64,000 bases of DNA. Origin: Narcine bancroftii (taxonomy: Eukaryota). Made by a program: the position numbers and the translations under genes. Below are positions 1-64,000 of the stretch, piece after piece; positions within the stretch are counted from its first letter, which is position 1, and every line of letters starts with the position of its first letter. The notes beneath the pieces were generated by a model, which saw only the letters and a program-made list of their open reading frames with translations, was not told the DNA's origin and did not search any database. The stretch spans positions 240,932,001-240,996,000 of the forward strand of contig NC_091471.1 in assembly GCF_036971445.1 (NCBI RefSeq). The letters are read 5' to 3'.

Positions 1-200
1 CTACAGCACCAGTGACCTGGGTTTGAATCCAGCACTGTCGAGAAGGAGTTTGTACATTCTCCCCATGTCTGCGTGAGTTTCCTCCAGGTGCTCCAGATAC
101 CTCCCACCTTTCATAAAAAGTTCAGGGGTTGTCGGTCAATTGGGGTATTTGGCTGGCCAGAAAGGCCTGTACCACACTGCATGTCTATATTTTAAAATGA
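1..200 (+). mobile_element. tRNA-derived SINE (HE1/V-SINE-like), cut by the window edge
   Basis: B-box-like ggtttgaatcc then core gagtttgtacattctccccatgtctgcgtgagtttcctcc. Confidence 0.75.
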
Positions 201-467
201 ATTAAGGAAGATAAGGAATGAGGGGGAGAGAGGTCGAGAGGTAATTTCACAAGCTCGCATACAGCTGTGGAGCCGAAAGTGAGTTAGCAGACTAATTGTT
301 TTAATTCTATTGAAAACTGACAATTAAGATTAAAATGACCTGCCAACTCACTAGACCAAAGAGAAGTGGTCTCAACAAAGAGAGCAGCTTAATCTCTTAT
401 TTAAAAGAGAAACAATAGGTTAATCAATAGGTTTGAGCAAACAGTGTCACTCTGGAAACTTACTTAC

Positions 468-598
468 TTTAACTATGCGTTCATGCATTCTTGCTTTCCG
501 GTCATTGCCTGCACTCTTAGCCTGGGCAGCAGCCGCTTTATATTTGTCCATCCTCTGTTGAAGAGCCTCCATAACATCTTTAGGAGGAGGGGGAACTG
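468..598 (-). CDS. cc2d1a: cc2d1a coding exon 10, DM14 repeat 3 (VPPPPKDVMEALQQRMDKYKAAAAQAKSAGNDRKARMHERIVK)
   Basis: cacag acceptor (NAGNAG), AAA|gtaagt donor, 131 nt. Confidence 0.92.
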
Positions 599-3500
599 CT
601 GTGGATAAGAAAATTAATAGAAGGAGGGTTAATCGCCATCTGGACAGGGCAGAATTTAAAGATCCCTGAAGTCAGGATACTTGACCAAGTATTACAGCAT
701 GGTATCGAATCCATGTAAGAGGTGCTTCAGGCAAATTCTGCCAATGGCACATCGGTCTGCCTTACAGCAGGCAAAAGTAATTTATGTAATAAGACACTGC
801 TGTATTACATGACAATAAATTAAATCTTGATCATGAGAGTAAAGCAACAAGCACCTGTCAACAATGTACAGTAAAACCCCTGTTATCTGGAATTCAAGCA
901 ATTGGTACCCTCAAGCAACTGGCATAAAAAAAAGAGGAAAATAAATAGGTTAAAAAAAATACACAAGTTTAAAATTGGTACGCCTTGCTATTAGTTCGCC
1001 AATCACAGAACCATTTAATCTCAAGCAACCAGAAAATACATTTATTTGGCATCCCCATAGATGTTGGATACCAGGGGTTTTATCGTAGTTTCACTGATCA
1101 GTCCCAGTGCAGGTGGTGGAAAGTACATACATCACATCCTACCCTGAGATTCTTTTACCCTGTGGGCTAAGCAGAATTTCTATTTATTGGTATTTCAAAA
1201 AACTGTACTCAAGTGAAATGTAAGCAAAGAAAAGTGCAAACAAACTGACCGTGCAATGCAGAAAATAAACATTCAGTCATAAATAATGTGGAAAGTAAGA
1301 GACCTTTGATTCAGCTTGTTGTTTGGTGGAGGATAGCAAATGAACCTGGTGATCCGAGTTTTGTGGCACCTATACCCCTTTCCTAATGGCACCATCAAGA
1401 AAAGAGAATGTCCTGGGTGCTGATGCACATATGTGCATAGACAAGTGGCCATTTGTACTGGAATTGCAGTGAGACTTGCACACAGTGCAAGAACCATTGA
1501 TGCATTCTGTAGATACCAGGTACAATGGAGGAATTATGGGTGCATAAGTGGAATGCTAGGACTATAACAATATTTCCAGTGATTATTAGGAATGGCAGTG
1601 CAGCAACAGCAAAACACCCAAGACTGTTACCAGGGGTAGGCATTGAAAAAAAAATCATCCCCAATTCCCTCATAGTGGCTCATACAGAAAAGCAAGACAA
1701 GAGAAGGATTACACCTGGTTGCCACAGCACGTGAAGAATTGCTCAAATGAATGAGAAGGTGCTGAGAGCAAAAAGAGCTCCTAAAGGGCCTCAGGTGCTG
1801 AAGGCTTCCTGATCACATCGGAGGTTTGAACTGGAGTCTCTGTTGCCACAGAGGCTGCGGGAGGGCTGGAGGAACATCCACGGACACTCAGTGTCTCTGA
1901 AGGGACTCTCTTTTGCTTCTCTTTCTCCTATTGCTAAGGGGCACCGGGCAATACTCATGGCGACTCCTGGTCTGCCTTATGGCAGGCAAAGGTTGAAGTG
2001 TAGGATGCCTCTTACATTTTAATGTATTATTACTTGAAAGCAACAGGAGCCTCTGAACCTGTGAATCTGGAATAGAAGGCCACCTGAACCTGCAGTCTGC
2101 TCCACCATTTAACAAGATCGTGCTTGATTCGACTGTAATCAACTCCACATTCCGGCCCTCTGCTTACAAAACATCTATCTGCCACTGCCTTAAAAATATT
2201 CCAAGGCTCTGCTACCACTGCCCTTTGATTAACAGCTCCAAAAAACTCAAATTCAGTGAGAAAAAAAAATGTCTCGTGTCCCAAAAGAGCAACCATTTTT
2301 TTTAAATAAAAATGAGCCCTAGATTTTCACACGTGGAAACATTCTCTCTATGCACGCTGTCAAACCCTCTTGTCAAGTAGACTCCCACTCTAAACTGCAG
2401 CATATACAAGCCTAACCTGTCCAACCTTGTTTTATCTGGATTCCTCCCCCCAGCCAGCACTATCTGAATTCTGAGATTTCCTGCTTCTGGTTCATTCTGC
2501 TTATTCTTTGAAGAAGAGCTCAGGCCTGGAATGTCAGCAATATATCTTTGTCTCTTATGGATGCTGAAAAGACCGGCTGAGTTCCTCCAGCATTTCAGTG
2601 TGTTTTTACTATAATCAGTGTCTGCAGATTTTTGTGTTTTACTTGTGACACAAGCTGCCCATTCCACTATTAATCTAGTTAACCTTCTCTGAACTGCTCC
2701 AAAGACATTATTAAATAAAGAGATGAATATTATGCACAGTACTTCCCATGTGGTCGCACAAATGCCCTGCAGAAATGAATTATAACTTCCATTTTCAATT
2801 CCCTTAACAATAAACAGTTACCTCTCCTAACTACTTGTAGTACCTCCAATGTACACCAGGATTGTTGGTAGAATAATAGACAGCAATGAGGAAATTTACA
2901 GGAGGAAGATAGATCAGCTAGCTGAGCGATGTCACAACCACCACCTTGCACAGTGTCAGCAAAACTAAGGAATTGATTACGAACTTCAGGAAGGGGAAAC
3001 CAGGAGAATACAGGAGGGGTCAGCAGTGGAGAGGGCAAGACGCTTCAAATTCCTGGGTGTCAACTTCTCCAAACATACTGGGGCCATCATGTCGATGCAA
3101 TCATGAAGAAGGCACATCAGTGGCTGTATTTTGTTAGGAGTTTGAGGACATTGGTATAGCTCCAAAGACTTGCAAATTTCAACAAATGTACTGTGGAGAG
3201 CATTCTGATTGGTTGCATCACTGTCTGGTATGGACAGGACAGGACCAGACGACAGAGGGTTGTAAACTCAGTCAGCACCATCATGAGCATTGGTCTTCAT
3301 TCCATTAAGGACATCCTCAAGAGGCGGTGCCTCAAGAAAGCAGCTTCCATCATCAAGGACCCTCACCACGCAAGCCATGCCCTTTTCTCATTGCTACCAT
3401 CGGGAAGGACATACAGGAGCCTGAAGACACACACTCAACGTAACAAAAACAGCTTCTTCCCCTCCATCATCAGATTTCTCTCTTTTTTCCATTTTTTTTA

Positions 3501-6500
3501 CACTGATTATTTGTTTTAAATCTTTTATTTACAACATTATAATTTAAAGTAATTTTGCTCTTTGTCCTGCACAATATTGCTGCTACAAAACAACAAATTC
3601 CATGACATGTTCATGACAATAAACCTGATTCTGACACTACCCCTTTGCCATTCATGTATGCAAGATCCCTTCATTTGTCAATGCTTCAATCACTTGCCAT
3701 TTTTTTATTTTCCTGTCAAAATAGGAAATTTCATAATTTCCTATGTAATCCTCTTTTTGCTATACTTTATCCTACTTACTCAGACCATCGACCTTTCTTT
3801 GAAGCCTTCTTGGGACCTCTTTGCAAATTACTCTTTTTCTTTTCTTTGGCTTGGCTTCGCAAACGAAGATTTATGGAGGGGTAAATGTCCACGTCAGCTG
3901 CAGGCTCGTTTGTGGCTGACAAGTCCGATGCGGGACAGGCAGACACGGTTGCAGTGGTTGCAGGGGAAAATTGGTGGGTTGGGGTTGGGTGTTGGGTTTT
4001 TCCTCCTTTGTCTTTTGCCAGTGAGGTGGGCTCTGCGGTCTTCTTCAAAGGAGGTTGCTACCCTAAATTACTCTACTAGCTATCTTTATGACACCAAAAA
4101 ATTTAAGATTCAGATTTATTGTCAGCATACAGACATAACTGAGGAGAGCGGAGGAACAAAGGGATCTTGGAATACAGATTCTTAATTCCCTGAAAATGGC
4201 ATAATAGGTAAACAGGGTTGTAAAGAAAGCTTTTGGCATCTTGGCCTTCATAAATCAAAGTGGTGGAACGAGCTGCCATCTGACATGCTAAATGTGGGCT
4301 TACTCTAAGTTTTAAGAATAAATTGGATAGATTCATGGGTAGGAGAGGTCTGGAGGGTTATGGAATGGGTCCAGGCCAGTGGGACTAGTGGAATGTTGTT
4401 TCAGCAGACTAGAGTGGCCCGAATGGCCTGTTTTCTGTGCTATAGTGTTCTATAAACAGCCCTAGCACGAGATCCCCATATCACTCTGCCCATTCCATAT
4501 TGCCAGCCATATATCTTCATGCTCTCTCACTTGGCATACGCACAATACTAAGATGCATATTCCCAAAAAAGTACTTTGAAAGAACAGAGAGAGAACTGGA
4601 AGAAAATCATCAGGATTATTCTGTACTAACAGAAAGATTCTCCAAAGGCATTCAAGACCTACCTGATGTAGTCACCGACTGTGCAGGAGAGGCTACTGGT
4701 ACTGAGAGAACAGGCACATTAGATGGAGGAAGGGTTGGTTGTTGGGCCTTTGGTATGCCATCTAGGAAAAAAAACACACCCAAAAAAATGGCAGCAGATA
4801 AATTAATTCTACATTTCTAAACTATTTCCTAAAATCAATACAATTCCATTCAGGCCCCAGATTAAACCCAGTTAAGAACTAACCCTAGTGTCACTTCACA
4901 AGGATTATGGATTCCTGTAATCAAAGCATAAAGATCCACTGAAACAGAGATGACCAATAAATGCATACCAAAAGGAGGCGGCAAGTCACTGAGATTCACA
5001 GTCTCTCCTCTGTCCAGTGCTTCAAGAATAGGATCAAATTTCTAGTTTGAACAGAAAAAACAAAATGGTGTTATAACTGCAAGGAGAATTTACATAATCT
5101 GGACAGATTCCAATGCACATGAAGTCAGTGGAAATAATCACACCATCACCTTTTTCTCTATGCTAAAATGTAGAAAGGATAGGAAAATATTCACTTCCTT
5201 CAAGCCTGTTCTCCATTCAATGTCAGGTCTACATCTACCATCTTAATCCATAAACCTCAACACCCTGCTCGATAAAAATCCAACTAACTTTGGTGAAAGT
5301 CCATCTTCTGAATTACTTCAGTACGATAGAACACTATAAGCACAGAAAATAGGCCATTCAACCCTGTATTGAAACATCATTCCGCTAGTCCCACAGACCT
5401 GCTCCCATTCCATAACCCTCCAGACCTCTTCCATCCATGTAGCAATCTAATTTTTTCTTAAAAATTAATGGTGACTTGTGGTCGAAGGACTCACACCAGG
5501 CTGCAGGCTATTGGGGACTGGCTGATGGGTATCAGATATTGGGACTGGGATTCATGAGTGAGCTGAGGGGGGGGTGGGGGGTGGCTGGAGGGCCTATCAT
5601 GCCAGAGATTTGGATCTGAAGTTCGGGTTGAACTAGTCTCTGTGCGGCTGCAGAGGCTGCGCTGGAGGTGAATCCATGGCCCCTCAGTGTCTCTGAAGCG
5701 TCTCTCTTTCTCCCGTTATTAGGGATGCCAGGCAATGCTCAAGGGGAGTCGTTTGCCTCATGGCAGACAAATATTGAAGTATATCATGTATTCATATGTT
5801 ATTACATGACAATAAAACAAACCTTGAACCTTTGGACGTTACTTTAGTGACAAGTTGGTTACATGAAAGTTATGGAAGCAAAACAGACTGACCAAATACA
5901 TTTAGTATCAGATCTATGCTACTAACAAGCAGATGTTCAAACAAATGTGGACAGTTACGCTCAATATGAAAAGAAGAGAAACTCAGCAGGTCAAATAGCG
6001 TCCTTTATATAGCAAAGATAAACATTATGTATCTTCATCTTTGCTACATACAGTACATTTTTTGACCTCTAGCATTTCTTTAGCATTGTGTTTTTTCTTC
6101 AATCACTGCTTCTGCAGACTTTCATATTTTACTACGCCCAGTACGTCTTTGGTTCCCTCACTGCCCTATTCAATATTTTAACATGAATCTCAACATCACT
6201 GAAAACTGAACACATATATTGGGAAATATATTATATCCCTCATTCCAATATACAATTTCATGCAACTCGTGTCTTGCTCAAATTGCTGTTGTTTAAAAAC
6301 TCAGTGATTAATATTGCTTAACCTCACCTTGCTTATTTGGTAGTATTTTATTGCAATCTCTGTGTCCCCATTGCGTTTGGCTTGCAGGGCAGCGAGCTTG
6401 TATTCTTTTTGTCTGCTCATTGCATTCTCTTTCATGCTGGAATTCATTGATACTAAATAAAATTGTAGGAACAGAGCTGAAAGTTTTTTCCAAGGTAATA

Positions 6501-9500
6501 GAATACAATCGCGCACATTGGTTCATGGAATGATAATACCTCACATTTATTCTGTGAAGCGCACTGTAACAGCTCTGGATCAAATCTCTTTAAACCTGTG
6601 CAGTTAATGAATGAAGAGAGATTTATACCCAAACAGTAAAATCAGCCAGTCACCTATGAAATCAGCCATTGACATTAGACACACAAAATCACAAATAATC
6701 AAAGCAATGTTTTAACAGTTAAATAATACAAAATCATTGGGTCTTAGTGTAGTATCCAAGGGCACATCTGTAAACAATCCAAATCCTTGTGCCACTGGGT
6801 GTTTGTCCTCAGTCTCCTGTACCTCCTTCCCGATTCAGTGAAATCAAATTTTCTGATCAACTTTCCGGAGTGGCATTTGAACTCAAGCTTCTAACTCAGG
6901 GGATGAACACTCAACACATAACCCAAACATAATTTTTTTTTAATAAAACCTTCAAGAAATGGAAACCTACTGACAGAATTCCAAACCTACCTGCTTTGTA
7001 ATTTGATGTAGGGATGGTTGCTTCTATTTTTGCAGGACCTGGCTGAGGAGGAAGAGCTTGGGGTACAGATATCTTTGGCTTGGGTAACAGAGGAGGAGCT
7101 GCAGGCTTGGCTGCTGGCACAGGACACTCCCTGGACTCAGAGACGTCCGTCGACGAAGACTGGTCCCTTGCTGTAGAATTTGAGATCTCCAAGGTAGATG
7201 GAGCTGTTGCGTTATTGTTTTTCCCAAAAGCCACAGCAGGTGGAATGTCTTCTTCATTGATCTGTTTCCCTTTCTTCACAGATGTAAGCATGGTTTGGAG
7301 GGTCTTTTTAAAAAAAGTAAATCAGTTATGAAAATGATGATTTTGCTTATTTGCCTTTTTCCACAATACAAGTAGCCATGACTATCAAAAGGGCACGAGG
7401 CTACTAATGGTGATGACTCTAGCCTCATTTCAGAACTTAAGGATAAAATAGGCTGACACAACCCCGAAAAAAGATTCTGAACCCAATATTCAACTAGCAT
7501 TGAGCCACAGATATAGATTAGGTCTATCAACTCTAATTGCACAGGTGCGTCAACTGACGCATTTCACCAAAAACAATTTTTTTTTTTTTTAAAACAACCT
7601 TAAGGCCACGTTCATATCTTCGCATTTTGGAGCTCTCGCCCGATCGTTTAGCATTGTCTATTGCACATCTGTACATCTCAATCCTCTCTGTCAGAGTACC
7701 TTCCAGTTCATCTGCAGGTGCTGTAGTGGACTGAAATTTAAAAAAAAAGCACACTTCATTAGTTAATGATGCGAGAGCAAAATACTATCAAACAATTGGT
7801 TCGTTTTAGATATCAAGAATATATACAGTACATTTCCCCAGATCTAAAAAGCTTGGTACCAGCCAGTTTTCTGTTATTAGGTTTTGTGGTTAACGGAACA
7901 ATGGGTTTGGAACAGCTCAGTAGCCTCAGCAGTGTACTTGTATCAGCAATTAAACAATGGCAGGCTTTTTGAGCATGAAATAATGTTTAATCTGTACCAT
8001 GAAACAACTTGATCTCTATTTACAAAGTAAGATAAATGGAGCATCAAACAAAATGGTGCCAACAGAGCCTATATGGGAAATTCTGGAGATTTTTTTTCAA
8101 CTTGTGACGCTGTATTGGCACCACAAAAACGTTCAATTAATGAATCATTTTGGTTACAGAACTTCGGATAAGGGGAAACGTACTGTGTTAACTTTTCCCA
8201 GGTCACTGCCAGGGCAAGAGATCCCTATACGGAACAAATGAAATAGGAGCAGTAACTAATTTCTTCAAACTGTGAGGAGTGAATAAGAAAGTCTGCAGAC
8301 GCTGTGATTGGAGTAAATCCACAAAAATACTCAAGAAATTCAGCAGGTCCCACAGCATCCATAGGAATCAGATATATAACCAGCATTTCGGATCTGAGCC
8401 TTGCATAAAGGTACAAGCAAAAAGCAGGGAGGCGCCTGAATAAAAAGGTAGGGGGGAAGGAGAGAAGGGGCAGGGGGAGGTGAAGAGGCCAACTACCACT
8501 CATCAGGGCAGCAGGAAGTGCAAATGAGAAGCAGTGAGCTGTTGGTCTGTTCTCCTATCCTGCCCATTCCTACTTCCTCTCCCTACCTTTTTATTCAGGC
8601 GACAGCCTGCTTTTTGTTCCTACCTTGACAAAACATTGGTAATATAGCTTTGCCTTCTATGGACGCTGCAGGACCAGCTGGGTTTCGCTAGCACTTTTGT
8701 GTATTTACTTCCCCCGAGCTATAACCACAGTTCTGTGGAGAACATAATCCCAAAGAGTTACATCCCTCGGAATTAGTTATTCCTCATCTCAGATTCAAAT
8801 GGCCAATTCTTTCCTCTTGACACAACTCACCAAGCAGCATTTTGCTGCAGGTATAGATTTACCATAACAGTCTGTCAACTGGTTCTAACCAGGTCGTACT
8901 ATGCACTGAAATCCTATTAAGAATGTTAACAGCTTTGTTTAAATCCAGTACAAATTGCTGGCAAGACGAAAAATCAAGATTCTGGCAACACTCTGGAGGT
9001 CAGAAAAAAGATTCAGTTAACACTTTAAGATCGGAGGACAACTATTAGCCCTAAAAGATCAAAATTGATTCCTGAAAATTAATCAGGACAGATACCCTAA
9101 AAATTAAATTTTACCATCAAATATGACACTAAGGCCTCCAATTTCACCATTCCGCCCAGAAGAGATGGTCACTGCAATATCCTAGGTTATGGACCGACAA
9201 TATAATGAACTGGAAGATTGGATTAGTACAATTACACAATGGTCAGCATGGATGTGCAGGGCTGAAGGGCCTGTTTCTGTGCTGAATGGCCTCATGACTC
9301 AAATATGGAGAGCACTCTGAAGCAATAAATGACTATTGTCCAAATGTAAGCAATTACCAGACTGCTACAGATTAGCAATTGCTTATTTGAAAAACCAATG
9401 TTTTCTCAAAGCTGACTTTATGGTTTCTGCTGAAGGTGGACACTGCGCCAAAGGCAACACTGGACATTGAAGATTTTGCTTCTTGAACACTTGTGGATTG

Positions 9501-12500
9501 TGGATTTTGGATTTTGGGCTGCTGATCACGAAATCACCATAAAACTTTCCTATCACATACCTTTTTTTTTTACATATAACCTATTATTGTGATTCCTGTC
9601 ATCTTTTTAACATGCTTTAAGCAGACAAAACTATGAACTGCAACATATCATTAAAAATTCTTTTTCTGCATTCGCACTTGGACGTCTTCCCTGCTGATCT
9701 TGGTACCGCCAGACAAACCTGGGGAAAAGTTTCACCGGGACACTGCGACCATGGCAAAGCGATATCAGGGGAACTGGAATCCATCAATGTTGGTCGATTA
9801 TTGTTGGACACTGACATGAGGGGCATCAGATGCTGAGTACAAACGAAAATCAGTGGCAAAATATTTTTAGGTCAGTATCATTTAGTGTCAGTATCATTAC
9901 GTGATTAAATTCCATCAAAATTAATTTAACTTTTCTCCGACATCCTACATGATACAGCAAATCTGAAATTATCTCTGTATTCAGCTTGAAGTTACCCATC
10001 ATAATCCCCAATTCAGGAAGCAAACCTTTTGAAAAAATATGTTGTCCAGCGCAATTTTATACTTGCTCCCCAAAACTAAATTTCTCTTTTTACACTCTAT
10101 TTCTTCTTGAATGTATTGTCTATTTTACAGTTCCACACAAAACTACGTTAATTTTATGCTTCTTTATGCTGGCCCTAATGCTTGGCATCCCTGAACAAGA
10201 ACAAGTTCTTGAATGAAAGATCCTAAATGGGGATTTTAGTATCCTCTTGAAACTCAGAGTTAAAACATAGAGATGCTGGTGAAACTCAGCCCGTCTCGCT
10301 GCGTACATAGGAGGTAATGAAATTGTATTCCGCCTGGGCACCCTCCAACCAGATGGCATCAACATTGAATCTGCCACCACCCACCCACCCAATCCTCTTT
10401 TCCATCTCCTCTCCTCCAGTTCCAACTCTCTCTCCTCTCCACCACCCTCTGTCACCCCTCAAAGACTGGCTGAGGTCCTCCAGCATCTCTGCGTTTTTAC
10501 TACATCACAGCATCTTTAGACTTTTGAGCTTTACTCTAAAAAAAAAATTAAGAGTTACACAGCATAGAAAAAAAGACCATCACCTGCTAACCTTCATGGA
10601 AATAATAACAGAAGCAAAACTTGGATACCGGTACTGTTCATTGCTAAATACACAATCCTTCAGAGGAGAGGCAGCAAATTAAGTTCCTGTCAATTGTAAT
10701 AAGTGCAATCTTAATGAATTTGTTTTGTTTTTAAACCCAAGAATGAAAATGAGATTTAATCTACCTGTGAAATTCTGTCAGGCGTAGTATTCTTCTCTGC
10801 ATGGGAAGTGACATTCACACTTGGTGTATCATCTTCAAGAACTTCATTCAATTCTGCCTAGAAAAGTAGTAACTTTAAAACAGTTCAGTATTATAAATAT
10901 TGGAAAAAAAACCAACAGTCAGAGTTTTAAGAAACAAAATGGATTTCAATCTGGCAGAAGGGCTTATTTCTGCCATTCGTTTGTATAGATAAATTATCAT
11001 TTGTTCAGAGAGATGTTAACCCAGTTGTACTGGAGTTCCTTTTCCTCCGACAGTAAACCTCCAATGGAAGTCAAAGTTGAACATTTTATTCCAGAAAACT
11101 AGAATGTTATTGTACTAAGATTTAGAAAATATAAAACTAGCTCTTTATTGAAAAACAAAGTCCCAAAACAATTCTAGCCAAGGAACTTATAGATTTATTT
11201 CTTAAACATGGTCATGCATTGTGTGAGATCTCCAAATCCCAATTTCTTCAGAGCATGAAGATGAAGAGAAACAACCTCTTATGCCCACAGAATGTTCCAG
11301 TCGGCCATAGAGTTAATGACAGCAGCTATGTAGAAAACAAGACGACCAATTTGTACAGAACAAGATCCCAAGAAACAAGGTGGCAGTCATTAGGCAATCT
11401 CTTATTTTCATAATTGAAGAAATACTGTTAGCCAGAACTCCAGAGGGCGATATGGAATCTGTTCTGTCTAATTTTACTTGGTCTGCCAAAAAGCAGCACT
11501 ATTTTTATGCTACACTAAAGTTACAATAAGTTGCTCTGGTCGGTGGTTAGATATAAGGCCTTAAAACTGTTCTTTGGCTGTCTCACCAGTGGCAATTCCC
11601 AGATGTTAAATTAAAACTAAGACAAGATAGAGAAAACAAATGCGTCTGAAAAGTATGATGACATACAGAGGGAGAGCAAGTAATGGCATGTGTTAGACAC
11701 ATTGGGTAGCACACAACATACATCCCTGTAATTGTGTGCCACAAGAGAATGTAATGTTAATTATGGTTAATACATTGCCCCTAACCTTTTGTACCACATA
11801 ATAAAAATGAGCTCTTCACCATAAGCATGTTGATAACATGTGGAAAATATGTTGTAGCACAAAAAGGTTGGGCCGTAATACCCCTGAATATTTTAAATAT
11901 TTTAGTCTTTACACAATCAAACTAATAAATTATTCATCAGCACTTGCTTTCTTAAATCACTAAAGTATTGAAAGCCGTTGGTGACTCGAGGCGAGGAACC
12001 CACAGACTGTGAGTGAATTGCAGTCAATGGGCTCACACTGGCTCGAGACTAACTGAAGGGGTACCAGGTATAGGAACTGAGATGCGAGAGGGAGTCAAGG
12101 GCCTAGGGCGCAGAGACCATCCTGATCATTTCAAAGGTTTGGATCTGGGGCTCAGGCGGCCGATGGATCGAACAGGAATCTGTGCAGCTACAGAGGCTGT
12201 GGGAGCGCTGGAGAAGAATCCACAGACATTCAGTGACTCTGAAGGGACTCTCCTTTGCTTTTTCTTCTTTGACTATAAGGGGCAGCAGGCAATTTCTGTT
12301 AATGGCAAACCTTTGTCTGCCTTAAGGTAGAATAAATGGAATTTCAAGTCATCACCTTTCTGTCGTTCATACCATGCATTGCATGGTAAAGACGAGATAG
12401 TTTTTCCACAGAGCAGATTTTCATAAATACAAGTTAAAACAGAAGTTAAAATATTAAGACATATACAGTAAAAGTCCACAGTATACTATCCACATATGGG

Positions 12501-15500
12501 AATTCAGGAGTCTGATGGCTTGGGAGAAAAAACTGTTGTCCAATCTGGAAGAAAGGGGCCGAGTGCTACTGTACCTCCTACCAGATGGCAGAAGGGAGAA
12601 CAGTTTACATGCGGGATGTGTGGAGTCTTTCACAATGTTTATTGCTTTCTGTGAGTATCAAGTGTCGCAGATGTCCGTCGTGGTAGGAAGTGAGCCCCCA
12701 ATGATCTCTTCCGCTGACTTCACCATCCTCTTCCTAACCAGGTGGTGATGCAATTGCTCGGAATGCTCTTGATCCATCCTCTGTTGAATGTGGTGAGGAT
12801 GGAAGGTGGGAGATGAACTTTCCTCAGCCTTTTCAGGAAGTAGAAGCATTTCTGGGTTTTTTGGGTATGGAGTTGGAGTTAAGGGACAAGGTGAGATTCT
12901 CCGCCAAGTGCACATCTAGGAACTTTATACTCTTGACAACCTCAACGGAAGAGTCATCAATGGTCAGTGGAGAGTTATTTCCCCTCCCACCCCCCCCACA
13001 CTCCCCTCAATCCCTCCTGTAATATTAGATCTATTTTATTACATGACAACAAAAGAAGCCCAAAGGCAGGGCGAGATGGAAGTTTCCAGTGACAGCAATC
13101 AGGTGCTCCCATTATGGCTTCCTGTAAGTTGGGGAGACTGGACACAGACTGGAAGATCATTTCGTTGAGCACCTTTGTTTTGACTGTTCTAATTGTGGGG
13201 ATCGCCCACTGGCAACTCATTTCAATTTCCTGCCCCACCACCATGCCGACATGTCTGTCCCTACGCTACCCAAGTGAGACCATCCACAAATTGGAGGAAT
13301 AACACCTCATAATTCATCTGGGCACCTTCCAACCAGATGGCATTAACATCAAATTCTTCAGTTTCCATTAGACAACCCCTCCCCCAGTTCCTCATCCCAA
13401 TGTCTCCTTTCCTCCAGTTCCTCATCCCTTCTCTATCTCATAGAAACATAGAAGATAGGAGCAGGAGTAGGTCATTCGACCCTTCGAGCCTGCTCCGCCA
13501 TTCAACGAGATCATGGCTGATCTTAAAGTTCAGTATCCCGTCCCCGCCTTCTCTCCGTAACCTTTAATACCCTTATACTGAAGAAATATATCTAATTCCC
13601 TCTTAAATATATTTAATGAACCTGCCTCTACTGTCCTCTGTGGCAATGAATTCCACAGATTCACCACCCTCTGGGTAAAGAAATTTCTCCTCATCTCGGT
13701 CCTAAATGGTTTGCCTATTATCCTCAAACCATGGCCCCGGGTTCTGGATTTTCCCATCCTTGGAAACATCCCTTCCACATCCATTCTGTCCAGTCCTGCC
13801 AAAATTTTATATGTCTCTATGAGATCCCCTCTCAATCTTCTAAACTCCAGCGGGTACAATCCCAATTTGCGCAATCTTTCCTCATAAGTCATTCCTGCCA
13901 TTCCAGGTATCAGCCTGGTGAATCGCCTCTGCACTCCCTCCATTGCAAGAACATCCTTCCTTAGATCAGGTGACCAAAACTGCACACAATACCCCAGGTG
14001 TGGTCTCACCAAGGCCCTGTACAGCTGCAGTAAGGTATCCTTGTTCCTCTACTCAAACCCTCTTGATATGAAGGCCAACATACCATTTGTCTTTTTAACC
14101 GCCTGCTGTTCCTGCATGCTCGCCTTCAGAGACTGGTGTACAAGTACCCCTAGTTCTCTCTGCACTTCTCCATCTCTTAATCTATTGCCATTCGAATAGT
14201 AATCTGCCCTCCAGTTTGTATTACCAAAGTGGATAACCTCACATTTATCCACATTGTAGTGCATTTGCCATGGATCTGCCCTGTCCCTCAATTTATCCAA
14301 ATCACACTGGAGCTTCCTGACCCCCTCTTCCGTGCACACAACCCCTCCTAGCTTAGTGTCATCTGCAAATTTGGAGCTATTACATCCAATCCCCTCATCC
14401 AGATCATTAATGTAAATTGTGAACAGCTGGGGTCCCAGTACAGATCCCTGTGGTACCCCACTGGTCACCGCCTGCCACTCAGAAAATGAGCCATTTATCC
14501 CAATTCTCTGTCTTCTACCTGCCAGCCAGTTCTCAATCCACATCAATACTTTGCCCCCAATCCCATGAGCCTTGATTCTGGAAGCCAGTCGTTTTTGCGG
14601 GACCTTATCGAAGGCCTTTTGGAAGTCCAGGTACACCACATCCACTGGCTCTTCCCCATCTATTTTACCTGTCACCATCTCAAAGAATTCCAATAGATTT
14701 GTCAAGCACGATTTACCTTTTGTAAATCCATGCTGACTCCGTCCGATCCCTTCTCTGCTAGTCATATGCTCCGCTATTACATCCTTAATAATGGATTCCA
14801 TCATTTTACCCACTATTGCTGTAAGGCTACCCCCCTTTTTAAATAGTGGGGTAACATTAGCTACCCTCCAATCCATGGGTACTGATCCTGAGTCTATCGA
14901 GTTCTGGAAAATAATTCTTAAAGCATCTGCTATCTGAATGGCCACTTCCTTAAGTACCCTAGGATGTAGATTATCAGGCCCTTGGGATTTATCTGCCTTC
15001 AATCCCATCAATTTCCCCAAGACCATGTCCTTAGAGATACTGATTTCTTTCAGTTCCTCCCTTGCATTAGTCTCTATGTTTCCCAACATCCTTGGGAGGT
15101 TATTTGTATCCTCTCTTGTAAAAACAGAACTAAAGTAAGAATTTAATTGGTCTGCCATTTCCTTATTCCCCATTATATATTCCCCTGATTCCAACTGCAA
15201 AGGACCTAACTCTTTCCCTATCCCTCTGTCTCCTTTTATCCAGGTCTGCATTCACAGAGCTACTCCCTTTTCCCAATCAATTATTTTCTTTTCTCTCCTG
15301 CCCATGTTCTTGCCTGTGCTCCTCCCCCATCTTTTTAATTCAGGTGCCTGTCTGGTTTTTTCTCCCCTCATACCTTAACCAAGGGCTCAGGCCCGAAACG
15401 TTGCCTGCTGAGTTTCTCCAGCACTGTAAAATTTCAGCAATAATCCTTTTGGAAAGCAAATACAATAACAGGCACAATGGCCCATTTTATTTGATGCTTC

Positions 15501-18500
15501 ACAAGTAACAAAGCAGATCCCCAAAACAAATCCTACTCTTCAGATAATAGTTTCTGCTGATACCAGATATACAGTATCTGTTTGGAGCTCCTCCTGTTGG
15601 GTTTTTTTTTGTGGGTTTAATAGATAAGATACACAATGCTGGAGAAACTCAGCAGGTCAGCAAAAATAAAGATACATTACCAACATTTCTGGCTTGAGCC
15701 CTTCATCATGGTGTGGTAAAAATGAATTTAGTAGGTGATCAGCTCACAGAGTACACTGAAAACCACAATTCTTCTTCAGTTTAGAGAGAACCACAAGGGA
15801 AGCTACATCAATAGTTTTGGGGAAAACATATTCACCATCAAGTCTGGGTCATCATCGTCCACATCATCATCACTGTCTTCTTCATCGAGGTCCTTCATGC
15901 ACAGAGCAGCCATTCTTTCAATAGTTTCCATTGGGAGGGGCTCTGCAGAAACAAAAGTCCACCTGTTTTAATTGATCTGTCACTCAGCACTCGAGCAGCT
16001 TGCGGAGAATGTAGTTTCAAGTTGAAACAGGAAAAGAGAGGATGTCCATTGCTCCTCCCCGCTATCCACCCCCTCCTCCTCCCTCCCCTACCATCCCACC
16101 TCCCCACATAGCTCCAGAAAAAGAATCTCCGGGTTGTTTGAGATGTCATGTATGTATTCTGATAACAAATCTAAATCACCCATTCAGCACCAAGAAAAGA
16201 AGAAATACGGTGGCAATTCTCTGAGTTGTAAATTTCATATCCTACCTTTTCCCTTTGGATTTCCTTTTCTAGCTGGCTTTTGTCTGGTTATTAATGCCAG
16301 TTCTGCTTCTAAATCGGAATCATTTTCATTGTCATTCACATCCATCAACATGCCTTCTGGTGAGAAGTCAACCAGCAAGCCAAGCTGTGAAAACACACTT
16401 ACTATGAACTTGATGATCGATAATCAGTGAGGGAATGCACTCTCAGAAAAATGACAGTTATAATTGGGCTTATTTATTGCATTGCTTTGCAATGTTCATG
16501 ATCTCACTGGAGACAAACACTTAAAAAAAAACAGAAACCATTCGACATAAAACACAAAACTCTGCAGACAACGTGGTTGAAGTATGAACACGACGCTGAA
16601 GAAACACAGCAGGTCAGACAGTGTACTTTATATAGCAAATATAAAGATACATAACCAATATGTTGAAGCCCAAATCTTTGGTACATAGTATTTGGTACAT
16701 TGTTTGACCTGCTGAGTTTCTCCAGCATTGAGTTGTTACAGAAATCATTTGATGTTGGTTGACAAGTGCGGACAAAGCTTGCACTCAAAAAGAAAAATTA
16801 AAAATTGAGAAAAATCTTCAGACAACTCCACCTCCCAGAGGTAGTTAACTTTTACTGGTCTCTCTCAGTTCTTCAAGGTCAGTACAAAGTTCAAACCACA
16901 GTGCAGTTATAAAGCAGACATTAATGTAGAGACCAACAACATAGATTATTCATTTTAAAAGAGCTCTCTTTTATTGACCCTGACTTCCCAAATGCTGCCA
17001 GGATATCCATTACACAAGTGGCAAAACAGCCTCCAGTAATAATGATCACTTAAATCAATGAATCTCACCCACATTTTTTCCAATCACATACCACCTTAAG
17101 TAATGCCTTACTAACCACAGAGCACAATGGCATACGATGCCATAGTCGCTGTGTGGTTAGTATGGAATTACTTAAAATGGCATGGGAGCATAAAAAAAGG
17201 TTGAGAATCGATGCCACGGTCCCATCACATCCCAGCTGCTCTCTGCTGATGCAATACTTGATGCTCTTTGTCAACTTGTCACCGTCAGTTTAAGAGATTA
17301 GTTGGACTGGCTAAATTAATGCAAACTAGTGATGCACAATGTTTCTCCCCATAACTTAGGTCACAGATGTACTGCCAAGCATTATTTAAATGGGTAACAT
17401 TATTAACATGCCATATTCAGGTTCCATCGCACACATTGGAAATATACACTAATGTCAGCCAGATCAGACAGGAAATGACCCGACCACAAAATAAAACAAA
17501 CACAGCTGCAGGAACTCAACGGGTCAGACAGCATCCACAGAGGGAAATGGATATACATGCTTCCAATCAAAACACTGTTTCAGGATCTGCCATTAACAAA
17601 GAAATTTTTAAAAAACATAAAAAAACAACCATCCTTTAGTTGAATTTTATTAATTATGTATGTATCCCCCAAAAAATATCAGAATCAAAGAGACTCTGCT
17701 AAAGCACACATTTTTGTGGCTTATGAAGCCCTTTTCTTTTTAAAATATTTCTATTGGTATTTAATATATAAACAATTGAACTATATAATTACACAATAGG
17801 TAATACATTTAAAAATATAGGATTTCAAATATGAACATAATTTAAAGATCCAATGCATGAAGCCCTTTCAAATTACTTAGCATAGTATTTTGATCAGTTG
17901 GACAAAGGTATACTGTTAACAAGTTGCTTAATTCTTCCCAAGTCATGGATCACATAAGAATAGTGGCATCCTTTAGAATTTGTAGAAGTCTATTCCATTT
18001 TTCCTATCCAGGATTATTATACTATTATAAAAGTTTCAAATAAATGATAATCATGCATATTAATGAGTACTGTCATGAAACAATTTCTGATCTCAGATGT
18101 GCAGCTGAAATCTCTCCAGAGCAACATTCTGAAATATACATACGTAGATTTCATCCTCAAAACAGCCCTCTTCATCCTCCCCATGGACTCCATGAGATAT
18201 ATCAGCATTCATCTTCACCCTCCCCGTCAAGACAGCAATCCTCTCCTTGTCAAACTTAGTTTCCACGCTGGCATATTGCATTCCCATTGTTTACTTGATC
18301 CATCGCCCTCTTTACAACTTAAAAAATCCTCAGTTTCTCACTTTCCCCATTCTGATTTTCAACGCCGTGAGACAGTTTAGTTTCTACACTGTAAGAGGGA
18401 AGATTTCAATCAATCAAAATACTTTTTTAATACTCAAGTTTCTTTCAGAAAATATTTCAATTTCCAATTGTGCCCACTATTCTCTTTCTTCTTTGGCTTG

Positions 18501-20733
18501 GCTTCGCGGACGAAGATTTATGGAGGGGGTAAAAAGTCCACGTCAGCTGCAGGCTCGTTTGTGGCTGACAAGTCCGATGCGGGACAGGCAGACACGATTG
18601 CAGCGGTTGCAAGGGAAAATTGGTTGGTTGGGGTTGGGTGTTGGGTTTTTCCTCCTTTGCCTTTTGTCAGTGAGGTGGGCTCTGCGGTCTTCTTCAAAGG
18701 AGGTTGCTGCCCGCCAAACTGTGAGGCGCCAAGATGCACGGTTTGAGGCGTTATCAGCCCACTGGCGGTGGTCAATGTGGCAGGCACCAAGAGATTTCTT
18801 TAGGCAGTCCTTGTACCTTTTCTTTGGTGCACCTCTGTCACGGTGGCCAGTGGAGAGCTCGCCATATAACACGATCTTGGGAAGGCGATGGTCCTCCATT
18901 CTGGAGACGTGACCCATCCAGCGCAGCTGGATCTTCAGCAGCGTGGACTCGATGCTGTCGACCTCTGCTATCTCGAGTACTTCGACGTTAGGGGTGTAAG
19001 CGCTCCAATGGATGTTGAGGATGGAGCGGAGACAACGCTGGTGGAAGCGTTCTAGGAGCCGTAGGTGGTGCCGGTAGATGACCCATGATTCGGAGCCGAA
19101 CAGGAGTGTGGGTATGACAACGGCTCTGTATACGCTTATCTTTGTGAGGTTTTTCAGTTGGTTGTTTTTCCAGACTCTTTTGTGTAGTCTTCCAAAGGCG
19201 CTATTTGCCTTGGCGAGTCTGTTGTCAATCTCATTGTCGATCCTTGCATCTGATGAAATGGTGCAGCCGAGATAGGTAAACTGGTTGACCGTTTTGAGTT
19301 TTGTGTGCCCGATGGAGATGTGGGGGGGCTGGTAGTCATGGTGGGGAGCTGGCTGATGGAGGACCTCAGTTTTCTTCAGGCTGACTTCCAGGCCAAACAT
19401 TTTGGCAGTTTCCGCAAAGCAGGACGTCAAGCGCTGAAGAGCTGGCTCTGAATGGGCAACTAAAGCGGCATCATCTGCAAAGAGTAGTTCACGGACAAGT
19501 TTCTCTTGTGTCTTGGTGTGAGCTTGCAGGCGCCTCAGATTGAAGAGACTGCCATCCGTGCGGTACCGGATGTAAACAGCGTCTTCATTGTTGGGGTCTT
19601 TCATGGCTTGGTTCAGCATCATGCTGAAGAAGATTGAAAAGAGGGATGGTGCGAGAACACAGCCTTGCTTCACGCCATTGTTAATGGAGAAGGGTTCAGA
19701 GAGCTCATTGCTGTATCTGACCCGACCTTGTTGGTTACTCACTTAGTAACTGGCAGAATCCCAATAAGCTTGTTGGTGACTGATGTGGCAAACCTCCATA
19801 GCTGAAAGTGCATTGGCCACATACAATCAGAGACTGAAAGGACTGTAAAAGCAACTGTGTTCTCTCCAGAATGCAGACCCTCAACACATTACAGAATGTT
19901 ACAGCAGGATTTTCTAGACTGTGCCAAACCATTTTTCTGTCTCGTCCCACTGACCTGCTCCCAGTCCATAGCCCTCCATAACTCTCCCATCCACGTAGCT
20001 GTCAAATTCTAAATTGTTAAAATTGAGCCCGCATTTAACACTTCAGCTAACAGGTCATTCCACACTCCCACCATGCTGTGGTGACGAAGTTCCCCCTTAA
20101 CTTTACCCCTTTCACCCTTAACCTGCATCCTCTGGTTTGTATCTCAGTTACCCTCAGTTTAAAAAAAAGCCTTCTTTATCTAACAGATATGATAATAGGA
20201 TATTCCAAAGGAGGACATGGTCAGAGGCTACTATACACACATTACACATATAGTGTGCTTGCAGTTTGTTGGTTTTTTGGCAATATCGTTTAAATCTTAT
20301 AAAAAGTATATATGTTTAAAACACACTGTATATATGGTAACCTTTGACTATGTCCTACTTTGCAATGGCCACCCTACTATCTATACACCTCAGAATTTTG
20401 TATACCTCTACCAAATCTCCCCTCATTCTTCTACGCTCCATAAAATAAAGTTTTAACCTATTTAACCCGCTCTGTAATGACTGCTATGATCAATATTTTT
20501 GATGGCGTTTACTTTTAGATACTTCTGATGCTCCGGAGAGCAGTGGGATCAATTAATAATTCTAAAGTGGTCGTCTGTATTTGTGAATAGCTGTTTGAAG
20601 TTTGCTGCATTGTATAAACTCTCAAGAGAACTATGAAGCAGCAGCCTCCATCCTACCTGCGTCCACCTGGCCTTACCTGTCTGGCCTTCGCCGCTCCCCG
20701 GCCCTTGGGCTCTGCTCTTCTGTTCCTGTTCAT
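468..20733 (-). CDS. cc2d1a: Coiled-coil and C2 domain-containing protein 1A (Freud-1/Lgd family); 5' ten coding exons, gene continues beyond the left edge
   Basis: Ten GT-AG exons join in frame: 20677-20733, 16246-16384, 15836-15942, 10765-10857, 7599-7730, 6991-7303, 6328-6452, 4969-5041, 4663-4761, 468-598. Peptides GRGAAKARQ-LGLLVDFSPEG, PLPMETIERMAALCMKD and the DM14 segments MRRYERGLKTL, RQKEYKLAALQAK and RKARMHERIVK resemble CC2D1A more than CC2D1B. Neighbours brme1 and nanos also fit 1A. Confidence 0.93.
869..1085. mobile_element. Tc1/mariner (pogo/Tigger-like) MITE
   Basis: TA|CAGTAAAACCCCTG ... CAGGGGTTTTATCG|TA. Confidence 0.75.
2880..3625 (+). mobile_element. Rex1/Babar-like LINE 3' fragment
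   Basis: SKTKELITNFRK, ESILIGCITVWYG, IIKDPHH...FSLLPSGR.YRSLKT; catgacaataaa tail. Confidence 0.8.
3835..4064 (-). mobile_element. Short 3' fragment of the same RTE family with 10-bp TSD
   Basis: Nearly identical to 18480-18710; AAATTACTCT at 3825-3834 and 4065-4074. Confidence 0.88.
4663..4761 (-). CDS. cc2d1a: cc2d1a coding exon 9 (Pro/Ser-rich linker)
   Basis: ttttcctag acceptor, CAG|gtaggt donor, 99 nt, phase 1 to 1, open frame. Confidence 0.8.
4969..5041 (-). CDS. cc2d1a: cc2d1a coding exon 8 (KFDPILEALDRGETVNLSDLPPP)
   Basis: ctag acceptor, G|gtatgc donor, 73 nt; completes DM14 repeat 2. Confidence 0.9.
6328..6452 (-). CDS. cc2d1a: cc2d1a coding exon 7, DM14 repeat 2 (RQKEYKLAALQAKRNGDTEIAIKYYQISK)
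   Basis: tttag acceptor, AAG|gtgagg donor, 125 nt, phase 1 to 0. Confidence 0.9.
6991..7303 (-). CDS. cc2d1a: cc2d1a coding exon 6 (TLQTMLTSVKKGKQINEEDIPPAVAFGK plus Pro-rich linker)
   Basis: aag acceptor, G|gtaggt donor, 313 nt; in frame with track ORF 6911..7291. Confidence 0.88.
7599..7730 (-). CDS. cc2d1a: cc2d1a coding exon 5, DM14 repeat 1 (LTERIEMYRCAIDNAKRSGESSKMRRYERGLK)
   Basis: ttcag acceptor, AAG|gttgtt donor, 132 nt. Confidence 0.9.
9458..10051 (+). mobile_element. Internally deleted DNA transposon, probably Chapaev3 (CMC superfamily)
   Basis: Imperfect TIRs CACTGGACA..TTTGCTTCTTGAA and TTCAGGAAGCAAA..TGTCCAGCG; CAA duplicated at 9455-9457 and 10052-10054; transposase remnants SLKILFLHSHLDVFPADLG and, after a frameshift, RYQGNWNPSMLVDYCWTL. 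Confidence 0.75.
10765..10857 (-). CDS. cc2d1a: cc2d1a coding exon 4 (AELNEVLEDD...)
   Basis: ttttctag acceptor, CAG|gtagat donor, 93 nt; conserved AELNEVL motif. Confidence 0.87.
12480..12980 (-). mobile_element. Rex1/Babar-like LINE fragment
   Basis: RMVKSAEEIIGGSLP and the LLPSGRRY-type segment on the minus strand. Confidence 0.7.
13060..13438 (+). mobile_element. Penelope-like element remnant (GIY-YIG C-terminus), interrupted by the CR1; resumes at 15210-15430
   Basis: KLEE.HLI..LGTFQPDGINI segment and pyrimidine tract; ..gggctcaggcccgaaacg.. terminal motif near 15385. Similar remnants at 10260-10530 and 21480-22150. Confidence 0.65.
13439..15209 (-). mobile_element. CR1-clade LINE, 5'-truncated ORF2 (reverse transcriptase) with microsatellite tail
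   Basis: ORFs 14049..15251 and 13530..14012 share a frame, split by one stop. Motifs QHGF, YLDFQKAFDKV, GVPQGSVLGP, FADD, VRPHLGYCVQFWSP; (TTCTATG)-type tail at 13439-13453. Confidence 0.93.
15836..15942 (-). CDS. cc2d1a: cc2d1a coding exon 3 (PLPMETIERMAALCMKDLDEEDSDDDVDDDDPDLM)
   Basis: tgcag acceptor, ATG|gtgaat donor, 107 nt, phase 1 to 0. Confidence 0.9.
16246..16384 (-). CDS. cc2d1a: cc2d1a coding exon 2 (LGLLVDFSPEGMLMD...DLEAELAL...KGK)
   Basis: cag acceptor, G|gtagga donor, 139 nt, phase 0 to 1. Confidence 0.9.
17735..17856 (-). mobile_element. Short A-tailed retroposed fragment with 12-bp TSD
   Basis: ATGAAGCCCTTT at 17723-17734 and 17857-17868 flanks an AT-rich insert starting with a T tract. 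Confidence 0.65.
18480..19737 (-). mobile_element. RTE-clade LINE, 5'-truncated, uninterrupted C-terminal RT ORF
   Basis: ORF 18543..19742 with GVKQGCVLAP, ELLFADD, FTYLG, RWMGHV and a terminal CxxC...H...C; short GAA-rich tail. Confidence 0.92.
20677..20733 (-). CDS. cc2d1a: cc2d1a coding exon 1 (MNRNRRAEPKGRGAAKARQ)
   Basis: ATG at 20733 in gcaATG context; CAG|gtaagg donor; lies at the edge of the CpG island. Confidence 0.88.
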
Positions 20734-21460
20734 TGCCTCTCAATCCTTCATAACTGAGGGAAGAATCACGTCGAACACTCGATTCCTTCCCCCACTTAGG
20801 CGGAGGCGCCAAAATCAGAAGGCATCTCGATTATAATCGGATTATTCCAGGACCGAGGGGCCTCAGGCAGGCGAGGGGATCAGAAAGCTTGTTGACGACT
20901 ACCTCCTCTCCCGCTTCCGCCTTGCAACGCCTGCCGGGGACGGCTCTGCCCAAACCGTCGCAAAGAGGCGCCCGCACTGTCGTGAAACAACTCCACCTTT
21001 GGCACAGGAATGGAGTGGGGAAGAGGCATGTTGGAGCATCTGCCCATGGATAGGGAGGCGAGAGTGAGCTCTGCGTGGTCTTAGATGCAGGACCCAGTGG
21101 CTCCTGGGCATCAGGAAGGGTGGGAGCGCCATATCCAGGGCGAACGGCCGGAAAGGGCGCTTCCGCCGTGCACGCCGGGAGTTGGAGTTTGGAGAGGACG
21201 GCCTCAACGGCAGTGGACGGCGTGGCGAGGCGCAGGCGCAGTGGAAGCGGGCGGGAAGAAGTCGTCGAAGCACCGACTCCTTGACGCCTGCGTCTCGCCT
21301 CGCCGTCCTCTCCGATCTACAGGGGTGTTTCAGCCAGGTAGTATGTCTCCTGAAACGCCATTCAAATGGTGTTGTAGAGAGAAGAATTGAAGAGAAATAC
21401 GGACTAATTGGAGCTGAGCTTGACGGATTCAGGCCGCCAGAACAGGAGCAGTGACCGGCG
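20680..21460. promoter_or_regulatory. CpG island / bidirectional promoter between cc2d1a and brme1
   Basis: GC- and CpG-rich stretch in an otherwise AT-rich, CpG-poor window, between divergent genes. Motifs: GCGCAGGCGCA (NRF1-like, 21230-21240), GGCGGGAA (E2F/E2F6-like, 21250-21257), CAACGG (MYB-like, 21205-21210). Possible non-coding brme1 exon 1 donor CAG|gtagta at 21337/21338. Confidence 0.8.
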
Positions 21461-22589
21461 CTACTCTAAGGCAGAAGGTCTGCAGACACCATGATTGATG
21501 TAAAAACACAATGCTGGAGCTACTCAGATCGTCGAACACTGGACTTGATAGACACACCTCCTCCTCACCACCATTCAGGGCCACAAAGAGTCCTTCCAAA
21601 TGAAGCAACTCTTGTGACACCGCTGTGGCCTTCTCTACCCTGGAGAGACTGGGGGAGATCTCTTTGCTGAGCCCGCACACATTGGCCAGCCGTTTCAATT
21701 CTGCATCCCACTCACATGTCTGTCCATAATTGGAGGAATAACACCAAATTTTTCATCTGGGCACTCTCCAGCCAGAAAGCATTAACATTTACTTCTCGGG
21801 TTTCTGCTAACGCACTCCACGTTCACCCTCCCCTTTCCCCCTGTCACCTTTCCTCCAGCTCTCCATCCCCTTCCCTCTCCATTTACAAAACCTTCCCCCT
21901 GTTTACTCTTGTGCCTTCCCTCCCTTATCCATTGACCCATTACCTCTTGCCTGTGGGACTGTGCTCCTCTTCCTGCTCTCACTTCTTCTCCCCGCCACCA
22001 CCATTTTATTCAGGTACCTCTCTACATTTGGCTCATACCTTGAAGAAGGGCTTGGGTCAAAACATTGGTTATTTATCTATCTTTGCTACATGACGATGAG
22101 TTTCTCTTTTGTGTGAATTACAATCACAGCATCTGCAGACTTTCTTATTTGACTCCCAAAGTGTTGTGTCATTTTGATGTTGGGCCATTAGTTTCATATT
22201 TGCAACTTAAATTTGCATTCTTGTTTTTCATGCGCTGACTGACCAGATGCCTCAAAGCTTGTGAAATCCTGCTATTTGCCCTTTTGGCTTCACACTTGCA
22301 CCTTTAAAATAGTGGGATTTTGCAGTAATTTCACTTGATGTTCATGTAAAAATTGCTGAGATCTTATATTCATGTTGATGCTGCACAAATACAATTCTGA
22401 CAGAAGGACTTCAACATGAAACATTCATACTGTTTTGTTTTCCTTAGATGCTACAGATCTATTGACTATTTCAAATAATATCTTCTTTTATGATGTTTCA
22501 TTGGCTTTGTTCACAAATATTGATTTATTACGATCATTTCTCAAATGTAGTGGAGAAGTTGTCCTCACTGATACTCAGCGCCCCTCTCT

Positions 22590-23520
22590 GTAACTGGATT
22601 CTGGACTTCCTAACGGAAATACCGCAGTCTGTTCCATGACTGCATCGACAGGTTCAGGTCCAACAGTGTCATTATATTTACAGATGAAACAACAGTAGTT
22701 GGCCTTGTTAGCAACAGTGATGTCGCACACTACAGAGCAGAGGTGGAAAATCTCATGATATATGGTGTGAGAGAGTAACAACCTGAGTTTCAACATGGAC
22801 AAGGTGAAAGAGATGATTGTGGACTTCAGGAGGTCGAGGAATGACCATGCCCCATTATAAATCAATAGCTGCAATGGAGGGAGTAGAGATCACCAAGTTC
22901 CTTGGAGACCATGTAACTAATGATCTATTGTGGACACACATCTCCTCACTTGTCACGAAGGCACAACAGCGACTGCACTTCCTGAGAAGACTGAAATGGG
23001 CAAAACTACCAATTGCCATCGTGTCATCCTTCCACAGGAGCTCTATCGAAAGCATCTTGGCCAGCCGTATCACAGTGTGGTATGGTTGTTGCAGAGAAAT
23101 GGATCAGAGATCTAACCACAGGACCATAAGAGTGGTAGCCTTCCCAACCCTCCCCCACTGACATGATCTACCAGGATCGTTGTTTGAAGAGGGCGCGCAA
23201 AATGGTTGAGAACCCCTTCCACCCTGCACACAGCATCTTTCAGCTGCTCCTGTCGGTAAAGAGATCCAGGAGGATCAGAGCCAACACCATCAGACTGAGG
23301 AACAGCTTCTTCCCACGGGCAGTGAGACTGCTGAGCGACCAAAGGAACTTCTCATATTAACTATCCAAGACTCTCATTCTCAGAACAATATTTACTTATT
23401 TATTTCTGTGGCAATGTGAATACTTTCCCTGCATATTGTTTGTCTGTATGTGTGTTATGCCTAGTTGTGTGTCTGTGTTTTCCACCGAGGACAGGAGAAT
23501 GATGTTTTGTCATGTTCTAC
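22590..23520 (+). mobile_element. Rex1/Babar-like LINE fragment
   Basis: KAQQRLHFLRRLK...IESILAS.ITVWYG and HPAHSIFQLL...RLRNSFFPRAVRLL. Confidence 0.82.
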
Positions 23521-26500
23521 AATTGCACATTGCTCTTTGTGGAATCTTGACGCACATTCAAAGGCTCTCATTTAACAATACATAAACATTTCAAAGACTG
23601 AGGATGAGGCCACGGTCCATCAGTTCTATGCTGGCTCCCAGCAAAACATTTCTATCAGTCCCAATGACCAGTTTTATTTTCCTGGAAATGCCCCTTAGCT
23701 ATTTATCTGCATTGGTATAATTTACAGTCGTAATTTAACCTGTCTTTATCATTGGGATGTGGAAGGAAATGAGCACCCCACAGAAGACAACCAAGTTGCA
23801 GATGGAATATAGAAACTTCACACAGACACATGGGTATAAATTGGGTGGCAAGGACTTGTGGGCTGAAATGGCCCTATTACAGTGCTGTATATCTAAATTT
23901 AAGTAGAGTCTTTTTTTAAGACACCGCCTCATGTAGATATCCTCAATAGAATGAAGTCTGATATCTGTGATGTTGGAGGCCTTTAACAGCCCTCTGGAAT
24001 TTATTCTTGTCCTGAGAGTTTGTGCCTCCATACCAGGCAGTGATGTAACCAGAAAGAATGCTCTCCACCTACACCTGTAGAAATTTATGAGGGTCTTCAG
24101 TGACATACTGAACCACCTCAGGCACCTGTATGGTATTTAATTGTGAATATTAGCCATTGAACGAATGTTCAAGCTATATCAGCTCATTTAGCTCCACGTT
24201 AAAGCATATCTTAGGATTTATGATTGGTAAGTCCTGTATTCCTTACTAATCAAGCTGGATTTGTTGCAGAAGTTCTCATTAGGTTTCCATTTAGAGTGAA
24301 AACCTCTTTAGTGAGGAGAAGAATACAGGTCGTGATCCGCTCTGAGAAAATTTCGGCCATTTTCCCATTCATGATATTTTTAAGTTTCACTAGTTGGATT
24401 TGTTCTGCTTGAGGAATTCCTTTTTTTTGGCTGAATCGTGTGATTATAGTTCTGTGCAAAATCTATAACTGGCTTTAACACTGGCCATGCAGTATATATG
24501 CACTGTTGAAGGCAATGATTTATAAAATCATTATAATTTAGAACATCTGGTAATATCTTTACCAGATGTTAGTGCTGGATAGTTTTATTGGGTGGAGTGA
24601 ATTTTGTGGTAAGAATGTATGGCTGAAATTAACTGAAATCTGTTTCAATATGCAAGATGGCCATGATAACAAAGTAGATAAAGTATGATCCAGGCTTTAA
24701 AGCCATATGAATTCTTAGTAGTTTTGAGGATATGATATAAAAGCCAAAAGAGAAGTGGAAGAAAGTACAATAGTTGTGGGATAATTGTCATAAAATGTTG
24801 TGTATAGACACTTTCTCTGCAATCAATTATAGATGACATATACCCTGATAAATTTCTCAGCAATGATGTCACATGGAATATAACTGATATTTTTCAGGAA
24901 AACAATTTCTAATGTTGGAAATATTGCTTTGTAAACTCAAGCCTGAAATTAGATTTGAAAATTTATAACAAAAACTTCAGATGATGGACATCTGAAATAA
25001 ATACAGAACATGCTGGAAATACTCATTGGGTCAGGAATCATTTTTGTTCCAAGAGAAACAGTTAATATTTTGAGTTATTAATGAATACAGGTAGATAGGG
25101 TACTGAAAAAAGATGTTTATGATATCATATTAAAAACATTTTACAAGGCGTTGTTAGGATTGCACCTGGAATATTGTCTGCAGTTCTGGTCACCATGCTA
25201 TATGAAGGATGTGATTAAGCCAGAGCAGATGCAGAAAAGGTTGAGAAGCAGGACAGGAGGGTTTGAGATATAGTGATAGACTGGGATTATTTTCCCTGAA
25301 GCAAAAATCACGTTTATTGTCATCTGATTGTGCAAGTACAACCTGACGAAACAGGGTTCTCTGGTCCTCTGTGGAAAACACCTAGACACACAGCCAGTCA
25401 TAACACACATATGGACTAACAAGACATATGCAGGACAAGTATTCCTATGTACAAATAAATAAATAAGTATTGCTTTATGAATATAAGGGTCTCGGATGGT
25501 TAGTGGTCCTTTTGGTTCTTTTGGTCGTTCAGCATTCTCACTGCCTGTGGGAAGAGGTTGAGGGGTGACCTTTAGTAAATCATGAGGTTAGGGAAGGCTA
25601 AAACTAGAGGACATAGGTGAGGGGAAAGATTCAAAGGGGACCCAAAGAGCAAGCTTTTCACACAGAAAACTGGCGATGTGGTAAGAGTTGCCAGAAGAAG
25701 TGCTATAAACAATGTAATGACATTATTTATTTCCCCAAAGATAACTTTATTCACAATTAATTATTTACAAAAGAAACCTCATTCAAAGTACTTTCACATC
25801 CTTAATGTCATATCTATGCATTTCCATCACTGTATGTTATTATTTTCATTCTCTTTTTAGCACCATTGTCACCACTGTAGCCCCTTGTCATTACTCTCCC
25901 TTCTGTTGTTTGAGGGGCTTCCCCTCTGTCACAGCCTCCCAATGCCCAATAACAGAAGGACTCGAGATGGTGATCCTTCTTCACAGCGCCCTCGCGTTGG
26001 CTGCACAAAGCCTCAGTGCGCCCCCTGTACACACTCCTGCAACATGGAATGTGTCAATCGACAGTATTCCCTCACTGATATCTTGGAATACTAGAAGACC
26101 AACAAATTTTTGGCAGACCATAGGACATTTTTCACTACTGCCAACCTGGCCAAGTCCTGGTACTTGTTTGTGAGCACTGGTGTTGAAGCATTCCACCAGA
26201 TGACCTGGAAAATCTACTCACACCCAGAGTATCGATATTTGGAGACTAATTCGTGGATGAAAGAATTTAGAAATGGTGTAAATGCTGGCAAAGGGAATAC
26301 GTGTATTAGGATGTCGCCTGGATTGGAGATTATAAGCAATATGGAAAGTTTGGATCAACTTTTTTTAAAGTAAAAATTTAATTTAGAAAACAACTTGAAT
26401 TGTTTTCTCTGGAGCATCAGAGAAGTATAAAAATTTATGAGAGGCATAGATGATCTTTCTCCCAGGGTGGATTTGTAAATTTAAAGTGAGGGGTTTTCGT

Positions 26501-27012
26501 TTAAAGGAAAAATATATGAGACTATTTTTGTAATGCAGAGGGGTAGGTACCTCGAACATGCTGCCAGTGGAACTATAAAAGCAGAAATGGTAACAATATT
26601 TAAGAACCATTCAGACAGGCTCGTGAATAGGCAGGGAATAGAGGTATGCAGATCAATTTCACCAGATTAAATTGGGTTGGTTTCACAGATATGGACAGAG
26701 GGTCTGTTTTTGTTCTGTTCTGTTGAAGAGTTTATAGAATTGCATTTCAAATCGCACAGGTCAGTATGAATGCAGGATGGTGGGACTCATCAATTGCCAG
26801 TAATTTCAGCATGTTTGTTTTTGCATGGGTTTAAGTCGTTATTTTTCAATTTTATTTTAGTACATTGTGTGAGAAATATTCCCAAGTTCTGGGCACAGCA
26901 TGATGGTTGTAACAAATTGTAATTTGGAAACTTCAAAGATGTTTTAAAATCTCAAACAGTATGGCTGCAGATTTCTAAGTTGACTCGAAACTACTTACTT
27001 CAAACAATATAG

Positions 27013-27256
27013 TGTAGCGGCTGCTACAACCCAAACACACCACTGAACTTGATGGGGGGTTTCAGTTAAACTGTTTATTTGAATTTCGCGCACGCCCCTT
27101 TAAGGCCAATGCCCGCCCCACGCAGCGGTGACGTCACCACATTGCCCGGGCGCGAGCTATGGCCTAAGCCACGAGGCAAGAGCAAGCCCTGACGACGCCA
27201 TCTTTCTGCAGCTGGCCCACCAGCACGGTGGTACAAGTGGGGCTGGTTTACTCACA
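27013..27256 (-). mobile_element. Probable solo LTR (CpG-rich, TG...CA)
   Basis: TGTAGC...CTCACA termini, minus-strand AATAAA near 27074, sharp GC/CpG enrichment; no TSD found. Confidence 0.55.
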
Positions 27257-27862
27257 GCGATGTGCAACATTGGTGAAATAATTGTTTGCTTTGAATTCAA
27301 AATCTTTGAAAACACCTTTATAGTTTTAAAAGGTGCTGATTGGTGTTAAAGTGTTCTTGTTTCCTTTATATGATTGATTACAAAATATTTATGTTCCTTG
27401 TATCAGCTATGCTGTTGGACATTACCATTAAACCCTGGGGAGTAAAAAATTTTATGACTGCTCAATATGTGATGATTATTTTAATCTTCAGAATTTCTGC
27501 TGAAGTAAACAGAACTCTTAAAATCCTATAATCAAAAGTTTTCAATTCCCTCAATGCCAATACTGAATTCAATGGTTAACAGTCAGTTTCCACATACCAT
27601 AATTGCATTTATGTTGCTAAGTTTAAGCTGTTGTATAAAATCAGTCATTGTAATGCAAAATAAATATATAAACTTAGCCACTGTTAGTTTTAATGAAGGG
27701 TTCCAGTTGGAATTATTACACTTGCTCATTATTTCAATTTCTGGTAGCTTTCTTTTCATTCTCTCTTTATTTTAATCCTTGGGTGGTTTTTATTTGTATA
27801 CTGCACTTGTTGCGATAGACATTATTTTTAGATTTTGTTGTTTTGCAGAAAATACATGAGCC

Positions 27863-27893
27863 ATGAGTAAACGTAAAAAGTCTGCTTCTGCAA
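27863..27893 (+). CDS. brme1: brme1 first coding exon (MSKRKKSASA); exon begins at 27849
   Basis: ttttgcag acceptor, gccATG, A|gtaagt donor. Confidence 0.82.
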
Positions 27894-30800
27894 GTAAGTA
27901 TTAAGCTTGTATTATCAGAGTTGCAAATTATTTCAGGTATAAATCATTAAAAAAAGAATTAACCTAAATTGTTGACGATTGTTAAATAGTCTTTAGTGGC
28001 TGTCTGTGGGCCCAGAATTTAAATATATATTGTTCTTATGACAATTTTAAATACAGTGCAATAAAAGAGAAAAAGTGAGGTGGTGTACTCATGAGTAAAC
28101 TGACAAACCTTTTCATTCTTGTTCTGCATATTTAACAAAGCTCTTATTTCTTGCAGAATAATCCAATTTTTATAACCCTCATTCTCTTTCCTAAATATAC
28201 ATGTTGAAGCTGGCGTTCTATATTGGTTGGATAAGTTATAGATGTCAAAGAGGATGTTCTAATCAACAGAAAGAGAAATAACTTGTTTGAGATATCCCAC
28301 ACACGCTTACGTACACTAAATTTAAGAACCTTTACCCTGCTATTGAGGAATCTGGAGTAATTTAGGGTACATCCTTCATGATTACCTAATATAAATATTC
28401 TGAGAAATGCAAAAATTAATGAATCTTGGACATCTACAATTAAAAAAAGTAACACAAATCAAGTAATGTGTTCTGGAGTAATGTTTAACATAATAATGTT
28501 TTATCCTAATCAATTTTTAATGTAATTTAATTCTTTAAAATGTAATTTAGATATACAGCATGGTAATAGGCCCTTTAGCCCAAAAACCTGTGCCGCCCAA
28601 ATACACCCAATTAATCTATAACCCCATCCCCCCATATATATTCAAGGGTGGGAGGAAACCGGACACCCCAAGGAAACCCACAGAGTCTCGTGGAGAGGGT
28701 ACAAACTCCTTACAGCCATCACTGTACTCAAACCGGGTGGATGGCGCTGTAATATTCTGTGCAAAGTCAAGGGAGGGAAGTTTAGGGGAGACATCAGGGG
28801 TAGGATTTTTAAACATTAAATGTACCTGGAATGTATTGCCAGGGGTGGTGATGGAGGATGGAACATTAGGGGCATTTAAGAAACTCTTAGATAGGCACAA
28901 AATGAAAGAAAGAGGTATACAAGTTAGGGAGGGTTTCTTTTTTTTTAGGTAGGTATTTATAGGCTGGCTCAACATCAACACCAAAGGGTCTGTACTGTGT
29001 TGTAATGCCACCCTCTTTTTACCTTTATAGCATTCTGCTTAACTTTATTTTGTGGCTACTTTTAAATTAAATCCTCATTTTGAGAACACCTTTCAGAGAA
29101 TTAAAACAGTCTTTCTTCAAGTTCCATCAGAAAGAGTGATGAATATTTAAGTACACCTCTTTCATTCCTTCATAGTTAAAGGAAAGGTAGATGGAGCATT
29201 GTTATCTGTTGAAAGAACGCTGCAAAAGAAACATTTTCAACCTGGTGAGGAGCAGAATGGAGACACCGTAGAAGCAGAATGCAAGACCATGACTGAAAGG
29301 CAAGGTACAGAAGACATTGCCATGAAACCAGGAGAGGATGAAGAACCAGTAACCATAAGTCACAACATAGAGTGTAAAAGACAAAGGTGAAGCATTGTTC
29401 TCTCTGCTCAGATCCTTAGTGGGATAACTTTTTCAGCGTCTTTTAAAATTTGTCTTTGATTATGATATGAGAAACATGCAGGAAATGAGAAACTTAAAAG
29501 GTGAAATTCTGGGAATACATAGTTTGTCCCTGTCAGGGTTAAAGCAAGGTTAGCAGGCATGGAGAACCTTGGTTTTTGAGGGTTATTGGGGATCTGGTTT
29601 GGAAGAAGAGTGAGGTCTATAGCAGGTATTAGCAACATGGAGCAAATGAGGTACTTGAGTATAAACAATACAAGAAAAACCTCAAGAAAGAATCAGGAAG
29701 ACAAAATAAAGATATGAGGTTGCTTTGGCAGACAATGTGAAGAAAACTCCTAAGGGTTTCCACAGGTATATTAAAAGCAAAAGGATATTAAGGGATATAA
29801 TTGGTCCTCTTGAAGATCAGAGGCTTTGTATGGAGCCAAAAGAGATGGGGGAGATCTTAAATGGTTTTTTTTAAATCAGTATTCACTCTGGAAACAGTTG
29901 TGGGAAGAAAGGAAAATGAGCAGTGATGTAGAACCTATATAGATTAAAGAGGAGGAAGTGCTTGCTGTCTTAAAGCAAATAAGGGTGGTTAAATCCCCAG
30001 GGCCTAACAGGAGGGAAGCTAGTGTAGAAATTGCAGAGGCTCTGATAGAAATATTTAAAATGTCCTTAGGCATGGGTGTGGTGCTGGAGGATTGGAGGGT
30101 AGCTCATGTTGTTCTGTTGTTTAAAAAAGGCTCCAAAAGTAACCCTGGAAATTATAGGCCGGTGAGCCTGATATCAGTAGTAGGTAAATTCTTGAAAGGT
30201 ATTGTAAGAGATCGGATATACAATTATTTAGATAGCTAGAAACTGGTTAGGGATAGTCAACATGGCTTTGTGCCTGGTAGGTCATGTTTAACCATTCATT
30301 TTCAAGGAGGTTACCAGAAAAGTTGATGAAGGAAAACCTGTGGATATTGTCTAATTGAATTTTAGTAAGGCCTTTGACAAGTCCCACATGGGAGTTTAGT
30401 CAGGAAGGTTCAGTTGGTAGGTATTCATGGTGAAGCAGTGAACTGGATTCGACAATGGCTGGACAGGAGAAGCCTTAGAGTAATGTAGGATGATTGCTTC
30501 TCAGACTGGAGGCCTGTGATTAGTGGTGTGTGTCAGGGATCAGTGCTAGGATCATTGTTGTTTGTCATCTATATCAATGATCTGGATGATAATGTAATAA
30601 ATTGGATCAGCAAGTTTGCAGATGAAACTAAGATTGGTGGTGCTATGGACAGCAAAGAAGGTTTTGAAAACGTTTTGAAAACTTGCAGAGGGATCTGGGC
30701 CAGGTGGGAAAATCGTTTGAAAAATGGCAGATGGAATTTAATGCAGATAAGAATGAGGTGTTACATTTTGGAAGGACAAACCAAGAAAGGGCGTACACAG

Positions 30801-33800
30801 TGAATGGTAGGGCACTAGGAGTGCAGTAGAACAGAGGGACCTGAGAATATATAATTTCCTGAAAGTGGTGTCACAGGTGGATAAGGTTGTAAAGAATTTT
30901 TTTGGCATATTGGCCTTCATAAATCAATATATTAAGTACAGGAGCAGGGATGTTATATATTAAAGTTGTATAAGGCATTGGTGAGGCCAAATTTGGAGTG
31001 TTGTGTACAGTTTTAGACAGTTAACTACAGGAATGGTATCAATAAGATAGAAAGAGTGCAGAGAAGATTTACTAGGATGTTGTCTGGACTTCAGGAACTG
31101 AGTTACGGGGAAAAGTTTAACAAGTTAGAACTTTATTCCTTGGAATGCAGAAGAATGAGGGGAGATTTGTTAGAGGTATTTAAAATTATGAGGGGGATAG
31201 ACTTTTTCCATTGAGTGTAGATAGGATACAAACCAGAGGAGATGGGTTAAGAGTGAAAGGGGAAAAGTTTAGGGGGAACATCTTCACATAGAGAGTGGGA
31301 GTGTGGATTGAGCTGCCAGCTGAGGTAATGAATGCAGGCTCAATTTTAACATTTAAGAAGAATTTGGACAGATACCTGGATGGGAGAGGAATGGAGGGCT
31401 ATGGACTGGGTGCAGATCAGTGTTACTAGGCAAAAAAAAATGGTTCGGCACAGACTAGAAGGGCCGAAGGGGCCTGTATGATAGTACAGATTCTATCACC
31501 AATGTGTATATGTACAAATGGTAGTGTAGGATGACTGTAATTAGCTGAGAGTGTAGCCACACCTACTGGCAGGTCTTAAAGGATTGCTCCTAGTCAGACC
31601 AGGTCATTCTGGACATACTTGTGATATGCTCCAGTCTTTTAGTTAATAAAAGCCTTGGTTTGGATCAACAAGTCTTTGGTTCTTTCGAAATGCATTACAG
31701 CCTGTTTCTGTGCTGTAGTGTTCTATGGTTCCACTTGAAAGTAGCTAATGTGAGGCACAGCTTGCATTATCAGTTTCCATCAGTTTGTAAAAGGATTAAG
31801 AAGCAGATGCTGGGTAGCAGATTGGTTGCTTTCACAAGTTCTCTCAACTCGTCTGCCACCTCAGTTGACATCTGCTGCCTTAACAATGACTTTTGTTTTG
31901 ATCCCTGAATTGCATCAATTACCGTAGTCTTGTTAAATGCATTATTTATGAATTGATCACTGGGAGGAAAATACAGTTTTTGAAGCATCTGTACTTCTGC
32001 ATGTCATTGGCAAATGTTAATTCTCGCAACTTTTTCAGATGGTGGCTACTTTTCAGAATCAGAATTTATTGTCATGAACAAGTCATGAAATTCGATGGTT
32101 TGCAGCAGCGTCACAGGGCAAACATTCAGATTATAACCGTCTTACAACATTACTATAAAAATAATAGTGCACAAAAAGTGAGGCCGTGTGTTTGGTTCAT
32201 GGATCATTCAGCAATCTGATGGCAATGGGGAAGAAGCTGTCCTTGCGCCATGAGTGTTCATCTTTAGGTTCCTGTACTTTTTTTCCTGATGGTAGCAGAG
32301 TAAAGAGGGCACAGCCTGGGTGGTAGGGGTCTTTGAGTATAGAAGTTGCTTTTTAAGACACCACCTCATGGAGATGTCCTCGATGGAGTGAAATCTGGTG
32401 CCTGTAATGTCACAGGCCAAGTTAACAACCCTCTGGAGTTTATTCTTTCCTGAGAATTGGTGCCTCCATTCCAGGCATTGGATCAACCAGCCAGATTGCT
32501 TTCCACGGTATGCCTGTAGAAATTTACGAGAGTCTTTGGTGACACACCAAACTCCTCCGACACCTCACAAAGTATAGTCGCTGGTGATTGGTGATTCTTT
32601 GTGATTGGTTCAACGTGGAGGCTTCAGGACAGATCCTTAGAGATGTTGACACCCAGGAATTTGAAGTTCTTAACCCTCTCCACTACTCATCCCTTTGATG
32701 AAGACTAGGTCGTGTTCCCCAACTTCCTCCAAAGTCCACAATCAAGGTTGTTGTCATTTCACCATTCAATGAGCTGATCTATCTCTCTCCTACACGTTTC
32801 CTCATTTCTGTTTGTGATTCTACTGACAACTGTAATGTCATCGGCAAACTTGTAGATAGCATTGGAATTGTACCTGGCCACAAAGTCATGGGTTTATAAT
32901 GAGTAGAGCAGTGGGCTAACCTGTTTTGATCATCATTGAGGAGGATACATTTTCATTTCGTACAGACTATGGTCTTCCGATGAGAAAGTCAAGGATCCAG
33001 TTGCAGAGAGGAGTACAGAGGCCTAGATTTTGAGCAGCACTGAGGGAATAATGGTATTGAAGGCCGATCTGTAGTCGATGAAGAGCAGCCAAATGTATGA
33101 ATTGCTGTTTTTGAGGTGATCCAGAGCTCAATAGTTCTGCAGTGTACCTTGATAGGAATTGGTTGAAAAAATGTTAGTTAGTGTATGAAAATCTTAAATG
33201 GTAGCACAGTTAGTGTAGCTGTTAGCACAACGCTGTTACAGTATCAGTGACACGGGTTCGAATCCAGCACTATCTGTAAGAAGTTTGTACAGTCTCCCCA
33301 CATCAGCACAGGCTTCCTCCGGATGCTCTTGTTTTCATCCCACAGGGGTTGTAGGCTAATTGGGGTATTGGGCAGAATTGGGTTGTGGACTGTGCTGTAT
33401 GTTTAAATTATTAAATTAAAGACATAAACTGCCTTTAACCCATGCATCTGCAGATTTCTTGTTTACCACCATAACCAACACTTATTGTGAAAGACTCCAG
33501 ACACAAAAATTCCATAAGCGCTGACTGACCATTTCTACCCATGCACACGGTCTGACCTGCTCAGCTGCTCCAGAAATGTTTGCTTAAGATTCCAGCTGCA
33601 GTTTTGGTGTTTACCAACTTGATGTTTTATGCTTATCTCTGAATAGATGACACTTTATATTATCTTACCTGGAGAAAGATTGATAAAAGACTAATGTATA
33701 TTGCTCAGAATTGCTTCTTGTATCATACACTTTTAATTAGATTTATATTTTGCTATTTTCTTACTCTTTTAGAACTGAACTGATTGTACCAGCTGTGGAG

Positions 33801-36800
33801 GAAAAAGACTGCAGAGTGAATGGATCTCAGGAAGAAGAACATTTGTCACTTCCACTTTCTCAGGTTTGTTAAAATTAAAACACATTGGGTTTTTTGGAAT
33901 TTAATGGGGTAGAAGTTGATACTCAATTTTGTGTAATCAATGGATATTGGCTTCAGTAGAATTTTGGAATCATTTGCTCTGTCCATGCACTGCCAATTGA
34001 GGACAAATTTATACTTCATTTTAATAGATTATGTTTATTCCTTTTCAAGCTCCATATAAAGGACATACACGGTAAATGGTAAAGCACTGAGGACTGCAGT
34101 AGAACAGAGAGATTTGGGAATACAGGTACACAATTCCCTGAAAGAGGTGTCAGTTAGATAGGGTTGTAAAGAGAGCTTTTGCCATATTGGCCTCTATAAA
34201 TCAAAGTACTGAGTATAGGAGTTGGAATGTTATAGTAAAGTTGTATAAGACATTGGTGAGGCCATATTTGGAGTATTGTGTGCAGTTTTGGTCACCTAAC
34301 TACAGGAAAGATATCAATAAGATAGAAAGAGTACAGAGAAGATTTACTGGGATGTTGCCCAGACTTCAGGAACTGAGTTACAGGGAAAAGTTAAACAGAT
34401 TGGGACTTTATTCCCCAGAACGTGGAAGAATAAGGGGAGGTTTGATAAAATTATGCAGAGTATAGTTGGAATAAATGTAGGTAGGCTTTTTCTACTGAGG
34501 GTAGGTGAGGACATAGGTCAATGGTGAAAGGGGAAAAGTTGAGGGGAGCTTGAGGGGGAACTTCTTCACACAGACAGTGGTGGGAATGTGGAACAAGTTG
34601 CCAGCTGAAATGGTGCATGCAGACTCAATTTTAAGAATTTGGACAGGCATGGATGGGAGAGATATGGAGGGCTATGGACTGGGTGCAGGTCAGTGGGACT
34701 AGGCAGAAAAATGGATTGGCACAGACTTGAAGGGCCAAAGGGCTTGTTCTGTCCAGTAATGTTCTATGATTCTCTGTCTTCCTCACATCTTGCTCACAGG
34801 CAAATCTAGCATAAGTACATTGAGCCCCTTCAAACAAATCATCAGTGTTGATTATAAATTTTTGTGGCTCCTACACTGATCTTGCATATATATGGTAAAA
34901 TATAAAATAAATATTCTATCAAATATCATTTTGGCTTTATTTCATTCAATTTTGAAATTTGCACCATAGAATTCAGCTGGAAAATATGTTCCGGTCTTTC
35001 AAAAGCCAAAAAATCAACGTTGTCGCAGAGATTCTTGGAAGAATTCTATTGTGAACACAAACAAAGAGGTATTATGTAGCATTTTATTTATGGGATGGTA
35101 ATATAATACTAGCTGCAGTATCATTTTTTTGTAATAAATATTGTCAATTAACTACTAAATTACAGATAAGAGTTTATATTTCTTTATTATTAGAAAAAGA
35201 CTGTGAATATTTTCTTTCTTCCTTGTTTTGTGGTGTGGTGTTACTTTATTGGTACCAATTTTTCTTCCAAATGACCTTATTTTATTGCATAAGCCCGAAA
35301 AGAAATAGCAATGGTTGTTTGACTCTGGAAGGCAACATAACAGCATGTCCCTGCCTCCATCAACATTTATGTGCACAGACCATGACAGGGGTTATAGGAT
35401 GAAAATTGAAAATCTGTCTTTCAGGCCACCAATATGAACAGTTAGCTCTTTTTTTTTCTCTCCATGTCTGCTGTCTGATCTCCTGAGTAGATAGTTTTTT
35501 TTTTCTTTTTTATTCCATCCTTCAGTTCAATGCCTTCCATTGAGATTGGAAATGTTAGCATTGACCGAAAATTGAATCTCATTTAGTGCATGAGAATAAA
35601 TGAGAGATTGTCCTTACAATCTGTCCGAGTGATACACCGCTGCAGTCTCCTACGACTCCAGTGATTATTGCAGTTTACTGGTTGGCCTGTCAAATATTTT
35701 TGTTTACTGCATCTTAGAATTATGATATACTCCCTGGGAGAGATCATTAGACTATTTTCTGAAGGTGACAATTCTGTAATTGTAAATTCTATTATTGTAT
35801 CCCTTTTGTGTAAAATAGCAGATGAACCGTAAGGATCAATGATTGTGTGCTCATGAAGGACAACAATATAAAACAAAGAATGATGTATTTCAGTAACAGT
35901 AAGCAAATAAATGAGTTAGACATGTCCTTATTTACTTTCTCTGCATTACTTAAGAGTTCAAACATAATTAAAACAGAAGGTGACGATCGTTCTCATAATG
36001 TGGTTCTTGAGTGTTCAGAATTCTGCCAAGTGCAGATATTCCAACAGACTACAGAACAAGTTGCCTTTCAATCAAGTCATCTAGATTCTGAAGTGTCTAA
36101 GGATGAGCAGCAGGAGACTTTGGCAGATAAGGATTGCGTTCAACAAGGGAGCAGTAACTGTGTATCGCTTTCAGGAATCCAACTGGGAACAGACTTTATG
36201 GACAGAGCTGGAGAAGGGTTGGCATGCTACTCAGACCCTATAAAATCTGCTGTTAATGAAGTAAGGAATAAAAGCAGCACACTGGACAACCTTCAATGTG
36301 AAATGGGTGTGCTTTGCAGCACTCCAATCCCAGTGGCTCATAATACAGTATTAGAACCACCACTAACTCAATCAGAGCTCAAAACACTGACTTTAAGCTC
36401 CTGTTTCTCTGATGCTGAGCCGAACAATGAGCTGATGCATCATTCCTTTTACCAGGAAATAATTGACAAAGTGCCAGTCACCCCTGAGGAATTGGCAGTA
36501 TCTCAACGTGAACCTGCAGAACACTCCACAGCAACAAAGGAGAATGCAGACAATGTAGAAGACAGTGTGCAAACTCCTGGGGTGTTAATGGACTTCAGTT
36601 ATAGAGAGAAGACTCCAAATGTAGTCTGTGAAAAGATGAAAGTGAAACTGTTTGTCCAAATGAATCTAAGCACAGATCTGTTTGCACAGAGTGACACGAA
36701 AGAGACTTGTTCACAACCTGCTGACCTGTCACTTGATACCAATGCTGAAAATCAGCGGGGAAACTATCATTTTAATTCTCAGTCTAACAAAATAGATGAA

Positions 36801-39800
36801 CATCGAAATGTAAATGGGAAGTTGCCAGAGTCATCCAACTCGACGAAATACCGTGCCTTAAAAAACGATAATGATTGCCAAAAAAGTTCTAATGGTAACT
36901 GTTCTGACTCAGTGAATATCACTAGCCAGTCCACAACTGACAACATAATTCTCTGCAAAGACACAAGTGGTGAAGATACTAATTTTCAACAACAACCAAA
37001 CCAATGCTTTTCAGATGTTAAAAGGATGGATATTGAATCAAAGCTACATCCTGATGACCAGGCAGAAAAGGACATAACCCAAAATCAATATCAGAAAATC
37101 GTCCAGAATCCTTGTGAAACTGGTGAAGAAACAAAGGAACAGATCCTGGAAGCATTAAGTGAAAATTATGGCAATGGTGCTTTCTCAACTGACAGTGCAG
37201 ACCAGAAATATAATACCCTTGCACACTATCAAGGAAGCTTCGGCGAACGATGCAATGGGCCCGAGTTCATTGAAACTCAGTTGACCAACTCTGCACTCAT
37301 CGACTTGCAAACTGATACATCTGAGAGCCTTGTGTGTTCAAGGAACAGCTGTATTTCTGAGCCAGATTCACACCTGGAAACTAACAATATTGAACCCCAA
37401 CTGCTGGAAACAAATATCAACCCTTTACAAACAGTTGTCTGTCCTGTCAAGAATGAAGTTATTCCTGATATTGAAGTAAATTGTCATGAGATACATTTTA
37501 GCAGTAAATGTAATGCAAAGGGGACAGAGAGTGCAAAAGAACTAATGACCGTCAATAAGATGTCATTCAACACTAATAAAGGAACAAAATGCAATAAATT
37601 GGCATCAGTAGATAACCTGGGCTTCCAGACAGAAAGCCATATGGCTGACATTGAAGCTTCAAGAAATCTAAATGGAAAAGAATTTGAGCAGAAAGTCAAC
37701 ATTAAAGTAAGGAGTGAGGATACTGTTGCAGCTTTACAATTATCCAGCAAGAGAATGGAAGATGATACAGATAGTTGTCAACAAGAAGAAAAAGTAAATA
37801 AACAGGTGCCCGATGGAGGAAATGTGGAAAGTGGAGTTGTGAACAATGATTATAAAGAGTTTGGGGTAGAAGAACAGGCAATGCACTCTTCAACAGGCCA
37901 TCCAAAGGAAGAAGGAAATGGAAATAGATCTGATCAGACAGTTTTTTCTGTGGATTTGCAACTGCGTTGTGACCTTGCGACTAGAGATGAGAGCACATTA
38001 CCCAGAGGTGACCCAAATGTAACAACCGTTTCAGTGGTCTCCTCACAATATCAATTGGATCGTTTCATCGCAAGGCATGGCGGTCTTTCAACATCCAGTG
38101 TTGAAACAGCAGATGGTTCTTCTGTTCATAGGAAACCGAACACAGAGACTGATCATAATATAAGCAACGTTGATGAATGTAAGGACTACAGTTTGTCTAT
38201 GGTCGATGAGAAATCCAGTAGGGATCAGGAGAAGAATAACGCTCAATGTACGTCAGCATCTTGGACTGTGGACCAAAACGACAAAAATGAACAGAATTCA
38301 TGCCCCACTACAAATTGTGAGGTAAATGTGCTTTTATTAACAATTATTGATAATCTTACTACATTGCACTATTCAGCCACAATTCCTCAAAGCTCTGTAT
38401 GGAAAGTTATTGAAGGAATGATTTGTTCTTGTTGCAAACACAAAGGCATGTAAGGTTACCTGTTATTATATCCACCTGCATATATTCAATTCCATGGACT
38501 CGTAAAACTAAGTATATGGAGTTATATATAACAATACAATTAGCACAAACAACCAAAGACAAATTAAGCCGTTAGCATATGATTTTACATATAAGTATAC
38601 ACTAAACCTCACACTCAAAAGGAAAAAATTCCTCCAGTTTCTAATGTGTTCATAAATATTTTGTCCTTGCATTATTTCTAGTGGTTTTTTGTCCTTTCTA
38701 ATTTTATTCATTGCCTTCTCCAATGTATTTTCTCTTATCGTGTATCTCAAAAATTTTACTAAAACGGATCTTGGTTTTTGTTGTGACTGGTTTCGGGGCT
38801 AATGTTCTGTTTGCCCTTTCTATTTCCATTCCTTCCTGCATTTCTGGCATTCCCAGAACTTTTGGGATCCATTGTTTTATAAATTCTTTCATATCTTTGC
38901 CTTCTTCATCTTCCTTAAGGCCCACTATCTTTATATTGTTTCGCCTACTATAGTTTTCCATTATATCCATCTTCTGAGCTATCAACTCCTCTGTTTCTTT
39001 AACTTTTTTGTCACTTTCTTCCAGTTTTCTTTTTAAGTCGTTCACTTCCATTTCTACTGCCATTACACATTCTTCCACATTTTCTAATCTTTTCCCTACA
39101 TCTGTTATGACCAGCTCTATTCTACTCACTTTTTCTTCTGTACTTTTCATTTTTCTTTTCATTTCACTAAATTCTAGTGTCAACCATTCTTTTAATGCTT
39201 TCATTTGTTCTTGAAAAAAAATTGTATCTATGTACTGTCCATTCATTCTACCTCCTATTCCTCTGTGCAGAGCTTGGTGTTCTTTTTTTTCTTCTTCTTC
39301 TGTGTCTGCTCTTGGGTTTGTGTCTTCTATTTCTCTTCCTTGTATCTGTGTCTCTTCTGACTTTCTTGTTGAGCTGCTTGCCTCAATTTGTTGCATTTTT
39401 TTTCCCATGGTTTCTTGATGATGGTCCTCTTCTTCTGGGTTGGTTATCTGTTGTGTCCCTAGTTTCCATTTTTCTTTCTCCCTCCTCCTGTTCTCGTTGC
39501 TTTCTTTATCTTCCAGCTGGGAGCCCTGCTGTCGGGTCTTTCTCAGCTGTTCGTGTTGTGGAGTTTCACACCACAGCTGGTCCTCCCTCCTGTCAGTGTT
39601 CTCCTTGTCGTGCGCAGTTGTGCACCCCTGATTGGCTCCGTGAGCCATTTTTGCAGTCCAGTAGTCAGTGGGTCGCGACCCTGCGGGGTCTCCACTAACC
39701 TCAGGGAGTGGGCTCCTCTTTCCACGGCGGGTCCCTGCTTTTTTGTGCAGGTAAGGCCTTCACCTTTCTCTTCCAGAGTCTTTTTTTCTTCTTTTCTTCC

Positions 39801-42800
39801 CATTGTTTTTGGCTTTTCTTTCTTGGGTGCCATTTTCTCCACACCTTTATTTTTTATTTGTTGTGAGTTGTGTGTCTGGGGCTTGGCTTTTTATTCACTT
39901 ATTTCCTTCTTTTCTGGAGAGGGCTGGTATTCTACCAGCCACTACTCCATCACGTGACTCCGTCCTTGCATTATTTCTAGAGACTAAAGAAAACTACTGT
40001 AATTCACAAAATAAAATGATGCATAAATTTACAAAGAACATCGAAAGCAAATACTTCTGAAAGCATTTACAATATTTTTATATGTTATAAGACTAATTCC
40101 TTTAATATTTAATGGATTAATTTATTTTAATTGTATGAGGGCCCAGTGGTGTAGGTAGTAAGACTCCTGCACAACAATGACCTAGGTTCAATCCTGATCT
40201 CTGTTGGTGTCTCTGTGGTGTTCCCATGTTCTCCTTCAGGCTATATGGGTTTCCTCTGGGTGCTCCCAAAGGTCATTGGTATCATTATTAATCATTGCAA
40301 ATTGCTACTGATGTGTAGGTGAGTGGTGAAATCTGGGGGGAGTGTAACACTGTACCAGATGATCAGTGTAGTATCTGATGATCCTCCTGCATCAGTATTT
40401 AAGCATTCTTTTTGGAGCAGCTTCTATTTTTAACATAGAACATTGCATTACATCACATTCCAGGCCCTTCAATCCGCAATGTTGCACCAACCTGTATATT
40501 ATTACTGAAATAAAATATCAAATCCTCCTATCTAATTTTCTTTCATCCATGTGCCTGTCCACGTCTCTCTTAAATGGCTCAAACATTTCAGCCTCCACCA
40601 CCATCCCTGGCAAGGCATTCCATGTACCCACATCTCTCAATGTAAAAAAAAATCTTTCCCCTAATGTCTCCCCTAAACTTTCCTCCCTTCACTTTGTACA
40701 GATGTCCTCTGGTGTTTGCTAATCCTACCCTGGTATAAAGGCACTGGCTGTCCACCTTATCTTTGCCTCTCAGAAGCTTGTAGACATCTATTAAATCGCC
40801 TCTCATCCTTCTTTACTCAAAAAATCCTAGCTCTGCTAGCCTTGCCTCAGAAGACTTATTTTCCAATCCACACAATATACTGTTAAATCTCCTCTCCATA
40901 GCTTCTACATCCTTCCTTTAATGAGGTGACCAGAACTGAACACAAAACTCTTAAATGTGGTCTCATAGAGTTGTAATATTACCTGCTATGTCTCTTGAGT
41001 TACTTGGGAGGCTTCTTAAATAAATTGGAGATGCGAGATTTAATTAACAGAAAAGTCTTTACTTACTGATGCCTTCCACCATCTAAGGAAAACTGTTCAC
41101 ACACTCTTATATACATATGCCACACAGTGGTGCACTACAGTTACTACCGTGAGAAGGGTTTATTCTTACAAGACAAAGAAAGATTGTGTTCTTTATCACT
41201 TTATTTCCAGTCCTACTTAAGTAACTGAATTTATACAATAGCTTATTGACTCAACTATTTTTAAATAGTTCTTATCAATATTGCACTGGCGGCAGTGTTG
41301 CTTCACCATTTTGTGGACTTGGCTGCAATCGTTGGGCTCTATGTTGCTAGTACATGTGTAGCTTGTCATGCTTAACCTGTGTTGATGCTTCAGTATTAGT
41401 AGTTGTGGTCTCTTCACTTGATACCTCACTTGCTATTGGTTTTGCAGGCTTTTTTTTATATAGTCAGGATAATGTGAAAAACTGAATACACATCTCTTTA
41501 AATCTAGACAGATGTGAGATCTGACATTTGGTAATACTGCTTCACAAGTTGCATGTGCTGAAAGAGCAAATTTAAAGTAAATGTTTGGGGCAGAAGCAAG
41601 GGTTTTAACCGGCAATATAGCCATTTTGTTTTCTGTGCTTTATCATTGATGCTATATGGGACACTAAAATAAATGGGCTAATTTCTGCAAACTCCTGTGA
41701 ACATGCTTGCACCAACTTCACATTGTTACATAATAAGACAGGTGCAGAAATAGGACATTCAGCCCCACCATTTAATCATGAGCTGATCTATTTTCCCACT
41801 CAGCCCCTCTGGCCGGCCTTCTCCCCTTTTCTGATGCCCTGGCTAATCAAGAACCTATCAATTTCTGCCTTAAATACACCCAAAGACCTGGCTTCCACAA
41901 CCACCTGTGACCACAAATTCCACAGATTTACCACCCTCCAGCTAAAAAAAATTCTCTACATCTCTGTTCTAAGCAGACGACAACTAATGAACACATGCAG
42001 TGTAGATGTTTAATGAAATGTTAGTCAAAAATATAATGGCCTTTTTGTGCAGGTTCTTAAATATTTCACTAGCTTTATTTCTTTTGTTTTAGACATTCTT
42101 CAAGCCCATTCAAGACAAGGTACATCTAAGTAAGCAATCATATGTATGTGTTAATATCTTAATTACAGTTTGTTATTTTATACTTTATATTATGTTTCCC
42201 CTTTTGGTTTACTCTTTGGTACATATTATTGAAAGAGCCAGGATGTTTAGAAGCTTGTCAGATGATGTGAGTTTGTTGAGTTGGTCTGGCCACCCCATAG
42301 CAGAGCAGGACAGTGACAGAAATCACTGATACACTGAAGCCTTTGTTTGCTTGAGGATGTAGGAGAGCTGATATGTTCACTCTCTTTCCCTATTTTATAC
42401 CAGTTCATCGCTCACTGAGATGCATAAGGAATTAGCCATGATAGTAATTTTAGGTGAACTCAATTGCAGTTGTTGATGTGCAATCGCTGAAGATCTATTG
42501 TGTAGATCAACAGGAAAATTTGAAAACTTTAGGCATGACAAAACAGTCTCACTCATATTACTCAGGTAGGGAAGGACAGACACTTCAGTTAACTCTAGAT
42601 CTGGCTTCAACCCAACAACTATAACCTGGTCCAATGTGTAGTGACCACAGTATTCACTAACTACAAATGCTTGGTCAAATTTTGAATGCTATACTCAATC
42701 CTGTTAAGTAATCGTAAGATAAAAACATTAAGCTTTTCATGAGACATTCTTGGTATAAATGTTTAAAATATTTGTTGTAGAAACTTCACAGTACTTGGTT

Positions 42801-45800
42801 ATGTTGGAACTTGAACAGAGATCTCATGACTAAAACATATGTTGATTATTTCTTTATGATATATAATTTACAGAAATGTTCAAAGAATGCTGCTATGCCC
42901 CTGGATATATGGAATTTAAGCTTTCAGGGTCATTGCCATTCATTGTAAATGAATGGAAAACTAGTGTAATTATTAATTAAAGCAATAAACTAGCATATCT
43001 GCCTCCTAGATGATAAAAATCGTGAATTACAACTCATTAAACCAATGACAGAAAACAAGGATGTGATGGATGTTTCACTGCTCATTGCCCCTCAGGGAAA
43101 TGTTAATTTTACATCTGAGATGGAAGACCTGCATTTGAGGTATCAATTTTAATTAGAAAATGGAATTTTTGTGTGTTAGAACATTAGCCACCTTGTGATT
43201 GATTTGAACTTCATACAGATTTTAAAGTATTAGAATCTAACAATGCAGACTTGATACCATTCCAACTTAATGTTGCTTTATAGTATAAAATGTTGCCACA
43301 GTCTATAAAAGCAATGACCTTATTTATGGGTGTTCAAGGCAGTAAATAATTGTGGGGAATAAGAATATTTTACATTTGTAGGGAGGTTTATTCTTTCTCT
43401 TATTAGGTGTCAAGAAGTCTTGCTTTCATGTTTTGGTCTGGTCTATGACCCACAACAATATGATTGATACCAAACTGCCTTTGTAGGTAGTAAAACATAG
43501 AAATGCTGGAGGAACTGAGCAGATCTCAGTATCCAGTGGAGGTAAAGATAGATAGCTGATTTCAGGCCTGAAGAAGGCTTAGGCTCGAAACATTGGTTAT
43601 ATACCTTTCCTTCCTTATAGATACTGTAAGACCTGCTGAATTCCTCCAGCATTTCTGTGTTTTTAATCACAATCACAGCATCTGCAGACTTTTGTGTTTC
43701 TGTCTTTAAAGGTAGCTTATCAACCCTCTTCTCATTTAACGGGCTCCATTAGCAGACAAATAATTGCTAGAGATGTGTTCACTGAAGATTCCAGCATCTG
43801 CAGCTTTTGTATTCCTCCAAAGGACTTTGTTAACTTGACAAACTAGCTTCGTGAGCAAAGCAGTAAATAAGTAAGACAAAATAAATTAAAACTCCCTTGT
43901 GGAGGCAATTGTTCACAAAGATCTAGGGAATATGCTCGTTGTTACCATAAAACTGGTGCAATTGCTCTGATCTAGTTTATCAGTCAGAATTAATTCTTGC
44001 TAAAAGTTGGTATATTATGGATTCAAGGCTGTTGATAGATGCTTGGCAGATTTAGCTTGTCATTTTTTAATCATGGGTAGAACGTTCAAAATGGAGAGAG
44101 TGGTACCAGTTGGGCCTGCCATCTCGCAGGAGCTAAATTATGAGAGGACATTACAGTTAGAATTGTATTTCATGGGATTTTAAAATTAATGAAATGAATT
44201 GAAACATGCTTTCAAGAAAGAGGGAATCTAGAACTGGGACAAAATAGAACCAAGCTTTTCAGGAGTAAAGTTGCAAAACACTTCTATGCAAAGAATACTA
44301 ATTCAGTATTGCATAGAATTTAGTATTGATTTTGAGTGACAGAATAGTCTTAAGGGACTTATGTCTGTTCCTATTTTCTGAAGTTAGTAGCATATTAAAA
44401 AGGCAGCCTTTTTTTTACTGCTATGGATGAGATTTGAATTGATGTAAAAGCATTGGACTTAACCTACCCAATGGGGTTGCTCATGTTAAAATTTGAAGTG
44501 AAGAGTCAAAGCGTACCGGAGGTGAAATCTTGTATAAATAATGCCACAAATTTTTGACTGGATTTCTCAAAAGGCAGCAGATGAGTTTGGGGAATCAGGG
44601 GGCGGTGGGGGTGGGGGGGGGGGGGGCGGTTGTCAGAGGAGATATGGGAAATCTTCTGCCTGAAATCAGGACACATCACTGTACTACTTTCATTGGGGAG
44701 AACATTTTTGGTCTTGGGCCTCACTTAGATGCTTATAGCAGGTTGTCCTAAACCTGGAGAGAGGAGAATGAATCTGGCTTCTCCATAGAGCTTTTTGATA
44801 TGGCCCTTTTAGAACTCAAAGAATGCTGGTTGCATGTAAGCTCTGCTTACATGCATCTTGTAAAAACATTCCTAATTTAACAAATCATTTAAATCCATTT
44901 TCCATATTATAGCATCACCTAACTATTTCAAGCAAATACACCATACAGCCATCTTTATTACACACCTACCACAATATTTGAATTTAAAGGATAGTTGAGA
45001 TTATCGTTCTCCAATATTTTGTCTGCCAACCAAGAAAAAAGGAAATGCACTGGTTGAAAATCACTCCTAACTATTCTTGTCAATTCAAGTTCATTATCAT
45101 CTGATTGTACATGGATACTATCAATCAACCTCATTCAGATAGAGAATCGTGCATGTGGCTGGCATAGTTCCAAGGCAGGTACTGAGTGAGGGGTTTGGGC
45201 ATAATAGCCTTTATAGGAATATCTGGGAGGGAGAAGTCACATGTTCAGGAGTCAGGCCAGCCCATACAGAACATACATACATACACACATATATATATAT
45301 ATATAAATAATGGTAGCACCACAACATGTACAACCTGACAAAACAGCATCTTGCCAGACCATGGTGCAAGGACAAAAATACAGTGCATATAAATCACATA
45401 ATCATCAAAATATATGTGTGTGTGTATTTGAACTGATTGTCACAGTTATACGATACTGTTCATCAAATTCACAGCCTGTGGGATGAAGCTATTCCCCAGC
45501 CTGGCAGTCCTGATTTTGATGCTCCTGTTCCTTGTCCTTATTGGTAGTGAGTTGAAGATACTGAGTGCTGGATGGAAAGAGTCTTCTATAATTCACTGAG
45601 CCCTATTTAGACAGTTGTTAGTAAATGTCATCTATAGAGGAAAGGGAGACCCTAGTGATCGTGCAGTATTATTGCCCTTAATGAGTGCCTTCATAATCAT
45701 GTAACCGAAATGCATCTGGTTACAGTGAATCTAATTGGCAGGCCCTTTCTTCGGCAGAAGAGGAAGATGCCACACATGTTGTCTGTGGACTCATTAATGA

Positions 45801-47726
45801 ACTTTCCAAAGTAAAGTAAGTAAATTTTATGTATTTGAAGTCACTTAAATGATATGTACTTAACATTTTGTACATCGGTTTAAAATTCTGTGTGAATCCT
45901 GAAGAGAAAATCATATAATAAATAATACTTCTTGTAGTAGTGAATAGTGTTGTTAATACTTTGTTTTATAAAGTTTTATTGCTGCTGACTATCCCTTAAG
46001 CAAGTGAGATAGAAATGTGTTTTCTGTGCTCAGACCTTCAATTTATACAGAAGTCTAACTCACTGAAGGCCCACAGGAAGGCTCTGATGATGGCTTTTAA
46101 GGAAATATGTATGTTATCTGGTGTATTTGGGCTCTCTGTTATAGACAGGATGAGTGAGGAGGGATTGAGCATGAGCCAAGCAATTCCGTGGGTGAGGAAA
46201 TCCAACCTCCTCACTCAATACTTGCTCCTGTGTGCATTCAGGGAGCTAGCCAAGAGCAGCAATAGATGCGGCCAACTTTGTGGCTATAATCTTTCATTAA
46301 GCTAGGAAGGTATAAAGACTAAAAGTCAAATAAAAAGTAGGAGGTAATTAGTTCATAAATGACATGTTTATGTGAACAAGGGGAAATAATGAGAGCAAGA
46401 ATTTGAGGATAGTTTCATGATTCGCTGAATTCCCATATTTACGATTAGTTTCATCTTCCAATTCTTTGACTGTTCTAATCAATACTCCATGCTCTCTAAT
46501 TACGTTCAATAAAAATAAATAATCCAAACTGGGATGTGTTCAAACAGGAAGGGTCCTGAGTCTTAAGTTGCTACATGAATGTGTGCAGCTTTGGAGAACC
46601 ACAGGAATAAAGGGGAAGCTAGTTGAGTAATCCCACGGCAGGGGAGTTTACCTTTAAGTCATTAAATAAAATATGGAGTTAAAAGAGAGCTATTTTCAGT
46701 AACTACGAGGTTGTTGAAGAATTTTCTCTGGTTGACTGAATTTCTTTGACAAATGAAAATGCTGACCTGGGTTGTTCTGGTCTGTATATGACTCTAGACT
46801 TGTTCCTCCTCAATTCCAGGGCAATTATCGATGGACAATGAATGTCAGCTAGATGTTGGATCTGTTGAAAATCACAGCTCCATGGGATGTAGCGAATGCA
46901 ATAAGTCAAGGTGCTGAAGTCCCAGATGTGAATGAGGCCAAGACATGTTTGTATTTAAATTTATCAATACAACATGGTAACAGGCCCTTCTGGCCCACGA
47001 GCTCATGCTGATCAATTATGCCTAATTGACCTACACCCCTGAAGGTTGGGAGGAAGCTGGAGCCCCCAGGGAAATGTCATGAAGACATGGGAAGAATGTA
47101 CAAACTCCTGCGTGGGATTCGAATCCTGGTCCTGACCACTGCTGTTGAAACAGCATTGCACTAACTGCCACGTTAACCATGCCTCCCCATTTCTGAAGGG
47201 CTGTTGCATTTGACTGCAAATAATCAAAACCAAATGAAACGTTGATTTTGTGATATCATGCAGTCAGTCGAACTGGTTCTTCCTTGATTATTCTGCAGCC
47301 AAATTACCGCTTTCAGAATTTAAAATGGCTCACGACTGGGAGACCATTGCAGACAGAGTCCAGAAAAGGAGTCTTCTAGTCTCTACCCAGGTGGATGAGG
47401 TCACATTGAGAGCGCCAAATACAGGAGATGAGGTTAGAGGAGGTGCAATGTCAGCCGTATTTGGTCTAGTCATACAGTGGTGGTGAGTCCTGCATGCTTC
47501 TGATTCAAGGCTGTGGGCATTCCAACCTAAGCCAAGCTGAAACGTCAAATCATTGATCATGTTTTTTTACAATTTACATTTATCTTTTAGTCGCATCATT
47601 ATGATCACACATCGGCAGCTGGAAAGCATGAAACGGCACAAGAACAGGAAAGTGAGAATGGTTGGCAGACACCCACACCAAGGAGCAACAAATGTACCAT
47701 ATTTGCCAAAGAGAAAAGATCTGTGA
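27863..47726 (+). CDS. brme1: Break repair meiotic recombinase recruitment factor 1 (BRME1/MEIOK21/C19orf57 orthologue), predicted 1063 aa
   Basis: Nine GT-AG exons join in frame: 27863-27893, 29176-29386, 33773-33863, 34970-35068, 35955-38321, 42093-42129, 43010-43139, 45726-45815, 47591-47726 (3192 nt). Recognised BRME1-like motifs: MSKRKK, LPLSQ-NSAGKYVPVFQK, and C-terminal EDATHVVCGLINELSKVNRIIMITHRQLESMKR. Head-to-head with cc2d1a and convergent with nanos, as in mammals. Confidence 0.87.
29176..29386 (+). CDS. brme1: brme1 coding exon 2
   Basis: cttcatag acceptor, AG|gtgaag donor, phase 1 to 2; in frame with track ORF 29199..29390. Confidence 0.78.
29560..31476 (+). mobile_element. Degenerate CR1 LINE (ORF2/RT fragments)
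   Basis: KSPGP, DWRVAHVV.LFKKG...NYRPVSL, GVCQGSVLG...YINDLD...KFAD in broken frames; its tail resumes at 31700-31730. Confidence 0.88.
31477..31699 (+). mobile_element. Solo LTR inserted into the CR1 tail, 5-bp TSD
   Basis: GCCTG at 31472-31476 and 31700-31704; ends ATTACA, starts TATGAT (decayed TG); internal AATAAA. Confidence 0.75.
32050..33130 (-). mobile_element. Rex1/Babar-like LINE fragment
   Basis: Minus strand shows KFADD (gtcatcggcaaactt on plus), DFSSAFNT-like segment and catgacaataaattctg tail. Confidence 0.78.
33773..33863 (+). CDS. brme1: brme1 coding exon 3 (...EEEHLSLPLSQ)
   Basis: cttttag acceptor, CAG|gtttgt donor, phase 2 to 0. Confidence 0.82.
34060..34770 (+). mobile_element. 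CR1 LINE 3' fragment
   Basis: LYKTLVRPYLEYCVQFWSP...IERVQRRFT; tail ending ttctatgattct. Confidence 0.85.
34970..35068 (+). CDS. brme1: brme1 coding exon 4 (NSAGKYVPVFQKPK...)
   Basis: catag acceptor, GAG|gtatta donor, 99 nt; conserved N-S-x-G-[KR]-[FY]-V-P-x-F motif. Confidence 0.85.
35955..38321 (+). CDS. brme1: brme1 large coding exon 5 (789 codons, acidic/Ser-Asn-rich, probably disordered)
   Basis: Inside track ORF 35847..38453; pyrimidine tract and taag acceptor at 35954; GAG|gtaaat donor at 38321; phase 0 to 0. Confidence 0.85.
38682..39961 (-). mobile_element. L1-clade LINE: 5' UTR and frameshifted ORF1 only, with 19-bp TSD
   Basis: Coiled coil followed by ENYSRRNNIKIVGLKE...IERA (L1 ORF1p-like); GTCCTTGCATTATTTCTAG at 38663-38681 and 39962-39980. 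Confidence 0.88.
40432..40980 (-). mobile_element. CR1 LINE 3' fragment
   Basis: MRGDLIDVYKLLRG...NTRGH...KFRGDIRG motif; catagaaca tail. Confidence 0.8.
42093..42129 (+). CDS. brme1: brme1 small coding exon 6
   Basis: Strong ttttgttttag acceptor, A|gtaagc donor; supplies the phase 0 to 1 change the model needs. Confidence 0.62.
43010..43139 (+). CDS. brme1: brme1 coding exon 7
   Basis: ctcctag acceptor, AG|gtatca donor, phase 1 to 2, open frame. Confidence 0.62.
43490..43700. mobile_element. Short non-autonomous Penelope-like element with inverted arms
   Basis: aaacatagaaatgctggaggaa ... ttcctccagcatttctgtgttt arms around CTGAAGA..GAAAC; relatives at 5980-6130, 8280-8710, 16560-16740. Confidence 0.6.
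45726..45815 (+). CDS. brme1: brme1 coding exon 8 (EEDATHVVCGLINELSKV)
   Basis: tacag acceptor, AA|gtaagt donor; start of the conserved C-terminal helix. Confidence 0.88.
47591..47726 (+). CDS. brme1: brme1 last coding exon (NRIIMITHRQLESMKRHKNRK...KRKDL*)
   Basis: cttttag acceptor, TGA at 47724-47726; continues the conserved helix. Confidence 0.87.
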
Positions 47727-47852
47727 ACGGGATTGGTGCTCGCTGATGTTTCACAAGGTCAGTGAAGTACTTATAGAAGAGAAATGGCCAACCTGTCCAT
47801 TTGGTGTTTATGTGACACAAAACATGCTGCCTCCCTTCTTTAAATCATCAAG

Positions 47853-48070
47853 GAATCTTTTTGTTCCCTTTTCCCAGGTGCTTATCAAGCTCTCCCTTTC
47901 TCACCTCAGTACTACTTTTACTCATGTTTCTTTTTGCAACTACCATCCAGGTAAATCCCCCTTACATTTCCTTCTAATGACTATCTCATGTTTATTGGGC
48001 TTTGTTATGGCCAATTGCACAAGAGAAAAAAAAATCCAAATTTACCCTTGATCCAAAAGACACTGTAACA
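47853..48070. repeat. Left arm of a ~220-bp inverted duplication
   Basis: Reverse complement aligns with 51556-51790 with scattered substitutions and small indels. Confidence 0.85.
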
Positions 48071-50485
48071 TCAACCCTCGGTCTCCCCATTTTTATTTAT
48101 TGAAAATTACCATAGTGTGATCATTCCCCCCTGAGTGACTCCTCAATTCTAATACCATATTTTTATATCTTTGTTACACAATCAAATCTTCTAAAATCTT
48201 CAGTTTGGTAGTCCAAGTTTCATAAACCAATGTTTTGTGAAGATTTAATGTAAATTGGCTGCATTCCAGTTCTTCCCCCTCCAGAACATAGCCACAGTGC
48301 TTTATTAATCTTCATTTACCATTAGTCCTGTACCTAATTTAAACTTTCCAAGGAATGCCTGGCCACATTCTTCTTGCCACATTTCAGGCTTATTAACGCT
48401 GTCTTGTATTTTGTCAGTATGACCAGTAAGACCCAGATTGGTTCTGTTCACAAATGTTGACATTCTTATTTCTGAACCAAATTGCAAATGTAAATATTGA
48501 ATAGGGGCCTCGGCACCAAATTTAAAGGATCACCATTTCCCACCTTGTGAAATTTAGCCACCTTAAAGTCTTATTTGGTTTCTCTTTCACAGATTGTTTT
48601 AAATTTAATTGTCACATAAGGAAACTTAAAATGATGGAGTGGAGGCATGAAAGGATTGAGAAACACTTTCTAAAATCAAAGGGATACAGTCACCAATCTG
48701 ATATAACAAGACCACAGGAAATGGCCAGTACGTGCAATAGATGATGTAAGACAAGCCAATGTCAACTCATACCAAAGGAAGCAAGAGAATCTGGTTGTCC
48801 AATGAGAATTCTTTGATGCTATCATTAGGTAGCAGAAATTTGTCTTTAATGTTCTTGCATAGTTTCTCTCTCATATGGTATGAAGTTGGTATCAATTGAA
48901 AAATATCCACTGCCTTATGATGATACATGTGAGTCGGCGACTGCCCTTTGGTTACTGTTACTAATGAAGTCACTGGCATGGTTACAGTAAAGTTATCCTG
49001 GAGCATAATTAATCTTGTTTTACAGTTGTTGAAATAAGTTCTTGCAATTAAAGATCTTTGGGTGGGGAGCAATGTCACCAACTATCTTACTGGGAGATAT
49101 TGTTCAGACTCATTATTTTGAAATGTTTGCAAACTGAACAAAATAAAAGTTTGTATCTTAATGAAATCAAAAAACATCTGATTTATTCTCAACTCGAGGT
49201 AAGATTCAAGATTCCTTTATTGCCATGTAATAGTACAGAACATATAAATTTGTACAAAATTGCAGCAGTCACCATGAGAGATGACTGGCACCCCTTACAG
49301 TACATAGGATCATGTTTTGCTTTTCCAATCTCTACATGACGGGTAATGGAGCTTCATCAACTTACCAAAAGGTAAGAATTCCTCTATTACCTTGTTGATG
49401 ACATTTTCTCAATATACCATTTTTAAAGAAACACAGAGCAGAGAAATTATGGCTCTCAGTAGTTGTTCCTTTGCTTATGGTTTACTCCTGCACAATTAGG
49501 TTTATGAGTATTTATAAATCTGCAAATAAGTTGATAAATTGGAACAGAAGAATAGCAGGGCCCCTATGCCAGGATGGCATGCAAATTCCATATTTTTGGA
49601 AGGGACAGCATGGAACACAAGCAGATTGTGTAGAGTGAAGGCCAAGTTGACCTGAAAGGAGAGGGCAGCAGCAGACATGAAAGGGAGACACCTTGGTGAT
49701 GCACAACTGGACGTGGGGAGAGAACATCAGAGGGTCGAAGCAGACCTGAAAGGGAGAGGAACAGGGTGGAATGCAAGAGGACTCTGTAGGGTGGAGGTCC
49801 AGCCATCCTGAAAGGGAGTCACCAGTTTGACCCTTCGTTAAACTGAATACAGAAGAAAGATAGCCAGAAGAGGTAGGTGAGACAGGGACCTGTAGATGAT
49901 AGTGAAGGATAATATCAAGAATAACAATGTCACTAAATTTGATTCTTCATACCTAATCAGGTCTTGAGCATAATTTCCTGCCTTCATTATTTTTGTGACT
50001 ACCATATATACTCTTGTATAGAACGACCCCAGAATTTCCACCTAAAATGTTGGTTTTGAGAAATACGCTTAGAATATGACCCGCCACCACCACCAAAATC
50101 TGGCACTTCCCGCTGACCAGGGGATGCTGTTAAGACAAATCACAATATTTTAATACAAATGATCATTTAAAGATTTACATTTTATTTTGATATTTTAAAA
50201 ACCATTTGGCTCCTATAAACAGGCCGTTAAAAGCCTGTACAGGGCTATTGGCAGTCGGACAGAGTTGATGGACCCCACAGAGGAGTGCTGAGACTTCACA
50301 AATAACTAATGATGCATGCACAAAGGAGCCAGCAGGAAGTTGGGGACAGTGTTGCGACCAAAGGGAAGAATTTTGGATTCTTTGTATTAGGACGAGCCCA
50401 ATTTTTAAGGTGAAAATTCTGCTTTGTATCATCCTATACAATGGCATATTCAGTAATCAGAATTTTTTAAAAATAGAAAAATATA

Positions 50486-50705
50486 CCGTAAATATTTGTG
50501 CATAATGTGTTCTGTGTATAATTAATGCAACCCCCACTCACCCACCCGAGTCGCACTGCTATCTCTCACAACACCCACCCCCCCCGGCCTGAGTCGCAAG
50601 ATTGCAGAATTTTTTTTTTACATTTTGCTCCTGTATATAATACGACCACCCCTATTTTTGAGGGGAAAAAGGAAATTTTTTCACATTATACTCGAATATT
50701 TACAA
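50486..50705. mobile_element. Tc1/mariner-type MITE; a related element lies at 51106-51511
   Basis: TA|CCGTAAATATTTGTGCATAATGTG ... CACATTATACTCGAATATTTAC inverted termini. Confidence 0.65.
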
Positions 50706-51555
50706 CAATATGTACATTTCCCCCATCCACAGGTCTGTCTGAACAATTATCAGGAAGTTAAATCTTTAAACAATAGTTTCTGGAGCCATCCTGGGAATTG
50801 ACCACATATGAGGAAGTTCAGCAGAAATCAGGGGCCATTGACTAGAAATGAGACACCAATGAGATAGTGAGGAAAACACAAACAGTGCACAATGACTGAT
50901 GTTGCAATGGAAAAATTCAATAGGGTTTGGAAAAGATCCAGAAGCAAACATATTAACAATTTAAACCTTGGGACTTTGTGGCACCAATGGTTGTTTTCAC
51001 ACCATAAAATACACCAGGTTGCATCACTTATATTACAGACTAGCTAATTAAAATAGAATGGGTAGTTACTTCCTGTGAAAAGCAAAGCTCTTTCATTTTT
51101 AACTACCGTATATTTTGGCATACGTTTAATTGTGAAACACTAAAATAAATTCCCAAAAGTTTGGGGGTGGGGTCGACTTGTATGTCAGATATACTTTTGG
51201 AGCTTAAATTCACCAAAAAAAGCCAGATTGATGCTGAAAGCATCTTTCCACTGCTGGCGCCGTCACTACCTGACACCGCCCCTCTGCTGGGCGCCACCAT
51301 AGCCACTCCTACTTGGGACCCTGAGGTTGCCGTCGCTGCTCCTGCTTGATAAGCCAAGGTGTTTTTTTTAAACTTAGCTTTGTTACTTGCGATTGGGAGG
51401 CCGAGACAGCCCAAAAAATGGGGTTGACTTGTACACCAGAAAAACCCTTAAAATTAGGCTCAAAAATGGGAGTCAACTGAAACACCAGTTGACTTGTACG
51501 CTGAAATGTAATTTCAGCCTTAAGAGAATTTTAAAGATTATGTCTTGAAATCGCC

Positions 51556-51790
51556 TGTTACAGTGTCATTTGGATCAAGGGTAAGTTTGGATTTTTTTTC
51601 TCTTGTGCAATTGGCCATAACAAAGGCCAGTAAAGATGAGAGTCATTAGAAAGAAATGTAAGGGGGATTTCAAGAAAACTTCCTTACCTGGATGGTAGCT
51701 GCAAAAAGAAACGTGAGCATAAGTAGTATTGAATAGTCAAGAGAAAGGGAGAGCTTGATAAACACATGGGAAAAGGGAATGAAATGATTC
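51556..51790. repeat. Right arm of the inverted duplication
   Basis: For example ctcttgtgcaattggccataacaaag is the reverse complement of ctttgttatggccaattgcacaagag near 48000. Confidence 0.85.
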
Positions 51791-54403
51791 ATGGTATTGT
51801 GCACATGGGGGTTCCAGGAGCACTTCTGTTGAGATCTAGTAGTAACCAATTAAGGTGTGCACACCCAAGCAGGCACTAAGCAATGCTCCTAAATGTGGTT
51901 CACTGGCACGGAATTCTTGGAAGGTAATTGGATAAGTCCTGAGGGGGTGCGACATCTAAAGATTCCGGGAGAGAATTGGTGATCTTTGGAGCTAGATGTT
52001 TGATATAGTGTCTGGCTGGGATTGATGAATGAAGAATGCCATGTATTGGTGGGGAGTGGGAGTTTGGCCAGGGGTGACAAGGCTATGCATCAGCTCAGGA
52101 CAGGCTGCTGCGAGGTGAGGCCAATGTGCAAGAATGGGCTTGTTGAATACCAAATTGGTGACAGGTTGCAACCTCAGAGGAACTACCTGTGGACTGACCC
52201 CTGTGTAAGATAGTCCCTTTCAAGTAATATTGAAGTAGGCTTTGGAAAAATTGTGAAATGGTGGATCATGCTTACATGGGTGAAAATGCAGAACTATTAT
52301 CCATGCATGCATTGCACAAAGCATCGAATGGAGAAGCGTGAATTTAAATTAAATAATAACAGGCCATTTTGGCCCACGAGTACTTGGCACCAATTTACAC
52401 CCAATTAGCCTAGATTCTGGTAGGTTTTGAATGGTGGGAGGAAACCAGAGCCCCCAGGGAAAACCCATGTACACAGGGAAGAATGTACAAATTCCTTACA
52501 GCGCAGGTTTCAAACCATGGTCCCAATCACCGACGCTGTAAAGGAATTGTGCGAACCACTATGCCAACTGCACCGCCCAACTTTGCAGACCTTAGAGTAA
52601 TATTTAAATCACATACAGAATAGCAATAGGCCCTTCCAGCTCATGAGCCCGGGCCACTAAAATACCCCATACATTTTGGAGGTTGGGAGGAAACTCACAC
52701 ATACACAGTTCGAACATACAAACGCTGTTCAGAGCCAGATTTGAACCCGGATCACTGGCCCTGTAATAGTGTTGTGCTAACCATGCCGCCCCATTGTTTT
52801 CCTTCGTGAATGATGGTCAACTGAGTAGGCAATACTCGATTCAAAATGCCACAAGGATGTATGGTTCCAGACATGAAAGTCTGTGCTGCGCTTACACTAT
52901 TACAAAACAGTAATGAAGTGAATTTTGGGAACTCTATTAGCGCAAAGCATTTGCAACGCCCCATGTTTGAATCCAGCGCTGTCTGTTGGAGCCTGTGTGG
53001 GTTTCCTCCGGGTGTTCTGGTTTCCTCCCACCATCCAAACGTAGGGGGGTTGTAGGTTAGTTGTAAGTTAATTGGGCCGAAAGGGCCTGTTACCCTGCTG
53101 CATGTTTGCATTTTTTTTTAATCAAAAATTCTGCTCTAATCTTGTATGCATTCAACACTTGCAGAAAGATTATATCCAATATCACCACGTTTGGCCAGAC
53201 TAATGATGTTCACATCCACTGAACCTGTAACACATCAGGGTTCTACCGTGTCATAGAATAAAAACCTTAGAAATTTGACCTTTTTAAAAAAAAAAAAATC
53301 ACAATAACTTTTAACTAAACATTAAAAACTTTTTTGTTTTATCCACCATGTCTGCAAGTCAGTCTCTGGGATTAGTGATCACTTATCAGGTTGGCAAAAA
53401 CTGCAGATGCTGGAATCCTAAACAGGACACTGGAAGAACTCAGCAGTAAGATCCATGGAGGCAGGAGGTGCAAGTTAACATTTCAGGTCAAGAGCCTACG
53501 CAAGATCAGAGAGGGAAGCTCCACTTTTTATTGCAGCTACTTTAGACCTGACCAAGTGTGCTTCTTAATCATGTCAGCAGCTACTAAATGATAAATGGAA
53601 AAAGTTATAGTTATTAATAACTATAAATGCAAAAAGATAACAAACATACACCATATTCACACACTCTACATACACAAAAGGCTCAGTATGTTAGGCACTT
53701 AAGCTGTTAGTTTTGACACTGGGCAGCTACTTAAATATGCCAATGTATAGGATGATCAGAAACAAAATTTTCACCTTAAAAAAAAAAATCAGGGTTGTCC
53801 TATAAGCTGGATCTAAAATGCATACCTTGATGGCGAAGTCTCAACACCACCAGCATCTTCCTGCCAGTTTTGATGCAATCTTGCACATGCTGTTATCAGT
53901 GAAGTCTCAGCACTCCCCCACGGTGTCCATCCGCCCAGTCAGACTGCTGTAGGCTCTGTACAGGCCTTAAAACGGCCTGTTACAGGAGCCAACAATGGAT
54001 TTCGTTTTAAAACATGCAAATAAAATTAAAACCTTTGCATGGTAATTATGCTGTGCTTTTAACTGTATCCACTGGTCAGTGGTAAGTGCCAAATTTGCCA
54101 AATTGTGGATTTATACAAAGGCATTGCTCAAAAAACCTACATTTTGGGTGGAAATACCAGTGTTATCCTATCTAATGGCATATTCAGTATTTGGTGGAAT
54201 ACGTCAGCTAAATGCTCAAAACCAAAAGCTGAGTCAAGGCAATATCTAGAATAACCACAGGATTGGGCTTGACTGTACAATGCTTACAGAAATAATGACC
54301 ATTGAACATTACTGGACTCAAAAAGAAACTATGCTCTATTTTAATACAAAGATGTTTCCATTTTAAAATCACTTTCACAAGACAAAGGTTTTGAAATAAC
54401 AAT

Positions 54404-54409
54404 TTTATT
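54404..54409 (-). promoter_or_regulatory. Candidate poly(A) signal of nanos3
   Basis: AATAAA on the minus strand about 330 nt after the stop, ending a U-rich tract. Confidence 0.45.
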
Positions 54410-54612
54410 GAGAACAATTTAAATTGACACATTGAAATGTAGTGACAGTATAATTTTTCCATTTTTAGGAATTACTCACTTTCAAATATTTACTCCAAAC
54501 TCCCATGACTAAAAGCATGAGCTTTTACTAAATATTACATACATCAACAACAGAAAGACAAAACGATGATGAATTCTACACTTCCAACATTAATCATATT
54601 AAAAAAAAACAC

Positions 54613-54709
54613 TAAATAAAGAAACTGTAATGTTTGCTCTCTACATCATCAGCTGTTAAATGTAAAGTTATTTTTGTGGATTTGGTGTGAATCAGTCACA
54701 TTGAAGACA
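54613..54709. repeat. 97-bp direct repeat, copy 1 (nanos3 3' UTR)
   Basis: Matches 55778-55874 at 94 of 97 positions. Confidence 0.93.
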
Positions 54710-54741
54710 TTAGAGCATTTTTTAAAAAAGTTTCAAAATTC

Positions 54742-55599
54742 TTAGTCTCTTGCTGCTTTCTTATACATTGATCTATAGTTACCTTGCAGATGACAGAAAC
54801 GTTTTGTGTGAGCCTTGTCCCCAGTTGCATGGCACAGTGGACAAATGTATTGACGCAGAATTGGACAAACAATCTTGCCATTCACATCTTTAAGAGCATG
54901 TGAGGTGTAGGTGTTTTTTGACTCTCCATTTCGTTTACAGAACATGCATTTATTTGGGTCTTGACCGACTTTGGAGGTGGACGGTGTATTAGTAAAATCA
55001 CCGTTTGATGTTTTTCCCCTGAGGAGCAGGGCATTTCCCCCACTGTGAACAACTGAAAACTCACAAGGTTCTTCTGTTTCCATCAACAGGCAGCTCTGGA
55101 AGAAATGATCTTTCAGTAAATTATTCCTCTTTATCGCCCCCTTCTGTTTTGGTGCCAGATTATTCATTCTGTTGAATTCACAGCCAAAGAAACCAGCTTG
55201 CCTTTCTGCACTACAGTCGCAAGCTATGGGATAATGAATCCATGGAAAATGTTGCAATTCTGTTGAACCATCGCACAAGTGATGCTCCTTCATGTGTTCT
55301 TTGCGATGCATCTTTTCTAGGGCATTATCTGTCAACCACAGGCCAGTCCCAGGTTCCATGGTCAGAGCTTCTGCTTCATGTTGTTCCTTAGTTACGCTGT
55401 TCTCTGGAATGGATTGTTCCCTTTGCCTGAACTCGCTCAGTACCCTCCAGCTTTGCGTGTCATGCAATCCAGTGCTCAGTTTTAACCTCATGGTTTCTGT
55501 TCCTGAATACCTTGGTTTGTGCCGAGCTTCAATCATATCCTGCACCACCTTGTTCAGCTCCAGGTAGTCAGTCCATATGTTGTACCCAGAGTTTGCCAT
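54742..55599 (-). CDS. nanos3: Nanos-family CCHC zinc-finger RNA-binding protein, 285 aa from ATG 55599; nanos3 by synteny
   Basis: N-terminal NOT1-interacting-like motif YNIWTDYLEL and C-terminal double CCHC finger CMFCKRNGE...H...CPILRQYICPLCHATGDKAHTKRFC in one uninterrupted ORF. An upstream in-frame ATG exists at 55671. The paralogue name rests on position between brme1 and miR-181. Confidence 0.9.
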   Translation of the reverse strand: MANSGYNIWTDYLELNKVVQDMIEARHKPRYSGTETMRLKLSTGLHDTQSWRVLSEFRQREQSIPENSVTKEQHEAEALTMEPGTGLWLTDNALEKMHRKEHMKEHHLCDGSTELQHFPWIHYPIACDCSAERQAGFFGCEFNRMNNLAPKQKGAIKRNNLLKDHFFQSCLLMETEEPCEFSVVHSGGNALLLRGKTSNGDFTNTPSTSKVGQDPNKCMFCKRNGESKNTYTSHALKDVNGKIVCPILRQYICPLCHATGDKAHTKRFCHLQGNYRSMYKKAARD

Positions 55600-55777
55600 G
55601 GGTTTTGTGCTTATCAACAAGTGTCTGGTCTCACTCAAGAGGGGGGTTACCTTTAAGACCAACTCCTGCATTGTTATCAACTGAATGACAGGATTGGTTA
55701 AAGATTGTTATCAGTCTCTGATGTGTGATCTGGCATGTCCTTTAAAACTGTTTAATTGACCATAATATATATATATA

Positions 55778-55874
55778 TAAATAAAGAAATTGTAATGTTT
55801 GCTCTCTACATCATCAGCTGTTAAATGCAAAGTTATTTTTGTGGACTTGGTGTGAATCAGTCACATTGAAGACA
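55778..55874. repeat. 97-bp direct repeat, copy 2 (upstream of nanos3 ATG)
   Basis: Matches 54613-54709 at 94 of 97 positions; abuts a (TA)n tract. Confidence 0.93.
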
Positions 55875-58439
55875 GTAAGTAATATCATTCTTGGCTGCTG
55901 TTGCAGCAGATAAAAAAAACTCAAGACATTTCAAGTGTTAGAAGAACATCAGCTACACTCCCCACACCTCCAGCTCCCTTCCCGCTTTCTCTCTGTAGTT
56001 CAATGGTCTTCCATTAGACAGCCATTGGTCTGCCTGAAACCTGTTGGTCTTTCGGAATGTTGCTGATTGACACGGAGGCTTGGTGCAGCCAATGCAAGGG
56101 CGCTGTGGGGAAAGAGTCTAAAGTCCTCCCATTAATGAGCAATGAGGGGCTGAGACGGAGGGGAGGGGGTCCCTCAACAAACAGAGGGAGAAGCAACGAC
56201 AAGTGCCACAGTGATGGTAACAGGTATTCAGAGAACAAATGTAATAGTTTTCAGATTTATTGTCAGAATACATACAACCCCAAGTTTCCTTTTCCTGAAA
56301 GCAAGGCAAAAAAGTGTACAAATGTAAACAACTGACTGCTGTATAGAGAGGAAAATAAGGTGCAAAATTAAGTCCTTAAATGATCTCCAGTGGGCTGCTG
56401 GAGACTGGCTCATGAGAACCAGGTGTTGGAACTGGAAATTTGAGAGGATGTCAAGGGCTCCCTAAGGGCCCTGGGCACTGAAGGCTTCCTTATTGTGTTG
56501 GAGATTTTGGACCTGTGCTCAGATTGCTGATGCCTTGATCTGGAGTCTGTGGGAGTGCTGGAGGCGATTCTATGAACACTTGTAACTCGGTGAGGGGTGG
56601 GGTTGAAAAACACGCTCTTGCTTCTCTTTCTCTGACTGTAAGGGGTGCCAGGCAATGCTAAAGGCAAATCTTCATCTTCCTTATTTGCAGACTAAAGGCA
56701 ATTCCGTGATTGTTACATTTTTGAATTAATCTGCAATAATTAGGAGTTGTTAATGGGAAGGCTTGTTGAAGGAGCTGTGTACCATTTTTATTATCATTTA
56801 CCTTCTGGAAAAAGATTTTCTTTATATTTTAGATCACACTTAAAGTTGATCTTGTATGTAAAAAAAAATTACATGACAATATACAACATCTGATCAGCAG
56901 TTTGAGTCACTATTCCTGCTGCAGAACTTGGGAGTGTGCTAATCAGCCATCGTCAGCAATAGTTAGCTCCTTTATCGGAGTTATTTTAGCATTCAACTGC
57001 TACTTTAAGTAACTGAATTATTACAAGAGGTGTTAACTATCCCCTTTATTTAACAGGTGCCGTGGCACAGAAGCCAAACATCAAAGATTTCAGCCGTTTT
57101 GTCAGCTGCAATCAGCAGGTGAGACCAAGAGTAGATTAGATCTCCACTATTGTCAAAAGTGACATTCAGAAATGGAAATCCCCATGCTCAGTGAAAATAA
57201 ATGGGAAGAAACAGCTTTGATATTGTAAGTAGCTGCCTCAGCTCTTCTAAGGCAGCTTTGGGTGGAGGGCATTTGGCTCCAGTTCCCTGGGCTACCAGAC
57301 GTCTGGGAAAGCTTTTGTGGGTTCTGCACACTCCACCCTAACTGGGAAAAATGGAACTCGACAGGATGTGTGGGGGAGTGTTTCAGGTGTTCTGTGTCCC
57401 CAGCTGGGGCTCGACAGGACATTGTGTGATCCTAGTGATCAGAAGAGGTATCGGGGCCACAAGACCCACACCACCAGGTTCAGGAATAGCCGCTCCCCCT
57501 CCACCATCAGACTCCTCAACCACAAACTCAATCAGGGACTCATTTAAGGACTCTTAATTATGCACTTTGTTTTATTCTTCTCTGTATTGCGCAGTTTCTT
57601 TACATGTGAATGTCGAATACATTTTTTTTGGTAATTCTGCCTGGCCCACAGGGAAAAGAATCTTACCGTTATGTGATGTCAGGGATGTACTCTGACAATA
57701 AATCTGAAATAATTCTTGCCTCTACGGGCATACCTCAGCACCCTTTCTGCCATTTCTCCACTGCAAGCAATCTCATGCCAAAGATGCAGACCAGTTGTTG
57801 AGGATGTTACACTCCCCCCCACTTCCCCCTCCAGGGAGAAAGTCCTCGATGGATTTTATTTTCCCTCCTGGAGACTGGGCTCAAGGGGCTCGTTTTGTGA
57901 GTTTGGTGTCAGAAATGCAGACTGCATGCACTGCTCCAACCAGAGATCAAGGTTACTGTCTCCGGTCCTGTAAATCATTTCATACAATAGCACAGATGAC
58001 TGAACAGGACTTGCAAGAAACAATCAGATTTCAGAGTCCATTCATGACATCGCATACAGCACTGTGATTTTTTTTTCCTGTGGCCGCGACAGGATGACCA
58101 CTTATTGGTAAGCATAAACATTTGATTGTGCAATAAGAGGAAAAAATGTCAATGAAATACAAAACTAAGAGTCCATTGAGCAGCACGGGCTTGTGGTTCA
58201 AAAGGGCCTGTTTCCATGCTGTATGATTACATTAAAATTAAAACTCAACAGCTTTGCATTCACTGCATTTTTGGTCTGTTCACTCGCATACTTTATCCTA
58301 AAATAATAATTTCTGAAATAAATCTTATTTGAATCTGAAAATATCTAGTACTACCCTAACCATGATTGTCTGCACCACTGTAATATATCTTTCTCCCCAC
58401 CCCCCCCCACAAGCTGAATATTTACCCATTGTTTTAGGT

Positions 58440-58700
58440 CGGTACGGTTGGCAGAGCAGTTAGCGCAACGCCTTTACAGCGCCAGTGATTGGGACTGGAC
58501 AGGAGTTTGAGTCCCTCGCTGTCTGTAAAGAGTTTGTACGTTCTCCCCATGTTTGCGTGGGTTTTATCCAGGGGCTCAGGTTCCCTCCCACTGTTCAAAA
58601 CGTACCAGGATATAGATTAATGGGGTGTAAATTGGGCACTAGAGACTTGTGGGGCTGAAATGGCCTGTTACCGTGCTACATCTCCAAATTAAAAATTAAA
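58440..58700 (+). mobile_element. tRNA-derived SINE (HE1/V-SINE-like). Other copies at ~28550-28750(-), 33200-33420(+), 40140-40330(+), 46955-47185(-), 52345-52580(-), 52600-52790(-), 52935-53110(+)
   Basis: A-box/B-box-like head, conserved central core, ggcctgttaccgtgct tail. Confidence 0.78.
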
Positions 58701-58729
58701 TAGTGTATAGCTTCAGAAGTGGTCTTGTT

Positions 58730-59263
58730 AATTAGGCCTTAAATTGGAAGAAGCGCAAAAAAAAAGATTTATTATGATAGCCTCAGCTGTAGCAAAAAAA
58801 ATATTATGTCAACCTGAAAATCAGAAGAGAGCCTGAGAAAACAGCAATGGTACATAGAAATGAATAAATGTATTCCATTGGAAAAAATAACATATAATTT
58901 AAAAAATAAAGTCACAGTATTTGAACAAATTTGGGAACCGTACATGGAACAGTAACCTTGCCTCGGACCTTCACCCCCCTAAAATGATAGAATGAGAAGA
59001 TGACGAAATGAACTGAACCAGTGTGTAAAAGTAGATGACACAATTTTCTTGTTTATTTTCATTGTGTGATGACATTGTTTAATGGGTTTATTGTATTGTA
59101 TATGTTGAATGTTTAGTAGGTAGGAAGGGGGAAGGGAGGGGGGGAGGGAAGGAGGGAAGGGAGGGGGGAGGGGAGGGGAGAAAATGACTGTATATTCAAG
59201 AGGGAAATGTTTGTGTGTATTTTGATTGATATGGTTCAGTGTGTAAAATAAAAAAAAAATTAA
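58730..59263 (+). mobile_element. L1-clade LINE 3' end (ORF2 C-terminus, G-rich 3' UTR, A tail) with 13-bp TSD
   Basis: Encodes ...PLEKITY...FEQIWEPYME; poly-G tract; A tail; AAGTGGTCTTGTT at 58717-58729 and 59264-59276. Confidence 0.85.
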
Positions 59264-60138
59264 AAGTGGTCTTGTTTATAAATAGGACAATAAATTTTCA
59301 TTGTGATAAATCAAAGTACTGTTTTCCATCATTTTCCTGTTCAATAAATTCATCGTTTCACTCACCAAATGGTTTTTTAAAAACCATTTACTGTCGTTTG
59401 AATACCATTAATGTCTCAACCATGCACTCAAGTGACAGTCTGGACTGGATGCTTCAGTAGTGGAGGACAACCCGCAGGCAGTGAGAATGCTGAACAACCA
59501 AAGGAACTACTCATGCCAACCATCCAAGATTCTCATTTGTACATAACAATATTATTTATACAAATAAAATACTCACCCTGAAAATGTATTGTCTGTATGT
59601 GTTGTGCCTGCGTGTTTTGCTCCAAGGACCGGAGAACGCCATTGCACAAATATAACCCGATTAAATCAGATGATACCTTGACTTTTGCATGTGTTAAACT
59701 TGATTCAGACTTGCAAGCAATTTCAGCTCCACGGAGCTGGATCCAATCCTACTATCTGAAGTTTAGGTCCTGTGGGTGTGGATGTACCCTGGGCTGCCTT
59801 CACTTCTTCCCAAGGATATGCTGGCAGCTTAAACAGAAAAGAATGCAATTACCCCTGGTGTAAAGGAATCAAAAGGGAATTCAGGCATTTGTGTGGAAGA
59901 AAGCAAGATGCATGGCTGCAGGGAAATGTGTCCAAGGAGATCTCTACTAGGAGCCAGCAAGGACCCTGACAACCCAATGGTCTGTGTCTGCAAGTAAAAA
60001 GGCACTGAAGCTGGGAACACTATAGGCTGCTTCCAGCAGGTCATCTCCTTTCACACTATGACACCATTTCTAATCCCACTTTCACACTCAACATCAGGAA
60101 CTTTGCTGAAAGAAATTTTCTTTCAGATCTGGTAATTA

Positions 60139-62690
60139 CAACCCCCAGCCCGACTGGCCTCCCGACTTCAAACCCCCAGCCCGACTGGCCTCCCGACTTC
60201 AAACCCCCAGCCCGACTGGCCTCCCGACTTCAAACCCCCAGCCCGACTGGCCTCCCGACTTCAAACCCCCAGCCCGACTGGCCTCCCGACTTCAAACCCC
60301 CAGCCCGACTGGCCTCCCGACACCAAACCCCCAGCCCGACTGGCCTCCCGACTTCAACCCCCCAGCCCGACTGGCCTCCCGACTTCAACCCCCCAGCCCG
60401 ACTGGCCTCCCGACTTCAAACCCCCAGCCCGACTGGCCTCCCGACTTCAAACCCCCAGCCCGACTGGCCTCCCGACACCAAACCCCCAGCCCGACTGGCC
60501 TCCCGACTTCAAACCCCCAGCCCGACTGGCCTCCCGACTTCAACCCCCCAGCCCGACTGGCCTCCCGACTTCAACCCCCCAGCCCGACTGGCCTCCCGAC
60601 TTCAAACCCCCAGCCCGACTGGCCTCCCGACTTCAAACCCCCAGCCCGACTGGCCTCCCGACACCAAACCCCCAGCCCGACTGGCCTCCCGACTTCAACC
60701 CCCCAGCCCGACTGGCCTCCCGACTTCAACCCCCCAGCCCGACTGGCCTCCCGACTTCAACCCCCCAGCCCGACTGGCCTCCCGACTTCAACCCCCCAGC
60801 CCGACTGGCCTCCCGACTTCAAACCCCCAGCCCGACTGGCCTCCCGACTTCAAACCCCCAGCCCGACTGGCCTCCCGACTTCAAACCCCCAGCCCGACTG
60901 GCCTCCCGACTTCAAACCCCCAGCCCGACTGGCCTCCCGACTTCAAACCCCCAGCCCGACTGGCCTCCCGACTTCAAACCCCCAGCCCGACTGGCCTCCC
61001 GACTTCAAACCCCCAGCCCGACTGGCCTCCCGACTTCAAACCCCCAGCCCGACTGGCCTCCCGACTTCAAACCCCCAGCCCGACTGGCCTCCCGACTTCA
61101 AACCCCCAGCCCGACTGGCCTCCCGACTTCAAACCCCCAGCCCGACTGGCCTCCCGACTTCAAACCCCCAGCCCGACTGGCCTCCCGACTTCAAACCCCC
61201 AGCCCGACTGGCCTCCCGACTTCAAACCCCCAGCCCGACTGGCCTCCCGACTTCAAACCCCCAGCCCGACTGGCCTCCCGACACCAAACCCCCAGCCCGA
61301 CTGGCCTCCCGACACCAAACCCCCAGCCCGACTGGCCTCCCGACACCAAACCCCCAGCCCGACTGGCCTCCCGACTTCAAACCCCCAGCCCGACTGGCCT
61401 CCCGACTTCAAACCCCCAGCCCGACTGGCCTCCCGACTTCAAACCCCCAGCCCGACTGGCCTCCCGACACCAAACCCCCAGCCCGACTGGCCTCCCGACT
61501 TCAACCCCCCAGCCCGACTGGCCTCCCGACTTCAACCCCCCAGCCCGACTGGCCTCCTGACTTCAAACCCCCAGCCCGACTGGCCTCCCGACTTCAAACC
61601 CCCAGCCCGACTGGCCTCCCGACTTCAAACCCCCAGCCCGACTGGCCTCCCGACTTCAAACCCCCAGCCCGACTGGCCTCCCGACTTCAAACCCCCAGCC
61701 CGACTGGCCTCCCGACTTCAACCCCCCAGCCCGACTGGCCTCCCGACTTCAACCCCCCAGCCCGACTGGCCTCCCGACTTCAAACCCCCAGCCCGACTGG
61801 CCTCCCGACTTCAAACCCCCAGCCCGACTGGCCTCCCGACACCAAACCCCCAGCCCGACTGGCCTCCCGACTTCAACCCCCCAGCCCGACTGGCCTCCCG
61901 ACTTCAACCCCCCCAGCCCGACTGGCCTCCCGACTTCAACCCCCCAGCCCGACTGGCCTCCCGACTTCAAACCCCCAGCCCGACTGGCCTCCCGACTTCA
62001 AACCCCCAGCCCGACTGGCCTCCCGACTTCAAACCCCCAGCCCGACTGGCCTCCCGACTTCAAACCCCCAGCCCGACTGGCCTCCCGACTTCAAACCCCC
62101 AGCCCGACTGGCCTCCCGACTTCAAACCCCCAGCCCGACTGGCCTCCCGACTTCAAACCCCCAGCCCGACTGGCCTCCCGACTTCAAACCCCCAGCCCGA
62201 CTGGCCTCCCGACTTCAAACCCCCAGCCCGACTGGCCTCCCGACTTCAAACCCCCAGCCCGACTGGCCTCCCGACTTCAAACCCCCAGCCCGACTGGCCT
62301 CCCGACTTCAAACCCCCAGCCCGACTGGCCTCCCGACTTCAAACCCCCAGCCCGACTGGCCTCCCGACTTCAAACCCCCAGCCCGACTGGCCTCCTGACT
62401 TCAAACCCCCAGCCCGACTGGCCTCCCGACTTCAAACCCCCAGCCCGACTGGCCTCCCGACTTCAAACCCCCAGCCCGACTGGCCTCCCGACTTCAAACC
62501 CCCAGCCCGACTGGCCTCCCGACACCAAACCCCCAGCCCGACTGGCCTCCCGACTTCAAACCCCCAGCCCGACTGGCCTCCCGACTTCAAACCCCCAGCC
62601 CGACTGGCTCCCGACTTCAAACCCCCAGCCCGACTGTCCTCCCGACTTCAAACCCCCAGCCCGACTGGCCTCCCGACTTCAAACCTCCAG
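60139..62690. repeat. 31-bp minisatellite (CAAACCCCCAGCCCGACTGGCCTCCCGACTT), about 82 copies
   Basis: Directly visible head-to-tail array with a few recurring variant units (..gacACCaaa.., ..ttcaaCccccc..). Confidence 0.97.
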
Positions 62691-63258
62691 CTGCGAGGAC
62701 GGACCCAGTGCTACTGAACAACAAAGCCCCAGCTGCAGAGAAGGCACAGTGCTACCCCCAGCGAGGGTGCAGATCTACCAGCCAACAAGGCCCCGGCCCC
62801 CAGCGAGGGCCCAGCACTACCAGCCAAAGAATTTTCCTCTGCCCTGCCAAAATATGGTAACTCTGCCTGGCCTGCAGGAAAATGAATTTCAGGGTTGTGT
62901 GTAATGTCATGCATGTATTCTGACAAAAAAAAAATTTGAAACTGCATGGCATCTTTCTTGTACTTTGGAAGAAACTCCCTACTGGTCTGCTCTATCTCTG
63001 CATTTTCAATACACCTGACAACAAATGAACTAGAGATAAGACTTCACAACCTTCTGGCCTGCAGAGAACGAGCACCAATAGTTGTATCACCCATGGGTCA
63101 CTTGATGCAGTGCTTGAAATGGATTGGGAAGAGAAACCCATCGGTTAGTATTGTGATACAAATGCAGCCGGATGACCTCATATTCTCCTCCGGGGAGGAG
63201 GGGGTCTTAGTTCCACAGTAACATGTCACACCGCCTGGCATGAAGGATGTACTATCCA

Positions 63259-63334
63259 GCCACAGTTCCACTCATTGGTCAGTGAGTTTCCCATCATCCA
63301 CAACCCACCGACAGCAATGAATGTTGATTGTGGC
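63259..63334 (-). ncRNA. mir181: miR-181 family pre-miRNA (miR-181b-type mature sequence at the miR-181d position)
   Basis: Minus strand 63325-63302 reads AACATTCATTGCTGTCGGTGGGTT (miR-181b-5p). The 3p arm CTCACTGACCAATGAGTGGAA lies at 63286-63266, and basal GCCACA/TGTGGC pairing closes the hairpin. Confidence 0.95.
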
Positions 63335-64000
63335 CTTTACCATTAGGTGATCACCAAAGTGACCGATAGCCAACTGAGCCTGTCCCCGATCCCAATGCTC
63401 TAATATTCCTCCATTGAATTGTAAGCTTTCCTACTATACACTGTTTCCTTTGAAGTTTACTTCCAATAGACCTACAGGCAGGTTGAGATCATTAAAAACA
63501 CACCTTAACTGGAACTGTGAAGATACATCACACCAGCGAATTAGCTTGCAGCACATGAAAAAGTTTAGTGAGAGTGCAAAAGCCAGTGAAAATAAAGGCA
63601 TGACCATAGCCATAGTGTGTGTCCACACACAAACAAAAATCAAGATACAAGAAACACCAGGAGTGTGCAGAGTGAGAATCAGTCAATAACAGCAAGAAAC
63701 AGAGTGTGAAGCTTCCAGATGCTGTAAATTGGACTGGAAATGTCGAACTCAAGTTGTTGCAGCTAGGGGTAGATTCAAAATGGATACCTCCATGAGTCGC
63801 AAGTTCTAAAGCTCAAATTTTGTTGTTATAAAAGAACCCAAGTTTCTTTATTACAATAAAAGAAACAAAGATTGGAAGCTGGCAAACACAAATTATTTAA
63901 GATGACCAAGAGTGAAATCAGGAAACCTTGGATGATTTGGCCCATGTTAAAGGAAGGTAGGGAAAACACTACAATCGATCATTGAAACACATCTCCCTTC

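Follow-up and report, generated by a model that had tools for sequence, protein, structure and literature searches.

A two-copy 97-bp direct repeat enclosing nanos3 in the ray Narcine bancroftii: probably an old repair-mediated duplication

How did a segment of the nanos3 3' UTR of Narcine bancroftii come to have a near-identical twin upstream of the same gene, and does the pair endanger or serve the gene that it encloses? We approached the question in the window, the whole 64-kb stretch of DNA analysed here, and in the 3.33-Gb genome. Self-BLAST of the window returns a 97-nt direct match (E = 9e-42) with a spacing of 1165 bp and a gap of 1068 bp, and no third copy within the window. The 3 differences between the copies are all transitions, at repeat positions 13 (C/T), 51 (T/C) and 69 (T/C), and they divide the 97-mer into exact runs of 12, 37, 17 and 28 bp. 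One copy starts 33 nt past the stop codon at 54742-54744 (with 32 nt between), and the other lies 179-275 nt above the ATG at 55599 (Table 1). An earlier note on this DNA had given the coordinates, the three substitutions, the spacing of 1165 and the lack of another copy in the window exactly, and its placement of the copies (33 nt after the stop and about 180-275 nt upstream of the ATG) is likewise borne out.

A genome-wide search with a 121-bp query, in which very common words are skipped, gave 2 matches, namely the two copies, so that the 97-mer is not the high-copy dispersed repeat that the same note had thought worth guarding against. With the same skipping of very common words, the whole of 54380-56010 (1631 bp) matched itself only; repeat families did surface for other queries in this search, and none for the nanos3 97-mer. 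The ends of the repeat are sharp: an anchored gapped alignment of the 60-nt flanks beyond them stays at shuffle level (24/200 and 76/200 shuffles reach the observed score), and an older, longer duplication surrounding the 97-mer was dropped as this comparison gives it no support. The repeat matches no Rfam family and its RNA fold is no better than that of shuffles (z -0.08 to +0.99). Among the matches listed for literature on nanos3 in shark, on fish gene structure and on tandem duplication or copy number, where most subscription papers fall outside the scope, the repeat is undescribed.

The enclosed ORF is, by sequence and gene order, a single-copy nanos3 at its ancestral syntenic place, because of its zinc-finger identity (81% to the skate and white shark proteins, as against 58-63% to the genome's two other nanos genes), its neighbours mir-181, BRME1 and CC2D1A, and the linkage of cc2d1a to nanos3 reported across jawed vertebrates (PMC5932020, including its supplement S2). 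The gene name, assigned at first from the letters, was thus right. The ATG at 55599 aligns with the start of the white shark protein; starting instead at an in-frame ATG at 55671 would lengthen the protein by 24 aa that are absent from the orthologues. The genome yields 3 zf-nanos matches among 64 candidates scored, and no further nanos3, whether as a frame or as a fragment, was found there. The two other zf-nanos genes we take, from their motifs, to be nanos1-like and nanos2-like, the latter lying on contig C522; we likewise take PDB 3ALR to be zebrafish Nanos3, and BRME1 and mir-181 to be neighbours of human NANOS3. A genome-wide search for the Brme1 family gave no match and was uninformative. 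A metagenome scan with the nanos alignment found 5 loci at 36-59% identity in the zinc finger only, none of them an elasmobranch nanos3. Elasmobranch Nanos3 proteins are long (264-285 aa) with a fast-evolving middle part, and the skate and white shark orthologues carry the NCBI label 'uncharacterized protein'. Two nanos1 genes are reported for chondrichthyans (PMC5932020), and only three zf-nanos genes were found here, so that this ray may have lost one nanos1 paralogue, or the assembly may lack it or the search have missed it.

Table 1. Features of the repeat pair, the nanos3 gene and its neighbourhood (positions in the window)
Feature	Position	Strand	Evidence
UTR-side copy, putative donor	54613-54709		match; both flanks joined in DNA contigs
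Upstream copy, putative acceptor (inserted)	55778-55874		match; both junctions in X1 and X3 DNA contigs
Longest identical core, 37 bp	54626-54662, partner 55791-55827		exact-run count; own 37-nt contig
(TA)7 tract abutting the upstream copy; last TA common to the repeat end (2-bp overlap, candidate microhomology)	55766-55779		sequence
4-bp tandem duplet on the nanos3 sense strand; + strand reads as splice-donor-like GTAAGT	55875-55882		sequence
nanos3 ORF, 285 aa, coding region intronless	54742-55599	-	ORF, zf-nanos, orthologue alignment
CCHC-CCHC nanos zinc finger (PF05741)	54790-54948	-	Pfam profile
Likely poly(A) signal of nanos3 (AATAAA), beyond the bracketed unit	54404-54409	-	motif scan; predicted
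ATTAAA within the unit; in a tandem or circular product it would come after the repeat	55751-55756	-	motif scan; inference
mir-181 precursor, upstream of nanos3, same strand	63256-63336	-	Rfam RF00076, 65.9 bits
BRME1 last coding exon, convergent with nanos3, stop ~6.9 kb from the repeat	47592-47726	+	Pfam Brme1 27.3 bits, cut-off 27; translation
Frame with CC2D1A DM14 exon	6914-7321	-	Pfam PF21528 33.7 bits, cut-off 24.6

Several other features of the window lie around the gene. An 875-codon open frame at 35826-38453 (+) has no Pfam match and is probably a large internal BRME1 exon, and a 31-bp minisatellite at 60140-62691 (82 copies at 97% identity) lies between nanos3 and mir-181. A Pfam ALKBH8_N match at 22817-23158 (+) falls in a frame that we presume to be LINE-derived. 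At 56016-56300, 140 bp above the upstream copy, is a high-copy repeat (contig depth in thousands) that resembles a degraded LINE 3' end on the + strand, and to this LINE-like repeat belong the CCAAT- and GC-box-like motifs of the interval; about 55990-56016 may, we assume, be a short inverted 5' piece of a LINE, as in twin priming.

Are both copies really present? For two real copies, contigs built from 31-letter words are predicted to comprise a left contig ending at 54655, a 37-nt core, a 1188-nt unit and a right contig starting at 55798. In the DNA runs X1 and X3 the break points fall as predicted, the unit contig measures 1188 nt in both, and the contigs contain each of the four junctions as well as the bases that tell the two copies apart. 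Depth, used only as a ratio of adjacent contigs within one DNA run and not equated with copy number, is 24 in X1 for the core (a separate 37-nt contig), 11.3 for the unit with the ORF and 10.9 and 11.8 for the flanks; in X3 it is 11.4 for the unit and 11.3 and 11.4 for the flanks. A read-depth check over 54613-55874, which the earlier note had proposed and which was run here on the contigs of the two DNA runs, thus finds the unit at flank depth and only the core doubled. Because the four junctions are in the contigs, the ORF stands at flank depth and the shared 37-bp core alone is doubled, the repeat is real, and a collapsed array or an assembly artefact is largely ruled out for S1, the sample of these runs. 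X1 and X3 possibly come from the assembled source sample and so test the assembly, not the population.

In a second sample, X5 (RNA by guess), a contig at 54655-54806 joins the end of the ORF to the UTR copy with 0 differences and with that copy's bases. The pieces from X5 and X7 (also RNA by guess) lie in the ORF and proximal UTR only, outside the region of the upstream copy, and X6, which bears the label of another organism, is matched over 808 bp in 5 pieces with no differences, at positions outside both copies.

Here, we propose that the two 97-bp copies are most probably the product of a single old repair-mediated local duplication. We hold this view because the size, the spacing, the two-copy status and the lack of poly(A) fit the class of duplications described as proximal RDs, as the (TA)7 tract at a junction may also do, and the repair-templated copy is the best fit of the three origins that had been offered for the pair. 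A DNA break on one side of nanos3 would have left an end that invaded sequence about 1.2 kb off, on the other side of the gene; 97 bases would have been copied from the invaded template and the end then rejoined, presumably by synthesis-dependent strand annealing or a related microhomology-primed template switch. Templated insertions of other kinds (polymerase theta end joining, FoSTeS/MMBIR) also draw on a local template and carry microhomology and slippage-like filler, those of polymerase theta being typically shorter than 97 bp. The nanos3 pair may resemble these products in its local template, microhomology and filler, and the enzyme is not identifiable from sequence.

Proximal RDs have been described in vertebrates as two copies of at least 50 bp, separated by over 50 bp but under 5 kb (Pace, Sen, Batzer, Feschotte 2009; PMC2671141). 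Their spacing peaks at about 1200 bp, perhaps partly driven by method according to the authors, and their median length is 147 bp; junctions show microhomology, filler or small deletions, with poly(A) tails in 0/39 of those inspected in primates, and 11 have donors in 3' UTRs (PMC2671141). Their reported density per Mb of transposon DNA is 0.62 in human and 0.19 in zebrafish (PMC2671141). The nanos3 sequence has one other place in the genome, is at least 50 bp long, non-tandem and less than 5 kb from its twin, and has no tail and is not a transposon. It is like the published examples in its two copies of 97 bp, in a 1068-bp gap near the ~1.2-kb peak, in its lack of poly(A), and in the precedent for 3' UTR donors (PMC2671141); the 2-bp TA overlap and the filler-like sequence at one junction may correspond to their microhomology and filler. 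It is unlike them in that published RDs are insertions in transposons, by which donor and acceptor are fixed, whereas here the DNA is unique and the polarity has to be inferred (PMC2671141). The survey, in the sections that concern us, has no cartilaginous fishes, and the nanos3 pair differs also by enclosing a whole ORF. The 'doublets' of Thomas et al. 2004 (via PMC2671141) are likewise short, near-identical, non-tandem and closely spaced, but doublet surveys, as summarised there, deal with identical or nearly identical pairs of less than 100 bp, and the nanos3 pair has 3 substitutions.

Which copy is the original? Tracts of (TA)6 or more occur at 21 per Mb, so that the chance of finding one no more than 2 nt from any of the four junctions is about 4e-4, and both the (TA)7 tract and the 4-bp duplet, as read from one genome, may represent a break site or filler. 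Because they stand at its junctions, the upstream copy would be the likely acceptor, and copying from the 3' UTR to upstream, which the earlier note had taken as given, is the direction that we moderately favour from this one genome. The composition of the repeat (A 0.36, T 0.33) departs less from that of the upstream region (A 0.35, T 0.28) than from that of the distal UTR (A 0.31, T 0.43), which would weakly favour the opposite direction. Also on that side is a T9 run that starts 3 nt past the UTR copy, of relevance to the tail criterion solely in the case of the UTR copy being the acceptor. Neither end of the upstream copy has a poly(A) or poly(T) tail, and no target-site duplication was seen. 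A GTAAGT at 55875-55880 (+), antisense to nanos3, starts exactly where the upstream copy ends, the motif having a frequency of 0.14 per kb in the window; it is likely a chance occurrence, because no matching acceptor was found for a back-spliced RNA template.

How unusual is such a pair in this genome? As a background we took 160 samples of 10 kb from the same contig (1.6 Mb), 40 beside the window and 120 spaced along the contig, and looked for pairs 50-5000 bp apart with a length of 60 bp or more and an identity of 90% or more, this identity having to exceed that of every other match in the sample by 8 points or more. Setting aside five rows of L155 and L156, unchecked, as large-unit tandem arrays left 12 events; 7 of the 12 were checked against the genome, and 4/7 passed (L042, L046, L131 and L160). 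L160 is a near twin of the nanos3 pair: direct, 109 bp, 94% alike, with a 660-bp gap and two copies genome-wide. L131 (85 bp) also has only two copies genome-wide, L046 (141 bp) is 99% alike locally and at most 78% elsewhere, and L042, a 424-bp inverted pair (7511-7934 and 9136-9557) some 170 kb beyond the window, is an old repeat fragment that is 99% alike locally and at most 86% elsewhere. The genome check turned L120 and L157, and L061 from a looser first pass, into members of repeat families, and L145 sits inside a large array. That array, a segmental one of about 1.2 Mb at G000:C8 252.9-254.1 Mb, has at least 40 matches of one 155-bp piece; those of L155 and L156 are tandem, with units of about 2.4-2.6 kb and identity up to 100%. 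Local duplicate pairs are common in this genome, at a density of 2.5 per Mb for the checked pairs (95% CI 0.7-6.4) or 5.6 per Mb with the five unchecked events included. Direct pairs are rarer here than inverted ones, being 1/4 against 3/4 of the checked pairs, or 1 in 1.6 Mb (CI 0.02-3.5 per Mb). For any one ORF of 858 bp, the probability of being enclosed by such a pair works out at about 0.1-0.2%; low as this is for a single gene, it is not low across a genome that has short genes and exons by the thousand.

Could the pair have arisen in another way? An artefact of assembly or a collapsed array of the 1165-bp unit is exceedingly improbable. Assemblers can be misled where short repeats adjoin (TA)n tracts, and phase is lost in contigs at the 37-bp core, but the contigs contain the four junctions and the bases diagnostic of each copy, and the unit is at flank depth in 2/2 deep DNA runs. 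The collapsed tandem array that the earlier note had entertained therefore finds no support (ORF contig depth 11.3-11.4 vs 10.9-11.8 for the flanks), nor do the X1 and X3 contigs, which hold both copies' junctions, show the artefact of raw reads with one copy. A stump of a tandem nanos3 duplication, another of its proposals, supposes a head-to-tail duplication of the 1165-bp unit, after which the first copy was lost but for its last 97 bases. The direct orientation and order are as this would lead one to expect, and the end product is identical to that of an insertion, so that insertion and tandem duplication with exact deletion are inseparable by sequence alone. We nonetheless think the stump unlikely: two events are needed, with a deletion that spares just the 97-mer, 55875-56020 has no similarity to the ORF or proximal UTR (187/300 shuffles score as well), and with no second nanos3 frame or fragment found in the genome there is no remnant, there or in the window, to support it.

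It is improbable, too, that an old cis-element shared by the upstream region and the 3' UTR of elasmobranch nanos3 has been kept alike by gene conversion or selection. A divergence of 3.1% is old for a slow-mutating lineage, and two skate Nanos3 proteins lie on Logan contigs of 1171 and 1170 nt, near the 1188 nt of the unit contig; those lengths could hint at a similar repeat in skates, but are equally to be expected if the contigs are mRNA, as they may be, and count here as a coincidence of length alone, one of the proteins lacking its first 17 residues. Such an element is also hard to square with sharp ends that show no older diverged extension, with a TA tract that resembles a scar, and with the absence from the repeat of any Rfam family, unusual fold or GCACTT seed, most U-rich motifs falling outside it. 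Direct repeats of about 100 bp, one end of which reads TG, might recall a small LTR element with its terminal repeats, or else a dispersed repeat that inserted twice. LTR elements and TRIMs are defined by TG...CA termini, a target-site duplication, a primer-binding site and polypurine tract, and multiple genomic copies. The nanos3 pair has two matches only in the genome-wide search, in which very common words are skipped, its other end reads TA where CA would be expected, inspection by eye shows neither a target-site duplication nor a primer-binding site or polypurine tract, and the gene stands at its ancestral syntenic position, which leaves this reading next to no credence. Very little more can be given to an RNA template, that is, to a piece of nanos3 mRNA, or a spliced antisense RNA with an exon end at 55874, that was reverse-transcribed and captured nearby. 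The upstream copy does end exactly at the + strand GTAAGT, LINE reverse transcriptase frames are present in the window, and nanos3 is a germ-line transcript in other vertebrates (PMC5932020). But there is neither a poly(A) tail nor a target-site duplication, the junction of the UTR copy has no AG or pyrimidine tract (+) for a back-splice acceptor, and the match runs on at 2 of the 3 bases that follow, so the boundary need not be the donor; among primate proximal RDs, 39/39 of those inspected lacked marks of retrotransposition (PMC2671141).

In light of the pair being, as we propose, a repair-mediated duplication, how old might it be? The copies diverge by 3/97, or 3.1% (95% interval 0.6-9.0%). 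The mutation rate of the epaulette shark is reported as 7e-10 per base per generation (PMC10587355), and at this rate, which is another species' and not this ray's, the age comes to some 22 million generations (range 4.6-65 million), and a rate of 2e-9 per year still gives 1.6-23 million years. The duplication would thus be millions of generations old and not a segregating recent variant, and the description of the pair as a recent event is unsupported, 3/97 differences amounting to 4.6-65 million generations at the epaulette shark rate. It is also probably neutral and harmless.

As with the low-copy repeats behind non-allelic homologous recombination, a gene that stands between direct repeats could be deleted or duplicated by them (PMC2583991), and the earlier note had seen in promoter and ORF a cassette that unequal recombination might delete, amplify or circularise. 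For efficient recombination, unbroken identity over 134-232 bp is reported as necessary in mouse cells, and over 300-500 bp in human meiosis (PMC2583991), whereas the best unbroken identity at nanos3 is 37 bp. A working cassette that deletes or amplifies nanos3 is unlikely because this longest perfect match lies below those lengths, and the depth of X1 and X3 shows no change in copy number of the 1165-bp unit. Events on matches of less than 50 bp have been seen at alpha-globin repeats 5 kb apart (PMC2583991), and recombination between the copies, deleting or circularising 1165 bp, is possible in principle and should be rare. Deletion of the ORF would likely be purged, because it removes a germ-cell gene.

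What would such a unit contain? Between the upstream copy and the start codon it has 178 bp, and a candidate splice acceptor at 55681 would place the upstream copy in an intron. In a motif scan with the customary definitions of poly(A) signals and U-rich motifs, most U-rich motifs and the AATAAA fall outside the repeat, and the unit would lose them. The working elements of the teleost nanos3 3' UTR are described as U-rich regions and a miR-430 site (PMC5412271). The GCACTT seed of miR-430 is absent from the non-coding parts of 54300-56020, including the 3' UTR at 54300-54741 (-), and the canonical seed is also reported absent from the nanos3 3' UTR of cod, salmon and flounder (PMC5412271). A + strand AATAAA at the start of the repeat was considered as the end of the BRME1 transcript and dropped, the BRME1 stop being ~6.9 kb away. 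We give very slight credence to the reading that the repeat is old, conserved across skates and rays and kept for function, either as the same element at both ends of the transcription unit or for loop-out or tandem amplification of a minimal nanos3 unit in germ cells. That minimal unit may consist of the ORF with 178 bp upstream, a truncated 3' UTR and the internal ATTAAA, without the distal U-rich controls.

Thus, the old repair-mediated duplication that we favour adds one cartilaginous-fish example to a described class of duplications, and is notable only for enclosing an essential germ-cell gene, nanos3. The repeat pair could serve as a lineage marker among rays. It would carry much greater weight if both copies were conserved across batoids or if germ cells showed a change in copy number, and it marks a rare natural spot at which one 1165-bp deletion would remove nanos3 entirely, an event measurable in sperm.
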